DNA of 64,000 nucleotides from a phage, in the sequence record PV874203.1; one strand, given 5' to 3'. The notes beneath the pieces are model-generated. The model was not told where the DNA came from and made no database searches. It was given only the letters and a program-made list of their open reading frames with translations. How positions within the stretch are numbered: the stretch's first letter is position 1; the number at the start of each line of letters is the position of its first letter. A program made the translations under genes and the position numbers. Positions 1-64,000 of this stretch are shown here, one piece after another.

Positions 1-1
1 T

Positions 2-3000
2 GCTAACCCATTAGCTGCCGCCGCTATCATTGCAGGTCGTGAGACAGGTCGTGCATATGCAGACCAAACCCCTGAAGAGGGAGAAGATAAGTCTATTCTA
101 GATGCAGCCTTAGTTGGTGGTGCTAACTATGCGGCTCAGAGAATCCTTCCGGGTGCTGTTGGTACAGCTGAGTCCACACTTGGACGTATTGGTCAGAACG
201 TTGCTACTAACGCAGTGGCTGGTGCTAAAGGTGGTGCTCTTGTAGGTGCTGCTGAAGCTCAGAACAAGCATGGAGATGATACAACCTTTGCTAATGTATT
301 AGAGGGTGCTATCGAAGAAGGTGCTATGGGTGCTGCATTCGGTGGTGCAGTTGGTGGTGTTCATGGTTTGATTAGCCGTCCGGATTCTGCTGTCTTCAAG
401 AACACTCCAGAGTATGCGAAGACTGATATTGCTGCTGATGATGAACTGATTCGTAGTGCTAAGAATATTGATGAATTGAAAGAAGCTTACTCTAAAGCTG
501 AAACTGCTAACGCTGCTTCCGCTCTTAATCTTCTAGATGAGAATGGATTCCGTATCACAGATGCTGTTGCTGTAGATTCTCCTGCTGCCCAGCGTATTCT
601 TAATACAGACCAAGCTCGTGCTGAGAAAGCTGCTTCTGTTCAGAAAGAACATTCTAATATTCCTGGCCTCAATCCTTTGGCTTCTCCTGCTAAAGTTCGT
701 GGTAAAGCATTCGCTGATAACGAGCACAACCAGAAGCAAGCTGTTGCTATGAAAGATGCAATGGCTGATTACACAAAGGATAACACTAAAGCTCTTACAG
801 ATGTTCTGGATAATCTTGATCGTGAGTTAGTTTCTCTCCGAGCTTCTGGTGATTTTACTGGTAGTCCGATTGATATTAAGAATCGCACACAAGCTGATCG
901 TGACTTCATTGATGCTTACAAGACTTTCTATAATGAAGCAAACCGATTCAAAGCTCGTGATGGTGAAGACTTTAATAACTTTGTAGAGAAAGCTACTGAA
1001 CTACAGAAGATGGCTGACAATGTTTCTCCAGAGATGAAACAAGCTATTGGTGGGTTGAAGAAACTGAAAGGTATGCCTGAAGGTTTTAATCCTATCCAAG
1101 ACGCCTACACTCTGAACAACACAGCTAAGTTCATGAGCAACCAAGACCGTGGTTGGACTTCCCTTACTGATGATGGCTTCCGTGAGACTTCTTCTCCTAG
1201 TCTGGTTATGAACACCCTTGGTGCTGCTAAGTATGCTCTGAATCGCTTCTCTTCTCAGCGTGCTCGCTCTCAACGTGTTAAGCAACAAGAATCTAACAGT
1301 GAAGCTATCCGCTCTCTGGCTCGTGGTGATTTGGAAGTTGCTCGTGCTAAATCCACTGCTGATGAAGCTCGTGCTAAAATGGAAGAAGAACCAGTTGTTG
1401 ATGACATTAAATTTAAGACGCAAAATGACGTAGAAACCGAACCGGTTCGGGAGCCTTCTTCTAGTACTGTGACGGAAGAAAATCTTCCTTCTTCTGCTCC
1501 TCAAGAAACTCCTCTTACAGCTCGTGATTTAGTTGCGCAAAGACGTGCTATCCGTCAGGCTGAACAGCGTCGCGCTGAAGAAGAGGCAGCAGCTGCTCAA
1601 GAAGCTCCGGTCGAACAAGCTCCACAGGCTGAACCTCTCCCTGCTCGTAATCCTTTAGAGGAACGTCGTGCGATGGAACAGCAACGTGCTCAAGAAGAGG
1701 CCACACAGGCTCCAGAACCCACCGTAGAGGAACCAACAGTTAAAGCTGAGCCATTACCTGCTCGTGCTCCTAAAGCTCCTAAGGAAGCTGTACAGGACGT
1801 TAAACCGGCAAGTGGTGTAGAACGTTTAGCTGCTATGTCTAGTGCTGCTCGTCAGGCTACTAAAGATCGTGCAGAACGTTTTGCTCGTTCTCTGTATTCC
1901 AAGGCTGCTAAGGCTAAAGCTACTGCTGAAAACTTCTTGGCTTACAAGGGTGATCCTAAGGAACTGATGCGTCGCATTCGTCAGGAAGATAATGCTATCA
2001 ACACTGAACGTCATGAAGAAATGGCTCGTAACCAGTTAGCTTCTCAGCAAGGTATTGCTACTGCTAAGAACAACACTGTACGAACTAATTTTGCTGAATG
2101 GGTTAAGGAACGTGGTCTGCCAGAAGATATTGCTACTAAGGCATTACGTGCTGAAGAGAAAGGTTTAGGTGGGAACGTGACTAACTTGGATAGTTTGAAA
2201 CGTCGTGCTGAAAGGTTGTATCAGAAGCAGCGTGAGGCTGAGTTTGATAGACTGTACCAAGAAGCTCTGGAAGAGAACAAAGCTTTCGATAAGAAGGATG
2301 CTCCTAAACTGGTTGACCAGAAGAAAGAGCTTCAGTCTGAGATTGATACTTTGATTGATTCAGAACCTTTACGTCCTGCTCAGAAAGATGCTATGCGCAG
2401 GCTGATGAATGATTATGTAGATGGGAAGTTTAAATCTTCAGAGAAGGCTGGTAGGGAAGAGGCTTTGGAAGTTGGTCAGATGAAGGATATTTGGGATGGG
2501 TTCATTAACACCTATAACAGAGAAGTGAATGCCTTCAACAAAGCTAACAAGAACTCTCAATACGAAGCTGCTGCTAAACACTTGCAGGCTCGTGAAGAAC
2601 GTCTTGCTACTCTGAGAAATAAAGCTCAGGCTCGTTCAGATGCTAAAGCTGCTGTTGAAAATGAACGTAAAACTCTAGAGGCTATTGCAGCTCAGAAGAG
2701 TGAGATTGAGAAGATGATGGAAGGTTTACCTAAACCTGTTCGTGAGGCTCAGGAATCTCGTACATTGAAACAGTTGGCTGCTCACCATGATAAGAACTCT
2801 CCAGTTCCTCCAGAGAAGTTCCGTAGTTACATTGAACGTATCCATAACGCCGAGTCAGATTACCTTGATCGTCAGCGTCGTTTAACTGATGCAGAGGAAG
2901 ATGCTCGTCAGGCTAAGTGGAATAAGATGTATGAGCAAGCGGAAGAGATGGACCGTAAATTTGATATAGACAAAAGAGTTAAACGCAGTGAAGAGCTTAA

Positions 3001-4006
3001 AGCGGCTCAGAAGCGTGAGAATGATCTCATGGCAGTACAACGTCAACGTGACGACATTCATCGTCGCCTGATGCATACTTTGGAAGATAAAGGCATATCT
3101 AAAGAGGATGCTGAAGCATTTGCTGGTTCCTACATGGATAACCGTTATGCACTTCTTGATAAGCCTATGACTCCTACTGAACATCAGAATGCTCGTTCTC
3201 GTATCGAAGCTGATGTTGAGAAGTTTGCTAAGAAGTACGAATCAATGACTCCTATCGAGAAAGAGATTGTTAAGGTTACTGGAGATACTGAAGGTAAGCT
3301 TGATAACTTGGATGCGGATACTAGGAAGGCTATTGAGGAGGCTCAGAAGGTTGACTCTGATATTAAGAAATTGCAAGAGGAAGAGTTGGAGATGGAGAAG
3401 ATTCGTTCTGCTCTGCCTGATGATGAAAAATCTCAAGCAAATTCTGATATCTTGGAAAGTATCAAACAGCAGGAAGAAGTCTTTGCTGATAAAGTAGAGA
3501 AAGCTTTCTTGAGTGGGAAGAGCTTGGATGAGTTAGCTAGTGTGGCTGAAGTTTTAGACAGGGTTCATGGTGCAGATAAGGCTGGTAACAACCGTCGCTT
3601 TGTACGTGCATTGCAGACTGCTGCTGAAAACAAGAAGAAGTATGGTGATAATCCAGTAGCTTGGTTTAGTGCTGATGATTACTCTGCCATTGCTAAACTT
3701 GGCGCTTCTTCCGCAGGTGGTAACAAATCTAGAGCACTGGAGAAGATCTTTGGTTCTACAGCTGAACAGGCTAAGAGTAAGTTGCTTGGTAGGGATGATG
3801 TAGCGAAGATGAGACGTGTGATTGAAGAGAACCCTGATATTAAGATTCCTTCTTACAAGACAACGAATCGTACTGAGTACTTGCAGTTCTTGGAGAAGTT
3901 TAATGACGAAGGGAAGCCGAAGATTAAACGTGGCTCATTGTCAGAGAAGCTTGAACGCAGTAAGCGTCAATCGAGACTCCGTGTAAGAGTTCGACCTAAG
4001 GAGTGA
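2..4006 (+). CDS. Large virion-associated protein, 5'-partial (frame open from window start); Gly/Ala-rich N-terminal region then long charged helical region; putative internal virion/ejection protein or tape-measure-like protein
   Basis: Frame open from position 2 with no stop before 4006; first start codon in track at 215. N-terminus is GA-rich (GAKGGALVGAAEA, GAMGAAFGGAVGG), remainder is K/E/R/A-rich. Function inferred only from size, composition and position at the end of the late block. Confidence 0.6.
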   Translation, partial: ANPLAAAAIIAGRETGRAYADQTPEEGEDKSILDAALVGGANYAAQRILPGAVGTAESTLGRIGQNVATNAVAGAKGGALVGAAEAQNKHGDDTTFANVLEGAIEEGAMGAAFGGAVGGVHGLISRPDSAVFKNTPEYAKTDIAADDELIRSAKNIDELKEAYSKAETANAASALNLLDENGFRITDAVAVDSPAAQRILNTDQARAEKAASVQKEHSNIPGLNPLASPAKVRGKAFADNEHNQKQAVAMKDAMADYTKDNTKALTDVLDNLDRELVSLRASGDFTGSPIDIKNRTQADRDFIDAYKTFYNEANRFKARDGEDFNNFVEKATELQKMADNVSPEMKQAIGGLKKLKGMPEGFNPIQDAYTLNNTAKFMSNQDRGWTSLTDDGFRETSSPSLVMNTLGAAKYALNRFSSQRARSQRVKQQESNSEAIRSLARGDLEVARAKSTADEARAKMEEEPVVDDIKFKTQNDVETEPVREPSSSTVTEENLPSSAPQETPLTARDLVAQRRAIRQAEQRRAEEEAAAAQEAPVEQAPQAEPLPARNPLEERRAMEQQRAQEEATQAPEPTVEEPTVKAEPLPARAPKAPKEAVQDVKPASGVERLAAMSSAARQATKDRAERFARSLYSKAAKAKATAENFLAYKGDPKELMRRIRQEDNAINTERHEEMARNQLASQQGIATAKNNTVRTNFAEWVKERGLPEDIATKALRAEEKGLGGNVTNLDSLKRRAERLYQKQREAEFDRLYQEALEENKAFDKKDAPKLVDQKKELQSEIDTLIDSEPLRPAQKDAMRRLMNDYVDGKFKSSEKAGREEALEVGQMKDIWDGFINTYNREVNAFNKANKNSQYEAAAKHLQAREERLATLRNKAQARSDAKAAVENERKTLEAIAAQKSEIEKMMEGLPKPVREAQESRTLKQLAAHHDKNSPVPPEKFRSYIERIHNAESDYLDRQRRLTDAEEDARQAKWNKMYEQAEEMDRKFDIDKRVKRSEELKAAQKRENDLMAVQRQRDDIHRRLMHTLEDKGISKEDAEAFAGSYMDNRYALLDKPMTPTEHQNARSRIEADVEKFAKKYESMTPIEKEIVKVTGDTEGKLDNLDADTRKAIEEAQKVDSDIKKLQEEELEMEKIRSALPDDEKSQANSDILESIKQQEEVFADKVEKAFLSGKSLDELASVAEVLDRVHGADKAGNNRRFVRALQTAAENKKKYGDNPVAWFSADDYSAIAKLGASSAGGNKSRALEKIFGSTAEQAKSKLLGRDDVAKMRRVIEENPDIKIPSYKTTNRTEYLQFLEKFNDEGKPKIKRGSLSEKLERSKRQSRLRVRVRPKE

Positions 4007-4010
4007 TAAA

Positions 4011-4048
4011 AGAAAAGCCCTCAACCGAAAGGAAGAGGGCTTTATTAT
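4011..4048. terminator. Bidirectional rho-independent terminator at the convergence of plus and minus gene blocks
   Basis: Hairpin GCCCTC-12 nt loop-GAGGGC followed by TTTATTATTT on plus strand, and preceded by an A-rich run that gives a T-run on the minus strand. Confidence 0.6.
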
Positions 4049-4050
4049 TT

Positions 4051-4308
4051 CTAGATTAAATCGTAATACTGAATAATGTCAGAGAGTTTGAACTCTCGAA
4101 TCTCATCTTTCTCTACATCAATTGCTGTCATAATCCAACAAGGTTTGCCACCGTTATGAAAACGGGAGCTAGCAACGGAGGTTCGGAGTGGAATAACGGA
4201 CCGGTCAGCAACCTCGCCTCTCCAATTGCGATAGCGAAAGCGAAGCACTTGTTGCGTAGATTTTTGATCATCACTCATTTCCTTTTTTGAATTGTTTTCT
4301 TGCATCAT
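4051..4308 (-). CDS. Hypothetical protein
   Basis: 85-aa ORF in the minus-strand block, tightly packed against neighbours. Confidence 0.45.
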   Translation of the reverse strand: MMQENNSKKEMSDDQKSTQQVLRFRYRNWRGEVADRSVIPLRTSVASSRFHNGGKPCWIMTAIDVEKDEIREFKLSDIIQYYDLI

Positions 4309-4817
4309 TGGTATTCCCTAGCCATCAGATCTTCCTTAGCTTTAAGGTAGGCGTTATGTGCTTCTATTGGTGTGTTGAAACTACCTATATGTTTCCTTTT
4401 ACCTCTGAAGGTAATAGCGGCTACATAAGGATTACTCTTACTGGTCTTGTTGATAGTAACACCTTTCAATCCTGTTGAGAGGTTATCAACTCTAGGATTA
4501 CTCTTATTTAAATTCTGAAGAGATCCTTCTGCTATTCTAAGATTTTGAATAGTGTTGTTTGTCTTATTCTCATCGATATGATCCAGGCTATCTGGATATG
4601 TTCCATAAATGAGGAACCACGCCAGCCTATGAGCGAGCCAAGGCTTCCCATCAAATTGTATCCTCACATATCCATCATTACCTAGTGTCCCAGCCAAAGA
4701 ACCTTTTGAGGCTTTTCCTCCTCTTCTCACTTTCCAAAAGAAGTGACCTGTGTCTGCATTATAGTCTAACACTTCATGGAGATTGGCTAGTCTTTTTAAA
4801 CTGTTTTCGATCTTCAT
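4305..4817 (-). CDS. HNH homing endonuclease with AP2-like DNA-binding region
   Basis: Track ORF 4305..4928 trimmed to an internal ATG (MKIENS...) preceded by AAGGAA. Contains HRLAWFLIYG and DHID-N motifs typical of HNH_3 phage endonucleases. Confidence 0.7.
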   Translation of the reverse strand: MKIENSLKRLANLHEVLDYNADTGHFFWKVRRGGKASKGSLAGTLGNDGYVRIQFDGKPWLAHRLAWFLIYGTYPDSLDHIDENKTNNTIQNLRIAEGSLQNLNKSNPRVDNLSTGLKGVTINKTSKSNPYVAAITFRGKRKHIGSFNTPIEAHNAYLKAKEDLMAREYQ

Positions 4818-5181
4818 TTTCCTTCTTTGTTTTAATCTTATGACAAGGGTCTTTACACAGAACCTGAAAACCTTCTTTCTCACACAGAGCACGAGAGATG
4901 ATTTCATCCCAAGTTGCTTCATGGTCAAGAGGAACTATAGGTTCTATGTGGTCAATAGCCATATCCTTTACAGGGTGGTCAGAACCACACATGGCACACT
5001 TAAAGTGCATTGCCAGTCTGCCTGTCTTTGGATTAATCTTCTGCTCTGTCTTGGCGTCTGCTAGTGCATCGAACATGGGCTTCCACTTTCTAGTCAGAGA
5101 ACGAATCCCTGACTTGATAAAAGAGTTGTAACGAGCTTCAGTCCACATTCCAGAGCATCTAGTCTTCTCAGCCTTCGCCAT
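4774..5181 (-). CDS. HNH endonuclease family protein
   Basis: Motif CAMCG...DHIEPI...LCK-PCH matches the Cys/His HNH nuclease core. Confidence 0.6.
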   Translation of the reverse strand: MAKAEKTRCSGMWTEARYNSFIKSGIRSLTRKWKPMFDALADAKTEQKINPKTGRLAMHFKCAMCGSDHPVKDMAIDHIEPIVPLDHEATWDEIISRALCEKEGFQVLCKDPCHKIKTKKENEDRKQFKKTSQSP

Positions 5182-5359
5182 AACCTACACTCATATCATC
5201 TTCTTCCCATACACGTTTATCCACTCGGTGTGATACTTTTTCACGTTTTTCTTTAATATAGCGGTTGCCTAATTCGTGGCTATATTTAATACGCTGCTCT
5301 TTACGAGATTCACGGTTGGAGGAGTTTTCATCATATGAACGATAATCAAATTTACCCAT
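5168..5359 (-). CDS. Hypothetical small basic protein
   Basis: 63-aa ORF between two HNH genes. Confidence 0.3.
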   Translation of the reverse strand: MGKFDYRSYDENSSNRESRKEQRIKYSHELGNRYIKEKREKVSHRVDKRVWEEDDMSVGYGEG

Positions 5360-5382
5360 TATAATATCCTTATTACCAAGAT

Positions 5383-5892
5383 TTATTTGTGACGATGAAA
5401 GCCTAAGTGTAGGTCTTCTCTCTTTATTCTTAGGGCTTCTTCAGCCTCTTCTTTAGTTGCATAATACCCTAGATGGATAGATTTCCCAGACACTCCAATA
5501 ATAGCTCTCCACTTATTAGCTCTTTTATGGAAAGAGACTCCCTTGATTCCGGAAGTACAGTTTATAGAGATCTTTCTGTTCCACTGATTCTGACTTAAAG
5601 TGGCTTCTCTTAGATTACACCACTTGTTATTAGAAGGGTCCCCATCTATGTGATCTACACAATCGGGAATGTAACCTTCCATATAAAGGAATGCAAGTCT
5701 ATGAGATTGGTACAATATTCGATTTACCTTGATGCAGTGGTATTTATGTTTTCCATAAAAACATCCAGCCACATCTCCAACATTCTTCCTACCTTTCTTA
5801 ACTGTCCAAGTAAACTGACCAGTATTCGGGTCATACTTGAGAAGTCTTTTTAACTCTTCTCTATCCAAGATTACCATTCCTTGTTTAACCAT
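5383..5892 (-). CDS. HNH homing endonuclease (HNH_3 plus AP2-like domain)
   Basis: HRLAFLYMEGYIPDCVDHIDGDPSNNKWCNLR motif, then GVSF/KW-A AP2-like segment. Confidence 0.8.
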   Translation of the reverse strand: MVKQGMVILDREELKRLLKYDPNTGQFTWTVKKGRKNVGDVAGCFYGKHKYHCIKVNRILYQSHRLAFLYMEGYIPDCVDHIDGDPSNNKWCNLREATLSQNQWNRKISINCTSGIKGVSFHKRANKWRAIIGVSGKSIHLGYYATKEEAEEALRIKREDLHLGFHRHK

Positions 5893-6675
5893 GTCCAGTC
5901 GAACAGGTCTTCCGGAGTCTGACCAACAAAGAGCAGCCGAGCATTCTCAAGCATTTTCTCTTCATCTTCAGTATCGAACTTCTTATAATATTCCATTCGT
6001 ACTATATGATACATGGTCCACTTATCTGTAACACCAGCCAACAGTTTAGCTGCTGCTTTCTTCCCTACTCCTTGACGTCGAAGCTGGAGCTTACCACCCC
6101 ACATAACTTCTTTACGTTCTCCACATCCGGGGATATTATCTGTACCATCTCCAATCAACATCTGATAGAAGAAGTTTTGCCATGAAACTAAATCAGATAC
6201 GTAGTGAGGAGGAACCTCTTTTTGTCTTTCTCCACAAGCCCAACGGTAATGCCATCCGGGAGTTATTAACAAATCCTTGTCTCTTGTACAGATAATAGTG
6301 TTCTTATCCCTACGTTGCCTTTCAGCTAATGCATCATCAGCCTCTCTCCCAAATACATCAATGTATTCATACTTACTCTTAATGTAATCACCGACATTTT
6401 GCCAATGAAAAGGTCTTTCTCCGGGAGGTCTGTTTGCTTTGTAGTCTTGCTGCTTAGCAACATCAAAACGGAAATTACCACCTTCGCTGAAGTAGAATAC
6501 AACCTTACTACAACCCGAGCGAGCTATGATTGTATCAATCTTGTACTGAAGTCGTTCAATCATGAAATTGTAATCAACTGGAACACGTCCTGTGTCAAGG
6601 AAGGGATGCTCTTGAGTAAGAGCACCTACTTCATATCGAAGAACGTCAGCGTCCACTATAGCAACTTCAGGGAGC

Positions 6676-8212
<1,537 letters not shown>

Positions 8213-8460
8213 AATGCATCTCTTTATAAACAGTTTCCGTGTTCTTCTTCCAGTTAGATAAACTGGTAAGAACTCTCTGAGCAACTTCATCAGCTGCTCT
8301 ATTTCTTTCAATCTCTAACTCTTGTTGATGCTTTTCTTTATCCAGATTGTTACTGTCTGTTCTGTACTCATTAAACTTCATACCACCAAAGAATACAAGA
8401 GCTGAGAAAACGATAAACCCTAAGTTATCACTTAACGTGTTTTGCATGTTGTCTCCAACG

Positions 8461-8484
8461 AAAAAAAAGCCACCCGAAGGTGGC
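8461..8484 (-). terminator. Rho-independent terminator
   Basis: Perfect hairpin GCCACC-CGAA-GGTGGC followed by an 8-T run on the minus strand, downstream of the SSB-like gene. Confidence 0.6.
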
Positions 8485-8506
8485 TAAGCTATAACAAGGA
8501 GAGTTA

Positions 8507-9253
8507 TTAGAATGGGCTATCGTTGTCGTCTTCGTAAGTAGAAGCAGGCTCTTTATCAATCGTAGGGATTGAAGGAGTAGCTTCTTTCTGTTCTGTTTCA
8601 GAAGCACGAGTAATTTCACGACCAGCCAGAGGCATGTTCTTAGCATCATTAGCTTGAGTAAGCAGGTTGCGCTGGAACGGGAACATCAATTGATAGGATG
8701 CTACGTTCTCATCGGTTTCAGCATATGGTTCGAAGAATACCAGAGGACTACGAGCTTCACCAACTGCTGCACGATATTTGGTTGGGATTGGAGAAATGGT
8801 TTTGATGGAGTTTTTAACTTCACCGGCTTTGTTAGTGTAAGAGTTAACCAGAATGTTAACAGGCTGGCCTAACAGAACATCCTTGAACCAAGACAGATCA
8901 CCTTTCAGTGCTTGAATACTTGGGTCAATCATCTTGCAGAGATCAAGAATACCAGAGTTCTTAGCTCGTGGGTTTACATCATAGCTCTTGAACTGGCAAG
9001 CCGGACGTGGTTCTAATGCCTTACCATCGGAATCTTTACCAGTAGCATCAACACCAATCAGCTCGAAAGCCAAATCCATACGGAAAGCTGGATTCTTAGG
9101 AGTTACTGCTTTGGTCTTCGGGTCAATCCAAGGGTCTCGATTGTGAACACCCAAACCTACTACACGAACGATGCGTGCTTCGTACTCACCATCAGGGATG
9201 ATGTCGTAGTTGGATTTACGGGAAGAAGTTGCGATAGTTGGAATCATAGACAT
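8507..9253 (-). CDS. Putative ssDNA-binding protein (T7 gp2.5-like)
   Basis: Acidic C-terminal tail ending in Phe (YEDDNDSPF), as in SSB tails; sits in the replication neighbourhood. Fold not verified. Confidence 0.45.
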   Translation of the reverse strand: MSMIPTIATSSRKSNYDIIPDGEYEARIVRVVGLGVHNRDPWIDPKTKAVTPKNPAFRMDLAFELIGVDATGKDSDGKALEPRPACQFKSYDVNPRAKNSGILDLCKMIDPSIQALKGDLSWFKDVLLGQPVNILVNSYTNKAGEVKNSIKTISPIPTKYRAAVGEARSPLVFFEPYAETDENVASYQLMFPFQRNLLTQANDAKNMPLAGREITRASETEQKEATPSIPTIDKEPASTYEDDNDSPF

Positions 9254-9313
9254 ATTTTAATTTCCTTATTTAATTTTGAAAGATTGTTGCTCTCTTTGAG
9301 CGGTTATGTATAA

Positions 9314-9322
9314 TATACATTA
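9314..9322 (-). promoter_or_regulatory. TAATGTATA motif (putative phage promoter element) upstream of the SSB-like gene
   Basis: Minus-strand TTATAATGTATATTA about 60 nt upstream of the start at 9253; same 9-mer recurs in gene orientation at 16338-16346 and 60218-60226. Confidence 0.35.
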
Positions 9323-9687
9323 TAACTTTTGTAAGATAAGTATCATTTTATTGGTAGTAGATACTCACTAATGGTAATGTATATAAGGTAGAGTTAGAGA
9401 ATAACTCTTGCACGGGACTGACGACGATAAGGCGCAGACGACAATCTCTCATAAGTTTGTAAGAAATTGAGAGACTACCGGAAGGGCAGGAGCCACCTGC
9501 GAGATAAAAATAGAGAATTAAGGAATCCTTGATTTAGGTTGTAGGGACTCCTAGGGACTTTGATTCTCTATTTAAAAGAATATTAATTACTTACTACCTA
9601 AATAATTAACTAGCTTACTTAAACCAAATTCAAGAATAATAGATAAAAAGATTATTCCTAAGAAAGCTAAGAAGTAAAGGATATAAG

Positions 9688-9852
9688 TTACCATTCAAGT
9701 AAACCTTTAAAATTAGATTTTTCTACTATTCTCTGATAATGAAGATTAGAATCAGCTTGTTTCTTTAACATCTCATTATACCTATCTCTGATAGAGTCTT
9801 TATAAACTACAGGTTCTTTAAATAATGAGATCTTGTTCTTTTCTTCTTTCAT
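9688..9852 (-). CDS. Hypothetical small protein
   Basis: Track ORF 9688..9936 trimmed to an internal Met to avoid overlap with the phosphoesterase gene. Confidence 0.3.
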   Translation of the reverse strand: MKEEKNKISLFKEPVVYKDSIRDRYNEMLKKQADSNLHYQRIVEKSNFKGLLEW

Positions 9853-10321
9853 CGAAAACCTTCCTAATCTCTTGCAGAGAAACAGCTTTATAATTAATTT
9901 GCTCCATTGATGTACAGAAATATCTCCAATCATCAATTACATGGTTATGAGTATGAGCATAAATATTAAACTTCCCTCTCATCTCATCAGAGTGAATAGG
10001 AATATGAGTTACCCAAAACTCTTTATATTTAAAGTCACCAGAGATTCTACGGAAGACTTTCATCATATCAGGGAGAAGTTCTAATCTGTCATGATTTCCT
10101 AAGACCAGATGCTTCTCTCCTCTAACTTCAGCGATGATATCAAGGGCATACTTTTCAAACACCCAATCACCTGTAAAGAAAACTTTATCACGTTTGGTTA
10201 CGTGGTCAAAAGCAGCCAGAATTGCTTTGTCATGCTCTTCAATGTTTTTAAATTGCTTACGAAAACTACAGATGTTGCGATGGCCTAAGTGACCATCTCC
10301 TGCAAAATAAACTTCAGCCAT
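9818..10321 (-). CDS. Calcineurin-like metallophosphoesterase (Ser/Thr phosphatase-like)
   Basis: Motifs GDGHLGH, GDWVFE, LGNHD and HTH-H match the metallophosphatase signature. Confidence 0.7.
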   Translation of the reverse strand: MAEVYFAGDGHLGHRNICSFRKQFKNIEEHDKAILAAFDHVTKRDKVFFTGDWVFEKYALDIIAEVRGEKHLVLGNHDRLELLPDMMKVFRRISGDFKYKEFWVTHIPIHSDEMRGKFNIYAHTHNHVIDDWRYFCTSMEQINYKAVSLQEIRKVFDERRKEQDLII

Positions 10322-10330
10322 AAAGACCTC

Positions 10331-10546
10331 TTAAATCAAGCATCCATCACAGGTTAAGTCACCTAATAGGGACAGGGAGAGTAATCTGGATTGTTCATCG
10401 CTGTACAGTTGATCAATCTCTTCTTTGAGTTTTGCCAATTCCATAAAATTAATAAGCTGTCCATGTTCTAGACAGTCTGTTTTCAATATGAATAAAACAT
10501 CAGCGTCTTTTGAATCTTCACTTGAGTATTTATCAATGTATTCCAT
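10331..10546 (-). CDS. Hypothetical protein
   Basis: 71-aa acidic ORF. Confidence 0.4.
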   Translation of the reverse strand: MEYIDKYSSEDSKDADVLFILKTDCLEHGQLINFMELAKLKEEIDQLYSDEQSRLLSLSLLGDLTCDGCLI

Positions 10547-10548
10547 TT

Positions 10549-10770
10549 TTATGCCACATCTCCTTGTTTATTGTTAATAACATCCAGTGCTGTATATGCT
10601 TTACCTGTTCCTAAGTATTCTAGAACTGGAGGACTTTTCTTCTCCTCAGCGACTACATAAGGTGTGATCTTTCCTTTCAGTACAGCCTGAGATGCTTTAG
10701 CGCTGTCTTCAGATGTGTGAACAGTAGTAAACCCTTTCTTTCCAATTCTATAAGTGTGAATCCAAATCAT
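10549..10770 (-). CDS. Hypothetical protein
   Basis: 73-aa ORF. Confidence 0.4.
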   Translation of the reverse strand: MIWIHTYRIGKKGFTTVHTSEDSAKASQAVLKGKITPYVVAEEKKSPPVLEYLGTGKAYTALDVINNKQGDVA

Positions 10771-10782
10771 TTAATTTCCTTA

Positions 10783-11193
10783 TTAACGTATAACCAGAGG
10801 CTCTTCAGAGTACACAGGAGCGGCTATTTCTACAGGAGGTGCTGCCCTAAGGTCATTAAGTCTTACACCCTTCAGCATACCATCTAGGTGGTCCTTTTTG
10901 GGGATTCCAACAGGGAAATCGTCAATCCAGATATCTACAAAGAAACCTAACTGTCGACAAACCTCATCCTTCTGCACACCATTACAAAAGATGATAGGAA
11001 TTTGCAAACACTCTGCATCAATCTTAATGTCGTGATTATCATATCCATTAGGCTCTGCAAAGCGATAAGTTACAAAACGTACATCATAACCTTTAGCTTG
11101 CATTAATGTCACCACAGACCGCCACAGCTCCTTATCTGAGGTGTAAGTATCATCATAATCTAAACCGATATTCATGTCAAGTCCTTTAGACAA
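10783..11193 (-). CDS. Hypothetical protein, possible HAD-like phosphatase/nucleotidase
   Basis: N-terminal IGLDYDDT resembles HAD motif I (DxDxT); other motifs not confirmed. Confidence 0.4.
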   Translation of the reverse strand: MSKGLDMNIGLDYDDTYTSDKELWRSVVTLMQAKGYDVRFVTYRFAEPNGYDNHDIKIDAECLQIPIIFCNGVQKDEVCRQLGFFVDIWIDDFPVGIPKKDHLDGMLKGVRLNDLRAAPPVEIAAPVYSEEPLVIR

Positions 11194-11221
11194 GAAAAGC
11201 CGCCCTAAGGCAGCTTCTTAT

Positions 11222-11398
11222 TTAACTATTCACTTTAGCTTCAAGTGCTTCATTTTCGATACTCAAGTCAATCACTACGCCAGTAAGCTCAACGACTGCT
11301 TGGCGAAGGGCATCTTTACCCATAGAGTGTACTTGAGATAAGAAGAAAGCTTTACCTTCTTCAGTGGATAGGGTTTCTTTTAATTCAGAAGCAGTCAT
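11222..11398 (-). CDS. Hypothetical small protein (58 aa)
   Basis: Sub-threshold ORF (MTASELKETLSTEEGKAFF...) found by hand translation in an otherwise unexplained gap. Confidence 0.3.
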   Translation of the reverse strand: MTASELKETLSTEEGKAFFLSQVHSMGKDALRQAVVELTGVVIDLSIENEALEAKVNS

Positions 11399-11407
11399 TG
11401 ATATTCC

Positions 11408-11602
11408 TTATGTTATGTTATAAATTCGCATGATTGTACCACTATTGGCTTCAATAGCAGCAACCATTTGGTTTCGTTCTTCATCCGTGTAAACTAACAC
11501 ACTTCTAAACTCACCTGTTGCATCAGTATAAAGGATGTTGTATTTCGGAGGTGGCTTACGGTAGATACCTTCCATCATTCTTTCTCCTCTCGTTCTTTCC
11601 AC
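11408..11602 (-). CDS. Hypothetical protein
   Basis: 64-aa ORF. Confidence 0.4.
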   Translation of the reverse strand: MERTRGERMMEGIYRKPPPKYNILYTDATGEFRSVLVYTDEERNQMVAAIEANSGTIMRIYNIT

Positions 11603-11758
11603 AGTTCAGCAAGTTCTAAATAAAACTCAGCTTCATCAGGACGTCCTTGTTCATTACAGATGGCGCTCTGGCGATAACACCAATCCGATGGCATCTCTTC
11701 CACTTCAATCTCCTTGTTAAGAACCAATCAATAAGAATAGTTCATTCGTCTTATTTAT

Positions 11759-11953
11759 TCACTCTACCAATGCAGGTACTTCTATCCTTTTAACTGTGAA
11801 TGTTTTGTTTGGAAACTTTCGAACTAACTCTGCTGCTTTGGTTATTGCTAAGTTCTCTGTCTCAAAGATACACAGTTGACCATTTAATGCTACAAGAGTA
11901 GAGCCACCGCTGAAGACGGCCCAAGATTCATAATAACCACGAACACTCATCAC
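11759..11953 (-). CDS. Hypothetical protein
   Basis: 64-aa ORF. Confidence 0.4.
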   Translation of the reverse strand: MMSVRGYYESWAVFSGGSTLVALNGQLCIFETENLAITKAAELVRKFPNKTFTVKRIEVPALVE

Positions 11954-12315
11954 TCAACCTCAATATTATATAAAGATTTTAATGTATCTTTAACCCAAGA
12001 GATTCGTTTTTGGTTCTTATGATGTGCTCTGTTGTCCCTATCTCTGAAGTATTGATCACATCCAAAAGGATAAGTCTTGTCCAAGAATTTATCCTGAGTG
12101 AACATGTTTTTCATATCATCTATATCTAGATGTTTTGTGAAATAATAATACCTCTTATAACAACGGAAGTTGAAACATAATCCATGATCTTCGTTAAACC
12201 AAGGAGGGCACTCCTCTGTTTGAGTTATATGGTAGTATTGGAGGAGGAAGTCCTCCATCCCCCTCTCCTTGAATAAACACCTAAGTGTTCTGTAAACTAT
12301 ATTAGTTTCTTTCAT
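11950..12315 (-). CDS. Hypothetical Cys/His-rich protein
   Basis: Track ORF trimmed to its first ATG; several Cys/His residues. Confidence 0.45.
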   Translation of the reverse strand: MKETNIVYRTLRCLFKERGMEDFLLQYYHITQTEECPPWFNEDHGLCFNFRCYKRYYYFTKHLDIDDMKNMFTQDKFLDKTYPFGCDQYFRDRDNRAHHKNQKRISWVKDTLKSLYNIEVE

Positions 12316-12323
12316 CACCTACC

Positions 12324-12476
12324 TCAATGGGTATGCATCCAATTCAATCCAATCTGACAATCAGATGCCAGAGGACATTCCATGTTCAAATACTCACCAG
12401 CCTTCTTAACACAAAGCTCGGTGTGCTCTTTGAGTTTCTGTACATCGTTACGATTAGCTGAGAACTGACCCTCATC
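12324..12476 (-). CDS. DNA polymerase (family A, T7 gp5-like), exon 2: motif C (DE of HDE) and C-terminus
   Basis: Hand translation gives DEGQFSANRNDVQKL...MECPLASDCQIGLNWMHTH*, paralleling the T7 DNA polymerase C-terminus (HDE... PNWAICH) as I recall it. An in-frame stop sits immediately upstream. Confidence 0.7.
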   Translation of the reverse strand, partial: DEGQFSANRNDVQKLKEHTELCVKKAGEYLNMECPLASDCQIGLNWMHTH

Positions 12477-13083
12477 CATTTATGTTATTCCCAAATTACT
12501 TCGGGTATCGGACTATATCATAACAGCATAGCTAATTTGCTGTTGTTGGCGCTTCGAGGGTTTCCCTGTTAACCCCCTACTCCCGCAGGATAGTCTCTAC
12601 ACTTTCCACTTTCGAATCCATCTACAAGCGATTCCAAAGCTCACACCAAACCTTTCTGCAAGAGCAACACCAGTACATTCATTATTAAGCCAGAACTCTT
12701 TAGCAGCATCCTGTCTTTCTCTGTTTCTACCAGTATTTGATTCTATGGCATGTGCACTACCTTCTAAGATCTCTAGATGATCAGTGTTACAACATGCCCT
12801 ATTCTTGCATTTGTGGTTAACTTCGTAGCCGTCAGGAATGTTTCCAAACTTCTCTTCCATGACATACCTATGATACATGACCCATTTGCCATTTATCACT
12901 TTTCGAAAGTATCCATCTTTATTTAATTTGTGTGAGATAGGGATGATACATCCTGTGCTAGTTGTTTCTAGCACTAGATCTTTCTTAGCCATATCACCTC
13001 CTAATAGCTTAGCTCGGTATTGCCCTCAACTTAATGGTCGGGTTTCACCGAGTTCACCAACTTTTACATGCACAATGAAGTTT
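12477..13083 (-). mobile_element. Putative group I intron interrupting the DNA polymerase gene at motif C, carrying an HNH homing endonuclease ORF
   Basis: 607-nt insert between exon 1 ending ...VIDMH (codon CAU, so U precedes the 5' splice site) and exon 2 starting DE...; last insert nucleotide is G. Exon 1 frame runs into the insert for 9 codons then stops. Boundaries are plus or minus a few nt. Confidence 0.6.
12597..12992 (-). CDS. HNH homing endonuclease (insert-encoded)
   Basis: GYEVNHKCKNRACCNTDHLE motif (HNH_3); lies wholly inside the insert in the polymerase gene. Confidence 0.8.
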   Translation of the reverse strand: MAKKDLVLETTSTGCIIPISHKLNKDGYFRKVINGKWVMYHRYVMEEKFGNIPDGYEVNHKCKNRACCNTDHLEILEGSAHAIESNTGRNRERQDAAKEFWLNNECTGVALAERFGVSFGIACRWIRKWKV

Positions 13084-14775
13084 ATGCATATCAATTACCT
13101 TAGCACAACGAACCTTATCTCTCTCAATCCACTTGTTAAGGAACATCATAGCATATTTCATAACAACAGCACCAGCACATTGCAGGAGAGTGTTAAGTGC
13201 TTTATGAACCATAACCTTACCAGTGGCATCTCGTCTCATTGTAATCTTACGACCATCAACACCAATCAAGTACCCTTGAGCAGCTTTCTCTGTCATACGA
13301 TCAATGAGGATTGCAATACATGGGTTCTCTGCCAAGAAACGTGCTCGCATCACTGAACCTTCGTCAGCCCCACCACCTACAATTGAACCGAGCTTAGCAT
13401 CACCAGCACCATAGTTGAATGCGTAGATAAATGTCTTAGCGTTGTCACGAGTAGGAAGACCAGCAAGTTTCTGGTTGTGGGAGTGTATATCACCTTCAAG
13501 GAGAATATCACGATACATAATAGCAGAAGCTAAACCACGTTCTGCCAGAGCTTTCTTAGCTGGATTGTTTTCTTCTATTGCTTCAGCAAGCATATCCCTA
13601 CACTCTTTAATGAGGTAGTGTGCAAGCATACGCAACTCTAACCCAGAACCATCATACCCCAAGAATACTTCTTTACCAGCGGGTATGTAATATTTGTAAG
13701 CACCTACAGGTTTGTCTTTCTTCCCCGGCTTACCTTTCTCATAAATTACGTTAGTACCTTTTCGTATATAACAACCATCAGGAACAACGTTAGTAATAAC
13801 GAAAGGACGAGAGTGATCATCATCTGAGTTATAGTCAGATTCAAACAAACTGCGACACTCATGACCAAACAAACCACGGGAGGGAATATTAACCACGATA
13901 CGATGTTTGAATCGAAAAGTCGGCGTAGCGCAGCTGTTAGCTTCTGCCGAAAGTTTACCATCTTCGCGCTCCTTTGCTATAAGTCCACTAATAAGACCTA
14001 GCCTGTGAGCCGCTACAACGCGTCTCTTAAGCAAACTTCCGACACTCCCTAGCTCACCCCCTAACCCTTCTTCAAGAGTCTCCTCGAGGTTTGTAGGGGC
14101 TGTAGGCCACTTGTTTGAGGTAGCTAGTGCTATCTTAATCTCATCAAAAGTAATAGGTCTACGTCGGTTAGGATTTAAACCTAAACCAAACACATAAGCC
14201 TTCATGTAGTTCTTAGTTTTAAACCGAAAATGCTTCTCTAAGAACTTTCTAATATCAGCGTCAACCATCTCGGCTGTCTGCTTCTGTTTAGCATTACCTC
14301 GCATCCAAGCTGAATACCATGCTTGGTATGTTCCATACTTTCGCATATCTTTCTTGATTTCAAAAGTATTCCAAGGTTTCTTTGATACATTAAACTCTGG
14401 AGGAAGAAAACCCTCATCCATAAGGGCTTCTTTAACTCGGGCATCTTTCGATGGGTCAAAGGCTACGTACTCTACACAGGTGAATGCTCCACCAATGTCT
14501 TCTCTCTTAAGTCCAACCCTATCACAATAGGCTTGAGGCCACTTCTGTAAAGCTCCAGACTTCTTAAATGGCTTCATATAAGTAGAGCCATCTAATCTCA
14601 TCTTAGGTAAGAGAGGAATCAGTTCTTTGTCAATATTAACAATAATCTCTTTAAGGAGGTGAACATACCACCGAGCATTTCTTCGGTTGAAACTCACTCC
14701 GTGCTTCGCTTGCTTAGAGATTATATCAGCGACAGTCATCTCTGTCAAAAATGGGAGAGCGTCCGGGTTGCTCAC
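13084..14775 (-). CDS. DNA polymerase (family A, T7 gp5-like), exon 1: polymerase domain through motif B, no 3'-5' exonuclease domain
   Basis: Motif A GYDGSGLELRMLAHY, motif B RDNAKTFIYAFNYGAG, and ALNTLLQCAGA segment parallel T7 gp5. Track ORF ends at 13054 after reading 9 codons into the insert. Confidence 0.85.
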
Positions 14776-14791
14776 TTTATACTCCTTTAAA

Positions 14792-15214
14792 TTATTGGTA
14801 AAGTAAATCTGTAAATGCTTGGTTATCTTCTATCACATCTAACACGGTAGCTTCATAGCTGTAAGCCCTAACCGCCCCGTTAACAACTATCCGAGGAGTA
14901 GGTGGAGGTGGTGCATGGTTAGTCCTAGCTTCACGAGGTTGCTCTCGTACTAAATGAGCCACAACCCTTTGGTTAGCGACTTCTTCTCTTTCTCGGATAG
15001 CTCTCTGAATGTAAGCTAACTTCATACCCCAAGCTTCTTCAAACTCTTGAGGGTGCTTATCACTGATTACTACATACTGACGCTCAGGGATACCAGATCG
15101 AATCTCTGATAATAGCTCATGGAACAAATCCAGTTCATGTTCAGTGAGATTCATTTCAATATCATCCCACTTGAGAACTAAGAAACGGTTTTGATGTCTA
15201 GTCGGTAATGGCAT
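14792..15214 (-). CDS. Hypothetical protein
   Basis: 140-aa ORF upstream of the polymerase gene. Confidence 0.45.
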   Translation of the reverse strand: MPLPTRHQNRFLVLKWDDIEMNLTEHELDLFHELLSEIRSGIPERQYVVISDKHPQEFEEAWGMKLAYIQRAIREREEVANQRVVAHLVREQPREARTNHAPPPPTPRIVVNGAVRAYSYEATVLDVIEDNQAFTDLLYQ

Positions 15215-15371
15215 TCTACTCCACCTCTACTCTAACGTAAGTTCTCTCGCCCACATCATCTTTCCAGACCCATGCCTTGGCATCTTCTTCAGACTTAAAA
15301 ACTTTCACAACGATGTATCCACCTTCCCATTCATCACCGCTCTGTCCTACGTAAACATATTCTTTCATTAT

Positions 15372-15656
15372 TTAACCTTTTGGGAATGGCATTAAAGATT
15401 CCATAGCATTTTTGATATCACTATTGATTCGTGCATCTCGATAAGAGATAAACTTACCTTTGCTATCACGGAACGTCACATGAGTTCTGGCTGTTTCGTA
15501 AGGAAGTAATCTAACACTGGTTGGGATAACATCAATCTCCACATAGAACTTGTCAATAGTCTTACTCTTAGCTAACAGATAAGACCAAGTACGTGGTTTC
15601 TGATCTGGGCGATTTGGGTATGTGTCTCGAATCTGAACCATAGCTAACTTATTCAT
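15372..15656 (-). CDS. Hypothetical protein, paralog of adjacent ORF
   Basis: Shares ...DGKFISY...E(N/S)L(I/M)PFPKG C-terminal motif with 15658..15909. Confidence 0.5.
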   Translation of the reverse strand: MNKLAMVQIRDTYPNRPDQKPRTWSYLLAKSKTIDKFYVEIDVIPTSVRLLPYETARTHVTFRDSKGKFISYRDARINSDIKNAMESLMPFPKG

Positions 15657-15657
15657 A

Positions 15658-15909
15658 TTAAACTCCTTTAGGGAATGGGATGAGGTTTTCTACTGCAACA
15701 CGGAAATCTTTCTCTACATCTTTATTCTTATAAGAAATGAATTTACCATCAGCACCACGTAGGATTACGTTAGTACGAGCTGTTTTTGGGTTATGACTAA
15801 TCTGGTTTGCAATGATATTAGCAATGCCGTGATTATTGGTGAACTTCCATTTAACCATACGATTGTTAGACATTACATCAATGATATTTACAGATTTTAC
15901 AATAGACAT
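15658..15909 (-). CDS. Hypothetical protein, paralog of adjacent ORF
   Basis: Tandem duplicate of 15372..15656 by shared motifs. Confidence 0.5.
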   Translation of the reverse strand: MSIVKSVNIIDVMSNNRMVKWKFTNNHGIANIIANQISHNPKTARTNVILRGADGKFISYKNKDVEKDFRVAVENLIPFPKGV

Positions 15910-15977
15910 ATTTATTACCTAAGAAGTTTAATTTGGTTTATATAAAAGAAAAGGCCACCCATTTGGGTAGCCTTATA

Positions 15978-16301
15978 TTACGATGAGCTTAAAGCTCCTT
16001 TTCGCTTAGCAGCACCAGCTGCTTTTCCAGCTCGATTACCACTTTTGCCGCCGTTTGAACGGTTTGAGCTGACTGATTCAATACGTAAGTTGCTTGACGC
16101 ATTAGAGCCTCCAGACTTGACAGCTCGTTTGTGTCCAACATCTTTACCTCTGACAGCAGCTTTTCCATCGCGCTTTTCAACGATGCGACGTGCACGGTGG
16201 CGCTGAGCATCTCCGCTCTTGCTCCCAACGCCTGTCTCACCACGGGCAATTGCGGTACGTCTTTCTTGTGCATAATCTCTCTTTCCTACATGATCTGCCA
16301 T
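15978..16301 (-). CDS. Hypothetical basic Gly/Ser/Arg/Lys-rich protein (possible nucleic-acid-binding)
   Basis: ATG with AAGGAG 6 nt upstream and the TAATGTATA motif about 40 nt upstream. An alternative overlapping frame (15989..16273) exists. Confidence 0.4.
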   Translation of the reverse strand: MADHVGKRDYAQERRTAIARGETGVGSKSGDAQRHRARRIVEKRDGKAAVRGKDVGHKRAVKSGGSNASSNLRIESVSSNRSNGGKSGNRAGKAAGAAKRKGALSSS

Positions 16302-16337
16302 TTAAAACTCCTTAATATATCAGTGTACACTAAGGAG

Positions 16338-16346
16338 TATACATTA
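16338..16346 (-). promoter_or_regulatory. TAATGTATA motif (putative promoter element)
   Basis: Minus-strand CCATAATGTATACTCC about 40 nt upstream of the ATG at 16301. Confidence 0.35.
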
Positions 16347-16355
16347 TGGATGCTA

Positions 16356-16721
16356 TTAAAACTCTGCTAAGTATTTAATATCAGAGGCATATACCTCATC
16401 AAAGGAAATAACTTCTCCATTGTAAAGAAGTTCTATCTTCAATATACCAGAGCATTTGGTGTCTTTAGAATCAACCCTGATAGAGAGTTTATCAACTATC
16501 TGAGCTTTAATCTCTTCTATTTCTGGCTCTTGAGTATACTCACTCCACCCTCCCGGTGGTACAAAATCATCGGGAACGTCAATGATAGTAGGTTCTCCAT
16601 CATTCATGCAGGTATCTTCATTGAACTCTTCACACTCAAAGCATGCTCGTTCGATATTTTTGTAGAAGTCGATGGTTGCTGAACCATCACCACAATCTCG
16701 GATAACTAAAGCGACTTGCAT
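16356..16721 (-). CDS. Hypothetical protein
   Basis: 121-aa acidic Cys-containing ORF. Confidence 0.45.
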   Translation of the reverse strand: MQVALVIRDCGDGSATIDFYKNIERACFECEEFNEDTCMNDGEPTIIDVPDDFVPPGGWSEYTQEPEIEEIKAQIVDKLSIRVDSKDTKCSGILKIELLYNGEVISFDEVYASDIKYLAEF

Positions 16722-17461
16722 TTATCTTGTTCCTTTTCCATAGCTTTAACAATGGCCTTACAGAAACCAGAACGAACAATGTCATCCGATTCTCCGTCTA
16801 CAATCTCAGCGAACTCATATAGATCATGTTCATCAATAAAGTTAGTAGCCCAAGTAAGACCACTCTCACGACCACGCATATCATGCTGGTTAGTATCACC
16901 CATGCAGAACAGCTGAGAGGTTTCTCCCAATCTAGTCATGATTGAGAAGGCTTCATCTTTAGTGGTGTTCTGGAACTCATCAACGATAACGATAGCATCA
17001 TTGAAAGAACGACCACGGAGATATTCCAGAGGTACAAATTCAATGTTACTGTTACCGAGCTGGCATTCATAGAATCCCTTACCGTATCGCTGAGTAATAA
17101 CATCAATGATAGGCATCAGATAAGGTTCAAACTTCTCGCGCATTCCTCCCGGAAGTAAGCCAAGAGAGTTACCCATGCCGACCGAAGGGCGACTCAGGAT
17201 GATCTTCTGAATCTTACCACTCTTCAGTGCATCAATAACCGTGGAAGTGATTACAAAGGTCTTACCACAGCCCGCAGGAGCGTCTGTGAACACAACTTGC
17301 TTAGTCTTGATAGCATTGAGCAGCTCAGACTGGAACTGGTTCTGAGGGACTACAGGCTTTGCTAAAACCACCTCTTCAAACTCTCGCTTACCCTTACGAG
17401 TGACAAGTGCTTCCCGACGAAGGTCTTTCCGTGATTCTTTCCGTGATTGACGACGACTCAT
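16706..17461 (-). CDS. phoH: PhoH-like ATPase
   Basis: Walker A DAPAGCGKTF plus characteristic PhoH segments (GNS-GLLPG, EF-PLEYLRGRS, IVDEFQN, MGDTNQHD). Confidence 0.8.
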   Translation of the reverse strand: MSRRQSRKESRKDLRREALVTRKGKREFEEVVLAKPVVPQNQFQSELLNAIKTKQVVFTDAPAGCGKTFVITSTVIDALKSGKIQKIILSRPSVGMGNSLGLLPGGMREKFEPYLMPIIDVITQRYGKGFYECQLGNSNIEFVPLEYLRGRSFNDAIVIVDEFQNTTKDEAFSIMTRLGETSQLFCMGDTNQHDMRGRESGLTWATNFIDEHDLYEFAEIVDGESDDIVRSGFCKAIVKAMEKEQDKCKSL

Positions 17462-17655
17462 TTACGCTCTCCAATTTCTTCGTAATGACATTCAGTAGTT
17501 AAACAATCTTTACAGATTGCTGTGTAAACCCTGACGTTAGTAAATCGTTTGTTCTTCCCTTTGGTTGGAGAGCCTTTAGCAAGCTCTCTGATAACCTTGT
17601 TACTTAAATGAAGGTTTGTCCCTTCACATCTAGAGCACTTCACCACAATGTCCAT
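17458..17655 (-). CDS. Hypothetical zinc-ribbon protein
   Basis: CSRC ... CKDC pairs in a 65-aa ORF. Confidence 0.4.
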   Translation of the reverse strand: MDIVVKCSRCEGTNLHLSNKVIRELAKGSPTKGKNKRFTNVRVYTAICKDCLTTECHYEEIGERK

Positions 17656-17840
17656 TCAGTAAGAGACCACAGAGAGTCACCTATGCGGGCATTGTCATTC
17701 CTGATGAGATCTTTAATTTTATCCACATCAGTTAAGTGTGTTACGTTCAAGATATCCTTAACCTCTGGGGCATATTTAAATATGGCAACAATACTTTTAT
17801 GATCTTCAGCATATCTTTCTAGAACATAAACTACGCTCAT
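17640..17840 (-). CDS. Hypothetical protein
   Basis: 66-aa ORF. Confidence 0.4.
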   Translation of the reverse strand: MSVVYVLERYAEDHKSIVAIFKYAPEVKDILNVTHLTDVDKIKDLIRNDNARIGDSLWSLTEWTLW

Positions 17841-18160
17841 GCGACGTTAGCCTCTTTATGAAGTCTGTAAACAGCTGTCGCCATACAAGCAACAGCCTCA
17901 TTGTGTGGGAGATGCATCCCTGTAGAACCATCCCAATCTTTGAACTCATTGTCAAAGACTCCGGTAGGCTCTGGATATAAGGCTTGCAACTCAACCAAAT
18001 CATTAGCAACTTGTTGCCATTTATCATCAGACCAGATAGGGTCATCCAACCAGTAATACAAATAGGAATGGATGATCAATTGCCTTCTGTGCCGATTGAT
18101 TACTTCAGCGGGACTTATCTCACTTCCATTTGAAGTCCTAAATGTATCACTGTCAATCAT
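17837..18160 (-). CDS. Hypothetical protein resembling the N-terminal domain Ia of NAD-dependent DNA ligase
   Basis: LIIHSYLYYWLDDPIWSDDKW...LVELQALYPEP parallels the LigA N-terminal pattern (HH-YLYHV-D-P-I-D-EYD...LE...PE). Only about 107 aa, no adenylation domain. Confidence 0.35.
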   Translation of the reverse strand: MIDSDTFRTSNGSEISPAEVINRHRRQLIIHSYLYYWLDDPIWSDDKWQQVANDLVELQALYPEPTGVFDNEFKDWDGSTGMHLPHNEAVACMATAVYRLHKEANVA

Positions 18161-18162
18161 GA

Positions 18163-18819
18163 TTACTTATTCCAAGTAGTTGATAAGGCTTTCCAAGAGA
18201 TAGGATAAAGTTTCTTCATCTCTTCGTCAATAGTTTGTGCAAACAAACGAACTTCATATTGAGCGTGTTCTGATAGGCGTTGACGACATACTTCTGACCA
18301 GCCGTATAAGGATCCAGTCCAGATCCACTCTGTCGTCATTCCCTGAGGTAGGACAAACCGAGCTTGCTCAGGAGCAATTAGGTCAATCAATTTTTCATAA
18401 TTGCTAACAGCTACTTCATACGCCTCATTAATCAATGTGAGAGCCTCTACACGGGCTTCATCTTGTAAGATGATACCAGAACCCTTATGAAGGTCATCAG
18501 GTCGGGAGAAGATCTCTTGTGGGATAAATACCTCAACACCATCATCCTTGTACCTGCGGCTTTTCTCATTCCAGCTAAACCCTGATTGATGCTTCCCAAG
18601 TTGACGAGCGATGGCAATAGGAGCTACACAGCGGAAGGTTACTTGTGGGTGCCTAAAAGGAGTCACATGTTTTTCACGAGCAAGAAAGTTGATGAGACGC
18701 TCATCACGCTCATTTAAATCACCTTCACGGGTTACACCAAAGGATACACGAGCTGCATTAACAACGGTTTTATCCGAGCCCATTGCTTCTACTAATGTTA
18801 CTTTTAACTGATCAGACAT
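18163..18819 (-). CDS. thyX: Putative flavin-dependent thymidylate synthase (ThyX-like)
   Basis: Size and a KH-x7-S-RRY segment resembling the ThyX RHR-x7-S signature; not a perfect match. Confidence 0.5.
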   Translation of the reverse strand: MSDQLKVTLVEAMGSDKTVVNAARVSFGVTREGDLNERDERLINFLAREKHVTPFRHPQVTFRCVAPIAIARQLGKHQSGFSWNEKSRRYKDDGVEVFIPQEIFSRPDDLHKGSGIILQDEARVEALTLINEAYEVAVSNYEKLIDLIAPEQARFVLPQGMTTEWIWTGSLYGWSEVCRQRLSEHAQYEVRLFAQTIDEEMKKLYPISWKALSTTWNK

Positions 18820-18831
18820 TGATTATCCTTG

Positions 18832-19107
18832 TTATTTATTATTCAGAGCTGTATCTAAAAATGCTTTCAGGTTTGCTTCAGTCTGCATACCAGAGAGGCT
18901 GTAATGTGCACCACTGTTACGGTCAGGTACAACAAAAGCAGGGATGCTTCGTACACCATATTTAACAGCTTGTTCACGACCATCACCTTCAAGGATGTTA
19001 ATCTCTTCCACTTCTACATCAAACTCCTTAACAACCTTCTCAAAGGTAGGAGCCATTGCTTTACATGGAGCACACTGATCACTATAAAACTTAATTACTT
19101 TAGACAT
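18832..19107 (-). CDS. Thioredoxin
   Basis: CAPC active site in a 91-aa protein with thioredoxin-like flanking sequence. Confidence 0.8.
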   Translation of the reverse strand: MSKVIKFYSDQCAPCKAMAPTFEKVVKEFDVEVEEINILEGDGREQAVKYGVRSIPAFVVPDRNSGAHYSLSGMQTEANLKAFLDTALNNK

Positions 19108-19115
19108 GTAAATCC

Positions 19116-19295
19116 TTATGCAGTCAGGAGGTGAAGAATGAATGGGATAACAACAGCTACGACAACCATAATGGTTGATGCTGTTTGAATCTCACCTTTC
19201 TTGTCAGGGGTTTCTTCAATAAGCTTACCAGAAGCCCAATAAATACCACCACCAATAAAGATAGCCCAAATACCCCATACGATTGCTGATAACAT
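19116..19295 (-). CDS. Hypothetical small membrane protein (59 aa, two predicted TM helices)
   Basis: Sub-threshold ORF found by hand (MLSAIVWGIWAIFIGGGIYWASG...VVVAVVIPFILHLL). Confidence 0.35.
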   Translation of the reverse strand: MLSAIVWGIWAIFIGGGIYWASGKLIEETPDKKGEIQTASTIMVVVAVVIPFILHLLTA

Positions 19296-19352
19296 ATATC
19301 TATATCCTTATAAAGAGAAAACCCCGTCTATTCCTAGACAGGGCTTGAGTTT

Positions 19353-19916
19353 TTAGTAAGACACATCACCACTTGAGTGGGACATGTTGCTCTTGACGAA
19401 GTAGCAATACTTGCCGAGACCTTCATTGATTTCTTGAAGCATACTCTGATCAACTGGATAGGTGGCTAAATCACCATCAAACTCATCCATCTTCTCAATA
19501 ATACACATCAAGGTCATGCACATATCAGAGAGCATACCGTCCATATCTAGGTCAGCATTACCTTCTGAGAACCAAGCATGAGAAAGATAATTGGCTGCTG
19601 TAGCGTCCACTTTAACACAGTGGTAACGCATACGTTCAGCAATACGATCTCCTACTTGTCGTGCGTAATCTTCCAGCTCATCAAACATACCATGAACACC
19701 CTGAAATCCTGCACCAGAGACGTTCCAGTGGTAGTTTTTAGCTTTGATATGCAAGAGTTCCATGTTAGCTTGTAAGCAGCTCAGGATGTGTTCTAGGCTG
19801 TTTCCACTAATCATACCCTGCATAGTTTCAAGGCGAGAGATTGAAAGCTCAGATCGGTCTAACATGTTATATTCTGCACGACCGATTTCAGGTAAATCAA
19901 AGACATTCTTATGCAT
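19353..19916 (-). CDS. Dps/ferritin-like protein
   Basis: KAKNYHWNVSGAGFQGVHGMFDELEDYARQVGDRIAERM matches the Dps helix A/B ferroxidase-region pattern; length about 187 aa. Confidence 0.55.
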   Translation of the reverse strand: MHKNVFDLPEIGRAEYNMLDRSELSISRLETMQGMISGNSLEHILSCLQANMELLHIKAKNYHWNVSGAGFQGVHGMFDELEDYARQVGDRIAERMRYHCVKVDATAANYLSHAWFSEGNADLDMDGMLSDMCMTLMCIIEKMDEFDGDLATYPVDQSMLQEINEGLGKYCYFVKSNMSHSSGDVSY

Positions 19917-20403
19917 TATATTCCCTCCAAGTTTGATTAAGTAGAGCTTTTGACATCACTTGCTGAGAGACACCAAAACGTCTTGCAAGGGCAGAGCCTC
20001 CAAACTCTTTATCTCGAGGGATATAGACTCTCCTACAGTACTCTACATCTTCTAGAGTAAGTTTAGACTGTGGATTGTCTTCTCCAAACCTCTGTACCAT
20101 CAGACCTAATGATGATGCATGTTGAGAGTTTTCTCGGTGGGTACACCATTCAAGATTATCTTTATGATTGTTAAGTTTATTGCCATCCTTATGGTTGACA
20201 CATGGAAGATTATCAGGGTTCGGTATGTACTTACTAGCAACCAGCCTGTGGACATAGAAATTCTTTAATCCTTCAGGAAAGTAAATAGTAACTCTGTAAT
20301 AGGCACCATTAGTGTGGAGGGTTAAAAACCTTCCACTCTTTATAGTAAATACTCTACCATCTTCTGTTACATCAATCTTCCCTTCCAATTCTTTTGGAAT
20401 CAC
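19909..20403 (-). CDS. HNH homing endonuclease
   Basis: YVHRLVASKYI...VNHKDGNKLNNHKDNLEWCTHRENSQH (HNH_3). Confidence 0.8.
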   Translation of the reverse strand: MIPKELEGKIDVTEDGRVFTIKSGRFLTLHTNGAYYRVTIYFPEGLKNFYVHRLVASKYIPNPDNLPCVNHKDGNKLNNHKDNLEWCTHRENSQHASSLGLMVQRFGEDNPQSKLTLEDVEYCRRVYIPRDKEFGGSALARRFGVSQQVMSKALLNQTWREYNA

Positions 20404-20726
20404 TTAGGGTCTTCTCCTTCTAACTCAGTAGAGTTTGCTACATTTCTTTCTAGATTGCTTAGAATTTGCTGGGTAATTACGATGCAGTTCTGTGGGTCTA
20501 CTGACTTAGAACGCCCCATTTCAGGGTCATACACCTTAACACGCTTAGCAGTTGAACCTGTGACCTGAAGAACCTTCAACAGATATCCCTGATTACCGAT
20601 AGACCAAGCAACAACATCACGATTCTTGATAAAGCGACCAAGCATATCACGATGATAAAACTGTTGCATCACCTTGGATTTTGTAATCTCTTCAGTGGGC
20701 GGGGCCACTTTACTCAAATCTAACAT
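20400..20726 (-). CDS. Hypothetical protein
   Basis: 108-aa ORF. Confidence 0.45.
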   Translation of the reverse strand: MLDLSKVAPPTEEITKSKVMQQFYHRDMLGRFIKNRDVVAWSIGNQGYLLKVLQVTGSTAKRVKVYDPEMGRSKSVDPQNCIVITQQILSNLERNVANSTELEGEDPK

Positions 20727-20798
20727 AACTCTCTCCTGTAAAATACAAATTCTTATTGTACTCTATATACATTTGAGAGTTATCATATCTACTACCAA

Positions 20799-30532: not shown

Positions 30533-31636
30533 TTACAGCGCTTGCTCTAACTGATTTTCCAGATGATCTGGAATGTACCCTGTGATATTGCTATCACTGT
30601 GTCCTGACTCACGTAGCAAGTCAAAAATAGCACGGATACGTTGCTCTGGTGCAGATCGTACAGTAGATAAATCAGTTGTACGAAGCATAACCAGAATCTC
30701 TTGGTACAAGTTGTTAGCGTTCCCTCGGACATATCCAAGGAATCCGTAGAAGTCTGACATATAACGTAAGTCAACAAGAACATCTCCGTTGGAGTTGGTT
30801 CGACGTAAACGAATACGACCAGACTGCTCTACTCCATGAGAACGGCAATACAAAACATCACGGGCCATACAATAGCCTGAATGCAAATCCGACTCGTCCA
30901 GATTGTAATCCAGAGGAAGGTAAGGAAGCATCGGGGCAAATCGTACAGTATTTAAATGCTCAATAAACTGATCATTGCTCATCTCTGCGTTATCTAATGC
31001 CAGCTTCTTCAACATCAAGAAGCGGTTAACCAGATTGAGAAGTTGACCACGTTTCCACTTAGGCTCACTGATACGGAACTCAATCGAACCGTATTGGGCA
31101 AGTGGCAGAAGGTTCAGAGATGTATATTTATCCCATGAACGAACCAGACGGTTGAAGAACTCTTCATCGTCGTAGTTAAATGCGTCAGAGGCATTCATTA
31201 CCTGTGCTTGTACCACTGCGAAAGCAGGGCAGAAGTTGCTACGGTAACGATGGTAGCCTGAACACTTGAACAACATCTTTTCATAGAAGGTCCAAGCGAG
31301 AACGGTTTTCTTGAGGATATTACTATCAGCATCCCTCATATCCATATGAACGTGAGTAGAGCAACGCCAAGTCCCCTCGGCGTGCGATTCAGCTACTGCT
31401 TCACTCAGGTTGTTGATAGCGTCTAACAACTCCTGTCCGTTGTAAGGTCGTGAACATACCATTTCACAACCATTACGCAGGGAACCATCCTCTGTACAAT
31501 CCCACATATCTGCTTCGATATGATCGGAACCTTCGAGTTCAAGTTCAATACCGACACCGCACTGAAGTGCAATTGAACTATGCGCCTCAGTTAAACGACC
31601 TTCTCGATATCCAAAAGTTTGCGCTACAGTTGTCAT
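30533..31636 (-). CDS. Amidoligase (glutamine-synthetase-like fold, Amidoligase_2-type)
   Basis: GIELELEG and CSTHVHMD motifs consistent with carboxylate-amine ligases of the GS fold; assignment from memory of the family. Confidence 0.55.
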   Translation of the reverse strand: MTTVAQTFGYREGRLTEAHSSIALQCGVGIELELEGSDHIEADMWDCTEDGSLRNGCEMVCSRPYNGQELLDAINNLSEAVAESHAEGTWRCSTHVHMDMRDADSNILKKTVLAWTFYEKMLFKCSGYHRYRSNFCPAFAVVQAQVMNASDAFNYDDEEFFNRLVRSWDKYTSLNLLPLAQYGSIEFRISEPKWKRGQLLNLVNRFLMLKKLALDNAEMSNDQFIEHLNTVRFAPMLPYLPLDYNLDESDLHSGYCMARDVLYCRSHGVEQSGRIRLRRTNSNGDVLVDLRYMSDFYGFLGYVRGNANNLYQEILVMLRTTDLSTVRSAPEQRIRAIFDLLRESGHSDSNITGYIPDHLENQLEQAL

Positions 31637-32250
31637 AACGAATCCACCAACGTAATATTGTAATTGCTAAGGTTTTCAGAAATGTGATGAAAGTGTTCCA
31701 GAAGTCGCATCGGTTGCTGACCGTAAGAGTCACGAGGCGCTTCCAGATCTACTTGTCCTACCAGTGCACCTTTATAATGCACCTTACCATCAGTAGGGTT
31801 GATGTAAATATAACGAGTGACCAATCCTTCGAATTCAGGATTGAACAGACTGTAAACCATCTCCCCGGAGATAGCACGACCAACACCCGGAGCATTTCGA
31901 ATCTTGTTACCCATCAAACCCTTTGCTCTCTGACGAACAGGGTTAATATGAGTCCAGCTTACAGTGTTACCGTTATGGAACAGATAACCAACATCAGGTG
32001 ATTCAAGAATCAAGGTTGGGTCGAACACTGGAATACTTATCGTAGTGTTTCGAAGGTGCCCTTGCTCATTCTTGTACCACTGCTCTACAACAAAGTACAG
32101 AGCCTGTTCTGCTTCGTGAGAGAAGTCATCGCTGCGGAAGTTACCGCTCTGCTCGACACCGATCACAAAACACGGAAGGTTGATATTACCTGCTCGTTTA
32201 GCAATCCATGTACCATTATAGTAATGAGAAAAATCAGCTACTAAGCTCAC
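31633..32250 (-). CDS. Hypothetical protein
   Basis: 205-aa ORF, translationally coupled to neighbours. Confidence 0.5.
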   Translation of the reverse strand: MSLVADFSHYYNGTWIAKRAGNINLPCFVIGVEQSGNFRSDDFSHEAEQALYFVVEQWYKNEQGHLRNTTISIPVFDPTLILESPDVGYLFHNGNTVSWTHINPVRQRAKGLMGNKIRNAPGVGRAISGEMVYSLFNPEFEGLVTRYIYINPTDGKVHYKGALVGQVDLEAPRDSYGQQPMRLLEHFHHISENLSNYNITLVDSL

Positions 32251-32259
32251 GATAACCTC

Positions 32260-33066
32260 TTATGCTACCTGAAGGAGTTTGATCTGCTGGTCCGCTTCTT
32301 TAACGTTGTTGCCGTTAATGATTTCATGAAGCTTCTCAATCGGAAGGCGAGAGTGCAATGCCATCAGAGTGGACATATCACACTGCTGAACAACTTTGTC
32401 AACCTGATCATAAACAAACTTACGATTTTCACGATCACTAATCCAGAAGTTAGACAGTGAACGATATTCAATACCATAATCTTTATAACGGATTGCAGAC
32501 GCTTTACCGTAGAGTTCTTTACGGCGAGTATCTTTATCCATAATAACTGCTGGAAGGGACAGGAAGTAGTCACACAGCACACCCAACATCATCTGAGTTT
32601 GCAGGGTGATATCCAAAGCACCAACTACGCCAAGATGTACGTGACCGCCGGCAGTACGAAGTCCCTTATTCTGAGAAGTCGGGGATGGATTCTTCTGACC
32701 AGTGAAAGCGTTGAAATCAGGAGTACACCCGAAGATGAACGCTGATTCATTGAAAGTCTTCATCTCTTCTTCAGTGAAGATGTGAGAGCTAACACCCGGA
32801 GCTGCTTCCATGTCCAGTTTGTTCAGGACATTGTTGGTGAGATCGATACCACGTTGCATGTTATCGTTAAACGCTTCAAAACCGCTCTGTGGGTCGATAT
32901 CAAACTCAGCCAGTACGTTGTCCTCTTGAAGACGAACATCCTTAGCCAGAGTGATCTTATCGTCCTTAGAACAGCCTAACAGACCAGCCACAGAGGTGAT
33001 AATACCATTGCTGGTACGAACGAACATTTCAGGGTCAGAGCCAATAAGGAAAGCGCGCTTAGTCAT
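32260..33066 (-). CDS. Hypothetical protein, possibly a second GS-fold amidoligase-like enzyme (weak)
   Basis: LIGSDPEMF, SSHIF and GGHVHLGV are reminiscent of the E-x-E / H-x-H metal-site pattern. Confidence 0.45.
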   Translation of the reverse strand: MTKRAFLIGSDPEMFVRTSNGIITSVAGLLGCSKDDKITLAKDVRLQEDNVLAEFDIDPQSGFEAFNDNMQRGIDLTNNVLNKLDMEAAPGVSSHIFTEEEMKTFNESAFIFGCTPDFNAFTGQKNPSPTSQNKGLRTAGGHVHLGVVGALDITLQTQMMLGVLCDYFLSLPAVIMDKDTRRKELYGKASAIRYKDYGIEYRSLSNFWISDRENRKFVYDQVDKVVQQCDMSTLMALHSRLPIEKLHEIINGNNVKEADQQIKLLQVA

Positions 33067-34030
33067 TGTAATACTCCACTAATTCAGAAAAGAGAGATGA
33101 GATTGTGTTACCAACTTCTTCAGTAGTAAGGCCAGAGCTTGGGCCAGTACGCTGAATTAGTCGGGCTGTAAAGTTTTGTACTGTAATGTTTTCCAACTTA
33201 TTGTCTATTGCTTCACGTTTGTGACCATGACAGTTGGACCAGAGTTGTAACCACTCTGACATTGTTTGGTACTCGTCCGGGTCTTGATCTTTAGCTTGAG
33301 CAAAAGCAGTCAGAGCCTCTAGGTCGTGGTTTCGAACATAACCATTTTGGTTTCTACCTTCACCAAACATACCTTGCACCCACACCTGATCTGTATACTC
33401 ATCAGAGTCTACAACCAAAGGTAAGAATGCTGCTGCTGACATGTCACCATTAATGGCAACAGATGTACTTTCACTTGAGCTGTTAGCCCTTCCTCGTTGA
33501 GACCACCCACCGAAGAAGTCACGACCTAACCCAGCTAACACTAGAGCGATGCCGATGCGTTTACGCTTCAGCCACTCTTCCCTGTCTTCAATTCCTTCTG
33601 CTAGGAAATCCATTCCACGATACTGCCCTTCCAGAATACTACGGAAAAGCATAAGTCCTGTGAAGATCTGATCTGCTGGATGCTCACGGAGGTTGACAGC
33701 AACACTATTCGCTGAAGTGATTGTAAATACGTCACGATAGCAAGACATGGAGTTCATAATGTCTGCTGTTTCAACCAAGTTCTTTTCAATATCAGATGCA
33801 ACATGACCATGAAAAGAGTGAGTCCAGTAATTCAACATCTCCAATTGCAAGTTGATGTCACGGTTGAAGCGTCTATAACGTCCTTCTTCCGTGATAACTT
33901 CACCATTAATGTCACTTACGCATTGGCCTTGCATGTAGTTGTGGATACCGAAGCATCCACGACCTAAGAACTTCTGTTCCCCTAAATCTTGTTGAAGATT
34001 CAGAGGTACGATCGTTGTGGAGATTGACAT
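33059..34030 (-). CDS. Hypothetical protein
   Basis: 323-aa ORF. Confidence 0.5.
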   Translation of the reverse strand: MSISTTIVPLNLQQDLGEQKFLGRGCFGIHNYMQGQCVSDINGEVITEEGRYRRFNRDINLQLEMLNYWTHSFHGHVASDIEKNLVETADIMNSMSCYRDVFTITSANSVAVNLREHPADQIFTGLMLFRSILEGQYRGMDFLAEGIEDREEWLKRKRIGIALVLAGLGRDFFGGWSQRGRANSSSESTSVAINGDMSAAAFLPLVVDSDEYTDQVWVQGMFGEGRNQNGYVRNHDLEALTAFAQAKDQDPDEYQTMSEWLQLWSNCHGHKREAIDNKLENITVQNFTARLIQRTGPSSGLTTEEVGNTISSLFSELVEYYND

Positions 34031-34040
34031 AACTAACCTT

Positions 34041-35237
34041 TTATTTTCCTAAAAATAATCCGCTCATAACACCATCCCATTCAGAGGATGGAATCACTGA
34101 ATACACCGAACTTTGGTCCAGAGTTCCACTACTAAATCGCTGAACAATGTTATAAATGTTGAACAGATCTTTAGTCTCAGCACGAATGCCGTAGATTAGG
34201 CTGTTAGCTGTTCTTTCATCTTTAGACACTCGACGGGCAAAGTTAATCAGAAGGTTATCACATTTCAGGATTTCTGATTCACTCTCTACTAGATCAGGGT
34301 GCATCACCGGCAAGAACATCGAGTTATTAACTCGTAATTCTGCTGTTTCATCATTCTCATAATGAATCCACTTAAAGTCTTCATCACGGAAATGACCACA
34401 CCCCTCTCTGTACGACTGCTGACGCCAAGGAACTTGAAATGCTTCAGCATACTTATCAGCCATACCAACTGTAAATAACGACGCCGGGAAGATACAAGCA
34501 TCCCAATCATTACCAACCAGAGTTGCTTTCGTTTCCCCTAAGAGGTTAGTGTAAGTGCTAACCATTCGTGAGTAAACATAAGCCTGAAGGATTGTCCAGC
34601 CCTCAACCAACCATTTATGGAGGAAGGTTTCAACTTGACTCTCTTCATCTTCACAATAGAAGGTTCGGTCTAGCATTAAATAGAACAGACAACGATCAGC
34701 AGGAACGTTCTCAGTTGCTACGCCCATAAAACCTTTCTCGTGCCAGCGTAAACAGGAGGGACGATCTTTGTCCACAAATGCTTCCATAGCTTCCAGTACA
34801 GCACGAGGTGTGGTTCGATGCTCAGGGTTTTTACTATTCCAACGATCAATGTTATTCTTGGGAGGTGTGTCTTCATCTTCATATGAACACCAACCTAAAG
34901 CTGCGGATACAGGTTTTTCATCACGCCAACGTATAAAACCTAACATCTTCATGTGAGTTCCGGAGTTCCAGATATGCTTGATTTTACACATATCCATCTC
35001 TCGGCTTAACAGGAACTCTTCCCCATCAGCACTACGAACGTTAGCTTCTTCATGCCACACTCGAACGTGCATATTCCACCCATGAGTCGCCTCATACATG
35101 TTAGGGTCAAAGTATTCGTCTTCGTAATCATCTTCATCAACGCCACCGTTATAGTTGCGAAGCTGAAGGAACCCATAACAAGGAGGGTGGACCGTTAAAA
35201 CATTACCTTCAGTATCTTCTAATGTTACTGGAAACAT
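34041..35237 (-). CDS. Hypothetical protein
   Basis: 398-aa ORF rich in Trp/His/acidic residues. Confidence 0.5.
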   Translation of the reverse strand: MFPVTLEDTEGNVLTVHPPCYGFLQLRNYNGGVDEDDYEDEYFDPNMYEATHGWNMHVRVWHEEANVRSADGEEFLLSREMDMCKIKHIWNSGTHMKMLGFIRWRDEKPVSAALGWCSYEDEDTPPKNNIDRWNSKNPEHRTTPRAVLEAMEAFVDKDRPSCLRWHEKGFMGVATENVPADRCLFYLMLDRTFYCEDEESQVETFLHKWLVEGWTILQAYVYSRMVSTYTNLLGETKATLVGNDWDACIFPASLFTVGMADKYAEAFQVPWRQQSYREGCGHFRDEDFKWIHYENDETAELRVNNSMFLPVMHPDLVESESEILKCDNLLINFARRVSKDERTANSLIYGIRAETKDLFNIYNIVQRFSSGTLDQSSVYSVIPSSEWDGVMSGLFLGK

Positions 35238-35248
35238 TATACCAACCT

Positions 35249-35611
35249 CTATTGGTTTTTAATCAACTCAATCGACTTACGGATATAAAGAATATCTCGG
35301 AAGTTTCTGTAGTTGTTCATAAATTGGTGCTTCTGGAAAGTAGCTTCTTCCAGAGCTTTCTTTGCTTCTGCGTAGTTTTTACGGGCAAGATGTACAACCC
35401 GCTCTGGTAACGTGTTTGCACGACGGATGAGATACTTGTGAGCTTTCATGTTGCTTTGCTCACGAGAAATCTTACCTTTAGCAACTTTGATACCATTTGC
35501 AATCCAAGCAAGTTCTTGCTCAAGCTCACCGTTGGACATTCCACCGAGATTTGATGCAACCTTGTTCAGAGTTTCAATATTAACGTTGCCCTTGATGGGA
35601 CGTGTATTCAT
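35249..35611 (-). CDS. Hypothetical protein
   Basis: 120-aa ORF. Confidence 0.45.
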   Translation of the reverse strand: MNTRPIKGNVNIETLNKVASNLGGMSNGELEQELAWIANGIKVAKGKISREQSNMKAHKYLIRRANTLPERVVHLARKNYAEAKKALEEATFQKHQFMNNYRNFRDILYIRKSIELIKNQ

Positions 35612-35992
35612 ACTTACTCCTGTTGTTTACACTCGTCAATAACCCACTGATAAGTGGATTGCCCAGAAAAGAAACACTGAATAAATCCAGATGTTCTCTG
35701 CGTTACCAGTGCTAGTGCACAAATCACTACCGCTGCTGCTAGCAGTTTTAAATCTAATTTAGACATATTTCCTCTCATTGAATTTAAAAAAGGACTCTCC
35801 GAAAAGAGCCAAGCTTTAAATCCAAAAAAAGATATTACCCAATATCTGTGGATAACCTGCTCTTAAAATATCTATCCGACGGATGTTTGAGGAATACTCC
35901 TCGCCCTAGCATCGGCCCCATACGGGAAATATATTAAGATTAGGTTAGTTGAGTCAGAATAACTCACATAGCCCTCCGGAGGGCTATAGGCG

Positions 35993-36457
35993 TTACTCTA
36001 TCCTAACTGAAGGGCAGTATTTCTCTTTCTTGCTGCGATACATCACAACAATCCAGTTTGAATCACGACGCTCTTTCTTACGTCGTTTCTTTTCAGCACG
36101 AGTTTCATATGTGCTAGTTCTGTGGTCACGGTATATTCCACGAAGTTCATAAAATGCCCAACCACCACCAAACACTACACCAGCCAAAGCAGCCAAAGAC
36201 AAGGCACCAAGAGCAGGGGCAGTGAACCATGTCCACCAATTGAATGACAAAAAATTCTCATGCCCAAGTAAAGAGCCACCAATCATGGACAGTGCAGCGT
36301 ATACAACCCCTAACAGCAGCGTCAGTGCAATGAAGTGCATCACTGTACGCCAGAAGTATTCACAGAAGTTGGTCATGTTGTCCCAATGATAATTGGGTAG
36401 GCTTGACATGGCTTTGTTGAACTTGTGCAACCAGCCGTTCTTGTTAACCTTGATCAT
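35993..36457 (-). CDS. Hypothetical membrane protein (two predicted TM helices, basic C-terminus)
   Basis: Hydrophobic segments HFIALTLLLGVVYAALSMIGGSLLG and FTAPALGALSLAALAGVVFGGGWAF. Confidence 0.5.
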   Translation of the reverse strand: MIKVNKNGWLHKFNKAMSSLPNYHWDNMTNFCEYFWRTVMHFIALTLLLGVVYAALSMIGGSLLGHENFLSFNWWTWFTAPALGALSLAALAGVVFGGGWAFYELRGIYRDHRTSTYETRAEKKRRKKERRDSNWIVVMYRSKKEKYCPSVRIE

Positions 36458-36690
36458 TACTCACCTTTCTTGGCACGATCTTTGGCAGTTTTGCCAGTGC
36501 GGATACGATGGGAAACGTTAACCAGAGTGCCACCATCAACTACGGTAACACTCTTGTTTTTAGCCAGATCGAACACAGTTTTCTCCGTGCCACCCAAGCG
36601 AATTTGCTTAGGCTCACTGAAGGTTTGGGTTGATTTGGATTGGAACTGGAACGGTTGACGAATTGCATCGATTGCGCTTACTTTAGACAT
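36457..36690 (-). CDS. Hypothetical protein
   Basis: 77-aa ORF. Confidence 0.45.
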   Translation of the reverse strand: MSKVSAIDAIRQPFQFQSKSTQTFSEPKQIRLGGTEKTVFDLAKNKSVTVVDGGTLVNVSHRIRTGKTAKDRAKKGE

Positions 36691-36921
36691 AGGGGAAATT
36701 CCTTAAAAAGTTATGGCTGCGTAGAGGGAATTCCCTACGCAAATTGGGCCGCCCACAGAGAGGCGTCATAGTACTAAAAGGAGGAGAGAAGAGGGCTTAT
36801 TTAGCTACCTTTTTCTGTCCGTTTACGAACCAGATAATTGAACCGTCAGGCTGTCGTTGCCCGAAGCCTTTCTGGTTAATCATATCGTCATAAGAATATG
36901 CTTTGATTCTCATTTGTTTTC

Positions 36922-37164
36922 CTATGGAGTTAAGATAATTTCAGCCTTACTAAACTTCTCACCAACTTCAAGAGTATCAGCAACAGGACGGGGCACACCT
37001 GTACCCAAACAAACAGCCCTTCGATACCCTCCAGTCACAGGCATCATCAAATAGATGACCTGATTATCATCTTCTTTTAAAGTAAAGATATCAGCGATCG
37101 ATAGATCTTTAACAAAGAGTTTCTTTTCTTCTTCATGATGAACTTTGATATGTATTGTGCTCAT
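36922..37164 (-). CDS. Small protein, member of a paralogous family
   Basis: Shares the D(L/V)xxG(D/S)(V/I)F ... NL(x)TG pattern with at least 7 other small ORFs. Confidence 0.5.
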   Translation of the reverse strand: MSTIHIKVHHEEEKKLFVKDLSIADIFTLKEDDNQVIYLMMPVTGGYRRAVCLGTGVPRPVADTLEVGEKFSKAEIILTP

Positions 37165-37166
37165 AC

Positions 37167-37412
37167 CTACTCCTGAACAACTGACATACGAATCACTTCA
37201 ACAGGTGCATCACTTTTCATAACACCCAGTACGCCAGTAAGAAGATTAACGGTCGTAATCCAACCTTCTTCGACAGAGATTTTGTTGGATACATTATTAA
37301 CACGGATGTAATACTGAGGGGATGCTGTTCCTCTCTGAACTACGAAAGGGTTTCCGGGAATAATTGTAGCCAGTGAAACAGTGTTATCTTTAATCTTTGG
37401 GATAATCTTCAT
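37167..37412 (-). CDS. Small protein, probable member of the same paralogous family
   Basis: Similar size and LATIIPGNPF...LLTGV pattern. Confidence 0.45.
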   Translation of the reverse strand: MKIIPKIKDNTVSLATIIPGNPFVVQRGTASPQYYIRVNNVSNKISVEEGWITTVNLLTGVLGVMKSDAPVEVIRMSVVQE

Positions 37413-37420
37413 ATTGATTC

Positions 37421-37744
37421 CTATTTAAGTTTTAGGCTAATATTAAGGTGCATACATGCCCTGTTCTGTACAGCAGCATAACTTCTACCGAGCATGTCAG
37501 CCATTCTCTGAATAGACATGAACCCAGCATTACGGATAAGGAACTGGTCTTCTTCTTTAGACCACTTGACTCGGATTACAGCTCTAGAAATACCGAACTT
37601 AGTGCAAGCTGTATTAACTGCATTCTCCGTTACATTCATAATCTGAGCAACTTCTTGAACCGAGTACTCTTTGATTAGTCTCCGAAGATTTTCAATCTGC
37701 ATCGGAGTCCATATAGTTCTTCGAGCTTTCATTTTACCACCCAT
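37421..37744 (-). CDS. Putative DNA-binding protein with two tandem HTH-like repeats
   Basis: Two approx 50-aa repeats each with W...E...L...S..E.A..M........R. Confidence 0.45.
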   Translation of the reverse strand: MGGKMKARRTIWTPMQIENLRRLIKEYSVQEVAQIMNVTENAVNTACTKFGISRAVIRVKWSKEEDQFLIRNAGFMSIQRMADMLGRSYAAVQNRACMHLNISLKLK

Positions 37745-37955
37745 GTCGACTTTTAACTAACACACCATCAATTATCAGATAATGTAAATGTCTTATCATA
37801 TCTGAAGACAGATCTCCATGAGCGCTATTCCACTGAAGGAAGTTCATATCCTTCCAATCTGTGTAGTGCTTTTTGGCTTCTTCCTCTATCTGACTAAGAG
37901 TTACCCTTCTGAAAGGATATGGACTATACTTAATAAGTGTTTCACATTTTGTCAT
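37734..37955 (-). CDS. Hypothetical protein
   Basis: 73-aa ORF. Confidence 0.4.
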   Translation of the reverse strand: MTKCETLIKYSPYPFRRVTLSQIEEEAKKHYTDWKDMNFLQWNSAHGDLSSDMIRHLHYLIIDGVLVKSRHGW

Positions 37956-38245
37956 ATATCCTCCAATTAAATGTTTATGTAAGACTTGCTTAGATAAAGA
38001 TTCAATAAAATAGGGGGAGGGGACGAATCCTCCCTTATCCTATTAATTAATATTGCATGTAAGATCTAACAATCGGTTGCCTTTGTAGGAATAAGCGTTA
38101 TGCCAATCCAGCACTAAACTCCCGCCCCCTTAGTGGGCTGGGTTTATAAAGGGTAACGCCCTTATGGGCTAGTTACATGAATGTTAGTTTGATAGGGGAT
38201 CTGAAGTCCTATCTCAAAGGACTCTCGTAAGAATCCTTCACGATA

Positions 38246-38503
38246 TTACTTAAAGATGAAATGTATAACTGCATCATATGCTTTAGACAGAAGCCAACCT
38301 ATCGGATAACAGACTCCTGCCAGTATTGAGATGGGCCATAACATAATTAAGATCACAACCATCATCTCATCAGGTTCAGAGCTGGTAGACCCTGTTGTAA
38401 TGACCCCTTTTAGTAGACCTTTCTTGTATAGCAGTTTCAGCACTAAAACAGAAAGGAATACTCCAATAAAGTAAACTGAGATAAAAATATCAAGTAAACC
38501 CAT
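38246..38503 (-). CDS. Hypothetical small membrane protein (holin-like topology, unproven)
   Basis: 85 aa with 2-3 hydrophobic helices. Confidence 0.4.
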   Translation of the reverse strand: MGLLDIFISVYFIGVFLSVLVLKLLYKKGLLKGVITTGSTSSEPDEMMVVILIMLWPISILAGVCYPIGWLLSKAYDAVIHFIFK

Positions 38504-38654
38504 TTAATCACCTATTACTTATTCAACTTTCGTCTGCTATCTCGCCAAGCCAACCAAGTGTAGGTTTTCAGCTCTTCAAAGTCTTCTGGAGAGAATAGAT
38601 ATTCTTTGAAGGTATTTCCAAACCACTTTAAAAATTCTTCAGTCATAAAACCTC

Positions 38655-38828
38655 TTAACAAGACTGGTCACATGGCTGATCACCACATGTTTTACAAATC
38701 ACTGGTGAATAACTACAGGAAGGATATACTGACACACCGTCAAACGTCTCACACCCACAGTCAGGGCATGTACCATTGGATTCCATGTCATAATCATCAT
38801 CCACTTCACCACCACCATAACAGCTCAT
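38655..38828 (-). CDS. Hypothetical small Cys-rich protein (57 aa)
   Basis: Hand-translated ORF MSCYGGGEVDDDY...CPDCGCETF...CKTCGDQPCDQSC with AAGGAG upstream. Confidence 0.35.
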   Translation of the reverse strand: MSCYGGGEVDDDYDMESNGTCPDCGCETFDGVSVYPSCSYSPVICKTCGDQPCDQSC

Positions 38829-38837
38829 ATGAACTCC

Positions 38838-39059
38838 TTAGTAAACTAAACCTATAGCCTTTGCATCAGGCTGAGGGACTACTTTTGCATTAGGGCGATA
38901 ACCATCCACTGAACCATTCCAAAGGTTGACACAGGTGATATACCCATCGTTCAAGTAGTCTGTTTTAATCCAGAAGTGTTTATCGTGACCAAAGATACTT
39001 CCTTTTGGCAGTGTGGACAATTCAACAGTTTTAAGGGATTGTTTAGAATCTAATTTCAT
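38838..39059 (-). CDS. Small protein, member of paralogous family
   Basis: LSTLPKGSIFGHDKHFWIKTDYLNDGYITCVNLWNGSV fits the family pattern. Confidence 0.5.
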   Translation of the reverse strand: MKLDSKQSLKTVELSTLPKGSIFGHDKHFWIKTDYLNDGYITCVNLWNGSVDGYRPNAKVVPQPDAKAIGLVY

Positions 39060-39068
39060 ATAAGTTCC

Positions 39069-39266
39069 TTAATACACCAAGCCATGTAAGAGAAACACTC
39101 TCTTAGTTAACTCTGCTTTAGCTCTGTAATAAGCCTTAGAACCTAACAGGCGGCGTTTAACAAAGAACTTAATGTCATTGCTAACATCTTGTATTAAACG
39201 CTCCTGTACAGCTTCTGAGGAGCTATTAATTGAATCAATTAACACCTTTGTAGATGTATAATTCAT
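39069..39266 (-). CDS. Hypothetical protein
   Basis: 65-aa ORF. Confidence 0.35.
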   Translation of the reverse strand: MNYTSTKVLIDSINSSSEAVQERLIQDVSNDIKFFVKRRLLGSKAYYRAKAELTKRVFLLHGLVY

Positions 39267-39267
39267 A

Positions 39268-39567
39268 TCACCACTCCTTACCGGTTGTTGTTACAGAGCC
39301 ACCACACCACAACGCTGTATCAATCACAACATTATCTGGCGTAGACTTCTCTTCGTTGATAGAAGGGTTAGCATTGGAGCAGGTTGCTCCGTTCCAGCGC
39401 ATATCGATTTCACCAGAAGGAACCTTCTCACCTTTATGCCAGCGAGAAACACAAACACCTTCCACTGCTACTGCACACCATCCATCAGGACGGCTCTGTA
39501 CGCAGCCTGTAAGGGCCACACAGACAAGGAAGATACAGATTAAGGATATTACACCACCCCAACTCAT
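39268..39567 (-). CDS. Predicted lipoprotein (possible superinfection-exclusion / receptor-masking protein)
   Basis: Signal peptide with lipobox LTGC, then Cys-rich mature domain. Function inferred by analogy to phage lipoproteins such as T5 Llp. Confidence 0.5.
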   Translation of the reverse strand: MSWGGVISLICIFLVCVALTGCVQSRPDGWCAVAVEGVCVSRWHKGEKVPSGEIDMRWNGATCSNANPSINEEKSTPDNVVIDTALWCGGSVTTTGKEW

Positions 39568-39586
39568 AACTATCTCCTACGTTGAT

Positions 39587-39662
39587 TGGTGCACCCTACA
39601 GGACTCGAACCTGTAACCAACGACTTAGAAGGTCGCTGCTCTGTCCATTGAGCTAAGGGTGC
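39587..39662 (-). tRNA. tRNA-Arg (anticodon UCU), 76 nt with encoded CCA
   Basis: Hand-folded cloverleaf: acceptor GCACCCT/AGGGTGC, D-arm GCTC/GAGC, anticodon stem GCGAC/GTCGT with loop CTTCTAA, T-arm ACAGG/CCTGT with loop TTCGAGT, 3' ACCA. Confidence 0.8.
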
Positions 39663-39671
39663 TATATTTAT

Positions 39672-39980
39672 TTATAAGGAGAAAGACTTCTTACAATCCT
39701 TCTCTTCAAAAGTGTAGTAGCCTGTTGTATCAGGGAAGTAGGCATACTTTGTTTCTTTGCCATCAATAGCCATGACACGATTACCAGAAGTTGTTTCTAC
39801 AAACAGAAGCCCATCTCTTACCATACCATGAGATTCTTTGATACCAGTTAAGCTATGCTCTTTAAGAGTGCATTGCTGAACACTCTGATACTTAACTCCA
39901 ATCTCTGCACTATTAACAGAGATGATACCAATGGTTGTCATTAGTAGTAAGGTTGAGATGATAAAATGCTTTTGTTTCAC
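39672..39980 (-). CDS. Hypothetical secreted protein
   Basis: N-terminal signal-peptide-like segment (MKQKHFIISTLLLMTTIGIISVNSA). Confidence 0.45.
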   Translation of the reverse strand: MKQKHFIISTLLLMTTIGIISVNSAEIGVKYQSVQQCTLKEHSLTGIKESHGMVRDGLLFVETTSGNRVMAIDGKETKYAYFPDTTGYYTFEEKDCKKSFSL

Positions 39981-39998
39981 ATTAACCTCTGGATTTAT

Positions 39999-40208
39999 TT
40001 AACTGAAGATACGCAAGGCCACATCGTGATAGATATGACCGGGGACTTTGTGCTGTTCTATTTTCAAACAGCGTTTACAGACACGAGATACACGAGATTC
40101 TTTTCTCTCGACCGGAGTGTCTTTAGCGTGAGTAATATGTAAGTTTTCAGTGATCACCCACTCATGTTTACATCCAGAATCTTCGGGCTTTTTCTTACGA
40201 AAGAACAT
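39999..40208 (-). CDS. Hypothetical Cys-containing protein
   Basis: 69-aa ORF with CKHEW ... CKRC pattern. Confidence 0.4.
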   Translation of the reverse strand: MFFRKKKPEDSGCKHEWVITENLHITHAKDTPVERKESRVSRVCKRCLKIEQHKVPGHIYHDVALRIFS

Positions 40209-40217
40209 AACACCCCC

Positions 40218-40379
40218 TTAGATTACATCACGATGACTAACATCACCACACACCTTACACTGAATAACGTAACGTGTGCCCTTGTCATTATTCCCATCTG
40301 AATCTGTATAGACCAGAGGGCGAGTATTAATAATCTTCCAATCATGACAATGAAAGACACGCTTTAGCCACTTGAACAT
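40218..40379 (-). CDS. Hypothetical zinc-ribbon protein
   Basis: Track ORF trimmed to internal Met (MFKWLKRVFHCHDW...CKVCGD) to avoid overlap. Confidence 0.35.
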   Translation of the reverse strand: MFKWLKRVFHCHDWKIINTRPLVYTDSDGNNDKGTRYVIQCKVCGDVSHRDVI

Positions 40380-40386
40380 ATTAACC

Positions 40387-40638
40387 TCAAGCACAAGCAG
40401 GGAGAGTGATGATTTTATGCTTACCATCAAACTCTCCAAATAAACCTAAGAATGTAGGACTGTAAGTGCCAGTACAAACAAACTCATCAAACAGTGCGTT
40501 ATAGCTAGGCTTAATCTTCCAAGCCCATACATAACCCATCTTGTCAATTGCAATGTAACGAGTGTTCAGAGGAACAGTCATCATCACACCATCAACTTCA
40601 ATCACTTTAGTTATTGGTGCAGCTTGGAAGTTTTTCAT
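40387..40638 (-). CDS. Hypothetical protein
   Basis: 83-aa ORF. Confidence 0.4.
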   Translation of the reverse strand: MKNFQAAPITKVIEVDGVMMTVPLNTRYIAIDKMGYVWAWKIKPSYNALFDEFVCTGTYSPTFLGLFGEFDGKHKIITLPACA

Positions 40639-40865
40639 TACATTTCCTCTAACTTAAGAGTTGCTTTATATTCTTTAACCGGAGCGTCTTCAGGGAAAGA
40701 AAGTCTTTGAGAGGGTTGGGGTAATCGTACAGAAAACCCGCCACCAATCTTCATGTAGAAAGATTCTTGACTGGCAAGTTCTGTGTTGAATGTGAAAATA
40801 GAACCAATGCTCAAGTCTCGGAAAGTCTTTTGCTTTGGTTTAGTCGAGTCTAAAACGATATTCAT
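40638..40865 (-). CDS. Small protein, probable member of paralogous family
   Basis: FRDLSIGSIFTF pattern. Confidence 0.45.
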   Translation of the reverse strand: MNIVLDSTKPKQKTFRDLSIGSIFTFNTELASQESFYMKIGGGFSVRLPQPSQRLSFPEDAPVKEYKATLKLEEM

Positions 40866-41038
40866 ACTTTACCTTTGATAAAAATGTCATTACCACAGAC
40901 ACAGCATGAACGAACAACAGTAGCGCCACGCTGAACGATACGAACCTCTTCTTTAACCAGATTAACACGAGCACCACAGCAAGGAGAGTTAACATAAGAG
41001 TAACCAGCTTGCGTATTCTTGATTGTTTGCTTAGACAT
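40862..41038 (-). CDS. Hypothetical zinc-ribbon protein (58 aa)
   Basis: Hand-translated ORF with CC...CCVCG; start overlaps the upstream stop (ATGTCTAA). Confidence 0.35.
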   Translation of the reverse strand: MSKQTIKNTQAGYSYVNSPCCGARVNLVKEEVRIVQRGATVVRSCCVCGNDIFIKGKV

Positions 41039-41489
41039 TTGATTCGAGATCTCTTAGTTGTTCAGCCAATTGTTCGCACTCATTGATGCAGAACTCTTCT
41101 GTTCTTGGAACCCCATTAGGGTTGAACCGTGTCTTATCACACGCATGGGCACAATCAAACCCGATTGTATTTAAACCACCCATCTCTTCAAGAGTGTCTT
41201 GCCATGTTACACCACCGTGAACTCCAACATACCAAACAACCGCTTCCTCTCCGTTATATCCGGTGAAGTTTTTATGCTTTAAGCTGTCTGGTAGCTCTAC
41301 ATATCCACAAAGATGGGAGTCGTTCATGTGAATAATCACAGCACGAAGCCCTGATTTAGTTACCCAACCTTTAACCATGCGTCTCATATAAGCACCTCTT
41401 GTTAGTTTAAGTAAGAGTTGTCCCTTAATTAAAACAACAAAGGCCACCCGATTGGGCAGCCTTTTATCTATTAACTGTTGTATGTCCAA
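41031..41489 (-). CDS. Hypothetical protein
   Basis: 152-aa ORF; true start may be an internal Met. Confidence 0.45.
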   Translation of the reverse strand: MDIQQLIDKRLPNRVAFVVLIKGQLLLKLTRGAYMRRMVKGWVTKSGLRAVIIHMNDSHLCGYVELPDSLKHKNFTGYNGEEAVVWYVGVHGGVTWQDTLEEMGGLNTIGFDCAHACDKTRFNPNGVPRTEEFCINECEQLAEQLRDLESNV

Positions 41490-41969
41490 TTACCTTGCTT
41501 GTTACGGATAGCTGACATTGCATGAAGCCAGAAGCCTTCCAGTTTCAGAGCACCGTTAGCTACTGCATCCATACGTTCAGGGCGGTTCATAAGTTTGGTT
41601 GACACTTTCATACCTATATCTCTTTGTTAGTGGAGGCATTATTGCCAGTTGATATAAGGGATAGCCCTAGTCAGGAGACTAATTCTGACCGCGTACTCAT
41701 TGCCGACCTTCTCTGCCTAAGAGTTCAGGTTCTAGAGCTATCTCTTATTCCAACTGGTGAAGACTCCCTACCCCTAGGAAGTCTCCTGAATCCCAAACCG
41801 ATACGTACCCCTACATATCAGAAAGTCTTTCGAAAATTAACAGGTTTTAGTCTAACACCGGATGTTCGAGCAAGCTCTCCCTAGCGGTGTGGCATATGCC
41901 TGAGTTAATAAGTTAATGAGGAACACCCTCACATAGCCCTCTGATAGACACAAGGGCTATAAGTCGGTG

Positions 41970-42188
41970 TTACTTTTGAGTCAAACACAGATCAGGACGG
42001 GGCATAACAGTGGTTGATAGACCAAAGACTTCAACATAACCAGTGCCCAGATTGGCAGCCTTACGTAAACCGTCAGGGGTTTTATCTTCTAGCATCAGCC
42101 AGAAACGTTTATCGTAAGAGAAAACATCACCACCCTTAACGTCTTCTGCATTTGCATATTTAGGATAATCAACTACTTTAATTTCCAT
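41970..42188 (-). CDS. Small protein, member of paralogous family
   Basis: AEDVKGGDVFSYDKRFW...NLGTGYV. Confidence 0.5.
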   Translation of the reverse strand: MEIKVVDYPKYANAEDVKGGDVFSYDKRFWLMLEDKTPDGLRKAANLGTGYVEVFGLSTTVMPRPDLCLTQK

Positions 42189-42198
42189 TTACTTACCT

Positions 42199-42417
42199 TT
42201 ACTGATAGATGGAGAGGTGGATAAGTTTATTCACATGAGCGAAGTTAGGTAGGATTTGCATCTCATTGTTGAAGATATTAAAACAACGAACCCCACCCTC
42301 TACAGCATAAGCAGATTTCTGAAACAGACTACCTCCCCACACAAATACATCATGTGTTTCAAGAGATCGTAACTGAACAGCCTCGTCAACAACCTTCTTT
42401 TCAATGTTCATACTCAC
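42199..42417 (-). CDS. Small hypothetical protein in the paralog array
   Basis: 72-aa ORF inside the array; family membership weak. Confidence 0.4.
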   Translation of the reverse strand: MSMNIEKKVVDEAVQLRSLETHDVFVWGGSLFQKSAYAVEGGVRCFNIFNNEMQILPNFAHVNKLIHLSIYQ

Positions 42418-42668
42418 CCTTGATTAGTAATCACTACATCGTGAAACATGATAACACGGGTTGTAGAGTGTATCTTAATAACTTGCTTACTTCTCAGATT
42501 AAGAACAACGCAACCTCCATCAGAAGGCTTAGTCTCTTCTATCTGAGAAGTAAATAACTGAACAACCATGTAGAAATCTGCACGGGTATCCCTGATTTGG
42601 AATACATCTCCAAGTTTAAGATCACTGACATAAAGAGTTGGTTCATTTACCTTCAAATTAATCTTCAT
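42414..42668 (-). CDS. Small protein, member of paralogous family
   Basis: VSDLKLGDVFQIRD...VLNLRSKQV. Confidence 0.5.
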   Translation of the reverse strand: MKINLKVNEPTLYVSDLKLGDVFQIRDTRADFYMVVQLFTSQIEETKPSDGGCVVLNLRSKQVIKIHSTTRVIMFHDVVITNQG

Positions 42669-42894
42669 CCTTAGCCCCTATGTTAGTTATGTGGAGATCA
42701 CTACGTACTTGGCAGACTTCATCCCGTTTAAAAGGCATGAGCTTTCCAGTTACCACATCAACACAGTTTACATAGTTATCTGCGTATAGTGTGTCGGTTC
42801 TAATATAAAGAGAGTCTTTACGCTCAAATAGAACCCCCGGCTTCATATTATTTAATCGAAGCATTGTACGATCGGATTTAATATTAACTTTCAC
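42658..42894 (-). CDS. Small protein, member of paralogous family
   Basis: LNNMKPGVLFERKD...VDVVTGKL. Confidence 0.5.
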   Translation of the reverse strand: MKVNIKSDRTMLRLNNMKPGVLFERKDSLYIRTDTLYADNYVNCVDVVTGKLMPFKRDEVCQVRSDLHITNIGAKDED

Positions 42895-42896
42895 TG

Positions 42897-43154
42897 TTAA
42901 TCCGCCTTATTCGTGAGTCGAGCGTTAACTTTCTTAACAACTTCATGAGTGAAACCATCAGAAATCACACCAGTTGAAAGGTTAATATATTTTCTCTGAT
43001 CTCCTGATCTGTTATAAGCACTTGAGGACATATAATAATCACTCAGGTTCAGAGGGAACTGGAACACATCACCTGATTCTAAATCCCCAAGAGTCAAAAC
43101 CTTTGGGGCGTTGTTCATATCAATTATCACTGTTAATCTCCTGCTGCTTAGCAA
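42897..43154 (-). CDS. Small protein, member of paralogous family
   Basis: LGDLESGDVFQF...INLSTGVI. Confidence 0.5.
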   Translation of the reverse strand: MLSSRRLTVIIDMNNAPKVLTLGDLESGDVFQFPLNLSDYYMSSSAYNRSGDQRKYINLSTGVISDGFTHEVVKKVNARLTNKAD

Positions 43155-43416
43155 TAGCTACTCGCAAGTCTTCATTAGCACGAGCAAGGCGTAACACTTC
43201 ATGGTTGAGGTTCTGAAGACGCTTGTTTCTGTCTTCAACTTGCATAATAAGATCGTTAAGAGTTTCTTTAACTTTCTCATTGTACATCTCATCCACTCGG
43301 ACTAGAGATTTATACATTCTCTCCCAGCTTGCTGCTTTGTTTCTTAGAATAATAAATCCTATAACGCTGATAGTTAAACAGCTTACAAAAAGGAATTTAT
43401 ATACTTCTAAAGTCAT
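43120..43416 (-). CDS. Hypothetical membrane-anchored coiled-coil protein
   Basis: N-terminal hydrophobic helix then charged helical region. Confidence 0.4.
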   Translation of the reverse strand: MTLEVYKFLFVSCLTISVIGFIILRNKAASWERMYKSLVRVDEMYNEKVKETLNDLIMQVEDRNKRLQNLNHEVLRLARANEDLRVAIAKQQEINSDN

Positions 43417-43615
43417 ATTATTTACCCTTTATCAGAGATTAAAAGTAATATTATTTAAGTAAGTTATATTTAGTAAACTTATTTTCTAAGAAATTTTCAA
43501 AGGGTCTATATACAGAGCATTACCCATAGTCCCAGAATACTACCATCTTTTTCAATAAATTTACTAAGTGGTTGGTTTATAAAGGAATTTAGTTTGTCAA
43601 ATCTGGCACTAGTGA

Positions 43616-44005
43616 TTATTCCCTAGAGCTATTATCGAACACTAAATCACCACAATACATAGGATTGGCATACCATTTTGGCACCCCTTCGCTCTTACTC
43701 TGAAAGTAAGTCCCACTATACAGCGGAACATAATTCTTCTTAAGGGCACGTTTAGCCAGCCGCTCGCTTTCTCTAATGGCTTGCTTAGTCATCGGATTTT
43801 TATCACGAATCAGCTTTACATAACGTTTATAAGGTTTCTCCTGTTTTAATAGTACCGGAATCCACTCAAACTGGTTCTTTTGTCTTATCACCTGTTCAGC
43901 GGTCAGTTTTCGTTGAGCCATTCTATTTATCACGGTATCCGCAACCATAGCTTTACATGCGGTTGGCTGATTCCCTGCCTCATAATAAATAGTCAATGTC
44001 AACAT
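43616..44005 (-). CDS. Putative cell wall hydrolase (SleB/Hydrolase_2-like); candidate endolysin
   Basis: YYEAGNQ...AMVADTVINRM...NQFEW pattern resembles the Hydrolase_2 family. Confidence 0.5.
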   Translation of the reverse strand: MLTLTIYYEAGNQPTACKAMVADTVINRMAQRKLTAEQVIRQKNQFEWIPVLLKQEKPYKRYVKLIRDKNPMTKQAIRESERLAKRALKKNYVPLYSGTYFQSKSEGVPKWYANPMYCGDLVFDNSSRE

Positions 44006-44052
44006 TAGCTGGGCCGTTGTTATCAGAACTTGCTACCTCCTGTTTTACGGGC

Positions 44053-44080
44053 ATAAAAAAGCCCCAGCCGTAGCCGGGGC
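44053..44080 (-). terminator. Rho-independent terminator
   Basis: GC-rich hairpin (GCCCCAGCCGTAGCCGGGGC) followed by a 6-T run on the minus strand. Confidence 0.5.
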
Positions 44081-44140
44081 AAACCTGAAAGCAACATATG
44101 ACCGTTGCTATAAATACACTCGCAAATGCACTTACAGCAA

Positions 44141-44163
44141 CGCAAAAAGCCGCTCAAAGGCGG
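44141..44163 (-). terminator. Rho-independent terminator (tandem with previous)
   Basis: Hairpin GCCGC-CTTTGA-GCGGC followed by a 5-T run on the minus strand. Confidence 0.5.
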
Positions 44164-44245
44164 CTATGCGGAAGCTTCAAATGGGGAGAGGGCACGACGC
44201 GACAGAAAGAGCGTCATAGTACTAAAAGAGGGGGATATATTCCTA

Positions 44246-44689
44246 CTATTTAACCCTTGCCTCTTTGATGGGGTCAATGTATTTCTCAACGCCCCACTTG
44301 TGTTTACTATCTGCATAGAAAACATCAGGAGCACACTGGCTTGTCTTAGGAAAAGCCTGCGGGTCTTTCGTGCTACCCTTAAACTTCTGTTTACCACGGG
44401 TGCGACCATTACAGAAGATTTCTAACTTCTTCTCCTCTTCTGTTTTAGCTCCCCCGCTCTTTAACAAAGAACGTTTATGATCAGCTAACAACAACGCATC
44501 AGCACGATGGACACGATGGCCTACACGTTTTGCCACACTAGAAGGGATATGAGATTCAGCCTCAGCTTTTGCAGCACGGCGTTTTAAACTGCGCTTACTA
44601 ATGTAATTGGTTGCCTTCGGCTTCCCTTTCTCCAGTTCAGAGATAGAAAAACAACGCCCGCCCTTCATGCTGATTTTAGATTTAGTCAC
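44246..44689 (-). CDS. Hypothetical basic protein
   Basis: 147-aa Lys/Arg-rich ORF. Confidence 0.45.
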   Translation of the reverse strand: MTKSKISMKGGRCFSISELEKGKPKATNYISKRSLKRRAAKAEAESHIPSSVAKRVGHRVHRADALLLADHKRSLLKSGGAKTEEEKKLEIFCNGRTRGKQKFKGSTKDPQAFPKTSQCAPDVFYADSKHKWGVEKYIDPIKEARVK

Positions 44690-44758
44690 AATCTTATTCC
44701 TTTTAGTGATAAATTATATCGGGCAAGCCCATCAAGGCGACGGGCTTGAACAAATAGC

Positions 44759-44968
44759 TTAATCAAGTAAACCGAATGACTTCCAACTACGTAGCAGGAT
44801 TGTACCATCATCCATAGTTACACATAATTTTAGTAGTGTTTTGTTGGTACTACTCACCGTTGTAATTTGTCCGGTTGTACATTTACCTTTATTGCTATAA
44901 AGATACATAACACGACGGCCTAACAAACGAGATGGCGCTTTCTTAAATTCTGAAATGTTAGTGATCAT
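44759..44968 (-). CDS. Hypothetical protein
   Basis: 69-aa ORF. Confidence 0.4.
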   Translation of the reverse strand: MITNISEFKKAPSRLLGRRVMYLYSNKGKCTTGQITTVSSTNKTLLKLCVTMDDGTILLRSWKSFGLLD

Positions 44969-45189
44969 AATGCTTGATACCTTTGGATATGTTCAATACG
45001 GGTGGATTGAGCAAATGACGCTTTAACCGCCATCTTTCTAGCTTCTTCCTTACGTTGGTTAGTGTGTACAGTATCCCAATGATTGTTATCACGTTGGCGC
45101 TGTAATATCTTACTACATTTGCGATGGTTTCCCGTGCTGCGATGTTTCTCACAAATAGGGCACTTGCCAAAATTATTACTGAATATCAT
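44965..45189 (-). CDS. Hypothetical Cys/His small protein
   Basis: CPICEKH...H pattern; an overlapping alternative frame (44958..45170) exists. Confidence 0.4.
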   Translation of the reverse strand: MIFSNNFGKCPICEKHRSTGNHRKCSKILQRQRDNNHWDTVHTNQRKEEARKMAVKASFAQSTRIEHIQRYQAL

Positions 45190-45413
45190 TTTCTCAATCC
45201 CAGCTTTCTTAAGATACGGCCTAACGTTGTTTCTTGCGTGATAATATAGCTGATCGCCTCACGTTCCAACGTTTCAATTTTCATTGGCGACGGATACCAT
45301 TCACCAGTAATCACGCATTTACATTCAACGCCATACTTTTTAGATAGGCGGTAATGTTGACCGTTGACAAGATTCCTATAGATCGTGGTGTGTGTAATTA
45401 ACATGATCGTCAC
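45186..45413 (-). CDS. Hypothetical protein
   Basis: 75-aa ORF. Confidence 0.4.
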   Translation of the reverse strand: MTIMLITHTTIYRNLVNGQHYRLSKKYGVECKCVITGEWYPSPMKIETLEREAISYIITQETTLGRILRKLGLRK

Positions 45414-45516
45414 CTTTGATTATATTCTTTGATTAATGCACTGAATCAATGCACTGATAAAAGAAAAAGGCGATACCCGTTAAGATAGCGCCTCATGTTT
45501 ATTAGAATTATCTTAC

Positions 45517-46425
45517 TTATGCTGCCTGACGTGCCGCCATAATCTCAGCCGCTTTACGCAATACTTCCTCTTCTTCTTCTTTCGCAGCTTGTTCGGTACG
45601 GGTAGCAACCGTTGAAGAGATACGACCGCGCAGTCCTTCTAACTTCTCCTGCATAGCTGCGATAGTCTTTTCCATTTCATCAGCGTATGAATCGAGTGAT
45701 TCCAGTTCCTTGCTTGATGCGTTCATCAGATAATCGTCAGAGATCGCTACCGTTGAAGCCGTGACTTTCTTGATGAGTGAATCAAAGGACTTTTTAACCT
45801 TGCCCACTTCTTCACTCAGTGCGATCGTGTTATCGCTGGTAGCGCCGTTGCGCTCATCAGCCAGTAATTTGGCTTCAATACGGATTGCATTCAAGCGTTC
45901 AACCAAAGCGTAAATATCTTGGTTAAAGTCTTCTTTATTCTTTGCCGGAATTTGCAGGTGTGCCGCTACGTTGTCATTGCAACCTTTGAAGAAGTTAGGG
46001 TTATCGACTTCAATTTCACGACCTAAGGCAAAGTTTTCGAAAGCATTTGACCAGCGAGCGCGGTTTTGTTCCATTTTGGCCTTAATTTGCGCCTCTTTCG
46101 CATCTTCTTTCGCTTTCGCTTCACCTTCCAGATTAATCCACTTCTTACGGCCATTCGCCGCATCAGTGTTAAACTTGATAGGAGTTAAGAAAGTGATTGC
46201 AGTGGCGATCACGTCCATATCGCGGAAGCGTTCAGTTAACAGAAAGTCAACCGCCGTCTGCAATACTTCTAACTTTTTACCGTTACTGCGGAAGTGCTGC
46301 AAGTGCCCTAACAGAAAATTAGAAACATCTTGCTTGATCGCCGCGTTATTGCTACGAATGTTGTTAGCCAGTGCGTTAAAACCAGATTCTTTTACCAGAT
46401 TAAAAACTTTAGCCATGATATTCAC
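45517..46425 (-). CDS. Hypothetical protein (helical, Ala/Lys/Glu-rich C-terminus)
   Basis: 302-aa ORF; first gene downstream of the 1.7-kb ORF-poor region. Confidence 0.5.
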   Translation of the reverse strand: MNIMAKVFNLVKESGFNALANNIRSNNAAIKQDVSNFLLGHLQHFRSNGKKLEVLQTAVDFLLTERFRDMDVIATAITFLTPIKFNTDAANGRKKWINLEGEAKAKEDAKEAQIKAKMEQNRARWSNAFENFALGREIEVDNPNFFKGCNDNVAAHLQIPAKNKEDFNQDIYALVERLNAIRIEAKLLADERNGATSDNTIALSEEVGKVKKSFDSLIKKVTASTVAISDDYLMNASSKELESLDSYADEMEKTIAAMQEKLEGLRGRISSTVATRTEQAAKEEEEEVLRKAAEIMAARQAA

Positions 46426-47242
46426 CTTTCAATTGTAAGGGCACTATGCCCCGCTCTCTATGAGCTTGTTTAAGTCACTATTAACTTAACTATAACCACT
46501 CGTTGTTAAGTAGTTATAGGTAAGCGGGGCGGTCTTATCAGGAGTTAACCTTGCCGCCCCCTTATCCGTGATGTTTCATCTGGTACGCTTTAATTTTCCG
46601 CTATAAATAAAGCCGGATTGCGTAGCGATGATCAATCATCACAATAAGGCTATGCGTCCAACTCAATTTAATTACATTGCTGTAACCGTTGGCAATATCG
46701 TCTACTTTGCTTTCGCTCCCGCCTATCCTTTGTGCCAACTCCTAACCGCTAACCATCGCCCACTACGGGAGGTTATTGCGGAAAGAGATCATTGACCGCC
46801 TAATATTCCGGCGTTTTATATCTTTCGGCGGGTTTACTACATAACCCGACTATGTACTTCCGTCATAAGACGAATCTCAAGCCGTTCACATCGTAAACGT
46901 TCGCATTAAACCTTATTGTTAAATAGCAATTTGCCACTTTTTAACCACTCCCCGCCGCCCTCAATTGGGCGTTAATTCGTCGGACTTGTCTGCCCTGATT
47001 AGTTTCTTTCACTGTAGCACCGTGTTAGCGATGGCCGCCGCTACCCTTAACCGTGGGCGATTAGCTTAAACCTTTGCGTGTACTCAATGAATCCGCTTAT
47101 CAGTGGCGACTTTTCCAGTTAAGGGATTGTAAAACTGTTTACCCTGATGTTTTAGGGAGTTTTACGCCGTTTTATCTGGTATGCTGTCCGATGGTTATTA
47201 TCTTCCAGCATATTTAACCGATATATGGGAATGTTTAAATTG

Positions 47243-47868
47243 TTAAAGAGCGGTAAATCTGTCAGCGTGCTTTCTCACGCTACGCAACTGTTAGCCGTTG
47301 TTACGCTTTTCACTTAAGCGGTGATTTGCTTCAGTGATGCTCATTATGGACCATGATGTTTTTGCTGTCAACCGCTTTTTTAATCTTTTTCGTCGTTCCC
47401 GCTATTGGGAGGATATATCAACCCGCTTTATTGGGTTGAAGATTAAGCGATGAGGCTTAACCCATGATTCATATTGTTAAAGAGCGTTTAGCCTTTTATA
47501 GTGTCTGCTAATCACTGCATCATTAAAGGCTTACTTATTCATTAACGGGGCGCCTAATCCCGAACTACCCGCTGCACTATGTGCCACCTTTCCCGCGATA
47601 CGTTGATTTAGGAACTAGTTAACGTTGTTTTGTTAACTTGTGGTTAGTATGAACTACCTTAACCACGTTTGCAACCCTTTTTTATCATCTTCTTTTATTC
47701 TTTTCCCTTATCTCGCTTGAATCTATGCGAAAGGGCAAGATGATAAGTTTTTAAAGAGCGGGATGCTTTAAGTCATCGCTGACTATGCTCACTATATATC
47801 AGGCTATTTTCGGTGTCAATACTCTTTTTAAGAATATTTTCACTTTCTAGCCTGATTTTTAAAGAGCG
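47243..47868 (+). repeat. Four dispersed copies of TTAAAGAGCG(G) in an ORF-poor 1.7-kb region
   Basis: Copies at 47243, 47477, 47751 and 47859, in two subtypes (ATTGTTAAAGAGCG x2, TTTTTAAAGAGCGGG x2). Confidence 0.5.
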
Positions 47869-48204
47869 GGGCAATTTCTTGCCTTGTATGTTTTTCATCG
47901 TACCCGATGAATTGAAGTATACATTAATCAGTGAGGGATGCAATAGGGTAAAGCAAACTATTTTAAACTTTTTCACTATAGGGAAGATAAAGGAACGGGT
48001 GCGCGTGATACATCATAGAAAACGGCTTGTAAAGCGATATTTAGCGGCCTAAAACGCACTATAGCGAGCTAAAAGGGAGTAAGGTATACAATCACCTTAG
48101 AAACGATAAGAGCCTCACTAGGAGGCTTATAGGAAGGATTTAGAGCATTAGATAGATTATGACCATAGGCATGACTACGGCACAATATAGGAGAAAGATT
48201 AAGC

Positions 48205-48579
48205 CTATGGATTTACACACTGACCATTACCTGATGCCATTTCATTCATGGACTCATCAAAGAGCGTCAACGATGAGCGCATTAAGTGATCAACCGTAAC
48301 TTGTTTACCAGTGGTTTCATTCACTAATTGAATAGTTTTAGCGTATGATTGTACATGCTCGAAATCATTTACATGCAAAATAATAACCTTAGGTGACTTT
48401 TTACCAGTCTCATAATTCTCCACAAGATAGGTGCACTGTAAACCGTCAACCGTAGCAGGGGAAAACGTTGCAGCTTTAACGCTACCCATAGCAGATAGTA
48501 AGACACCCAACAGAAGAATGACCAGAAAGAAGCCTACAAATACTTTCACTACGAATTTAATAATACCCATGATAATCAA
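48205..48579 (-). CDS. Hypothetical membrane protein
   Basis: N-terminal hydrophobic helix (IIKFVVKVFVGFFLVILLLGVLLSAMG). Confidence 0.5.
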   Translation of the reverse strand: MIIMGIIKFVVKVFVGFFLVILLLGVLLSAMGSVKAATFSPATVDGLQCTYLVENYETGKKSPKVIILHVNDFEHVQSYAKTIQLVNETTGKQVTVDHLMRSSLTLFDESMNEMASGNGQCVNP

Positions 48580-48672
48580 CCTTTAGTTAGAGAATGTAAG
48601 AATACAGCATATCAGCGACGAATAACGCCACTGTAACAACGAACAAGCAACGCCAAAAATAATCACAGATCA

Positions 48673-48927
48673 TTAGTTGCACTTACCCTCAAAATATGCT
48701 ACGCTAAGTAGTTCGATCTCTTCCAGAGAAAGGAGAATCTCACGTTGCGCCAGATAACGACCAATTTCAGCGTCATCCATAGCTAGAGCGACAGCAGGAA
48801 ACTCAACCGCATCAGCCTTATCGCCACTAGTAAACAAGATTAGACACATGTCAGAACTGTCAGTGTATGAGAAATCAATATCCCCATAGTTGTGCGTAGA
48901 GATAGTGAAGCTATATTCTTTAGCCAT
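48673..48927 (-). CDS. Hypothetical protein
   Basis: 84-aa acidic ORF. Confidence 0.45.
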   Translation of the reverse strand: MAKEYSFTISTHNYGDIDFSYTDSSDMCLILFTSGDKADAVEFPAVALAMDDAEIGRYLAQREILLSLEEIELLSVAYFEGKCN

Positions 48928-49171
48928 GTATCAATCCCTCACTAAGCAGGTTAGCCAGAGTTAAATCACCGTCAATATAAATTGACTTGAAATCTTCACG
49001 GGTAATTTCAAAATTAGCAAAGGCTAACCAATCCTTAAGAGGTTGAAATTCCATCCTACAAAAAGTAATAACAGGTAACGTTATCTGACCATCAAGCGTG
49101 TTAAACATGATTTCAGAACGACCAACGAAACAGGAAAAACCATTAGCCAGCTTAATTTCTTTGATAGCCAT
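48920..49171 (-). CDS. Hypothetical protein
   Basis: 83-aa ORF. Confidence 0.45.
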   Translation of the reverse strand: MAIKEIKLANGFSCFVGRSEIMFNTLDGQITLPVITFCRMEFQPLKDWLAFANFEITREDFKSIYIDGDLTLANLLSEGLIHG

Positions 49172-49275
49172 AACCTACACTCCCAAAACAATAAGAACAT
49201 AATAAGCAATTGCAGTTGCAATCACCGTGAAAATCAAAGATAGCAAAAATGAACTAGTACTGCAAATTAATCTTC

Positions 49276-49767
49276 TCATTTGTTAGCCTTAATGCAGTTG
49301 GCTAGATTGATGTGAACAGTATAAACAGCGTTATCCGCATTATTGTAAACCGTAGTGGCGATCATCGACTCTTTAACCGGTCCATAACTCACTAGGTTGG
49401 TTACAGCTTTAACGTCTTCGTAACGTTGTACAGTGCCATACGTCACCATATCCGCATCGTTATCGGTACGCTTGAGAACTAGATCATTGTTAGGCTGATT
49501 GTCCAGTGTCTTAGACTGAAAGAGAACGCCTTCACTAGTTACGTTACTAAATTTCACTTTTAACACGATGTTATTGCTGTCACTATCCGCACCATTGCAA
49601 ATCATCCAACCCTTATTGATGGAACTAGCGAAAACATCAGCGGCATTAGTTGCAGGAGCTGGACTAGCGATAGCCTTATCAGAAAGAGATGTGACCAGTG
49701 CACTAACACCGATAGCTGCAACCAGTGCATAGCTTGCCAGATTTACTACCTGCATTGCCTTAGCCAT
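49276..49767 (-). CDS. Hypothetical secreted/periplasmic protein
   Basis: Signal-peptide-like N-terminus; first gene of the minus-strand block. Confidence 0.5.
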   Translation of the reverse strand: MAKAMQVVNLASYALVAAIGVSALVTSLSDKAIASPAPATNAADVFASSINKGWMICNGADSDSNNIVLKVKFSNVTSEGVLFQSKTLDNQPNNDLVLKRTDNDADMVTYGTVQRYEDVKAVTNLVSYGPVKESMIATTVYNNADNAVYTVHINLANCIKANK

Positions 49768-50435
49768 TTTTGTTACTCCTTATATAAATTCAATCAACTG
49801 TTACCAACTATATATTAAAGGAAAAGACCGTCAACCAATTATTTTCTAACTTTCTTGCATCCTACTGAAAACTAAAGGAATTTAATTTACCTAACTTTCT
49901 ACATTCAGGGGATTATCTTACTTCTTATTGTTACTTTATAACACTACGGATGTAACGCTATCGCTACGGGTAGCAGACCAACATACCAGGACACGGAGAG
50001 CACACAACCGCAGAACAGACCACGGGGAAACATAGCCAGATAGTGCGGTAATAATATACCACTTAAATAATTAGTTAACTCAAACATCAAAGACGTTCGC
50101 TACGCTCACAAAGGCACGCTGAAAAAGGAAAGAATAAACATCAATAAAAACAATCATTCTTAAAAGAATTATTAAAAGAAACATAATCATCCACTTAATT
50201 AATACATACATACGACGCTACTTCGTAGCTGTGCATTCCATGCACCCATCATATATTGCACTCATAATCATTACTATTGAAACTATTTACACTCAAACTA
50301 TGGGGAGTGGTGACCATCATTAATGGCTTTATTAGCAGACTAATCAGTTGGCCTGTACAGTGTTAGCCTTTCTCTCACTCTTTAAAGGGGTACTAAATAA
50401 ACGGGTAGGTAATGTAATGAGTAGTATACACGGGG

Positions 50436-50474
50436 AAAGAATAACGGGGAGTAGGCACGGGGAAAAGCTGGAAC
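50436..50474 (+). repeat. Three closely spaced ACGGGGA(A/G) direct repeats in the divergent intergenic region
   Basis: TATACACGGGGAAAGAATAACGGGGAGTAGGCACGGGGAAAAGC; a further CACGGGGAAA copy near 50021. Confidence 0.45.
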
Positions 50475-50617
50475 GTTGATAGGGATGTAAAGGCGTTGCC
50501 AATAACCCTTTTTTATTTGAGGACTCCCCCTTTTTTAACAATTCGCCGCGGAGGGCCTAGCCCCACTCGGTCAAATCAGAATTTTAAACACTTATATATA
50601 AGGTTGAAAGAGAACTT

Positions 50618-50782
50618 ATGTGGAAAATTAAGTTAATCATTAAGCAATTCAAATGTGATCATGAGTACTATCGGATACGCAAAGCTTACGGGGATGAAAG
50701 AGTTCACACCCTTTATAAGTCCACTTGGAGATGTAGTAAATGTGGTAAGCTTAAGCACAGCACATGGATGGATAGGCCTTAA
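50618..50782 (+). CDS. Hypothetical small zinc-ribbon protein (54 aa)
   Basis: Hand-translated ORF with CDHEYYR ... CSKCG; first ORF of the plus-strand block. Confidence 0.3.
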   Translation: MWKIKLIIKQFKCDHEYYRIRKAYGDERVHTLYKSTWRCSKCGKLKHSTWMDRP

Positions 50783-50910
50783 CATGACATAGCCTTTATG
50801 AAGGTGCCTTAACATGAAGACTCCTTTAAACCTCTTCCCTTTATCAGCGCACACGGGTTGTTGGTATGAAGGTGCCTTTACGGGTTGGTCTTATGATGTG
50901 CCCTTTATAC
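50775..50910 (+). repeat. Cluster of short direct repeats (GCCTTAACATGA x2, TATGAAGGTGCCTT x2, related TATGATGTGCCCTTTA)
   Basis: Read directly between two tiny ORFs at the start of the late block. Confidence 0.4.
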
Positions 50911-51064
50911 TTTTATTCAGAGGATAGAATATGAAGTTTTTAAAAGAACTACACTCCTTGATTTATAAGGACATAGTGTACTCAGTATCCCGCAATGCAT
51001 GGTTCTACCAAAAAGGTGGCAACGGTGAATGGGTAGATTGAATCTTATTCAGAGGAGATGAATT

Positions 51065-51319
51065 ATGAATTTAGTATTAGATTTTTTATCAGAGTTGGTG
51101 CCTCGGTTTAGAACGGAGACATATGCTTTCGTAGTCAACAGTGACTCTGAAGAAGGGATGGAAGCTACGTGCTTAGGTCGTCTTGTTGACCTAGATGATG
51201 ATACAGATTTCGATATTACAATTGATGTGAGTAGTTTAGGTTGGCTCTTCTTCAGAGCATTCCTCACTTACAAAGTAGAAACGTATAAAGATTACAGCAA
51301 GGGAGATACAGATGAATAA
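51065..51319 (+). CDS. Hypothetical acidic protein
   Basis: 84-aa ORF. Confidence 0.45.
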   Translation: MNLVLDFLSELVPRFRTETYAFVVNSDSEEGMEATCLGRLVDLDDDTDFDITIDVSSLGWLFFRAFLTYKVETYKDYSKGDTDE

Positions 51320-51881
51320 TTTAATCAAAGCGATGGATCTTAATGAGTATAATTCACAGCTATGTCGCTCTGGTTGTAGCTTACAACATTTAGAAACTAT
51401 GGGAAATGTTTCAGGGTTAGCTGTACAAGATTTATATAGTGGAAGTATTCTTAAACCAAATATTACGGAGAACAAAAACATGTTAGATTTGATTCATACT
51501 ACTCGCCCTGATTCTAAAACTAAAAAACAACCATCTACTCTGGAAGTAGTTGAATACGAATCTACTAAACATGATCACCTCCCTGACTATGCTCGTGCAA
51601 TGATTGAGATGATTGAAGAAGCTGAATATGAAATGCTCCATGATTACATTACCTCCAAAGATGAGTGGCATCGTGATGTTCGAATCGAAGAAGACGGTAC
51701 AGAAACAATTACGTGGATTCACAAGAGTGAGTTAGTAGACGACGCACTGCGAGACTACGAAAAATTTTTGGTCGACGGCTCTATTGTTTTAGAGGGAGAG
51801 AAGGGTGTAGAACTTCCGTGGGAGGGTGAGACGATTGCTTTAGGTAAGATGTTCAACCTGTCCGTTGGTGATTGTAAGTAA
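51312..51881 (+). CDS. Hypothetical protein
   Basis: 189-aa ORF. Confidence 0.5.
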   Translation: MNNLIKAMDLNEYNSQLCRSGCSLQHLETMGNVSGLAVQDLYSGSILKPNITENKNMLDLIHTTRPDSKTKKQPSTLEVVEYESTKHDHLPDYARAMIEMIEEAEYEMLHDYITSKDEWHRDVRIEEDGTETITWIHKSELVDDALRDYEKFLVDGSIVLEGEKGVELPWEGETIALGKMFNLSVGDCK

Positions 51882-51887
51882 TGTTTA

Positions 51888-51909
51888 CCTCCCTTGGGAG
51901 GCTTTTTGT
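51888..51909 (+). terminator. Putative rho-independent terminator / attenuator
   Basis: Hairpin CCTCCC-TT-GGGAGG followed by CTTTTTGTG. Confidence 0.4.
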
Positions 51910-51937
51910 GTTGTTGATAATGTAGAAGGAGTATAAA

Positions 51938-52411
51938 ATGTTTGGAGAAAACGGAGAACTCACGCCTGCACAGGTAGCTGAGATTACAGGAAGATTGCCC
52001 GGAGTAACGGAAGAACTTGAAAGCCGTGGTATGAACCCAAGCAATGGGAAGTTTCAAAAGGGAAATAAATTCGGACGACCCAGAGGTAGTAGAGGTAAAC
52101 TGACACAATTAATGTTGGACCGTGTTGCTGCAAGTCATTTGTCTCCTGATGAAGTGTTAATTCAAATTTACGAAGATCCTAATATTCCACCTGATCTTAG
52201 ATTCAAGGCTGCATCAAAAGTTGCAGATCTGGTATATCCTAAGGCGGCCTCTGTTGAAGTTAAGATTGAGGAAGAGAATGTAATCAACGAAGAATCATTG
52301 AATGCACAAATCAAGGACTTCTTGACTGGAGCACTTGGTATCGACGTTATGCCTCCAGAAGAAGACAACTCTGAGGACGCTGAAAAGGGGGAGGAAGCGG
52401 ACGAGAGTTAA
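51938..52411 (+). CDS. Putative terminase small subunit
   Basis: Immediately upstream of the large terminase; HTH-like LTPAQVAEITG, basic Gly-rich segment, acidic C-terminus. Assignment by position and composition. Confidence 0.4.
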   Translation: MFGENGELTPAQVAEITGRLPGVTEELESRGMNPSNGKFQKGNKFGRPRGSRGKLTQLMLDRVAASHLSPDEVLIQIYEDPNIPPDLRFKAASKVADLVYPKAASVEVKIEEENVINEESLNAQIKDFLTGALGIDVMPPEEDNSEDAEKGEEADES

Positions 52412-52529
52412 TTAAAGGAAGCTGTATGGATGCTGGATTCCTAAGTTAACCAGATATGCAGCGAATAAGAGAGGGGGAGGTTCTTTGACGAAGGGACTTT
52501 CCCTTTTCTATTTTTAAACTGGAGGAAGT

Positions 52530-52736
52530 ATGTCATTAGATAAACAAATTTATGAAGCTCTAACTGGTAACAATCTTAGTGTAGAGGAAAAGAAAGCACT
52601 ATTGAATATGTTGAAAGAGCGTGACCAATGGAGGAAGTATAATAGGATTTTGTCTTTCAAGGCGTATGACTTCCAAAAGAAATTTTATGCAGCAGGATTG
52701 AAGCATCGCTTTAGGTTCTTGTGTGCGGCTAACCGT
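52530..52736 (+). CDS. Terminase large subunit (T7 gp19-like), exon 1, ending inside the Walker A motif
   Basis: GGAGG RBS, ATG; translation ends ...YDFQKKFYAAGLKHRFRFLCAANR then an in-frame TAA. Confidence 0.65.
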
Positions 52737-53558
52737 TAACTGTTATTCACCAAGATAACCAACACGAATCTGTCGCAGTATACAAAAGAGATTATCACCT
52801 AAGGCTTAGCTATGGTGGAGCGGTTTAAAAAGTGTGCTAATTGCTGGAAGGCTGTTACGAAAGTTATGCTAATCAGCAGCGAAGCTTAATGTGGGAAACC
52901 TATTAAGAACGTTCAACGACCAGAGATTATTCTCGTAGGGTAAAGTTACCCGAAACGCACACCCCAGAGTGGGATGATATGGTCTATTCTTTTCGGAAAC
53001 GTAAAGCAGGAGAAATTAAAAATATGTTTTTATATCACATCCGTCGTCCGGGTATGTCTTTAGAAGAGGGCTACATCGGAATCACGACAAACACTACAAA
53101 ACGTTTTGCTCAGCATCACAGAGACACTCGAAATAACAACCGACATAATAGGAACTGGCATCTCTATAACGCTCTTCGTAAATATGATGATATAGAGTTC
53201 GTTATCATAGAAGAAGGGGAAGATGAAGTAATTCGACAGAGAGAGTTTGAATTACGCTCGAAACCTAATATGGGTTGGAATCAAGCAGTAGGAGGTTCTC
53301 ATAATGGTGGCAACACTTGGAAAGGCAAACAACGACCTGAACACTCAGAGCTGATGAAGAAGATAGGTTTCCAGAAAGGTAATACCACTGGATCACATCA
53401 TCCAATCATGGCTGAAGGTCAAATATTTGAGAATAAACGTTTAGCGTCAGAAGCTCTTGGAATAAACCCTAAGACAATCTATAATAGATGCAAGAGAGGT
53501 GTTGATGGTTATAAATTTCTCCGGGATGACACTGTTACGGGTGCATCTGAATAAAGAG
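52737..53558 (+). mobile_element. Putative group I intron in the terminase large subunit gene, carrying a GIY-YIG homing endonuclease ORF
   Basis: About 822-nt insert splitting the P-loop: exon 1 ...AANR (last nt U) and exon 2 VGKSYSEA... give AANRVGKS (AxxxxGKS); insert ends in G. An alternative junction (52731/53550) is also rule-compatible. P1-P9 structure not verified. Confidence 0.55.
52979..53554 (+). CDS. GIY-YIG homing endonuclease (insert-encoded)
   Basis: N-terminal YHIRRPGMSLEEGYIGITTNTTKRFAQH matches the GIY-YIG core; basic C-terminal DNA-binding region. Confidence 0.75.
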   Translation: MVYSFRKRKAGEIKNMFLYHIRRPGMSLEEGYIGITTNTTKRFAQHHRDTRNNNRHNRNWHLYNALRKYDDIEFVIIEEGEDEVIRQREFELRSKPNMGWNQAVGGSHNGGNTWKGKQRPEHSELMKKIGFQKGNTTGSHHPIMAEGQIFENKRLASEALGINPKTIYNRCKRGVDGYKFLRDDTVTGASE

Positions 53559-54893
53559 GTTGGTAAATCTTACAGCGAGGCATACGAGTTTGCTTGTCAT
53601 GTCACAGGTCGCTACCCAACTTGGTGGACAGGATATAAATTTAAAAGACCTATCTTAGCATGGGCAGTTGGTATTACAGGGGATTCCACAAGGAAAGTAT
53701 TGCAAAAGGAATTGTTTGGTACACCTATCGGAAAGGATACAAATTTATTAGGGACAGGTGTCATTCCTCGTGATGCTATCGTCATTGATACGATAGAACG
53801 AGATGGTAACAAACTTCAAATCGTACAAATCAAACATCAAAATGAGAGAGGAGAATTTGACGGTTTAAGTACATTAGAATTCCGTTCAACCCAACAGGGT
53901 GAACACACATTGATGGGTGCAACAGTTGACTACATTTGGTTAGACGAAGAAGATCCATATGAGTCTATGGCTATATTCGCACAGTGCGTCACACGTACAC
54001 TCACAACTAAAGGTCTAGTTACAATTACAGCTACACCAGAGAACGGTTTAACTGAACTGGTAGATAAATTTATGAAAGGTGAAGGGGATGAGAACACAGG
54101 TTCTCTATATTTCCAGAATGCTTCTTGGTGGGATGCTCATGCAGACCTAGGTGGACACATCACTGACCAAGATATAAAAGATATGACTGAGGGTATTCCA
54201 GCGTGGCAATTAGAGATGCGTTCAAAAGGTATGCCATTGTTAGGAAGTGGTTTGATATATGATGTATCGGATGACACAATTAAATGTGAACCATTCGAAA
54301 TTCCTGATACGTGGAAACGTGTCTGTGCAATTGATATTGGTATTGATCACCCAACTGCTGCTGTTTGGACAGCTTACGATGCAAACACGGATACTATCTA
54401 TGTTTACGACTCATATAAAGAAGGTGGCTTTACTCCAGTGTATCATGCTCCAGCTATTAATGGTCGTGGTCAGTGGATTCCTGTCATCCTACCGCATGAT
54501 GCGGACAATACTGAGAAAGGTAGTGGTTCATCTGTTGCTCAATTCTATAAGAATGCAGGAGTTAACGTACAGAGTGAGACCTTCTACAACAAAATTGGAA
54601 TGGATGGTAAAAAGAACTTCTTTGTAGAACCGGGAATCACAGATATCCGAGAAAGAATGATGAGTGGACGCTTTAAAGTCTTTAACACAGCCGCTAACGC
54701 TAAGCTATTCGAAGAGAAAGCTAGATATCACCGTAAGGTTGGTAAGATTATTAAAGAACATGATGACTTAATGGATGCAATGCGTTATTCAGCGTGCTCT
54801 GTTACACATCGTGGTCGCTCTAAGCATGATGTTAGCTACGGAAGCGCTTCTTTGTATGAGGCAAACGTAAGCAGATGGAATCAGAGCTACTAA
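53559..54893 (+). CDS. Terminase large subunit (T7 gp19-like), exon 2: rest of ATPase domain and nuclease domain
   Basis: Begins VGKSYSEAYEF (completing Walker A), Walker B VDYIWLDEED. Track ORF starts at a GTG at 53499 inside the insert. Confidence 0.7.
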   Translation, partial: VGKSYSEAYEFACHVTGRYPTWWTGYKFKRPILAWAVGITGDSTRKVLQKELFGTPIGKDTNLLGTGVIPRDAIVIDTIERDGNKLQIVQIKHQNERGEFDGLSTLEFRSTQQGEHTLMGATVDYIWLDEEDPYESMAIFAQCVTRTLTTKGLVTITATPENGLTELVDKFMKGEGDENTGSLYFQNASWWDAHADLGGHITDQDIKDMTEGIPAWQLEMRSKGMPLLGSGLIYDVSDDTIKCEPFEIPDTWKRVCAIDIGIDHPTAAVWTAYDANTDTIYVYDSYKEGGFTPVYHAPAINGRGQWIPVILPHDADNTEKGSGSSVAQFYKNAGVNVQSETFYNKIGMDGKKNFFVEPGITDIRERMMSGRFKVFNTAANAKLFEEKARYHRKVGKIIKEHDDLMDAMRYSACSVTHRGRSKHDVSYGSASLYEANVSRWNQSY

Positions 54894-54954
54894 AGTAAGG
54901 GGGAGGTTTGTCCTCCCTTCTTTTATTTAAGCTATCAACCGAGGGAGAGAATAG

Positions 54955-57198
54955 ATGGCTAAGCAAAAATATAGTGAAGAGGTGTTGGACGAGTTACGTG
55001 TTGACCTTCAACGTCGTTTTAATTACGCTCAAGGTTACGTTGACATGGCTGTTAAGGGCTATGCTCGTGAAGCTTGGGAATATTTCTATGGTAACTTACC
55101 TGCACCAGTAACTGCTGGCAGCTCTAGTTGGGTAGATCGTACTGTTTGGGAATCTGTTAACGGTACACTGCAAGATATTATTAACGTATTCTGTTCTGGT
55201 GATGAAGCGGTTACTTTCGTAGCTGACAACCAACAGGATTCTGATGCTGCTGATGTAGCAACTAAATTAGTTAACCAAATTCTTCTGCGTGACAATCCGG
55301 GATACAACATTATCTCTTCTGCTGCACAAGAATGTCTGGTTACTCGTAACTCTTTTATCAAGTATTATTGGGATGAACAAACTTCTACTCAAACTGAAGA
55401 AGCTGAAGGTGTACCACCGGAAGCGTTGGCTGCATATGTTCAGGGATTAGAAGCTGGTGGACTCAAGAATCTGGAAATCTTCACTGAAGAAAATGAAGAC
55501 GGTACAGTAGATGTTAAAGTTACTTACGAACAAACTGTTAAACGTGTGAAAGTTGAATATGTTCCTTCAGAGCAAATCTTTGTTGATGAACATGCTACCT
55601 CTTTTGCAGATGCACAATATTTCTGCCATCGTGTACGTCGTTCTAAAGAAGATCTGGTTGCTATGGGCTTCCCTAAAGATGAGATTGAAGCATTCAACGA
55701 CTGGACAGACACGATGGATACCACTCAATCTACAGTTGCTTGGTCTCGTACTGACTGGCGTCAGGACATTGATGCTGATATTGGTGTCGACACTGAAGAC
55801 ATCTCTTCTATGGTTTGGGTTTATGAGCACTACATCCGTACTGGTGTTCTAGATAAGAATAAAGAGTCTAAACTCTATCAGGTTATTCAAGCTGGTGAGC
55901 ATATACTTCACACTGAAGAAGTAACTCACATTCCGTTTGTAACCTTCTGTCCATATCCGATTCCGGGTTCCTTCTATGGTCAATCTGTTTATGACATTAC
56001 GAAAGATATTCAGGATTTACGCACCGCGCTAGTTCGTGGTTACATTGATAACGTCAACAATGCTAACTATGGTCGATACAAAGCTCTTGTTGGTGCATAC
56101 GATCGTCGCTCTCTGCTTGATAACCGTCCCGGTGGAGTGGTTGAAATGGAACGTCAGGACGCTATTGACCTGTTCCCATACCATAACCTACCTCAAGGTA
56201 TTGACGGCCTCCTAGGCATGTCTGAGGAGCTTAAAGAGACACGTACTGGTGTAACTAAACTTGGCATGGGTATCAACCCTGATGTGTTTAAGAATGATAA
56301 CGCTTATGCAACCGTAGGCTTGATGATGAATGCTGCACAGAACCGTCTCCGTATGGTATGTCGTAACATTGCTCACAACGGTATGGTTGAATTGATGCGT
56401 GGTATTTACAACCTTATCAGAGAAAATGGTGAAGTTCCTATTGAGGTACAAACCCCTCGTGGTATGATTCAGGTTAATCCGAAACAATTACCAGCTCGTC
56501 ATAATCTTCAAGTTGTTGTAGCTATCTCTCCTAATGAGAAAGCAGAACGTGCACAGAAACTGATTAGCTTGAAACAGCTGATTGCAGCAGATGCACAGTT
56601 AGCACCTCTCTTCGGTTTGGAGCAAGACCGTTACATGACTGCACAGATCTTTGAGTTGATGGGTATTAAGGACACTCATAAATACCTTCTGCCTCTGGAA
56701 CAGTATCAGCCTCCGCAGCCTTCTCCGATGGAAATCCTTCAGCTTGAGATGACTAAAGCACAGGTTGAGAACGTACAGGCTTCTTCTCAGAAGATGATTG
56801 CTGATGCATTCGACCAGCGTGAACGTACTACATTCGAACAGCAGAAAGCTGCGGATGAGTTAAGTCTGCGTCAGGAAGAGTTGCAGTTTAAGCAAGAAAA
56901 TGCAGCAGATGCTATGACTCTGGAAAACCGTAAAGAAGATAACAATGCTACTCTGGAACAAGCTAAGCACAAGTTAGCTCTTATGCAACAGCAGGTCCGT
57001 CAGTATGAATCTGTACTGAAAGAATTGCAGATGGTTATGGAACATCAGGTTGACCAAGAGAAGATTGTTCATCAATCTCGTGTTCAGGATAAAACTTTGG
57101 AACTCCAAAAGAAAGAAGCTAATGTAACTAAGAAAGAGCAACAAGCTTCTCTCAAAGATTCACGGATTCCAGGCAAACGTCTTGGAAGTAAAAAGTAA
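54955..57198 (+). CDS. Portal protein (putative)
   Basis: 747-aa protein directly after the terminase and before scaffold and capsid; assignment by synteny and size. Confidence 0.6.
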   Translation: MAKQKYSEEVLDELRVDLQRRFNYAQGYVDMAVKGYAREAWEYFYGNLPAPVTAGSSSWVDRTVWESVNGTLQDIINVFCSGDEAVTFVADNQQDSDAADVATKLVNQILLRDNPGYNIISSAAQECLVTRNSFIKYYWDEQTSTQTEEAEGVPPEALAAYVQGLEAGGLKNLEIFTEENEDGTVDVKVTYEQTVKRVKVEYVPSEQIFVDEHATSFADAQYFCHRVRRSKEDLVAMGFPKDEIEAFNDWTDTMDTTQSTVAWSRTDWRQDIDADIGVDTEDISSMVWVYEHYIRTGVLDKNKESKLYQVIQAGEHILHTEEVTHIPFVTFCPYPIPGSFYGQSVYDITKDIQDLRTALVRGYIDNVNNANYGRYKALVGAYDRRSLLDNRPGGVVEMERQDAIDLFPYHNLPQGIDGLLGMSEELKETRTGVTKLGMGINPDVFKNDNAYATVGLMMNAAQNRLRMVCRNIAHNGMVELMRGIYNLIRENGEVPIEVQTPRGMIQVNPKQLPARHNLQVVVAISPNEKAERAQKLISLKQLIAADAQLAPLFGLEQDRYMTAQIFELMGIKDTHKYLLPLEQYQPPQPSPMEILQLEMTKAQVENVQASSQKMIADAFDQRERTTFEQQKAADELSLRQEELQFKQENAADAMTLENRKEDNNATLEQAKHKLALMQQQVRQYESVLKELQMVMEHQVDQEKIVHQSRVQDKTLELQKKEANVTKKEQQASLKDSRIPGKRLGSKK

Positions 57199-57207
57199 GG
57201 ACGTCGA

Positions 57208-57444
57208 ATGAACATTAGGCATCAATTCAATAAAGAGCACGCCGCCGCTTTGGCGGCTCTCAATCTTAACGGCAGTCTTGACGCAGCATTAGAGGCATTG
57301 AAAGAAAGACTCATGACAGAGATAGTTCAAACTGAACCTCATGAGAATAAGAAACGCGAAGATTGTTATCAAAAGTATAAAATGGTGGGTAGCTTAAAAG
57401 AGGTCATAAAAGCTGCTATCAATAGTGCAGGAGATGTTTCATAA
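57208..57444 (+). CDS. Hypothetical protein
   Basis: 78-aa ORF between portal and scaffold. Confidence 0.45.
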   Translation: MNIRHQFNKEHAAALAALNLNGSLDAALEALKERLMTEIVQTEPHENKKREDCYQKYKMVGSLKEVIKAAINSAGDVS

Positions 57445-58529
57445 TGCCACAAGATAATTATATTGACCCGAACGATTTTAAATCTTTCCTCCAACTGGAT
57501 GACCTGAAAGGTTCTTTTAAAGAAGAGCTTGGTCGATTAGAATCTGAACAAGAACCAGAAGTGGACATTGACGATGAGTTCCCGGAACAAACCGGTGACG
57601 AATTCGACTTTGATACCGACCTTCTCGGTGAAAGCGATGTGCTTAAGTTCGAAGATGAAGATGGTTGGGAAGATCATGATGAGGAAGGCGAAGTCGAAGA
57701 AGATGAGGACGACTCTGATGAAGGTGCTGAAGACACTGAAGTAGAAGAGGAAGACTCAAGCGATGCAGGGTATGAAGATGATTCTGCTGACGGTGATGGT
57801 GAAGTCTTTGATGTAGACTACGAAACCGTTATCACCCTTCCTGATGGACGTGAGATGACTATTGAAGAACTCTCCAATGGCTATCTTACTGGTGCTGATA
57901 TGACAGAACGAGAAACAACTCTTCAGCGTCATATGGAAGCATTTGAGGAACGTGTAGTAGGTTTGAAGGATGTATTAGAATTAGCGTCTTTAGAAGCAGA
58001 CCGAGTAATTGAAGATTACAACGGATTTGATTGGGACAAGCTTGCAGTAGAAGATCCTCAAGCATATGTTGAAAACAAACGTTTCCTAGAGAAGTACACA
58101 GCTCGTCGTAACCAGCTTGAACAGGCTCAGGTCCGTATTAAGCAGGAAGCAGCAGCTAAAGAGCAGGAAGCTTTCCAAGCCAAGAGCATTGAATGTGTTA
58201 ATATTCTGAAACGTGAGATTCCAAATTGGGATGAAAACTTATATCAAAACTTAATGCAATACGCAATTGACTTAGGTGCTACTGAAGAAGAAGTATTGAA
58301 GGAAAACCGTCCGTCTATTTTCCTAGCTCTCCACAAAGCATACCAATTTGATAAAGGTAAGCAACAGGTGATGGCTAAGATTAAACGTCCCGGTGCTCCA
58401 CGCAAGGTTGTGAAGTCTGATGCTGCAAAGTCTCGTACTTCCAATAAGCCAGACAACGCTAAGGTTGCCAAGGCATTCGCAGAGGGTCGCGTTAGTCACG
58501 AAGACGCATTCAAATTCCTCGTAGATTAA
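57444..58529 (+). CDS. Scaffolding protein (putative)
   Basis: Highly acidic N-terminal half, helical C-terminal half, immediately upstream of the capsid gene. Confidence 0.55.
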   Translation: MPQDNYIDPNDFKSFLQLDDLKGSFKEELGRLESEQEPEVDIDDEFPEQTGDEFDFDTDLLGESDVLKFEDEDGWEDHDEEGEVEEDEDDSDEGAEDTEVEEEDSSDAGYEDDSADGDGEVFDVDYETVITLPDGREMTIEELSNGYLTGADMTERETTLQRHMEAFEERVVGLKDVLELASLEADRVIEDYNGFDWDKLAVEDPQAYVENKRFLEKYTARRNQLEQAQVRIKQEAAAKEQEAFQAKSIECVNILKREIPNWDENLYQNLMQYAIDLGATEEEVLKENRPSIFLALHKAYQFDKGKQQVMAKIKRPGAPRKVVKSDAAKSRTSNKPDNAKVAKAFAEGRVSHEDAFKFLVD

Positions 58530-58570
58530 TCGACAAATTAATTATTTAATAGTATAGGAGCTAACATAAC

Positions 58571-59629
58571 ATGGCTAATCCAACTTTATTTGTATCGTAT
58601 GACCAGAATGGTAAAAAACTTTCTTTTGCTAACTGGATTTCTGTTCTGTCCCCTCAGGATACCCCGTTCGTATCCATGACCGGTAAAGAGTCTATCAACC
58701 AGACTATCTTTAGCTGGCAGACCGATGCACTGGCAAGCGTTGACGCTAATAACGCACACATTGAAGGTTCTCGTGCGGTTGATGGTGAAATGCAACCTAC
58801 CGTAATCAAATCCAACGTTACTCAGATTCTGCGTAAGGTTGTTAAAGTTTCTGATACCGCTAACACCACCGCTAACTACGGTCGTGGTCGTGAACTGATG
58901 TACCAGCTGGAGAAGAAAGGTAAAGAGATCAAACGCGACCTCGAGAAAATTCTTCTGTCTGGTCAGGCTCGTACCGACGTTCTGGCTGACCAGTACCTGA
59001 CTAACTCTGCCGCTGATCCGACTCAGATTGGTAAGAACGACACCCATGCAGCTCGTAAGACTGGTGCATTCCAGTTCCTGTGTGCTCACGGCGGTCTGGC
59101 TGGTGGTGTTGTTGACAAAACCAAGAATGGTCCTGCTGATCCGGATACCGGTGCAGTAACTGTTAAGGTTGCACAGAACGCATCTAACCCGGCTACTAAC
59201 ATCGGCTTTGATGAAGCAGATATCTTTGATATGACTCTGCAACTGTATACCGCTGGTTCTGAAGCAGATATCATCATGATTAACCCGGCTCATGCTAAGA
59301 TCTTCGCTGGTCTGCAAGAAAATACTCAGGGTTCACGTAAGCGTATCTTTGAGAACACCAAGCAGTTCATCTACGAAGTTAACAGCATCACTGACCCGCT
59401 GGGCCAGAGCTACAAAATCATCGTTAACCGTTGGATGCCTACCGATGCAGTTTACTTCTTCCGTAGCGCTGACTGGACCCAGATGGTTCTGCGTGCTCCG
59501 AAACGTACTGAACTGGCGAAAGATGGTTCTTACGAGAAGTGGATGATTGAGATGGAAGTTGGTCTGCGTCACCGCAACCCGTATGCTTCCGGCGTTCTGT
59601 TCACTGCTGCGGGAAAGGCGGCGGCGTAA
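58571..59629 (+). CDS. Major capsid protein (putative), zero-frame product
   Basis: 352-aa protein after scaffold, followed by a terminator; assignment by synteny. Confidence 0.6.
   Translation: MANPTLFVSYDQNGKKLSFANWISVLSPQDTPFVSMTGKESINQTIFSWQTDALASVDANNAHIEGSRAVDGEMQPTVIKSNVTQILRKVVKVSDTANTTANYGRGRELMYQLEKKGKEIKRDLEKILLSGQARTDVLADQYLTNSAADPTQIGKNDTHAARKTGAFQFLCAHGGLAGGVVDKTKNGPADPDTGAVTVKVAQNASNPATNIGFDEADIFDMTLQLYTAGSEADIIMINPAHAKIFAGLQENTQGSRKRIFENTKQFIYEVNSITDPLGQSYKIIVNRWMPTDAVYFFRSADWTQMVLRAPKRTELAKDGSYEKWMIEMEVGLRHRNPYASGVLFTAAGKAAA
59611..59617 (+). other. Candidate -1 programmed ribosomal frameshift slippery heptamer G_GGA_AAG
   Basis: GGGAAAG lies 10 nt before the capsid stop; the -1 frame is open from here to 60156. 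Confidence 0.5.
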
Positions 59630-60156
59630 CAGTAGACAGTGTAACTGTTAGCCCTGCGTCTTTATCAAGTCTAGAGACAGGGGCTACTCGGCAGTTCACT
59701 GCAAGCGCGGAGAAAAGTGATGGTTCTACCGAAACAACTGGCTTTACTTGGTCAGTGACAGGAGGTGGTACTATCACTCAGTCGGGTTTGTATACTGCTC
59801 CGAGTGCGTCTCAATCCACTGATGTATCCATTACTGCAACTTTAGAAGGTGTTTCTGGTACAGCAACCATTTCTGAAATTGTTGATCCTACTCCTACTAT
59901 TGTAGCTAAAGGTCCAATTACTGGTAAGGTAGGCGGTTCTACTACAGCTTTCACTACAATGTTTACCGTTACCAATTCAGCTGCTTCTAACTATACTTTC
60001 GTAGTAACTCCTCCGGAAGCTGGTTCTGTAAGTGCTGCCGGTCTGCTGACCTTGGCTGATGCTGCTTCTGGTGCTGTAAGTGTTAAAGCCACCCACTCTA
60101 CGGTTTCGAGTGTTACGGCTACTTGTGAATTTACAGGTGTAACTCCAAAAGAGTAA
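59617..60156 (+). CDS. Capsid C-terminal extension in the -1 frame: Ig-like (BIG2-type) domains, probable decoration
   Basis: -1 frame reads GKGGGVTVDSVTVSPASLSSLETGATRQFTASAEKSDGS...TWSVTGGGTITQSG...; pattern resembles bacterial Ig-like domain 2. Track lists only 59755..60156. Confidence 0.5.
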   Translation, partial: GGGVTVDSVTVSPASLSSLETGATRQFTASAEKSDGSTETTGFTWSVTGGGTITQSGLYTAPSASQSTDVSITATLEGVSGTATISEIVDPTPTIVAKGPITGKVGGSTTAFTTMFTVTNSAASNYTFVVTPPEAGSVSAAGLLTLADAASGAVSVKATHSTVSSVTATCEFTGVTPKE

Positions 60157-60165
60157 AACTATAAA

Positions 60166-60190
60166 GGCTGCCTTCGGGTGGCCTTTTCTT
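60166..60190 (+). terminator. Rho-independent terminator after the capsid region
   Basis: Hairpin GGCTGCC-TTCG-GGTGGCC followed by TTTTCTT. Confidence 0.55.
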
Positions 60191-60217
60191 GTTTTAAGAC
60201 CTATACAAGCTAGTGTG

Positions 60218-60226
60218 TAATGTATA
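60218..60226 (+). promoter_or_regulatory. TAATGTATA motif (putative promoter element)
   Basis: GTGTAATGTATATTC 34-42 nt upstream of the ATG at 60260, followed by AAGGAGG. Confidence 0.35.
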
Positions 60227-60259
60227 TTCTTTGTCTACATATAACAAGGAGGACAACCT

Positions 60260-61012
60260 ATGGCAATGCCAGATGTTCAATACCCCATCAATACCTATGG
60301 GTGGCTAAAGAAGGCCGTGGCCCTCTGGGCAGATAGGGACGATGATGAATTTGTTAATCAGATTCCAAACTTTATTAACTTTGCAGAGAAAGAGATTTAT
60401 CGTAACTTACGTATCCCTCCTCTGGAAAAAGAAGTGTATTTAGATATTAAAGATGGAGTAGCTTATATTCCTCCTGATTACTTAGAAGCTCAATGGATGA
60501 TGAGAGCCAAAGATGGCACAATCTTCCAAGTAACATCTCCTGAAGAGATTAGCTATCGTAGACAGCATGGAACAATTAGCCCATCTCATTGGAATAACCA
60601 ACCTGTTAACTTTGCTCGTTTCGGTAGTCGTTTCATTTTCTATCCTAGCATCGAAGCAGACACTCCGTATTATCCGGATGATGGAAGTCCTTTGATTCCA
60701 GCAGAAAACTCAGTAATTCTTAGTTATTATGCAGACCCACCGGAATTCCATGAAGATACAGATACTAGTGCTATTCTTACTATTGCACCAGAACTTCTTC
60801 TGTATTTCACTCTACGTCATGCTTGCTTGTTTGTTCAAGATGATAATGGAGTTCAGAAATGGTCTGCATTAGGAAAATCTATCCTTGATGAAATGGTAGA
60901 GCAGAATAAGAAACAAGAGTACTCAGGTTCACCTATCGCAATTCCGAATAACATGACTCGACTTCAGAGCAGCTTGCCTGATATTTATGGTATTCGTACT
61001 TCTCGTGTATAA
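60260..61012 (+). CDS. Putative virion structural protein
   Basis: 250-aa ORF between capsid and tail fibre genes with own promoter-like motif and strong RBS. Confidence 0.5.
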   Translation: MAMPDVQYPINTYGWLKKAVALWADRDDDEFVNQIPNFINFAEKEIYRNLRIPPLEKEVYLDIKDGVAYIPPDYLEAQWMMRAKDGTIFQVTSPEEISYRRQHGTISPSHWNNQPVNFARFGSRFIFYPSIEADTPYYPDDGSPLIPAENSVILSYYADPPEFHEDTDTSAILTIAPELLLYFTLRHACLFVQDDNGVQKWSALGKSILDEMVEQNKKQEYSGSPIAIPNNMTRLQSSLPDIYGIRTSRV

Positions 61013-61021
61013 GGAGATAAT

Positions 61022-63865
61022 ATGATCGTTTATAATAACCAAGCACCTGATGCAGTGAATAACGTTGGGCAGTTTGGTGCTACGGAAGGCTCTATCGGAG
61101 CTTATAAGCAAGCAGCAGAATACGCAGCTGACTCCAAATATTGGGCACTGCTAGCAGAGTCTAAGTTTGGTACAATTGATGACTTGATCGCTGAAGTAGA
61201 ACGTCTGTATCAACAAGGTGTTCTGATGAAGCAGGATATTGAAGATCTTAAGCAGGATTTTAAAGATCAAGATGCTCGTTTGATGACCCTGATTGCTCAA
61301 ACTAACGCAGCGGTCTCTGATGCTAATAACGCTGTTGCTCTTATTAACCAGAAACTTATTGAAGTCCAGAAACAGCTTGATGTTCTGTTGGGAATGTCTG
61401 TTGATGTAACTACCCTTCCTCCGGGAACTCCAGCTACTGGCTCTTTTAATCCGAGCACTGGTGTAATCTCTTTAGGTATTCCAGAAGGGGATCCCGGAAA
61501 GGATGGCTCTGTTAAGGATTTGGATACAGCACCTACTGGTGTTCCAGAGTTGGGCGACTTAGGTTTCTATGTTGACAAAGATGATAACACTGTTCACAAA
61601 ACCACTCTAGAGAGTATTGCTAACTTAATCCCGTCTGTTCGTTCTGTTTCTGTTAACGGCGGCCCGGCTCTTGATGGAGAGGTTGCTCTAACAATCAACA
61701 AAGAGACAGTAGGTTTAGGAAATGTTCTGAACGTCGCTCAGTACAGTCGTCAAGAGATTAATGACAAATTTGACAAGACTACCAAGACATACCAATCAAA
61801 AGCAGAAGCTGATGCTGATGCTCAGTATCGTCAAGTAGGTGAGAAAGTTTTAGTTTGGGAAGCTACTAAGTATGAATTTTATACTGTTGCTGCTAACAAA
61901 ACATTAACTCCTGTTAAGACTGAAGGTAGAATCCTTACTGTTAACTCTCGCTCTCCAGACTCAAGTGGTAACATTGATATTACCATTCCAACAGGAAACC
62001 CATCTCTGTATCTTGGTGAGATGGTGATGTTCCCTTACGACCCAACTAAGAATATCTCATATCCGGGAGTTCTCCCTGCTGATGGTCGTCTGGTATCAAA
62101 AGAGTCTGCTCTAGATTTAGGCCCATCACTTGTTAGTGGTCAGCTTCCTGTGGTCTCTGAAACAGAATGGCAGGCTGGTGCTCGTCAGTATTTCTCTTGG
62201 GGTAAGTTAGCAGATGGGGTTACTGATGCAGATTCTACTAATTTTATTAGCATTCGACTTCCCGACTGGACTGGTGGTGAGGCTATCCGCTCTCCTGACT
62301 CAGGTAAGGATTCCAATTACAAAGGGCGTGTTCAATCTCAGATTCCTTACATTGTAACAGTAAATGGAAAAGCTCCTGATGACGCTAATGGTAACGTAGT
62401 CCTCACAGCTGATACTGTTGGGGCTTTTAGTGTATCTAATAACTTGTCTGAGATTACGAACACAAGTCAAGCTATTAAGAACATAGGACTTGCTGATTAT
62501 GGTATTGGTAGCCCTTCATTAACTGTTAAAAGAAACTTTGATTGGCAAACTTATGAGTTCAAGAATACAGAGAAAATGTTAGTGGATGCGGAAACATGGC
62601 TAAACCCTCCAGTAATGATTAATGAGGGGTGGGTATGGGTTGAGGTTATTGGGGTAACTGTCAATACGTCTACTCAGAACCTTTCTGCTGAGGTTCGGCT
62701 GGTTAAATCAACAGGGAGTGATACTACATATAAAACCTACTCGGTTCGTATTCTTGGTCCGGTAGGCAGTCGCACATTTCTAGCACGGGAAGAGTTATCT
62801 TCTGCTATCCCGGTAACTCTTGCACAGGGTGGTACAGGCGCAAAAACTGCTGATGGTGCTCGACTGGCACTAATTGCAGCTAAAAGTGGGGATAATTATG
62901 ATATCACATCCCTCCACAATCTCACTACAGCGTTATCAATAGGACAGGGTGGGACAGGAGCTACTACAGATGCGGCAGCACGTGTTAACCTAAAAGTTGA
63001 TAAACTTGTCCAAAGTTCAACTGACACTAAACTTTTAGATGGTTCAGGAGACCACACATTCTTTATTACAGATACTGATTGGGGGTATTTCAATAATTCT
63101 GATTCTTCTAGAATTGCCCTACCAGTAATCAGTGGTGGTACAGGAGGGAAAACCCCAGCAGAAGGTTCTGAGAAACTAGGGGCAATGCATTGTTGGTATG
63201 GTCAATCAACATTCTATGGTAGTGAGGATTTGCCAACCGGCATTGGATTCTATAGCCAAGACACTTCTCCATTCCCAGGAGGTAACGGAGCACCTTATTC
63301 TTATGCAGAAATAATGACCATATCGGAAGGTGGGCGTGGAGGTAACTGGTCTCAAATAGGGTTCTCTACTATCACGAACCAAGCCCCTCGTTATAGACAA
63401 AGAACTAACGACCCTGCTTTGATCACAAACTGGAGAGATTTCTTAGTAAGAGATTTAAATACGACTGTAGATGTTAATGGTTTTGTTAAGATTGCATCAC
63501 CTATAGTCAAACTAAAATCTGATGGCTCTTCTGAAGTTAATGACCAAGCCCAAGGAGTAACAACCGAAAGACTAGATGTTGGTGTTTACAAGATATCCGG
63601 AACTTTAGGGTTTAACTCGGATGCATCTTGGGGCGGTATTGAAGGTGGTTTTTCTATTCCACAAAACTCCAACGGACTACCTCTTCTTTGGGTTGATTAT
63701 GAAGTTGATGAAAAAGGTGACATTACTTTGAAGACTTATCATCGAACCCATGAGGGAGTTCCTTCTTTTGCTAGTAATGTAATAGAGGGTGTAGTAGATG
63801 GAGAGCCTATTGATATCCCTGTTGGAAGATGGATTGACCTTCGTGTTGAAATGCCTTCTAAATGA
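61022..63865 (+). CDS. Tail fibre protein
   Basis: 947 aa with three copies of the fibre repeat (LAQGGTGAKTADGARLALIAA, IGQGGTGATTDAAARVNLKV, ISGGTGGKTPAEGSEKLGA) and a Gly-rich beta-type C-terminal region. Confidence 0.7.
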   Translation: MIVYNNQAPDAVNNVGQFGATEGSIGAYKQAAEYAADSKYWALLAESKFGTIDDLIAEVERLYQQGVLMKQDIEDLKQDFKDQDARLMTLIAQTNAAVSDANNAVALINQKLIEVQKQLDVLLGMSVDVTTLPPGTPATGSFNPSTGVISLGIPEGDPGKDGSVKDLDTAPTGVPELGDLGFYVDKDDNTVHKTTLESIANLIPSVRSVSVNGGPALDGEVALTINKETVGLGNVLNVAQYSRQEINDKFDKTTKTYQSKAEADADAQYRQVGEKVLVWEATKYEFYTVAANKTLTPVKTEGRILTVNSRSPDSSGNIDITIPTGNPSLYLGEMVMFPYDPTKNISYPGVLPADGRLVSKESALDLGPSLVSGQLPVVSETEWQAGARQYFSWGKLADGVTDADSTNFISIRLPDWTGGEAIRSPDSGKDSNYKGRVQSQIPYIVTVNGKAPDDANGNVVLTADTVGAFSVSNNLSEITNTSQAIKNIGLADYGIGSPSLTVKRNFDWQTYEFKNTEKMLVDAETWLNPPVMINEGWVWVEVIGVTVNTSTQNLSAEVRLVKSTGSDTTYKTYSVRILGPVGSRTFLAREELSSAIPVTLAQGGTGAKTADGARLALIAAKSGDNYDITSLHNLTTALSIGQGGTGATTDAAARVNLKVDKLVQSSTDTKLLDGSGDHTFFITDTDWGYFNNSDSSRIALPVISGGTGGKTPAEGSEKLGAMHCWYGQSTFYGSEDLPTGIGFYSQDTSPFPGGNGAPYSYAEIMTISEGGRGGNWSQIGFSTITNQAPRYRQRTNDPALITNWRDFLVRDLNTTVDVNGFVKIASPIVKLKSDGSSEVNDQAQGVTTERLDVGVYKISGTLGFNSDASWGGIEGGFSIPQNSNGLPLLWVDYEVDEKGDITLKTYHRTHEGVPSFASNVIEGVVDGEPIDIPVGRWIDLRVEMPSK

Positions 63866-63872
63866 AACAAGA

Positions 63873-63895
63873 ATGCTCCCTTCGGGGAGCTTTAA
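63873..63895 (+). terminator. Putative terminator / attenuator
   Basis: Hairpin GCTCCC-TTCG-GGGAGC followed by TTT. Confidence 0.45.
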
Positions 63896-63906
63896 GGAGA
63901 AATAAA

Positions 63907-64000
63907 TGTCTAGAGAATTAATGCCCAAATCTGGCATAATGATGCCTCACGTAGTTGTGACCAGAGATGCGGCTGTTGTTGGTGTTTCTACAGTAGATGG
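63907..64000 (+). CDS. Hypothetical protein, 3'-partial (runs off the window)
   Basis: AAGGAGA RBS then ATG at 63907; frame open to window end (MSRELMPKSGIMMPHVVVTRDAAVVGVSTVDG...). Confidence 0.45.

What the first reader, a model, noticed from the sequence alone, without database searches (positions are those of the whole stretch)
19353..19916. Dps/ferritin-like protein encoded by a virulent phage
The sequence around KAKNYHWNVSG...FDELEDYARQVGDRIAERM matches the Dps ferroxidase-helix pattern. A phage Dps-like protein could protect phage DNA from oxidative damage or sequester iron during infection; it is not a standard component of T7-like replication modules.
Basis: partly seen in the sequence, partly recalled or inferred. 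Interest (0 to 1): 0.4.

Follow-up and report, generated by a model that had tools for sequence, protein, structure and literature searches.

The report
Phage Dps mini-ferritin, already annotated
This gene of a phiEco32-like coliphage encodes a genuine Dps-type iron-detoxifying mini-ferritin, but it has been annotated as such since 2008 and is a core gene of this phage group, so it is a correct but ordinary rediscovery whose role in infection is still untested.

Summary
The ORF at 19353-19916 is real but lies on the minus strand (187 aa). It is a Dps-family mini-ferritin. Pfam Ferritin scores above its gathering cut-off, PHROG 3636 gives 2.6e-55, and a clade profile hits only solved Dps dodecamers (down to 6.5e-15). 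The AlphaFold model has the Dps four-helix bundle with the short BC helix (target-normalised TM 0.8-0.9 to Dps structures). All inter-subunit ferroxidase residues (K60, H63, W64, H75, D79, D90, E94) are invariant, even in homologs of 30-45% identity from Salmonella, Proteus, Cronobacter and Aeromonas phages. The core is under strong purifying selection (dN/dS 0.02-0.04).

The window is a Kuravirus-type (phiEco32-like) phage, and the protein is 98% identical to phiEco32 gp67, annotated "member of the Dps family". The SU10 (2014) and Privateer (2021) papers already describe it.

Points added here:
- The common "DNA-binding protein" label is not supported for this clade: pI 4.7, net charge -15, and an acidic 45-residue N-extension instead of a Lys-rich tail.
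- "Integrase" labels on this gene are errors.
- The gene forms a conserved pair with an uncharacterised small upstream gene (gp68), split here by a mobile HNH endonuclease.

The most likely role is Fe2+/H2O2 detoxification during phage DNA replication, which is inferred and untested. Novelty: already known.

The parts
19353..19916 (-). Dps-family mini-ferritin CDS (187 aa, 21.2 kDa, pI 4.7), ortholog of phiEco32 gp67 and SU10 CDS67
   Evidence: ORF. Family matches. AF2 model and fold matches. 97.9% identity to phiEco32 gp67.
19785..19916 (-). Clade-specific N-terminal extension (residues 1-44). It is acidic (net about -3, one Lys), has a low-confidence helix at 18-37, and carries a conserved S-x-x-R-L-E/D-x-M motif (R28 invariant). 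Function unknown.
   Evidence: Alignment, charge, pLDDT below 60. Absent from the 146-156 aa homologs of 7-11, GAP52, P59 and LAh_6. dN/dS 0.17-0.28.
19386..19784 (-). Dps core (residues 45-177): helices A 41-65, B 72-98, short BC helix 107-112, C 125-150, D 154-177
   Evidence: AF2 pLDDT 81-96 over the core. Foldseek to Dps dodecamers gives target-normalised TM 0.8-0.9 and rmsd 1.1-1.6 A. dN/dS 0.02-0.04.
19635..19739 (-). Segment encoding the inter-subunit ferroxidase-centre residues K60, H63, W64, H75, D79, D90 and E94, which correspond to E. coli Dps K48, H51, W52, H63, D67, D78 and E82
   Evidence: Invariant in 16 clade members, in five divergent phage lineages and in E. coli Dps. The register agrees with the 1dps alignment.
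19923..19928 (-). GGAGGG ribosome-binding site for the Dps gene, lying inside the 3' end of the HNH ORF
   Evidence: Upstream sequence and junction alignment.
19319..19346 (-). Intrinsic-terminator-like hairpin (12-bp stem, GGAA loop, T-rich tail) starting 7 nt after the Dps stop codon
   Evidence: Scan. Fold energy -17.8 kcal/mol with z -3.1. phiEco32 has a different sequence that also folds into a hairpin (-15.9 kcal/mol, z only -1.5).
19909..20403 (-). Free-standing HNH homing endonuclease (164 aa, GTG start) inserted between the gp68 homolog and the Dps gene. It is not part of the ancestral unit.
   Evidence: PF13392 HNH_3 and phrog_59. Present in only 3 of 98 related records. Insertion junction.
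20400..20726 (-). gp68 homolog (108 aa), the conserved upstream partner gene of the phage Dps. No known family. The low-confidence model shows a small beta-barrel plus a C-terminal helix.
   Evidence: Homologs lie immediately upstream of Dps in phiEco32, P59, GAP52 and LAh_6, and 1.3 kb away in 7-11. The alignment has 19 invariant columns. No Pfam match. AF2 pLDDT 60. Only weak Tudor/SH3-like fold matches.
20765..20809 (-). Promoter-like region upstream of gp68: sigma70-like TTCACT-16-TATGAT (20782-20809) and AAATGTATAT (20765-20774), which resembles the phage-sigma consensus tAATGTAt
   Evidence: Almost identical in phiEco32 and Bas94. The SU7 record annotates a promoter at the equivalent of the sigma70-like site. 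The consensus motif comes from PMC4281155. These are consensus matches only.

Best explanation
The gene encodes a phage Dps mini-ferritin, the ortholog of phiEco32 gp67. It is the last gene of a short middle-gene unit, gp68-(HNH)-Dps, inside the nucleotide-metabolism/replication module. By analogy with cellular Dps, the 21-kDa subunits most likely assemble into a hollow 12-mer. At each two-fold interface, H63 and H75 of one subunit and D90 and E94 of the other bind Fe2+. The iron is oxidised, preferentially by H2O2, and stored inside the cage as a ferric mineral. This would remove both Fenton reactants from the infected cell while phage DNA and dNTP pools are being made, limiting hydroxyl-radical damage to the replicating genome. 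Direct DNA binding through a Lys-rich tail, as in E. coli Dps, is unlikely for this clade. Shown: the ORF, its family and fold, conservation of the catalytic residues, purifying selection, synteny, and expression of the protein in a near-identical phage. Inferred: dodecamer formation, ferroxidase activity, the physiological benefit, and operon structure and timing.
For: Family and fold:
- Pfam Ferritin is above its gathering score.
- PHROG 3636 scores 2.6e-55.
- All significant PDB hits are Dps, by single sequence and by clade profile across residues 39-177.
- The AF2 model has Dps topology including the BC helix and no fifth E helix.
- The top 50 Foldseek hits are all Dps or Dps-like dodecamers.

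Catalytic site:
- K60, H63, W64, H75, D79, D90 and E94 are invariant in 16 clade members down to 48% identity.
- They are also invariant in the 7-11, P59, GAP52 and LAh_6 homologs at 30-45% identity, and they align with E. coli K48/H51/W52/H63/D67/D78/E82.

Selection: core dN/dS is 0.02-0.04 at near-saturated dS.

Context: the gene always lies among dCTP deaminase, thioredoxin, ThyX, PhoH and the replication genes, and next to anaerobic RNR genes in GAP52, LAh_6 and P59.

Expression: the protein was detected by MS in SU10 (PMC4281155).

Against tail-mediated DNA binding: pI 4.73, net charge -15, and an N-extension of net about -3 with one Lys.

Precedent: the same protective role has been proposed for other phage Dps proteins (PMC8008677; PMC6669764).
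Against: - No biochemical or genetic test exists for any phage Dps in the literature I could search. The original phiEco32 paper was not available.
- Oligomeric state could not be modelled.
- NCBIfam Dps equivalog models score far below their cut-offs (34.5 against 114), so this is a divergent member, not an ortholog of a characterised Dps.
- The clade-specific N-extension, the conserved DMCMTL motif in helix C, the high Met and Cys content (15 Met, 5 Cys), and the conserved partner gp68 are not explained by a plain mini-ferritin role.
- The homolog was detected in CsCl-purified Privateer virions, which hints at something beyond a cytoplasmic enzyme.
Confidence: 0.62

Rival explanations
1. Virion-associated Dps. 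The protein, perhaps recruited through its N-extension or through gp68, is packaged in or bound to the very elongated C3 capsid. There it would protect or organise the packaged genome, or be delivered into the next host.
For: - The Privateer homolog was detected by MS in virions purified by CsCl step and equilibrium gradients (PMC7881722).
- SU10 CDS67 was detected in a phage preparation.
- The gene is conserved in all C3-morphotype podophage lineages examined.
- BFVD contains Dps domains inside long uncultured-phage proteins named 'Prohead protease'.
Against: - The SU10 preparation was only PEG-precipitated and also contained DNA polymerase, thioredoxin, PhoH and the sigma factor.
- The SU10 cryo-EM study lists only late-gene products up to gp24 as structural proteins and gp20-24 as the head-internal ejection proteins. 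It does not list gp67, although only major gel bands were analysed.
- The gene lies in the middle replication module, not the late structural cluster.
- From general knowledge, an iron-loaded protein cage can be dense enough to co-band with phage in CsCl.
- The 'prohead protease' fusions could not be verified. The multi-domain relatives show only the Ferritin domain plus unassigned regions.
- The N-extension has no detectable similarity to any other protein in the window.
Confidence: 0.1
2. DNA-binding and condensing protein, as the GenBank label says. It would coat or compact phage DNA or the host nucleoid as E. coli Dps does in stationary phase, possibly with the small beta-barrel protein gp68 as the DNA-contacting adaptor.
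For: - It belongs to the family that includes DNA-binding Dps proteins.
- The non-Kuravirus homologs carry short, mildly basic N-tails such as MLGARPKRP, MIPTKPKSSSK and MARDIIRSRPSLRR.
- The conserved adjacent gp68 gives weak fold matches to nucleic-acid-binding SH3-like barrels such as integrase CTD and PWWP.
Against: - The window protein is strongly acidic (net -15 per subunit, so about -180 per putative 12-mer).
- Its N-extension and C-tail have no basic cluster.
- From established knowledge of the family, Dps proteins without a mobile basic tail, such as Listeria Dps and Bacillus anthracis Dlp-1/2, do not bind DNA.
- The gp68 model is low confidence (pLDDT 60) and no fold hit reaches E 1e-3.
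- The 'DNA binding protein' name traces back to the family name, not to an experiment.
Confidence: 0.1
3. Iron buffer or donor for nucleotide metabolism. The cage would store and release iron for iron-dependent dNTP synthesis, either the host class Ia RNR di-iron subunit or the phage NrdG [4Fe-4S] activase, instead of acting mainly as an antioxidant.
For: - The gene consistently lies in the nucleotide-metabolism module.
- It is directly adjacent to anaerobic RNR genes in GAP52, LAh_6 and P59.
- It is co-conserved with thioredoxin in all C3 phages.
Against: - The Kuravirus genomes examined, including this window, show no NrdD/NrdG or other obvious iron enzyme, yet they keep the gene under strong constraint.
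- From general knowledge, Dps proteins are not established iron donors.
- Adjacency may simply reflect the shared middle-gene block.
Confidence: 0.13

Closest known systems
phiEco32 gp67 (YP_001671812, 'DNA binding protein; member of the Dps family') and SU10 CDS67
   Same: Same gene. Protein identity is 97.9-98.4%, length is the same (187 aa), and it occupies the same position after gp68 and before the thioredoxin/ThyX genes. Phage Ptacy1532 encodes a 100% identical protein.
   Different: In this window, and in only 3 of 98 related records, an HNH homing endonuclease is inserted between gp68 and the Dps gene.
Dps proteins of other C3-morphotype podophages (Salmonella 7-11, Proteus Privateer/P59, Cronobacter GAP52, Aeromonas LAh_6); PHROG 3636
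   Same: Same ferroxidase residues, same module, and the same gp68-like neighbour.
   Different: They share only 30-45% identity, are 146-156 aa long, and have short, mildly basic N-tails instead of the 45-residue acidic extension. Several lie next to NrdD/NrdG, which Kuraviruses lack.
Bacterial Dps mini-ferritins with solved structures: Bacillus anthracis Dlp-2 (1jig), B. subtilis MrgA (2chp), Mycobacterium smegmatis Dps2 (2z90), Listeria Dps (1qgh)
   Same: Same fold with the BC helix, the same inter-subunit ferroxidase signature, and a similar core length.
   Different: Identity is only 20-27%. The phage protein adds an N-extension and a conserved C-tail, is richer in Met and Cys, and scores below the NCBIfam equivalog cut-offs.
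E. coli Dps (host protein; 1dps)
   Same: Same family, and the catalytic residues align one to one.
   Different: It is a very distant relative: single-sequence phmmer E is 0.1-0.2, against 2.6e-9 for the mycobacterial Dps2. The gene is therefore not a recent capture from the host. E. coli Dps binds DNA through a Lys-rich N-tail (established knowledge), which the phage protein lacks.
Dps-like genes of gut 'Gratiaviridae' and Lactobacillus phages
   Same: They are phage-encoded Dps proteins located near replication genes, and the same antioxidant or iron-sequestering role has been proposed for them (PMC8008677; PMC6669764).
   Different: They belong to different phage lineages and hosts, and I made no direct sequence comparison here beyond the BFVD fold hits to the Lactobacillus phage LP65 and Semele proteins.

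Membership tests
Dps (DNA protection during starvation) mini-ferritins | Ferritin-like four-helix bundle with a short extra helix (BC) in the long B-C loop and no C-terminal fifth (E) helix | tested here: met
   The AF2 model has helices at 41-65, 72-98, 107-112 (BC), 125-150 and 154-177, with nothing after residue 177. Best Foldseek matches are Dps chains with target-normalised TM 0.8-0.9 and rmsd 1.1-1.6 A.
Dps (DNA protection during starvation) mini-ferritins | Inter-subunit ferroxidase centre: two His (helices A and B) from one subunit plus Asp and Glu (helix B) from the two-fold partner, with the adjacent conserved Trp, Lys and Asp | tested here: met
   K60, H63, W64, H75, D79, D90 and E94 align with E. 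coli K48, H51, W52, H63, D67, D78 and E82. They are invariant across all phage lineages compared.
Dps (DNA protection during starvation) mini-ferritins | Curated sequence-model membership | tested here: met
   Pfam PF00210 scores 31.1 bits against a cut-off of 24.5. The clade profile hits only Dps entries in the PDB, E down to 6.5e-15. The orthology-level NCBIfam equivalogs are not met (34.5 against 114; 32.2 against 170). The protein is therefore a family member but not an ortholog of a characterised Dps.
Dps (DNA protection during starvation) mini-ferritins | Assembly into a hollow dodecamer with 23 symmetry | not testable with these tools
   Only monomer prediction was available.
Dps (DNA protection during starvation) mini-ferritins | Fe2+ oxidation by H2O2 or O2 and deposition of a ferric core | not testable with these tools
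   This needs biochemistry. No published assay of a phage Dps was found.
DNA-binding Dps subgroup (E. coli Dps type) | Flexible Lys/Arg-rich N- or C-terminal tail that contacts DNA | tested here: not met
   Residues 1-45 have net charge about -3 with one Lys. The C-tail (177-187) has no basic residue. The whole protein has net charge -15 and pI 4.73. All 25 clade homologs are acidic, pI 4.6-5.0.
Classical ferritin / bacterioferritin (24-mer) | Intra-subunit di-iron site built from two E-x-x-H motifs on helices B and D, plus a C-terminal E helix | tested here: not met
   The only E-x-x-H motif is at residues 53-56 in helix A, and H56 is not conserved (H/Y/R). There is no fifth helix. No protein named as a classical 24-mer ferritin appears among the 60 listed profile hits; 3kwo carries the depositors' name 'putative bacterioferritin', a 152-aa chain I take from general knowledge to be a Dps-type protein.
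Integrase (label carried by many GenBank homologs) | Tyrosine- or serine-recombinase catalytic domain | tested here: not met
   Pfam reports only the Ferritin domain at E up to 10. The homolog P0005, named 'integrase [Escherichia phage IME267]', carries PF00210.

The most novel reading that the evidence does not exclude
The Dps gene and the uncharacterised gp68-like gene form a conserved two-gene module specific to C3-morphotype podophages. In this reading the small beta-barrel protein would recruit an acidic iron-oxidising cage to phage DNA or to the virion. The Dps would then be a particle-associated protectant of the packaged or incoming genome, a phage parallel to ferritin cargo in encapsulins, and not merely a cytoplasmic antioxidant.
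Probability: 0.1. Interest if true: 0.55.

Novelty: already known. Interest (0 to 1): 0.2.

Why it matters
If the inferred activity is real, this widespread group of lytic coliphages, several of which are being considered for therapy, carries its own control of iron and peroxide during replication. That would be a testable example of a virus managing oxidative chemistry in its host. The practical value of this check is corrective. The gene is a true Dps. The "DNA binding protein" label is not supported for this clade. The "integrase" label found in many related GenBank records is wrong, which matters because a supposed integrase can disqualify a phage from therapeutic use. The conserved pairing with gp68 is a small new lead for anyone who studies the protein experimentally.

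Tried and rejected
- **Capsid-targeting or shared-motif idea for the N-extension.** BLASTP of residues 1-46 against all window ORFs gave one borderline hit, to ORF 51312-51881 (E 0.034; pairwise E 0.001). A profile of the N-extension built from 16 diverse homologs scored that ORF at E 2.4, which is noise. Rejected as chance.
- **Dps domains fused to prohead protease.** This appeared in BFVD protein names. The multi-domain relatives from the exhaustive search show only the Ferritin domain plus unassigned regions in Pfam and PHROGs. Not verified.
- **Identity of gp68.** No Pfam family. The AF2 model is weak (pLDDT 60). Foldseek gives only generic Tudor/SH3/integrase-CTD/PWWP barrels with E of 8e-3 or worse. 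No assignment made.
- **Defence or anti-defence relation.** No PADLOC match for the Dps, gp68 or the downstream 59-aa membrane protein.
- **Classical ferritin or bacterioferritin.** Rejected.
- **Recent capture of the host dps gene.** Rejected, because E. coli Dps is among the weakest family hits.
- **Original phiEco32 paper.** PMC2587145 could not be read, so its virion proteome and expression data were not checked.
- **Promoter position.** I first equated the promoter annotated in the SU7 record with the AAATGTATAT element. By position it matches the sigma70-like hexamer pair at 20782-20809 instead.

Full report
**Observation.** The coordinates 19353-19916 delimit exactly one ORF, stop codon included, but on the minus strand. 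The plus-strand reading is broken by stops. A GGAGGG ribosome-binding site lies 6 nt upstream of the ATG. N-terminal residues M1 and F6-D-L-P are conserved in homologs down to about 50% identity, which supports this start codon.

**What the genome is.** Megablast of the locus finds 98 phage records, almost all Escherichia phages of the phiEco32 type, at about 94-96% identity among the best matches. In the phiEco32 reference record the orthologous gene phi32_67 is annotated "DNA binding protein; member of the Dps family". Protein identity to the window is 97.9%, and phage Ptacy1532 encodes an identical protein. The neighbours here and in the relatives are dCTP deaminase, a nucleotidyltransferase, the DNA polymerase exonuclease subunit, primase/helicase, thioredoxin, ThyX thymidylate synthase, a small DNA ligase, PhoH and the family A DNA polymerase. 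This is the middle-gene nucleotide-metabolism and T7-type replication block of a lytic podophage.

**Family membership.**
- Pfam PF00210 (Ferritin-like) scores 31.1 bits against a gathering score of 24.5, though only over residues 55-108.
- PHROG 3636 matches residues 35-180 at 2.6e-55.
- phmmer against all PDB sequences returns Dps proteins almost exclusively. The best is Mycobacterium smegmatis Dps2 at 2.6e-9.
- A profile built from 16 clade members aligns across residues 39-177 with Bacillus anthracis Dlp-2 (6.5e-15), MrgA, S. aureus Dps, MsDps2 and Listeria Dps. No classical 24-mer ferritin appears among the hits.
- An AlphaFold2 model (mean pLDDT 80, core 81-96) has helices A 41-65, B 72-98, a short BC helix 107-112, C 125-150 and D 154-177, with no fifth helix. 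This is the topology that separates Dps from ferritins.
- Foldseek against the PDB returns only Dps or Dps-like dodecamers in the top 50, with target-normalised TM 0.8-0.9 and rmsd 1.1-1.6 A for the best.
- The NCBIfam Dps equivalog models are far below their cut-offs. The protein is therefore a divergent family member and not an ortholog of a characterised Dps.
- E. coli Dps itself is one of the weakest hits (E 0.1-0.2), so the gene is not a recent capture from the host.

**Catalytic signature.** I aligned the window protein with phiEco32 gp67, with the homologs of Proteus phage P59, Salmonella phage 7-11, Aeromonas phage LAh_6 and Cronobacter phage GAP52 (30-45% identity), and with E. coli Dps. 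Its register agrees with the 1dps alignment. The alignment shows that K60, H63, W64, H75, D79, D90 and E94 correspond to E. coli K48, H51, W52, H63, D67, D78 and E82, and that they are identical in every sequence. They are also invariant in the 16-member clade alignment. In Dps proteins these residues build the di-iron ferroxidase centre at the two-fold subunit interface (established knowledge of the family). The only E-x-x-H motif, at residues 53-56, is in helix A and is not conserved, so a ferritin-type intra-subunit site is absent.

**Selection.** Nei-Gojobori estimates against SU7 and KBNP1711 (about 82% protein identity) give dN/dS of 0.02-0.04 for the core at near-saturated dS. For the N-terminal 44 residues the ratio is 0.17-0.28. 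The gene is clearly functional, and its extension is constrained but much more loosely.

**Where the protein departs from textbook Dps.**
- The Kuravirus-type proteins carry a 45-residue N-terminal extension that the other phage homologs (146-156 aa) lack. It is acidic (net about -3, one Lys) and predicted with low confidence as a helix at 18-37. It carries a conserved S-x-x-R-L-E/D-x-M motif.
- The whole protein has pI 4.73 and net charge -15, and all 25 database homologs have pI 4.6-5.0. The mechanism by which E. coli Dps binds DNA, a mobile Lys-rich N-tail, therefore has no counterpart here. The widespread label "DNA binding protein" looks like a name inherited from the family. The non-Kuravirus homologs do have short, mildly basic N-tails, so DNA contact is less easily excluded for them.
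- The protein is unusually rich in Met (15) and Cys (5), and helix C carries a nearly invariant G-M-L-x-D-M-C-M-T-L motif. I cannot explain this.

**Gene neighbourhood and expression signals.**
- A small gene, the gp68 homolog at 20400-20726, lies upstream. Homologs with 30-37% identity and 19 invariant columns sit immediately upstream of the Dps gene in phiEco32 (8-nt overlap), P59, GAP52 and LAh_6, and 1.3 kb away in 7-11.
- The SU10 paper independently lists CDS65 (thioredoxin), CDS67 (Dps) and CDS68 among the few middle genes shared by all five C3 phages then known.
- gp68 has no Pfam family. Its model is weak (pLDDT 60) and suggests a five-stranded small barrel plus a C-terminal helix. 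Fold matches are only generic Tudor/SH3-like barrels with E of 8e-3 or worse.
- In this window an HNH homing endonuclease (19909-20403) is inserted between gp68 and the Dps gene. Its GTG start overlaps the gp68 stop. Its TAA stop overlaps the Dps start codon region (ATGCATAAG), exactly as the gp68 stop does in phiEco32. Only 3 of 98 related records carry this insertion.
- Upstream of gp68 lie a sigma70-like hexamer pair (20782-20809) and an AAATGTATAT element (20765-20774) that resembles the phage-sigma consensus tAATGTAt. These are nearly identical in phiEco32 and Bas94. The SU7 record annotates a promoter at the position of the sigma70-like site.
- A 12-bp hairpin with a T-rich tail follows the Dps stop codon (19319-19346; -17.8 kcal/mol, z -3.1). 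phiEco32 has a different sequence there that still folds into a hairpin, although its z-score of -1.5 is not remarkable.
- Together these suggest a short gp68-(HNH)-Dps transcription unit. This is inferred and not shown.

**What is already published.**
- The Dps assignment appears in the phiEco32 record.
[quoted passage not shown] - Phage-encoded Dps proteins and their proposed antioxidant or iron-sequestering role have been discussed for gut "Gratiaviridae" and other phages (PMC8008677) and for Lactobacillus phages (PMC6669764).
- I found no experimental test of any phage Dps. The original phiEco32 paper was not available to me.

**Most likely mechanism.** Full conservation of the inter-subunit ferroxidase residues over deep divergence, strong purifying selection, the Dps-specific fold and constant placement in the replication and nucleotide-metabolism module all point the same way. 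The best-supported reading is a cytoplasmic mini-ferritin that oxidises Fe2+ with H2O2 and stores Fe3+. This would suppress Fenton chemistry while phage DNA is replicated. Shown: identity, fold prediction, residue conservation, selection, synteny, and expression in a near-identical phage. Inferred: dodecamer formation, catalysis and the benefit to the phage.

**Rivals.**
- *Virion association.* The Privateer homolog was found in virions purified by CsCl step and equilibrium gradients. However, the SU10 detection came from a PEG-only preparation that also held many non-structural proteins. The SU10 cryo-EM study lists only late-gene products up to gp24 as structural proteins, with gp20-24 as the head-internal ejection proteins. 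That study analysed only major gel bands. From general knowledge, iron-loaded cages can be dense enough to co-band with phage in CsCl.
- *True DNA binding.* This is disfavoured by the charge analysis for this clade.
- *Iron donor for ribonucleotide reduction.* This is suggested by adjacency to NrdD/NrdG in relatives. Kuraviruses keep the gene without those enzymes.
- *Defence or anti-defence.* No link was detected.

**Leads that failed.** A borderline similarity between the N-extension and ORF 51312-51881 disappeared in a profile test (E 2.4). The Dps domains in BFVD proteins named "Prohead protease" could not be substantiated, because multi-domain relatives show only the Ferritin domain plus unassigned sequence.

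**Verdict.** The feature is already known at the annotation and literature level, and it is a core gene of its phage group, not an oddity. Three things remain open: the untested biochemistry, the acidic N-extension, and the conserved gp68 partnership together with the unexplained virion-preparation detections. Interest is low (0.2). The most novel reading not excluded is a particle- or DNA-associated gp68-Dps module, with a probability of about 0.1.

Noticed in passing
window 19909-20403 (-): A free-standing HNH homing endonuclease (PF13392; NUMOD4-like N-terminus) is inserted precisely between the gp68 homolog and the Dps gene. Only 3 of 98 related phage records carry it. It recreates the same overlapping stop/start junction (ATGCATAAG) that gp68 has with gp67 in phiEco32. 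SU7 carries a different HNH gene between thioredoxin and ThyX, so this module seems to be a hotspot for homing endonucleases.
   Followed up: partly
window 19353-19916 (-); GenBank homologs such as IME267, ES17, IMEP8, EcoN5, DE5: Many related GenBank records name this Dps gene 'integrase'. The protein has only a Ferritin-like domain and no recombinase domain, so the label is an error that has been propagated. It could wrongly flag these lytic phages as temperate.
   Followed up: yes
window 20400-20726 (-): The gp68 homolog (108 aa) is conserved across all C3-podophage lineages, with invariant H25-R-D, W41, G44 and an N-x-x-V-I-x-x-Q motif. It almost always sits directly upstream of the Dps gene. 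It matches no known family, and the low-confidence model suggests an SH3/Tudor-like barrel. SU10 proteomics also detected it (CDS68).
   Followed up: partly
window 20799-21008 and 21008-21202 (-): Two adjacent small ORFs (69 and 64 aa) both match PHROG 4939 (unknown function). They are tandem paralogs just upstream of the gp68-Dps unit.
   Followed up: no
window 19116-19295 (-): A 59-aa ORF immediately after the terminator-like hairpin looks, by eye, like it has two hydrophobic segments, suggesting a small membrane protein (PHROG 9296, unknown function). It is conserved next to the Dps gene in Kuraviruses.
   Followed up: no
window residues 127-136 of the Dps protein (about 19509-19538, -): A nearly invariant G-M-L-x-D-M-C-M-T-L motif lies in helix C. 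The protein has an unusually high Met (15) and Cys (5) content for a Dps (E. coli Dps, as recalled, has no Cys). Its structural or metal-binding meaning is unexplained.
   Followed up: no
BFVD entries A0A6J7XDU5, A0A6J7WPK9, A0A6J7WIS1 (fold search); relatives P0135, P0148, P0149, P0068: Dps domains occur inside much longer proteins of uncultured phages (230-777 aa), some of them named 'Prohead protease'. P0135 has two Dps-matching stretches. The non-Dps parts match no Pfam family, so any capsid link remains unverified.
   Followed up: partly
window 51312-51881 (+): A 189-aa ORF at the start of the late cluster matches PHROG 12176, which is labelled 'ABC transporter'. That label looks implausible for a protein of this size. 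Its weak similarity to the Dps N-extension proved to be chance.
   Followed up: partly
L006 13604-16154 (Bas94 DNA polymerase I, joined CDS) compared with window 13054-14775 (-): In the close relative Bas94 the DNA polymerase gene is annotated as two joined pieces interrupted by an endonuclease VII gene. The window has a single 573-aa ORF at the corresponding place. This is another sign of mobile endonuclease or intron traffic in this module.
   Followed up: no

Follow-up and report, generated by a model that had tools for sequence, protein, structure and literature searches.

Hairpins behind two early genes of a phiEco32-like phage open a conserved multi-helix RNA module

Two hairpins in the early operon

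Each of two near-identical hairpins (H1) in the early region of a coliphage was found to be the opening helix of a larger conserved multi-helix RNA of about 125 nt, referred to here as the module. The pattern of base substitutions shows H1 to be an RNA structure of the sense early transcript, with a fold that is under selection. A processing site or stability element is the most plausible role for H1. We give a probability of roughly 0.4 to the reading that H1 and the helix beneath it (P1) together form an RNase III-type processing and insulator signal, as in T7 early mRNA, that would free the downstream RNA.

The window, which is the whole stretch of 64,000 nucleotides that was analyzed, is by its sequence a phiEco32-like podophage (Kuravirus), and its Kuravirus relatives match it at 85-98% in sequence comparison. 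Both sites lie in untranslated gaps of the early operon, within the early region that is transcribed by host RNA polymerase, with consensus early promoters upstream on the minus strand at 47819-47791 and 47371-47343. At site 1, the minus-strand ORF 35993..36457 ends with TAA at 35993-35995 and H1 starts 5 nt past the stop codon; at site 2, the minus-strand ORF 41970..42188 ends with TAA at 41970-41972 and H1 starts 9 nt past it. The earlier note had correctly placed both hairpins 3' of minus-strand stop codons, but the distance of 10-30 nt that it gave was too long. The proteins encoded just upstream of the two sites fall into separate PHROG families and are therefore unrelated, as had been claimed.

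Sequence, loops and stability of H1

On the plus strand, H1 reads CTCACATAGCCCT-CCGG-AGGGCTATAGG at site 1, with the stem ATAGCCCT/AGGGCTAT at 35968-35975 and 35980-35987, and CTCACATAGCCCT-CTGATAGACACA-AGGGCTATAAG at site 2, with the stem at 41933-41940 and 41953-41960. As minus-strand RNA, H1 spans 35967..35988 and 41932..41961, respectively; both copies consist of a U·G pair plus AUAGCCCU/AGGGCUAU, closed by a CCGG loop at site 1 and by the 12-nt loop UGUGUCUAUCAG at site 2, where the consensus fold contains the same hairpin. Nearly the same palindromic element is thus present at both places, as first described; the original coordinates for site 2 (41921-41950) were shifted about 10 nt to the left. 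The minimum free energies were -12.5 kcal/mol (z -3.5) at site 1 and -13.8 kcal/mol (z -4.1) at site 2.

All H1 cells were paired in the 31 sequences compared (100%), and both top pairs were compensated. The lower stem UAUAGCC/GGCUAU was invariant, so that sequence is kept and not pairing alone, a feature that the earlier note had missed; the CCCU/AGGG portion of the stem varied among relatives. The statement that the stems are conserved while the loops differ holds within the window but not beyond it: at site 1 of SU7- and ECBP2-type relatives, the loop is of the 12-nt type seen at site 2 (TGTGAGTATCAG vs TGTGTCTATCAG). The loops of both sites are therefore homologous, and the CCGG loop of the window is a derived shortening. 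Loops in relatives varied in sequence and ranged from 4 to 12 nt in size, and they included the UNCG tetraloops UUCG, UACG and UCCG.

Both H1 copies are stable G+C-rich hairpins directly behind a stop codon, as would be expected of plain intrinsic (Rho-independent) terminators, and palindromes can also arise by chance. Either origin is nevertheless very improbable. A U-tract was absent after H1 at both sites (the tails are GUGAGUUAUUCUGAC and GUGAGGGUGUUCCUC), which argues against an intrinsic terminator, and the terminator scan of the window listed neither hairpin. Conserved structured RNA continues for 170-360 nt 3' of each H1, and at site 1 the true conserved terminator lies about 170 nt further on. 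The suggestion of a terminator can thus be set aside. The shared 14-mer by itself is not significant, because we roughly estimate that 64 kb would contain about 7 exact 14-mer repeats by chance alone. Chance origin of the pair is excluded by conservation of the H1 element in more than 100 related phage genomes and by the covariance model scores given below.

Architecture and conservation of the module

The module comprises P1/H1, an alternative hairpin (H2), P3, P4, an invariant internal loop (CUAGGGR/RAACAUC) and P5, and was found on the minus strand at 35871..36002 (site 1; leader/P1, H1, H2, linker, P3, P4, internal loop, P5 and tail) and 41850..41975 (site 2; also in the consensus fold). 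Our covariance model R1 scored 133.2 bits (E 1.6e-27) at site 1 and 122 bits (E 4.7e-25) at site 2, and at most 23 bits elsewhere in the window, where the runner-up was the palindrome read on the opposite strand. Each Kuravirus genome carries two paralogous copies, and a Salmonella phage of the Grimontviridae carries one (within the 50 kb searched); H1 accompanied every module, that is, both paralogues and the Grimontviridae copy. No match to the module was found in Rfam. That H1 is only the first helix of this unit had escaped the earlier note.

At site 1, the linker and P2 5' strand (35927..35947, minus; UAACCU..UCUUAAUAUAUUU) pair with 35853-35873. P2 was seen in both the single-sequence and the consensus folds, and its pairs were compensated between Kuravirus and Grimontviridae. 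Further along the minus strand follow P3 (35917-35926; two compensated pairs), P4 (35910-35915 with 35876-35881; three), the internal loop (CUAGGGC, 35903-35909, and AAACAUC, 35882-35888; letters invariant) and P5 (35889-35902; two). In the consensus fold, P2, P3 and P4/P5 form a three-way junction with the invariant internal loop. Alignment and consensus folding placed the corresponding minus-strand elements of site 2 at 41891-41900 (P3), 41885-41890 with 41855-41860 (P4), and 41878-41884 (CUAGGGA) with 41861-41867 (GAACAUC) for the internal loop; P5 lies at 41868-41877 and has a CUUG loop. The internal-loop letters were invariant in 31/31 sequences except at two positions adjoining P5, which covaried as A..G or C..A in 29/31.

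Across 31 distinct sequences, the 22 module pairs were paired in 99.5% of cells, compared with 32-44% when the partners were slid, and 9 of the 22 showed compensatory changes with both sides altered. The consensus folds contained 56 pairs with 11 compensated at site 1 (19 sequences) and 79 pairs with 13 compensated at site 2. The compensatory events are few and not many are independent, since they largely follow two or three lineage splits. They ran through C-G, U·G and U-A, and A-U was exchanged with U-A. In two module pairs, U·G filled 13 and 19 cells, where the plus strand would have A·C mismatches. The G·U intermediates and the UNCG loops point to a fold of the sense-strand (minus) RNA. 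The proposal of a structured RNA motif rather than chance is borne out by the compensated pairs, the UNCG loops and wobbles that are meaningful solely on the sense strand.

The genes immediately upstream of both sites vary among relatives, with the breakpoint no more than a few bases away from the leader ..AGTAAC, and the closest relatives cover just 69-85% of the roughly 6 kb between the sites, split into 6-13 pieces. The module could accordingly be read as a recombination boundary, a DNA homology patch for swapping neighboring gene cassettes between related phages in the manner of the T4-type promoter-early stem-loops, with the RNA fold secondary. We regard this as improbable: the compensatory changes, G·U intermediates and UNCG loops indicate selection on the RNA fold itself, the copies number just two, and cassette exchange could be a by-product of conservation and not its function. 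Moreover, no conserved sigma-70 promoter is attached; a 9/12 match at 35957-35928 was lost in SU7-type phages and Grimontviridae, and we found no other conserved promoter specific to the site 1 RNA.

Helix P1 and the alternative hairpin H2

The flanks of H1, which the earlier note had not considered, form P1 and the alternative hairpin H2. The 5' strand of P1 at site 1 (35992..35999, minus; AGAGUAAC) pairs with 35956-35963 (GUUAUUCU) and includes the TAA of the upstream ORF; at site 2 (41966..41971, minus; AACACC) it pairs with 41922-41927 (GGUGUU) and overlaps the TAA, so both upstream stop codons fall inside this strand. P1+H1 was the minimum-free-energy fold at both sites, at -22.8 kcal/mol (z -4.2) for the 56-nt segment of site 1 and -23.9 kcal/mol (z -3.9) for the 59-nt segment of site 2, and was independently recovered by the consensus fold of each site. 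P1 was paired in 95.4% of cells at site 1, with changes of the wobble type only and an A·C mismatch in SU7-type phages. At site 2, a C-G pair was replaced by U-A in ECBP2-type phages, with U·G intermediates (pair 9-50).

H2 lies at 35950..35966 (minus; UGAGU-UAUUCUG-ACUCA) at site 1 and at 41917..41931 (minus; UGAGG-GUGUU-CCUCA) at site 2, where it was seen directly in the sequence. Because H2 overlaps the P1 3' strand (35956-35963), the two are mutually exclusive at site 1; H2 is likewise an alternative to P1 at site 2. At site 1, H2 was compensated from U-A to C-G in SU7/ECBP2-type phages, and a compensated H2 beside P1 is as would be expected if both conformers were used.

RNA downstream of the modules

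After H1, the site 1 RNA continues for about 180 nt, through an A/U-rich stretch to a terminator hairpin with a U-tail (35783..35810, minus; GGCUCUUUUCGGAGAGUCC then U6). This intrinsic terminator, found by the terminator scan and annotated as such in phage SU7, lies about 170 nt downstream of H1 and was conserved in 19/19 sequences with its top pair compensated. The segment 35827..35873 (minus), which contains the P2 3' strand, is complementary over 27+6 bp to the 5' leader of the host mRNA for the anaerobic ribonucleotide reductase nrdD, as seen by BLAST and duplex prediction. The match (36/42, antisense) lies just upstream of the nrdD ATG, at a single place in each of 399 E. coli genomes, and the predicted duplex (-52.6 kcal/mol, z -10) involves the part of the leader next to the nrdD ribosome-binding site. 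Since this long complement adjoins the ribosome-binding site, the site 1 RNA is a possible antisense regulator of the host enzyme, although about half of the stretch is sequestered in P2. Its best-conserved core is exactly a perfect DnaA box (TTATCCACA, 35847-35855, minus), which could instead act at the DNA level.

In the 19 site 1 sequences, those of Salmonella phages included, GGTTATCCACA was invariant (19/19). Ahead of nrdD, about 70 Enterobacteriaceae species have kept both the box and its flanks, which suggests a site for a host regulatory protein. The module may be a binding platform through which a specific protein or ligand would set termination at site 1, riboswitch-like or as a protein-dependent attenuator, with H1 a mere structural anchor. 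DnaA is the candidate and would act on the box either as RNA or as DNA, in the latter case as a roadblock or as an origin element. The arrangement recalls an aptamer, in that the three-way junction with its invariant loop precedes a conserved terminator, behind which a gene follows, and possible binding of DnaA to an attenuation-controlling leader RNA has been reported (PMC10989985). This remains an unlikely explanation of H1. No conserved antiterminator pairing with the site 1 terminator was found (a Kuravirus AAGAGC/GCUCUU pairing is lost in Grimontviridae), and perfect DnaA boxes are only modestly unexpected in the window (2 observed vs 0.66 expected). We found neither a DnaA box nor an adjacent terminator at site 2, so a DnaA platform cannot be the function that the two H1 copies share.

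At site 2, the downstream RNA is an elaborately folded leader of a 46-aa gene: the rest of the gap (41612..41849, minus; consensus fold with compensated pairs) ends at the ribosome-binding site of ORF 41471..41611. It contains, on the minus strand, hairpins X (41798-41821) and Y (41759-41786), each with a UA-GGGG-UA top, and a long hairpin Z, whose apical part (41668-41734) shares 80% identity with the N-gene leader of P22-like phages (BLAST, annotation). Z is swapped for shorter hairpins in NJ01- and ECBP2-type phages. The lambda counterpart of this N-leader hairpin is an RNase III site.

Intrinsic terminators follow each module on the same strand, at 35810-35793 for site 1 and at 41464-41439 and 38034-38015 for site 2, and the gene that starts about 25 nt past the site 1 terminator has a good ribosome-binding site and no space for a promoter. 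A cis-acting antiterminator RNA would fit this arrangement: unaided or together with a phage protein, the nascent module would bind the host RNA polymerase during elongation, and read-through of the following terminators would allow expression of promoterless downstream early genes. Like putL/putR, the module occurs twice per genome; H1 and H2 are adjacent stem-loops one base apart, and HK022 put has been described as a pair of stem-loops of about 70 nt (PMC9378689); and the site 2 gap includes part of a lambdoid pL-nutL-N leader. We nevertheless consider this reading unlikely, though slightly less so than the binding platform. No boxA-like sequence was present 5' of H1, the H1 loop varies (unlike boxB), an N-like arginine-rich protein was not seen adjoining the sites, and the five-helix module differs in architecture from put. 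Both modules are preceded by two strong terminators (44165-44061), which come after the main early promoters and therefore cannot be served by the modules.

Proposed processing and insulator signal

In the RNase III-type reading, H1 would stack on P1, formed by the stop-codon leader and the sequence 3' of H1, to give an irregular duplex of about 19-21 bp with a small conserved internal loop, which may be an endonucleolytic signal of the kind used between T7 early genes. With the internal loop cleaved on its 3' side, the upstream mRNA would keep the highly stable H1 at its 3' end as a protective cap. The 5' end thereby set free on the downstream RNA would fold anew as H2, so that the structured RNA behind it is released and stabilized. 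The released RNA would differ between the sites, being the terminator-ended RNA with the nrdD complement at site 1 and the 46-aa gene leader at site 2. The P22-like N-leader homologue in the site 2 gap speaks for this model; the restriction of P1 changes at site 1 to wobbles and the A·C mismatch of SU7-type phages speak against it. RNase III cutting does not require conserved sequence, so the invariant H1 lower stem and P4/P5 loop may reflect a specific protein or a tertiary partner, which the RNase III model leaves unexplained.

Comparison with known systems

The T4-type promoter-early stem-loop cassettes (PeSL) are similar in that a stem-loop is repeated among small early genes of variable content; in contrast, the present element has no conserved early promoter, only two copies and a clearly selected RNA fold. 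Base-pairing small RNAs from mRNA 3' regions or intergenic regions, including those of phages and prophages, resemble the site 1 RNA in the terminator and U-tail after an A/U-rich stretch and in the extended, conserved complementarity to the leader of a host mRNA beside a ribosome-binding site. However, this complement extends far beyond the usual seed and lies half inside P2, the RNA is without a conserved promoter of its own and is known here from sequence alone, and for the site 2 copy no match in E. coli, and hence no comparable target, was found.

HK022 put and the nut sites of lambda and P22 share with the module the two copies, the location in early transcripts upstream of terminators, the adjacent stem-loops and, for the lambdoid systems, the N-leader fragment in the site 2 gap. 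The H1 stem AGCCCU/AGGGCU of the window presumably matches the lambda nutL boxB stem, which we take as a lead only. In contrast to put and nut, the module lacks boxA, and neither the H1 loop nor the CCCU/AGGG portion of the stem is constant among relatives; the module is also about twice the size of put, with a different fold.

The early RNase III sites of T7 (R0.3, R0.5, R1, R1.1 and R1.3) lie directly after stop codons in an early operon of the host polymerase. They are irregular hairpins of about 50-60 nt in which two helices stack on either side of a small internal loop, occur as several related copies, and leave a hairpin that stabilizes the upstream mRNA. Unlike these sites, the present element has an invariant H1 lower stem, an attached conserved P3-P5 domain of about 75 nt and an alternative hairpin, H2, that competes with the lower helix, and cleavage is proposed here from the fold alone. 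The early-operon location, the position after the stop codon, the stacked helices with an internal loop and the occurrence in several copies are common to both.

Genomic setting of the two hairpins

Over the 8 kb surrounding the hairpins, identities of 85-95% were found to about 100 phages of Escherichia and Shigella, among them NJ01, SU10 and phiEco32, the last of which is classified as Kuravirus, Gordonclarkvirinae. Genes were oriented on the minus strand from about 4 kb to about 50 kb of the window, and consensus early promoters were located upstream of both sites at 47819-47791 and 47371-47343 (minus strand). By homology with SU10 and phiEco32 (PMC4281155), both hairpins lie in the early region, which is transcribed by the host sigma-70 RNA polymerase; in phiEco32, the equivalent sites are flanked by the gene pairs 91/90 and 113/112. 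A reading of the phage as N4-like, with a virion RNA polymerase that uses hairpin promoters, was rejected, as the best matches were phiEco32 relatives (Kuravirus), which use the host RNA polymerase. The proteins adjoining the sites had no Pfam match, and their PHROG families were all annotated as unknown function or 'membrane protein'.

Several other features of the region were also observed. A gap of about 1.3 kb without long ORFs (46438-47773) contained two near-consensus minus-strand sigma-70 promoters (TTGACA-17-TATAGT and TTGACA-17-CATAAT) and a 36-nt direct repeat (47234-47269 and 47468-47503). Two strong tandem intrinsic terminators were present within the early operon at 44061-44165 (minus strand), with the main early promoters upstream and both modules downstream. 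A tRNA-Arg gene (anticodon UCU; 39587-39662, minus strand) was located between the module copies within the early operon; ARAGORN detected this tRNA only, and a tRNA-like reading of the element was rejected. On the plus strand, a group I intron at 52734-53006 (Rfam, 74.6 bits) was followed by a GIY-YIG endonuclease ORF (52979-53554), which overlapped, and lay directly upstream of, the large terminase ORF (53499-54893); this is probably an intron, with its homing endonuclease, that lies within or beside the terminase gene. Additionally, two terminator-like hairpins, flanked by A-rich and U-rich sequence and sharing 79% identity (AAAGGCCACCC..GGG.AGCCTT), were found at 15941-15978 and 41430-41467; the second directly follows the 46-aa ORF located downstream of site 2.

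Structure of the H1 hairpins

The two near-identical palindromic hairpins of the earlier note, here termed H1, were both found on the sense (minus) strand. H1 of site 1 occupied 35967-35988 (minus strand; UAA-CGCC-[U AUAGCCCU CCGG AGGGCUAU G]-UGAG), and that of site 2 occupied 41932-41961 (minus strand; UAA-CACCGACU-[U AUAGCCCU UGUGUCUAUCAG AGGGCUAU G]-UGAG), about 10 nt away from the interval first assigned to it. Both followed minus-strand stop codons of unrelated ORFs, as had been described, but they started 5 and 9 nt after the stops rather than 10-30 nt downstream. The predicted folding energies of -12.5 (site 1) and -13.8 kcal/mol (site 2) indicated stable, G+C-rich hairpins. Within this window, the stems were kept while the loops differed; nevertheless, the loops are homologous, with the CCGG loop of this phage being a shortening, because the site 1 loop of SU7- and ECBP2-type relatives was of the same 12-nt type as that of site 2. 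UUCG, UACG and UCCG tetraloops were found on H1 in relatives. In the stem, one pair changed from C-G through U·G to U-A, and the next pair was swapped from A-U to U-A.

The earlier note had also proposed a terminator. No U run was present directly 3' of H1 at either site, where the tails read GUGAGUUAUUCUGAC and GUGAGGGUGUUCCUC, and the terminator scan listed neither hairpin. H1 is thus not an intrinsic terminator; the true terminator is the downstream one at site 1 (35810-35783). An exact 14-mer scan of viral contigs returned mostly chance matches, and the carriers of the exact 14-mer were phiEco32-like genomes only, usually with two copies each. The spacing of the half-sites TATAGCC/GGCTATA varied among relatives (8, 10, 12 and 16 bp), which led us to reject a dimeric DNA-binding operator on them.

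H1 opens a conserved RNA module of about 125 nt

Local alignment of the two gaps revealed a second common block about 45-55 nt downstream (GCUAGGGnGAG..CUCnAACAUCCG). The module was compared using both sites from phiEco32, NJ01, KBNP1711, ECBP2, SU7, metagenomic contigs and Salmonella phages of Grimontviridae. The common module of about 125 nt consisted of a leader with ..AGUAAC.., followed by H1, H2, a linker, P3, and P4 and P5 separated by an internal loop. H2 had the form UGAGN-loop-N'CUCA and preceded the A/U-rich linker, and P3 was CCC-GUAU-GGG, GCC..GGC or GGC-AUAU-GCC. P4 was formed by CCGAUG:CGUCGG, UCGGUG:CGCCGA or ACACCG:CGGUGU, and P5 by GAGGA:UCCUC, GAGC:GCUC or GAGA-CUUG-UCUC. The internal loop, with CUAGGG on one side and AACAUC on the other, was invariant in 31 of 31 sequences. 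The loop positions beside P5 (35903 with 35888 and 41878 with 41867, minus strand) covaried as A..G or C..A in 29 of the 31, which suggests a conserved non-Watson-Crick pair within this loop.

Across the 31 aligned sequences, the 22 base pairs that make up H1, P3, P4 and P5 were 99.5% paired, compared with 32-44% when the 3' partners were slid by 1-3 columns, and two-sided changes were present at 9 of these pairs. Two pairs contained U·G in 13 and 19 cells; since the plus-strand equivalent would be an A·C mismatch, the folded molecule is the sense transcript. Most of the compensations traced back to a small number of splits (Kuravirus, Suseptimavirus, Grimontviridae, and site 1 versus site 2); although consistent and present in every helix, they do not amount to many independent events. 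In the genome-wide search that had been suggested for the stem, the covariance model of the module found exactly two copies in the window, with scores of 133 and 122 bits; the next best score, 23 bits, was the palindrome read backwards. Pattern scans revealed two copies per genome in phiEco32, KBNP1711, ECBP2 and NJ01 and one in the Grimontviridae phage SE131, of which the first 50 kb were covered and held no second copy. Rfam release 15 gave no match at either site at the gathering score and, at E values up to 10, chance-level matches of 12-18 bits only, none of them on H1.

These results demonstrated a conserved sense-strand multi-helix RNA module that is present in two copies and opened by H1. 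The view that the palindromes reflect structured RNA rather than chance therefore held, given the pairing, the compensatory changes and the model scores, and a plain terminator or a chance similarity is hardly credible. A sigma-70 promoter in the module was rejected; there was one weak 9/12 match at 35957-35928, which was not conserved in SU7-type and Grimontviridae phages and was absent at site 2. No gp36-type AATGTA motif was evident among the module sequences.

Predicted composite helix of H1 with P1, an alternative to H2

Single-sequence and consensus folding agreed on a helix flanking H1, termed P1, in which the leader is paired with the sequence directly 3' of H1. P1 was AGAGUAAC:GUUAUUCU at site 1, AACACC:GGUGUU at site 2 and AACAUC:GAUGUU in the ECBP2 type, with U·G intermediates in other phages. 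The P1+H1 composite was the minimum-free-energy fold of the 56-59-nt segments (-22.8 and -23.9 kcal/mol, z about -4), with stacked lengths of 19 and 21 bp at sites 1 and 2, respectively, and the same composite was found in the consensus folds. At each site, P1 and H1 were separated by a small internal loop with a conserved GUGA on its 3' side. The upstream ORFs of this window have their stop codons within the P1 5' strand; this is not a universal arrangement, as the real stop of phiEco32 and KBNP1711 lies 9 nt further upstream.

P1 and H2, the alternative hairpin 3' of H1, are mutually exclusive because their bases overlap. P1 was 95% paired, with changes of the wobble type, and in SU7-type phages H2 was cleanly compensated from U-A to C-G; judged from these patterns, both conformers look real. 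Our main reading, to which we assign a probability of roughly 0.4, is that P1+H1 would be an RNase III-type processing signal, as found between T7 early genes. In signals of the T7 early type, an internal loop or bulge at the cut site gives a single-strand cut. By this analogy, after a cut at P1+H1 the upstream mRNA would keep H1 as its 3' cap, the new 5' end would refold into H2, and a downstream structured RNA, different at each site, would be released; the cut and the refolding would account for the maintenance of both P1 and H2. A specific partner, which the RNase III model leaves unnamed, is suggested by the invariance of the H1 lower stem and of the P4/P5 loop.

An antiterminator of the put or nut kind was also considered. 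HK022 put is a two-stem RNA of about 70 nt that lies just downstream of an early promoter and acts in cis on RNA polymerase, and it was compared with the module by position and copy number only. A nut site would have a boxA (CGCUCUUA-like) a few bases 5' of the hairpin, whereas the 5' flank was AGUAACRYC(GACU) in 31 of 31 sequences; likewise, a boxB would have a short stem and a conserved, purine-rich pentaloop to which N binds, whereas the loops found were CCGG, UUCG, CUCC, UACG, UCCG or 12 nt long. With no boxA and no conserved boxB pentaloop, a lambda-type nut site was rejected, and a put/nut-like antiterminator in the wider sense seems unlikely. A recombination boundary, which would be compatible with the other readings, is very unlikely in our estimate.

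Downstream RNA at site 2

The site 2 gap comprised 360 nt and gave no match to E. coli genomes. Past the module, it contained two conserved minus-strand hairpins, X (41798-41821) and Y (41759-41786), with identical tops, UA-GGGG-UA. UAGGG was also observed in the module internal loop and in a third, long hairpin, Z, and a GGGU loop was present at site 1 (35830-35847); these occurrences may represent a repeated recognition motif.

Hairpin Z was located directly before the ribosome-binding site of the 46-aa ORF. Its apical 67 nt (41668-41734, minus strand, non-coding) showed 80% identity to the P22-like phages BTP1, ST104, L and ST64T, with a 22-nt identical core (TCGGCAATGAGTACGCGGTCAG). In BTP1, the match has the same orientation and lies between the nutL boxB and the N-like gene start, and the stretch caps a long helix there as it does in Z. 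The lambda N-leader hairpin that corresponds to this match is an RNase III site. NJ01- and ECBP2-type phages had shorter hairpins in place of Z.

Downstream RNA at site 1 and its complementarity to nrdD

The 215-nt gap of site 1 was conserved throughout, even in Grimontviridae at about 70% identity. The linker and the downstream stretch formed a long helix, P2, which closed a three-way junction with P3 and P4/P5. In the consensus fold, P2 comprised UAACCU:AGGUUA and four more pairs, two of them compensated; by eye, its second part reached UCUUAAUAUAUUU:AGAUAUUUUAAGA, the counterpart of which in SE131 was UCUUUU:AAAAGA. P2 was followed by an invariant GGUUAUCCACA, an A/U-rich stretch and a conserved intrinsic terminator with a hairpin and U-tail (35810-35783, minus strand), which was identified by the terminator scan and kept in 19 sequences. 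The ribosome-binding site of the next gene was about 25 nt beyond this terminator, leaving no room for a promoter.

The segment 35868-35827 (minus strand) matched E. coli chromosomes at 36 of 42 positions, with a single location in each of 399 genomes (E = 5e-3 in a highly redundant collection of 28 Gb). This location was the DNA directly upstream of the start codon of nrdD, the host anaerobic ribonucleotide reductase gene. As the match ran in the opposite orientation, the phage sense RNA is complementary to the nrdD mRNA from about -50 to -9, and the complementarity stopped one base short of the GGAG ribosome-binding site. A perfect TATAAT was found about 135 nt before the nrdD ATG, with two NrdR boxes just upstream, and the 'nrdDG promoter region' oligonucleotide of PMC12176259 has the same boxes; we therefore infer that the target lies within the 5' untranslated region. 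The duplex of the phage RNA with nrdD had a predicted energy of -52.6 kcal/mol (z -10 versus shuffles), with 27+6 contiguous pairs for Kuravirus RNAs and 19 for SE131, and weaker pairing to the E. coli and Citrobacter leaders was predicted for the pSal-SNUABM-01 RNA; these duplexes were predicted in 50-nt windows, as full-length RNAs gave giant loops.

The core of the complementarity was a perfect DnaA box (TTATCCACA), one of two such boxes in the whole window. On the host side, the motif TGTGGATAACCTGTT, which consists of the DnaA box and its flank, was present about 10-45 nt before the nrdD ATG in most of the 80 Enterobacteriaceae loci returned, a set without Salmonella nrdD leaders. To our knowledge, no role has been described for this element of enterobacterial nrdD leaders. 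Possible binding of DnaA to RNA has been reported (PMC10989985). Because the core of the match is a DnaA box, two readings of the stretch can be proposed: it may function as antisense RNA to nrdD, or it may be a shared site for DnaA, working at the level of DNA or possibly of RNA. We consider an attenuator that depends on a protein and centres on this box decidedly unlikely. The 3' domain of site 1 showed two features expected of an antisense small RNA, namely extended complementarity near a ribosome-binding site and a terminator hairpin with a U-tail. No Kuravirus transcriptomes were found in the literature search.

Tentatively, and as a possibility below even odds, the module may be a reusable RNA scaffold of phiEco32-like and Grimontviridae phages, in which H1 would serve as a 5' processing and stability helix and various effector RNAs would be attached. 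The ancestral copy, site 1, would then be a structured antisense RNA of about 180-220 nt that pairs with the nrdD leader up to the ribosome-binding site and reprograms the dNTP supply in the anaerobic gut. If true, the phage would encode an RNA that acts in trans against a core metabolic gene of the host and belongs to a new family of structured RNAs.

Significance and comparison with known systems

The phiEco32-like phages are a model for phage takeover of host transcription, through the sigma factor gp36 and gp79, and are used in phage therapy collections. We found no description of RNA-level regulation in these phages in the accessible literature, a body that does not include the primary phiEco32 genome and transcription papers. 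The duplicated early-operon module provides a concrete new object for studying how long polycistronic phage transcripts of the host polymerase are cut, insulated or read through. Should the anti-nrdD stretch have antisense activity, it would clearly exemplify the control of a host nucleotide-supply gene by a non-coding RNA of a virulent phage, and would also draw attention to the strikingly conserved DnaA-box element of enterobacterial nrdD leaders. If H1 proves to be nothing more than an RNase III site, the element is of an ordinary kind and only its setting is new.

H1 is real and functional-looking, and is the tip of a structured RNA family of phiEco32-like and Grimontviridae phages without an earlier description. 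The predicted P1+H1 composite resembles the T7 early RNase III signals in its length of about 20 bp, in an internal loop that may be the cut site and in its related copies, as well as in its place right after a stop codon and within a host-polymerase transcript. In contrast, the T4-type promoter-early stem-loop cassette has a conserved sigma-70 early promoter fused to the stem-loop, which is not the case in the module. The element is of a known kind, an intercistronic structure for RNA processing or regulation in the early operon of a phage. Judged by Rfam and the searchable papers, what is new is the module, its duplication and the anti-nrdD stretch attached to it.

Follow-up and report, generated by a model that had tools for sequence, protein, structure and literature searches.

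Site-specific nicking of virion DNA was recognised in phage T5 as long ago as the 1960s, but neither their function nor the enzyme acting at TACTRTGAC-type sequences has been established (PMC3517423, PMC11780129). Run-off sequencing together with primer extension gave the nick consensus TACT/RTGMC for Pseudomonas phage tf (Glukhov et al. 2012, PMC3517423), and for LUZ24 and PaP3 the principal predicted site is TACTATGAC (PMC3517423). For Pseudomonas phage Rembedalsseter, a member of a 61-phage cluster, the motif WACTRTGAC was mapped from drops in nanopore coverage (Dougherty et al. 2025, PMC11780129). The nicks of T5/BF23 and phiKMV-like phages offer a further parallel to the sites described here: they too are site-specific and ligatable, and are carried by the virion DNA of terminally repetitious lytic phages, but the phages are unrelated and the recognition sequences differ (R/GCGCRGG for T5 and CGACxxxxxCCTA/CTCCGG for phiKMV, quoted in PMC3517423). 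We found no report of physical nicks in any Kuravirus in the literature consulted.

The window analysed here, a stretch of 64,000 nucleotides (sequence record PV874203.1), is from the genome of a Kuravirus (phiEco32-like) coliphage. A preliminary description had pointed to an almost identical segment in two intergenic regions. The exact 18-mer GCGTCATAGTACTAAAAG is indeed present at both places, at 36763-36780 (S1) and 44211-44228 (S2) in plus-strand coordinates. Both copies are intergenic and lie within the minus-strand early gene block, in transcribed spacers as the description had it; since the local genes are on the minus strand, the sense reading of the segment is CTTTTAGTACTATGACGC. The S1 spacer separates a 38-codon ORF (36913..36797, phi32_94 homolog) from the phi32_93 homolog (36457..36690), and S2 starts 18 nt past the stop codon of the phi32_120 homolog (44246..44689). 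The GC-rich hairpins reported next to both copies were also recovered, S2 being followed by an intrinsic terminator at 44165-44148 and then by a second one at 44080-44061. Because the segments are kept in ~100 related phage records, the proposal of a shared element withstands comparison with relatives.

Table 1. Features of the three motif sites and of the candidate nickase gene in the window.
Feature	Coordinates	Strand	Remarks
18-nt segment common to S1 and S2, at S1	36763..36780	-	Sense CTTTTAGTACTATGACGC
S1 core TACTATGACG	36764..36773	-	Predicted nick between T36770 and A36769 (TACT/ATGAC)
CU-rich tract CCCTCTTCTCTCCTCC	36781..36796	-	Upstream of S1
S1 short proximal hairpin CGCCU/GGGCG	36750..36765	-	Predicted; 5' arm overlaps motif end
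S1 GC-rich hairpin	36717..36742	-	Core GCGTAGGGAATTCCCTCTACGC at 36719-36740; precedes the phi32_93 homolog, which starts at 36690; hairpin of the preliminary description
S2 core TACTATGACG	44212..44221	-	Predicted nick between T44218 and A44217
S2 proximal hairpin, arms UAUGACGC and GCGUCGUG, loop UCUUUCUGUC	44193..44218	-	3' half of the motif forms the 5' arm
Intrinsic terminator t1 AGCCGCCTTTGAGCGGCT + T run	44143..44165	-	~30 nt past S2 hairpin
Intrinsic terminator t2 GCCCCGGCTACGGCTGGGGC + T6	44055..44080	-	Second terminator, beyond t1
S3 TACTGTGACG	1465..1474	+	Predicted nick between 1468 and 1469, + strand
Candidate nickase, 107-aa HNH-like protein	15981..16301	-	phi32_58 homolog, PHROG 4590

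The core of the shared segment equals both the tf consensus TACT/RTGMC and the Rembedalsseter motif WACTRTGAC. Exact matches to these 9-mers are found at 36765-36773 (-), 44213-44221 (-) and 1465-1473 (+), the last defining a third site, S3, and all three have the extended context GTACTRTGACG. The resemblance includes the tolerated A/G position and the G at +10, as in tf and LUZ24, and for LUZ24 the G at -1 as well. In the latter phage G occupies -1 in 9/9 sites and +10 in 8/9, so that the 11-mer GTACTATGACG is identical to S1 and S2. The phage groups themselves are related: tblastn searches showed that the window shares with LUZ24 and tf a primase-helicase (45-47% aa identity), the DNA polymerase (35-39%) and TerL (38-40%), together with the portal, the capsid, both exonucleases and a four-gene amidoligase cluster, and thus replication, packaging and amidoligase genes. 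Because TACTRTGACG marks single-strand nicks in the virion DNA of these related Pseudomonas phages, S1 and S2 are probably conserved sites of site-specific nicking; a palindromic operator or an RNA leader is less likely. In the tf/LUZ24-like phages too, sites are concentrated in the early region, several of them intergenic and beside GC-rich inverted repeats, and those of Rembedalsseter favour the coding strand and are frequently placed where genes begin or adjoin. However, tf/LUZ24-like genomes have 9-14 sites, all on one strand, whereas this E. coli phage has three putative ones, found on both DNA strands (two minus, one plus) but always on the coding strand of their region. Kuravirus likewise differs from Rembedalsseter in carrying the motif as a low-copy conserved set.

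S3 is located on the coding strand inside the phi32_26 homolog (ORF 215..4006, +), where TACTGTGAC is invariant in 6/6 genomes while local identity is only 73-79%. When up to 3 mismatches to GCGTCATAGTACTAAAAG were allowed, 0.06 matches were expected by chance and three were reached in 0/100 shuffles; the 3-mismatch match at 1458-1475 is a genuine third copy of the conserved core. The 10-mer TACTRTGACG, derived from other phages, occurs three times in the window for 0.21 expected (0/100 shuffles). The bare 9-mer is not enriched in the window (3 sites vs 1.7-2.1 expected), and this, like the presence of sites on both DNA strands unlike in tf/LUZ24, speaks against nicking. phiEco32 has exactly three sites in the part covered (bases 2100-77554), each orthologous to one in the window.

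Comparison of diverged orthologs showed that the invariant part is the asymmetric 10-mer TACT(A/G)TGACG. S1 and S2 were both found in 9/9 early-region loci, with no other motif matches there. The S1 core is unchanged in 6 aligned genomes, with differing flanks, and the S2 core is unchanged (R = A or G) though the 25 nt upstream cannot be aligned between lineages. The 5' flanks vary among orthologs (TTTTAG, TCAAC, GCAAC, TTAGC, TTAAC), and the extra CTTTTAG of the 18-nt segment is confined to the Kuravirus lineage. The -1 base shifts in concert, being G at all three Kuravirus sites and C at all three in Suseptimavirus, as well as at S1 and S2 of KBNP1711, as would be expected for co-evolution with a single recognition protein. 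The preliminary description had noted the palindrome TAGTACTA in the segment and suggested a binding site, which on this basis would be an operator for a dimeric phage regulator. All three Kuravirus copies contain this 8-bp palindrome, but it is broken in the Suseptimavirus and KBNP1711 orthologs, which read TAGCTACTA, TAACTACTA or CAACTACTG at this place, while the asymmetric right half TACTRTGACG is invariant; nor is the extended consensus of the relatives, AC-TACTGTGAC-G, palindromic. The comparative data already contradict a palindromic operator, which we regard as highly improbable. The broader notion of a binding site holds loosely, in that the element resembles a protein recognition site on DNA.

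The surroundings of S1 and S2 include additional conserved features that are superfluous for a nickase site as such, namely the CU-rich tract, a hairpin with a GACGC arm and the adjacent terminators. These features count against the nicking interpretation and leave room for an additional or different role at the RNA level. The CU-rich tract is kept in Kuravirus and Suseptimavirus and missing from KBNP1711, and terminator t1 is invariant across lineages. Of the predicted proximal hairpins, that of S1 folds no better than shuffled tails (421/1000), while the S2 hairpin was matched by only 18/1000 of them and its Suseptimavirus version by 0/1000; none was predicted at KBNP1711 S2. The motif and a hairpin with a CU-rich loop might form a cis-acting RNA element of early transcripts, one that directs processing, affects stability or, in the manner of nut/put, brings about antitermination so that RNA polymerase reads past the downstream terminators. 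Such a role would agree with the location on the sense strand of transcribed spacers, with S2 lying ~30 nt ahead of two tandem intrinsic terminators, and with the prediction of a hairpin in 9/10 S1/S2 variants, the loops varying and the 3' arm being retained. The coding-strand bias of the sites would also fit an RNA motif. Like lambda nut, rrn boxA and HK022 put, S1 and S2 form a pair of similar elements that precede terminators in early operons, and CGCUCUUU within S2 resembles boxA. However, neither the boxA-like string nor the hairpin is kept by all orthologs: the other copies read CGUUUCUCU and CGCCUCUCU, KBNP1711 S2 lacks the hairpin, S1-type stems are comparable to shuffles, and conservation in every copy is limited to the 10-mer. 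Four far better matches to boxA (CGCTCTTTAACAA) adjoin early promoters, the usual position of antitermination signals, and HK022 put RNAs show no structural similarity to the element. The third conserved copy is in a coding region with no terminator nearby, and the homologous motif has been experimentally tied to DNA nicks in relatives. The conserved RNA leader envisaged in the preliminary description gains no support here: Rfam gave no match, and the proximal hairpin outdoes shuffled controls in the S2 type only. We regard an RNA element as unlikely.

Two other readings take the motif as a signal for gene expression. TACTAT and TACTGT retain the key -10 positions A-11 and T-7, and as -10 hexamers they could direct synthesis of a ~60-70 nt RNA with the hairpin at its 5' end, terminating at t1 in the case of S2, or of a transcript running into downstream genes. 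Yet no copy or ortholog has a -35 element or an extended -10 TG (TGn), and a sigma-70 scan called neither S1 nor S2. Promoters of the phiEco32 sigma factor gp36 consist of one element only, tAATGTAtA, which precedes the transcription start by 6-8 bp, and six are located upstream of genes 6, 13, 26, 40, 58 and 68 (PMC8948821, PMC4331800); the motif does not align to this consensus on either strand. In addition, the S1/S2 sites are absent from the curated promoter list of SU10, and the motif copies of 7-11 and tf are mostly inside genes, making a promoter very unlikely. The RTG of the motif could alternatively be a start codon opening ORFs of 12-29 codons (MTLFLS..., MTPLC...). The ATG to GTG change in variants keeps a start, and the RTG coincides with the annotated starts of tf sci1, sci4 and sci11, LUZ24 gp47, and 7-11 gp138 and gp089. 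However, there is no upstream Shine-Dalgarno sequence, and neither peptide sequence nor length is conserved outside the motif nucleotides, the conservation being at the nucleotide level, so that translation of such tiny peptides seems scarcely credible.

The Rembedalsseter study reported no enrichment of the motif outside the Pseudomonas cluster (PMC11780129), whereas we find its family in enterobacterial and Aeromonas phages, and in such relatives it is strongly enriched and unevenly divided between the strands. Salmonella phage 7-11 has 13 sites for 2.1 expected (0/200 shuffles), with the consensus AC-TACTGTGAC-G and G at +10 in 12/13 of them. Proteus phage 3H10_20 has 8 TACTRTGMC sites, distributed 7:1 between strands, and 8/10 of its WACTRTGMC sites are on the minus strand. 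Aeromonas phage LAh_9 and Cronobacter phage A24 harbour a one-base variant, TACGGTGAC, with at least 8 coding-strand sites. Occasional sites on the opposite DNA strand are also seen in enterobacterial and Aeromonas relatives (12:1 in 7-11, and LAh_9). The broad podophage clade bearing TAC(T)RTGAC(G) comprises the LUZ24-like and tf-like Pseudomonas phages, 7-11, the Proteus Privateervirus and the Kuravirus/Suseptimavirus coliphages.

Comparative genomics designates the small HNH-like protein encoded at 15981-16301 (-) as the most plausible nickase candidate. Proteins of the phi32_58 family are encoded in 7/7 genomes examined. A sequence search of the candidate against solved structures gave no detectable match, and its structural model best matches HNH folds, those of the Geobacter Gme HNH protein (4h9d), the phage GVE2 HNH protein (5h0o) and I-HmuI (1u3e). 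The candidate may have the HNH core of these small nicking endonucleases, a beta-beta-alpha-metal fold with a catalytic His and conserved Asn residues, but, unlike them, it has no zinc-binding cysteines. If this phage behaves like tf and Rembedalsseter, a site-specific nickase of its own, most plausibly this protein, would cleave the strand that carries the motif, between TACT and RTGAC, and cutting late in infection would give packaged virion DNA with ligatable single-strand interruptions. Nicking in this phage would involve only three sites, which all fall on the coding (non-template) strand of local genes: S2, past the first early operon and just ahead of the two terminators; S1, 7.4 kb farther along the early block; and S3, within a large late virion-protein gene. 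The interruptions might then play a part in the mechanics of packaging or ejection, or in recombination. We consider this explanation reasonably probable. What the data show directly is the identity of the motif, its conservation, enrichment and strand pattern, the kinship of the phages and the HNH-like character of the candidate; that the DNA of this phage is nicked, that the HNH protein is the agent and that the nicks have any downstream role is inferred.

More tentatively, a single nicking system, consisting of the motif AC/G-TAC[T/G]RTGAC-G and a ~100-aa HNH nickase of the phi32_58 family, may extend across podophages of Pseudomonas, Salmonella, Proteus, Cronobacter, Aeromonas and E. coli. 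Enzyme and site would have co-evolved, with T to G at position 4 in Lahexavirus/Crifsvirus and a different -1 base in Kuravirus and Suseptimavirus, and Kuravirus would represent a minimal, three-site version with two sites in hairpin/terminator junctions of the early operon.

If the three Kuravirus sites are truly nicked, the phenomenon is not confined to a Pseudomonas phage cluster but also includes well-studied coliphages such as phiEco32 and therapy candidates (ES17, SU10 and similar), and genome comparison leaves a single small and highly conserved HNH-like protein as the nickase candidate. In practice, nicks influence nanopore sequencing, terminus prediction and DNA handling for these phages. 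Such a small number of sites, in a phage accessible to E. coli genetics, would allow every one of the three to be mutated together, and, if the system is clade-wide, these coliphages would offer a genetically tractable E. coli model in which to study the purpose of phage genome nicks.

The window contains two exact copies of the 18-mer GCGTCATAGTACTAAAAG (36763-36780 and 44211-44228, plus strand), for which the chance expectation at ≤3 mismatches is 0.06, and a weaker third match at 1458-1475. The preliminary description of a segment shared by two intergenic regions thus concerned a real, conserved element. The two segments, hereafter S1 and S2, are flanked by minus-strand genes and so read CTTTTAGTACTATGACGC in the sense direction. 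The window is a phiEco32-like coliphage (Kuravirus) with 92-94% identity to SU10, phiEc_1 and ~100 other records. An IMG/VR protein-anchored search gave only 5 near-identical loci, and GenBank phage records were used instead. Most Kuravirus records harbour two copies, in spacers that are 97-100% conserved, which answers in the affirmative the question of conservation in relatives raised at that stage.

Because near-identical genomes are uninformative, we compared diverged members, namely Suseptimavirus (ECBP2, EK010, Bas86), MLP3 and KBNP1711. TACT(A/G)TGACG is invariant in every S1 and S2 copy of these genomes. The sequence 5' of this motif varies (TTTTAG, TCAAC, GCAAC, TTAGC or TTAAC), and the upstream flank of S2 cannot be aligned. 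The palindrome TAGTACTA, initially taken as the key feature, is destroyed in the diverged relatives, in which TACT(A/G)TGACG is kept instead. A palindromic operator was rejected on this ground; the element itself is truly conserved, but the wrong feature had been picked within it. Within the early-region loci, each 16-25 kb long, [AT]ACTRTGMC has no matches other than the S1 and S2 orthologues. A third copy of the motif in the window, S3, is invariant in six genomes, with surrounding coding sequences just 73-79% identical. phiEco32 (bases 2100-77554) carries three such sites and no others; they are located at 27941 (+), 63070 (-) and 70592 (-) and are all orthologous to S1-S3. The base at position -1 shifts in concert at the three sites, from G in Kuravirus to C in Suseptimavirus, and it is also C at S1 and S2 of KBNP1711. 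Such a concerted change is what co-evolution with a single recognition protein would predict.

Coordinates of the motif copies and associated features in the window
Feature	Coordinates	Strand	Description
S1 core	36773-36764	minus	between phi32_94 and phi32_93 homologues
S2 core	44221-44212	minus	starts 24 nt past the phi32_120 homologue stop codon
t1	44165-44148	minus	canonical intrinsic terminator, ~30 nt beyond the S2 hairpin
t2	44080-44061	minus	canonical intrinsic terminator, followed by the phi32_117 homologue
S3	1465-1474	plus	within the phi32_26 homologue (large virion-protein gene); in frame, T-V-T
Candidate nickase	15981-16301	minus	phi32_58 homologue, PHROG 4590, small protein
CGCTCTTTAA copies	47243-47252, 47477-47486, 47751-47760, 47859-47868	minus	exact matches

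In Pseudomonas phage tf, localized single-strand interruptions have the consensus 5'-TACT/RTGMC-3', drawn from 14 nicks that were located by run-off sequencing and primer extension, and TACTATGAC is predicted as the principal site of LUZ24 and PaP3 (PMC3517423). In phage Rembedalsseter, WACTRTGAC is found at 13 strand-specific nanopore coverage drops; the same 2025 survey reported no enrichment of the motif outside its Pseudomonas cluster (PMC11780129). The S1, S2 and S3 core matches both consensus sequences. LUZ24's nine sites have G at -1 in all cases and G at +10 in eight, yielding an 11-mer, GTACTATGACG, identical to S1 and S2; most annotated nick sites of tf also have G at +10. Derived from the other phages and then counted in the window, the 10-mer TACTRTGACG occurs 3 times versus 0.21 expected (0/100 shuffles), and the bare 9-mer TACTRTGMC is not enriched there (3 versus 1.7-2.1 expected). 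By several independent checks, the match goes beyond a coincidence of short words. The best-supported reading is that S1-S3 form a low-copy set of nick-associated recognition sites conserved in position, with S1 and S2 embedded in early-operon junctions. We consider it quite probable that the motif belongs to the TACT/RTGAC family, and the balance tips modestly towards the virion DNA being physically nicked at S1-S3. Our literature search found no paper tying nicks to phiEco32-like phages. Two other DNA-level candidates were rejected. The pMV158-type rolling-circle nick site is TACTACG/AC; no Rep/HUH gene was found among the examined proteins, and the tf consensus is an exact fit instead. A T7-type primase site, read as GTC on the opposite strand, would place the primer start 3 nt off the mapped nick position.

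The phages concerned are relatives: window ORFs match LUZ24 and tf for the primase-helicase (45-47%), TerL (38-40%), DNA polymerase, both exonucleases, portal, capsid and an amidoligase cluster of four genes. Other phages with these genes have the motif in large numbers. In Salmonella phage 7-11, 13 motif sites are present versus 2.1 expected (0/200 shuffles), 12 of them on the strand coding for early and middle genes. Their consensus is AC-TACTGTGAC-G, pieces of which are the most over-represented strand-specific 10-mers of that genome; the top strand-specific word is AACTACTGTGACG, and seven sites are in the 12 kb next to the right end. In Proteus phage 3H10_20, TACTRTGMC occurs at 8 sites (strands 7:1); of the 10 sites fitting WACTRTGMC, 8 are on the minus strand and five are of the extended form. 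In Aeromonas phage LAh_9, canonical TACTRTGMC is absent (0 sites versus 3.2 expected); its most prominent strand-specific words make up TTACTACGGTGAC, which differs from the motif by one base, and at least 8 copies of (TT)AC-TACGGTGAC-G are present, all on the local coding strand. The variant TACGGTGAC is also found in Cronobacter phage A24 (strands 8:1) and, in 3 copies alongside TACTRTGAC sites, in 3H10_20. At least two specificities thus exist within the motif family. The RTG of the motif serves as annotated start codon at two 7-11 sites (gp138 and gp089), and it is also a start codon in tf (tf_04, tf_15 and tf_41) and LUZ24 (gp47). The amidoligase cluster (26784-33078, minus) encodes an ATP-grasp protein, a glutamine amidotransferase, an amidoligase and a COOH-NH2 ligase. 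It is common to the window, LUZ24, tf, 7-11, A24, 3H10_20 and LAh_9, i.e. the nick-motif phage set, which may simply reflect shared ancestry.

S1, S2 and S3 are all on the coding (non-template) strand of local genes. At S1, a conserved CU-rich tract precedes the motif; a weak hairpin and a 22-nt GC-rich hairpin (36719-36740) follow it, and then the phi32_93 homologue begins. At S2, the 3' half of the motif is within an 8-bp hairpin (44218-44193). The hairpins initially noted beside both segments are thus present after S1 and S2, with two canonical intrinsic terminators, t1 and t2, at the latter. We tested the short proximal hairpin, in which GACGC(C) of the motif forms the 5' arm and the loop is CU-rich, by folding each variant against shuffled-tail controls; this replaced covariation counting, as MAFFT could not align the loops. 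It is predicted in 9/10 variants, the exception being S2 of KBNP1711. S2-type hairpins beat the controls (18/1000 and 0/1000 shuffles as good), and the S1 type shows no advantage (421/1000). The sense-strand location, the hairpins and the position ahead of terminators favour an RNA-level role of S1 and S2 in processing, stability or antitermination, which is the main alternative and possibly an additional function. Such a role leaves unexplained why the asymmetric 10-mer is invariant, why a copy (S3) lies in a coding region, why the motif is abundant inside relatives' genes and why experiments tie it to DNA nicks.

Other functions were rejected for the segments. The core does not match tAATGTAtA of phage sigma gp36 promoters (PMC8948821, PMC4331800), and inspection by eye and scanning gave no consistent -35/-10 pair for sigma-70, sigma-32, sigma-E or sigma-54. 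A micro-ORF lacks both a ribosome-binding site and peptide conservation. A boxA/nut reading of S2 (CGCUCUUU) is not kept in orthologues, and better boxA copies are found elsewhere. At the gathering threshold, the Rfam matches in the whole window are limited to one tRNA and one group I intron, with none at the core. The intron (RF00028, 74.6 bits; 52734-53006, plus) is directly upstream of a TerL ORF that is apparently split, as 52518-52736 and 53466-54890 both match 7-11 TerL. An HNH_3 homing-endonuclease-like ORF (12600-13025) divides the DNA polymerase gene (12327-14829, minus) into the parts 13057-14829 and 12327-12479, which looks like an insertion of the intron or intein type.

Gene content differs beside both intergenic sites. 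The window lacks phi32_119 and phi32_118 (44006-44245 compared with 17583-18617 of the phiEco32 sequence L001), which are located between t2 and phi32_117 in phiEco32, and Suseptimavirus has an extra 414-nt gene directly after S1; S1 and S2 are therefore both at mosaic junctions. The phi32_119 homologues harbour collagen-like GIDGKD tandem repeats, at which the FS2B assembly is broken into two records. We considered this two-contig break near S2 as a nick, but it falls within the gp119 repeats and is an assembly artefact. The phi32_93 homologue shortly downstream of S1 (36460-36690, minus, 77 residues) has homologues with 50-62% identity in myophages of Klebsiella, Salmonella, Cronobacter and Erwinia that are unrelated and have genomes of ~145 kb.

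When the window, LUZ24, tf and 7-11 were compared by BLAST, no shared dedicated endonuclease was found besides replication exonucleases and TerL. The phi32_58 family is common to these four genomes, with 55-67% identity, above that of the DNA polymerase, and is found in 247 records of Pseudomonas, Escherichia, Aeromonas, Proteus, Salmonella, Cronobacter and Vibrio phages. An HNH-type core, VDHKxxVKxGGSNxxSNLRVRSxxxN, is visible in the family alignment, where H57, G64, G65, N71, L72 and N80 never vary; 16/23 members weakly match Pfam HNH, and a PDB sequence-profile search with the family gave no match. In phiEco32, the gene directly follows a gp36-dependent promoter (PMC4331800). A member is encoded in every genome found to carry the motif family, LAh_9 and its variant motif included. 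This co-occurrence lies within one clade and does not amount to proof; we hypothesize that the phi32_58 homologue is the nickase acting at these recognition sites.

The early region of the window also harbours four exact copies of CGCTCTTTAA versus 0.13 expected for the 10-mer, two of which extend to CGCTCTTTAACAA. The sequence is close to the boxA of E. coli rrn and lambda, differing little from it. Their spacer also contains strong sigma-70-like early promoters (47819-47791 and 47371-47343). The boxA-like copies suggest that the early operon is under Nus-factor antitermination, and they offer a conventional route for reading through t1 and t2. If true, such antitermination would explain how the tandem terminators at 44165-44055 are read through.

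Follow-up and report, generated by a model that had tools for sequence, protein, structure and literature searches.

Background

Anti-CRISPR and other anti-defence loci are clusters of small early genes that are patchily distributed and include a gene for an HTH protein. Large eukaryotic DNA viruses possess multigene families serving host range and immune evasion, among them the Bcl-2-like and ankyrin families of poxviruses.

In the phiEco32-like phages, the early genes are located at the genome end considered here, and their transcription proceeds leftward from sigma70 promoters (PMC8948821, PMC4281155, PMC9965538). The Gordonclarkvirinae are reported to withstand restriction-modification and almost every defence system tested, and no inhibitor is known (PMC11990801).

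The window analysed here is the whole stretch of 64,000 nucleotides taken from sequence record PV874203.1. It belongs to a Kuravirus (a phiEco32-like podophage) and is ~91% identical to Kuravirus NJ01 across the region of an array of small genes, which a first-pass annotation had described as at least eight paralogous ORFs and for which our analysis supports nine members. The locus is reminiscent of anti-defence loci in its small, clustered and putatively early genes, in its patchiness among close relatives and in the HTH gene within it. However, known anti-defence loci usually carry unrelated proteins, whereas in this phage group up to eleven paralogues per genome appear to share one fold. 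With the poxvirus families the array has in common the use of one small fold, the eroded identity between paralogues, the clustering towards a genome end and the varying copy number, but the fold, the host and the virus realm are different, and we regard the parallel as an analogy in the mode of action only.

Assignment of nine ORFs to one family

All nine ORFs (named below by their lower coordinate) were confirmed on the minus strand with the coordinates reported in the first-pass annotation. The all-against-all alignment and HMM building proposed there gave mostly weak BLASTP scores (best pairs: 38838/41970, 35 bits; 38838/42658, 30 bits), with no DNA-level similarity found among the nine copies, but profiles that separate the nine from shuffled sequences and from other ORFs. 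In a leave-one-out test, where an HMM built from eight ORFs was compared with all 406 ORFs of the window and 2,000 shuffles, each of the nine omitted ORFs ranked first; the weakest scores were those of 42199 (10.7 bits, best shuffle: 10.4) and 40638 (11.2 bits, best shuffle: 5.6). The independently built PHROG profiles produced dense full-length cross-hits among the nine, in a network of PHROGs 6570, 7431, 9955, 10911, 12612, 16423 and 33163, plus 7832 and 8365. A further HMM, constructed from 109 non-kuravirus relatives (each <40% identical to any kuravirus member), detected the nine with 28-61 bits (E-values 4e-8 to 2e-18), whereas the top score was 10.0 bits among 4,500 shuffles and 4.1 bits among the other ORFs of the window. 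These profile comparisons assign all nine ORFs to one family, including 42199, which had been listed only as a possible member (rank 1 in the leave-one-out test; 30.8 bits with the non-kuravirus HMM). We interpret them as paralogues of a single stand-alone domain that arose long ago and have diverged strongly, the identity between copies having eroded to about 20-25%.

The marginal BLASTP scores and the lack of similarity at the DNA level could be taken to mean that the resemblance is a matter of composition or chance, or that the ORFs are not genes. This reading, to which we give practically no weight, is refuted by the leave-one-out HMMs and the non-kuravirus HMM, which set the nine apart from thousands of shuffled sequences and from all other ORFs, and by the orthologue dN/dS values of 0.09-0.22; the confident structure models and the 828 related clusters (see below) also speak against it. 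The genes are real and are maintained under purifying selection, as indicated by these dN/dS values, by a Shine-Dalgarno sequence at every start and by the overlaps of neighbouring genes.

In the direction of transcription, the first gene (42897..43130, ~77 aa, PHROG 9955; this and the following scores are for the non-kuravirus HMM: 53.4 bits) has a longest ORF extending to 43154; GTG 43130 is the preferred start, because it is preceded by AGGAG and the orthologue NJ01_135 has 77 aa. The second (42658..42894, 78 aa, PHROG 16423, 58.0 bits) shares an 11-nt overlap with the third (42414..42668, 84 aa, PHROG 9955, 46.4 bits). The longest ORF of the fourth (42199..42411, ~70 aa, PHROG 33163) begins with GTG 42417, and ATG 42411 is the likely start, since the orthologues have 70 aa; its motif is the most degenerate of the nine, and among the genomes compared it occurs only in this phage and NJ01. 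Next come 41970..42188 (72 aa, PHROG 6570, 46.8 bits) and 40638..40865 (75 aa, PHROG 10911, 31.7 bits), the slot of the latter holding, in phiEco32, NJ01 and XT18, another member of the family that belongs to the phi32_109 group. The gene at 38838..39059 (73 aa, PHROG 6570, phi32_104 orthologue, 61.0 bits) is nearest to the family consensus and was found in all nine kuravirus sequences compared. The array ends with 37167..37412 (81 aa, PHROG 7431, phi32_96 orthologue, 47.4 bits) and 36922..37164 (80 aa, PHROG 12612, phi32_95 orthologue, 28.0 bits). With these two probable starts, the proteins have 70-84 aa (75-85 aa in the first-pass annotation). No tenth copy was found in the window. The family accounts for ~8% of the gene content of this 77-kb phage.

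The signature by which the array was originally recognised, D(L/V)xxG(D/S)(V/I)F...NLxTG, is carried in full by just two members, 41970 and 42897; in the other seven members it is partial or degenerate (e.g. 40638 is devoid of the NLxTG half, and 42199 carries H instead of G). It is the profile that defines the family, not this motif. The consensus reads MKIxxKxxxxxVxFxDLxxGDVFxxxxxxYMKTxxxxxxxxxxAVNLxTGxLxxFxxDxxVxPVxAELVI, and the members follow the core pattern G-(D/S/N)-x-F ... Y-(M/I)-(K/R)-T ... (V/I)-N-L-x-(T/N)-G ... V. The nearly invariant columns (M1, G20, F23, L46, G49, V60) are glycine or hydrophobic and in our reading correspond to turn and core positions.

Predicted fold

The structure prediction suggested in the first-pass annotation was carried out for two members. 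The AlphaFold models of 42414 (pLDDT 81.5) and 38838 (pLDDT 84.9) have five strands each, and structure searches with them return SH3-like folds only; we predict a five-stranded SH3-like beta-barrel as the common fold of the family. The 42414 model contains a long disordered loop (residues 43-48), and model confidence is low in two conserved segments, MKI at the N-terminus and AxLxI at the C-terminus. Since the conserved columns are glycine or hydrophobic and the family alignment contains no invariant polar or catalytic residue, the barrel is probably a scaffold rather than an enzyme. The variation among orthologues is focused in the N-terminal tail and the residues directly following the conserved phenylalanine, in strand 1 and the next turn, and also in the stretch past the TG turn. 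A third variable segment, when placed on the 38838 model by the family alignment, would run from the last part of strand 2 through the hairpin turn into the first part of strand 3.

A fold as generic as the SH3-like barrel offers few clues to the ligand. Among solved structures, the models come closest to domain I of EF-P/eIF5A and to KOW and Tudor domains, and this apparent likeness is confined to the fold level (Foldseek: best E-value 0.034, none <=1e-3; hhalign between EF-P domain I and a profile of 120 family sequences: probability 1.9%; Pfam EFP_N, KOW and eIF-5a: no match even at E<=1, in window or distant members alike). In particular, the N-terminal domain of EF-P/eIF5A exhibits no detectable sequence or profile relationship to the family; it carries a (K/R)PGKG loop with a modified residue and is followed by OB-fold domains, whereas the family proteins have neither and end after the barrel. 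The EF-P/eIF5A domain is basic, while the family proteins are neutral to acidic (net charge of the window copies ~ -2 to +2; median pI of distant members 5.2).

The fold could nevertheless be taken to indicate stand-alone SH3-like barrels of the translation-protein type (EF-P/eIF5A domain I, uL2, KOW), whose targets would be RNA, the ribosome or EF-P-modifying enzymes and which would redirect the translation of the host early in infection. We consider this unlikely, as the structural and profile scores given above are weak, the PGKG loop is absent and the corresponding loop varies in length and sequence, the charge and pI are atypical of RNA binders, and at least nine paralogues are hard to square with a single ribosomal site. 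Mimicry of the Tudor-like RNAP-interacting domains (CarD, Mfd, the C-terminus of UvrD/PcrA), with docking on the beta subunit of host RNAP and a contribution to the switch from host to phage transcription, is very improbable: in the fold comparison, dozens of unrelated SH3-like domains score just as well, there is no sequence match to the Tudor-like RNAP-interacting domains (CarD/TRCF, UvrD/PcrA C-terminus), RNAP takeover in this phage group has already been credited to gp36 and gp79 (PMC8948821), and the presence of 3-11 copies with turnover speaks against one conserved target.

Early region and turnover of copies

Judging from synteny with phiEco32 genes 95-115 (matches to phi32_95, 96, 104 and 113-115), the nine-gene array sits inside the leftward-transcribed early (host-takeover) cluster. 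Two sites on the minus strand within 47343..47819, namely 47819-47791 and 47371-47343, match the sigma70 consensus at 11/12 positions each and lie in an almost ORF-free spacer; by analogy with phiEco32 and SU10, they are probably the main early promoters driving the cluster. Another promoter-like, sigma70-type sequence was found at 49834-49807. Between the predicted promoters and the array there is a strong hairpin resembling a terminator (44080-44061), so that the expression timing of the array block, presumably early, is deduced from the relatives.

The annotation had noted genes of other kinds interleaved with the family, and this was corroborated: the array is interrupted by a Phage_lipoprotein (39268-39567), tRNA-Arg(TCT) (39587-39662), a signal-peptide-like protein (39672-39980) and CxxC proteins corresponding to the supposed zinc ribbons. 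The secreted protein, the lipoprotein and a membrane protein are grouped around 38246-39980. Directly upstream of the final two family genes (37167 and 36922) there is a gene on the minus strand for an HTH protein (37421..37744; Sigma70_r4_2, E-value 3.6e-7), which is annotated in relatives as "transcriptional regulator, D5-like".

Comparison of eight genomes yielded 14 orthologue groups, with copy numbers of 3 in LAMP, 9 in phiEco32 and in the window, 10 in NJ01 and 11 in EP335. The range for arrays in the Gordonclarkvirinae is likewise 3 to 11 per genome. One slot of the array is filled by non-orthologous members in different relatives, and we conclude from these comparisons that close relatives have gained, lost and replaced copies. 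The orthologues of phi32_95, 96 and 104 (36922, 37167 and 38838) are present in all eight grouped genomes, and that of phi32_104 also in the metagenomic kuravirus contig L012. For four family genes dN (0.11-0.24) and dS (0.63-1.16) both exceed the values of every neighbour tested, and the family comprises the most diverged genes of the region; the overall dN/dS is below 1, i.e. no positive selection was detected.

Proposed role

The best overall explanation, to which we assign a probability of about 50%, is that the early Kuravirus paralogues of an SH3-like barrel act as a diversified set of binders, most likely non-enzymatic modules for host takeover or anti-defence. The copies would be produced in the first minutes of infection from early promoters recognised by the host RNA polymerase; the barrel would provide a stable non-enzymatic scaffold with a surface and loops free to diverge, each paralogue would bind a different host or host-defence macromolecule, and gain, loss and allelic replacement would reshuffle the resulting set among related phages. 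The host-takeover or anti-defence role proposed in the first-pass annotation is in agreement with the setting (early cluster, sigma70-type promoters, variable copies). We infer it from this setting, as none of the proteins matches a characterised host-takeover or anti-defence protein: neither the nine proteins nor their relative N4 gp21 hit a PADLOC model at E<=0.1, and the characterised inhibitor families covered by Pfam (e.g. Tad2/DUF2829, Ocr, ArdA, anti-CRISPR) gave no profile match.

The defence resistance of the Gordonclarkvirinae is circumstantial support for this role. The variability of loops together with the high divergence would also be expected of any weakly constrained small protein. 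The universal orthologues of phi32_95, 96 and 104 fit conserved housekeeping at least as well as an arms race. The nine genes are the most obvious candidates for how the host is taken over or disarmed by these phages. Should the copies bind host or defence proteins, this would help to explain the broad defence resistance of therapeutically used phages, and a compact natural binder scaffold would be gained; should they not be binders, the result would be a clean gain in annotation and biologically ordinary. The 3 copies of LAMP and the 11 of EP335 are ready-made natural variants for experiments.

Relatives in other phages

The earlier remark that the proteins match nothing recognisable holds for Pfam, NCBIfam, PADLOC and PDB sequences, but the HMM search beyond this phage proposed at the same time identified a large family, comprising 828 clusters among 1.84 billion proteins. 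No DNA match was found in 5,426 complete E. coli genomes, and the genomic context of relatives is phage-like wherever it was seen. PHROGs divides the superfamily into at least ten families (6570, 7431, 7832, 8365, 9955, 10911, 12612, 16423, 33163, 34455), all labelled "unknown function". By profile similarity we thus delineate a large phage protein superfamily that is nameless in curated libraries and reaches from the model phage N4 and the abundant coliphages of the Gordonclarkvirinae to a large Vibrio phage and hundreds of metagenomic clusters. Given one name and a defined fold, ~40 kb of "hypothetical proteins" in every hundred genomes become a single subject for tests.

The N4 representative is gp21 (YP_950499; 59.8 bits, E-value 1.3e-18 against the family profile), a stand-alone protein of ~74 aa with the same start-to-end architecture as the window proteins; it belongs to PHROG 7431, as does the window gene 37167-37412. 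N4 has one copy in the 22 kb scanned, versus nine in this phage. In the searchable paper library we found nothing on N4 gp21, on the function of any family member or on their paralogy. Its neighbours in N4 include gp18 (sie), gp19 (membrane) and gp20 (lipoprotein), hence in N4 as in Kuravirus, members adjoin genes of the membrane, lipoprotein or exclusion type. Together with the variability and the putative early expression of the family, this would suit a role in competition between phages or superinfection exclusion rather than against the host, where the copies would block the injection or development of other phages. We find this rather improbable, as the sequences reveal no signal peptide or transmembrane segment in the family proteins and the likeness of the two neighbourhoods may be a coincidence.

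We return to the diversified binder set. Its broadest version holds that the barrel is an evolvable phage-wide binder scaffold, that each paralogue neutralises a separate defence or takeover target, that the arrays explain the resistance of the Gordonclarkvirinae, and that N4 gp21 and the array of Vibrio phage RYC represent further uses. This version is possible but doubtful; if true, anti-defence proteins sharing a single fold would constitute a new class, and a widespread one. In RYC, an unrelated phage, the array spans 4.5 kb at the genome end and holds at least nine copies. Nearly all clusters of the family are stand-alone proteins of 66-87 aa matched end to end, and tandem two-domain forms number about a dozen.

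Family membership of the nine ORFs

The nine small ORFs at positions 36922, 37167, 38838, 40638, 41970, 42199, 42414, 42658 and 42897 (all on the minus strand) were all found in the window, and they form a real paralogous array, in the early region of a kuravirus, of a large phage-specific superfamily of SH3-like small proteins that has no name. Pairwise BLASTP by itself was unconvincing for most pairs; the decision came from three independent profile tests. With HMMs built from eight of the proteins, the omitted one was top-ranked in 9/9 cases against 406 window ORFs and 2,000 shuffles, though only narrowly for 42199 (10.7 vs 10.4 bits) and 40638 (11.2 vs 5.6 bits). The nine are assigned to PHROGs 12612, 7431, 6570 (twice), 10911, 33163, 9955 (twice) and 16423, and in a search of 38,880 profiles each of them also cross-matched the PHROGs of the others over the full length. 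An independent HMM, whose only input was 109 relatives, each <40% identical to any kuravirus member, gave the nine proteins scores of 28.0-61.0 bits (best of 4,500 shuffles: 10.0 bits; best other window ORF: 4.1 bits). Because the three independent profile tests agree, the array of paralogous small ORFs noticed at first pass comprises nine members, including 42199, which had been listed as a possible copy and proved to be a true one. Chance similarity is excluded, as the nine outscore both the shuffles and the other window ORFs in the profile tests, and the window contains no further family members. The literal signature reported earlier, D(L/V)xxG(D/S)(V/I)F...NLxTG, is complete in no more than two or three copies.

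Two gene starts need correction: 42897 probably begins with the GTG at position 43130, which has an AGGAG upstream and yields a product of 77 aa, as long as NJ01_135, and 42199 probably with ATG at 42411 (70 aa, the length of its database orthologues). Shine-Dalgarno-like sequences precede all copies, and several family genes overlap the adjacent gene by 4-11 nt. The copies share no nucleotide similarity with one another, which rules out recent duplication and indicates that the duplications are old.

Extent, conservation and predicted fold of the superfamily

When the nine-sequence profile was used in a word-indexed protein search, close kuravirus orthologues were the only matches. An exhaustive HMMER search was required to reveal the superfamily: of 1.84 billion cluster representatives, 828 matched with E<=1e-3. 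Among the 150 matches listed, nearly all are stand-alone proteins of 66-87 aa aligned from residue 1 to the end, and tandem two-domain proteins account for about a dozen. The sole giant match among these 150, P0258 (1,611 aa, four matched stretches), was considered as a cellular fusion and rejected as a false positive: its four matches are identical, partial, score 12 bits and fall within repeated concanavalin-like (3-keto-disaccharide hydrolase) domains. Single-sequence tblastn searches with distant members as queries found little, namely kuraviruses only, kuraviruses and Vibrio phage RYC, the query itself only, and nothing. The distant members match the common PHROG set far more strongly than the window copies match each other, and hence bridge the subfamilies.

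The products of 42414 and 38838 were modeled by AlphaFold as a five-stranded SH3-like barrel. The nearly invariant columns of the family alignment (M1, G20, F23, L46, G49, V60) are glycines or hydrophobic residues, and the alignment contains no invariant polar residue. The median pI of the distant members is 5.2, and the net charge of the window copies is about -2 to +2. Two conserved segments, MKI at the N-terminus and AxLxI at the C-terminus, have low confidence in the structure models; they may pair up, bring about dimerisation or become folded upon binding. Generic fold resemblance is the sole basis for three other explanations: that the proteins act in translation or on RNA in the manner of EF-P/KOW domains, that they mimic the Tudor domains which bind RNAP, or that they serve exclusion between phages. 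All three are contradicted, between them, by charge, loop variability, copy number or profile dissimilarity. Homology to EF-P was tested and rejected at the sequence level.

Outside Kuravirus, gp21 of phage N4 is a clear member (59.8 bits, PHROG 7431). In the unrelated Vibrio phage RYC (158 kb, AP014858), a 4.5-kb array at one end of the genome contains nine copies or more; the scan covered this locus (L013 9519-14003, corresponding to record positions about 1.4-6 kb). EP335 belongs to the sister genus Nieuwekanaalvirus; its first 40 kb are free of family genes, and its eleven copies all map to the early region. Where their context could be recovered, metagenomic members sit either on phage-like contigs, in tandem pairs, or in further kuraviruses, and 5,426 complete E. 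coli genomes contain no DNA match. The genes are already on record in about a hundred genomes, as hypothetical proteins, and are spread across PHROGs. What is new is their unification into one superfamily, the fold of this superfamily, its connection to N4 gp21 and the fact that it has repeatedly expanded into arrays. Neither the paralogy nor N4 gp21 is described in the literature searched.

Early-region setting

The 6.3-kb region of the array is matched by 103 phage records, the best being Escherichia phage NJ01 (90.7% identity, 84% query coverage; Gordonclarkvirinae, genus Kuravirus, i.e. phiEco32-like prolate podophages), and the array is syntenic with phiEco32 genes 115 to 95. GC skew and ORF orientation delineate a single long minus-strand block from ~50 kb down to ~4 kb in the window. 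In phiEco32-like phages the early genes are located at this genome end and transcribed leftward by the host sigma70 RNA polymerase; the function of almost all of them is unknown, and host takeover is assumed (PMC8948821, PMC4281155, PMC9965538). We found minus-strand sigma70 promoter matches at 47819-47791 and 47371-47343 (both 11/12 consensus), within a ~1.8-kb spacer nearly devoid of ORFs (46400-48200), and at 49834-49807 (10/12). These sites agree with the published layout of three promoters in the spacer and one at the cluster start, and probably correspond to the early promoters known from phiEco32 and SU10. They are 4-11 kb upstream of the array (43154 to 36922), and on this layout the family proteins would be made immediately after infection. 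Two minus-strand terminator-like hairpins inside the early cluster, a strong one at 44080-44061 (8-bp stem, 7 GC pairs, T6 tail) and a weaker one at 44148-44165, separate the predicted promoters from the array, which implies read-through or antitermination, or else that the array is a separate transcription unit. The published phiEco32 gp36-holoenzyme promoter element, TAATGTATA, occurs in exact copies at 9314, 9375, 16338, 47918 and 60218; the element shows no enrichment in the window and is not a marker of the array, and with one mismatch allowed its total in the window is not above shuffled controls.

Copy turnover, divergence and possible function

The family genes of the window and seven other genomes fall into 14 orthologue groups. 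Three are universal (orthologues of phi32_95, 96 and 104, i.e. 36922, 37167 and 38838); those of 41970, 42414 and 42658 are absent only from LAMP, that of 42897 from LAMP, phiEco32 and XT18, and all others are sporadic. The slot of 40638 is occupied by a different family member in phiEco32, NJ01 and XT18. LAMP, a 68-kb kuravirus, keeps three copies and lacks the whole phi32_113-115 block; together with EP335 (11 copies) it provides natural deletion and expansion variants that can be used experimentally.

For the six family genes with orthologues enough for multiple comparisons, the gene-wide Nei-Gojobori dN/dS ratios are 0.09-0.22, which identifies them as maintained coding genes; these gene-wide ratios show no positive selection. 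The genes 36922, 37167, 42414 and 42658 have the highest dN (0.11-0.24) and dS (0.63-1.16) of the region (neighbouring genes: dN 0.003-0.09, dS 0.08-0.66), a pattern indicative of recombination exchanging old allelic lineages. In the large orthologue sets the variable positions cluster at four places: the N-terminal tail, the residues that directly follow the conserved phenylalanine, the segment running from the end of strand 2 through the hairpin turn to the beginning of strand 3 (as in the 38838 model), and the stretch following the TG turn.

As to function, we infer a binding scaffold without enzymatic activity that has diversified to act on many targets in host takeover or anti-defence. 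This reading is suggested by the small, stable barrel of the models with its freely varying surface and loops, the restriction of conservation to glycines and hydrophobic residues, the predicted early expression, the many paralogues per genome, their rapid gain, loss and replacement, and the arrays in two unrelated phage lineages. We put it at a probability of about 0.5. Gordonclarkvirinae are reported to be remarkably resistant to restriction-modification and to nearly all tested defence systems, with no inhibitor known (PMC11990801), which lends circumstantial weight to the host-takeover or anti-defence role proposed at first pass; against it stand the lack of a positive-selection signal in the gene-wide ratios and the three universal copies, which could equally have a conserved housekeeping role.

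Neighbouring genes

Interleaved with the array on the minus strand are four zinc-ribbon-like small proteins with paired CxxC or CxH motifs (38655-38828, 39999-40208, 40218-40439 and 40862-41038), and a fifth is encoded on the plus strand at 50618-50782. A second paralogous family of CxxC proteins was not established, the pairwise BLASTP similarities being marginal (best E 0.02-0.03 in a six-sequence database). Directly upstream of the universal genes 37167 and 36922 lies a gene for an HTH protein (37421-37744, minus strand; Pfam Sigma70_r4_2, E 3.6e-7), annotated in relatives as "transcriptional regulator, D5-like", an arrangement reminiscent of regulator genes within anti-defence operons. In N4 (L014 7668-9379), gp21 comes after the genes for superinfection exclusion (gp18), a membrane protein (gp19) and a lipoprotein (gp20). 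In the window (38246-39980), 38838 adjoins genes for a secreted protein, a Phage_lipoprotein and a membrane protein; the likeness may be a coincidence or a conserved neighbourhood. The 129-aa early-region protein encoded at 43616-44005 (minus strand) carries the annotation "cell wall hydrolase" in phage XT18; its homologue from a metagenomic kuravirus contig matches Pfam Hydrolase_2 (SleB-like); the early region is an unusual location for a wall hydrolase.
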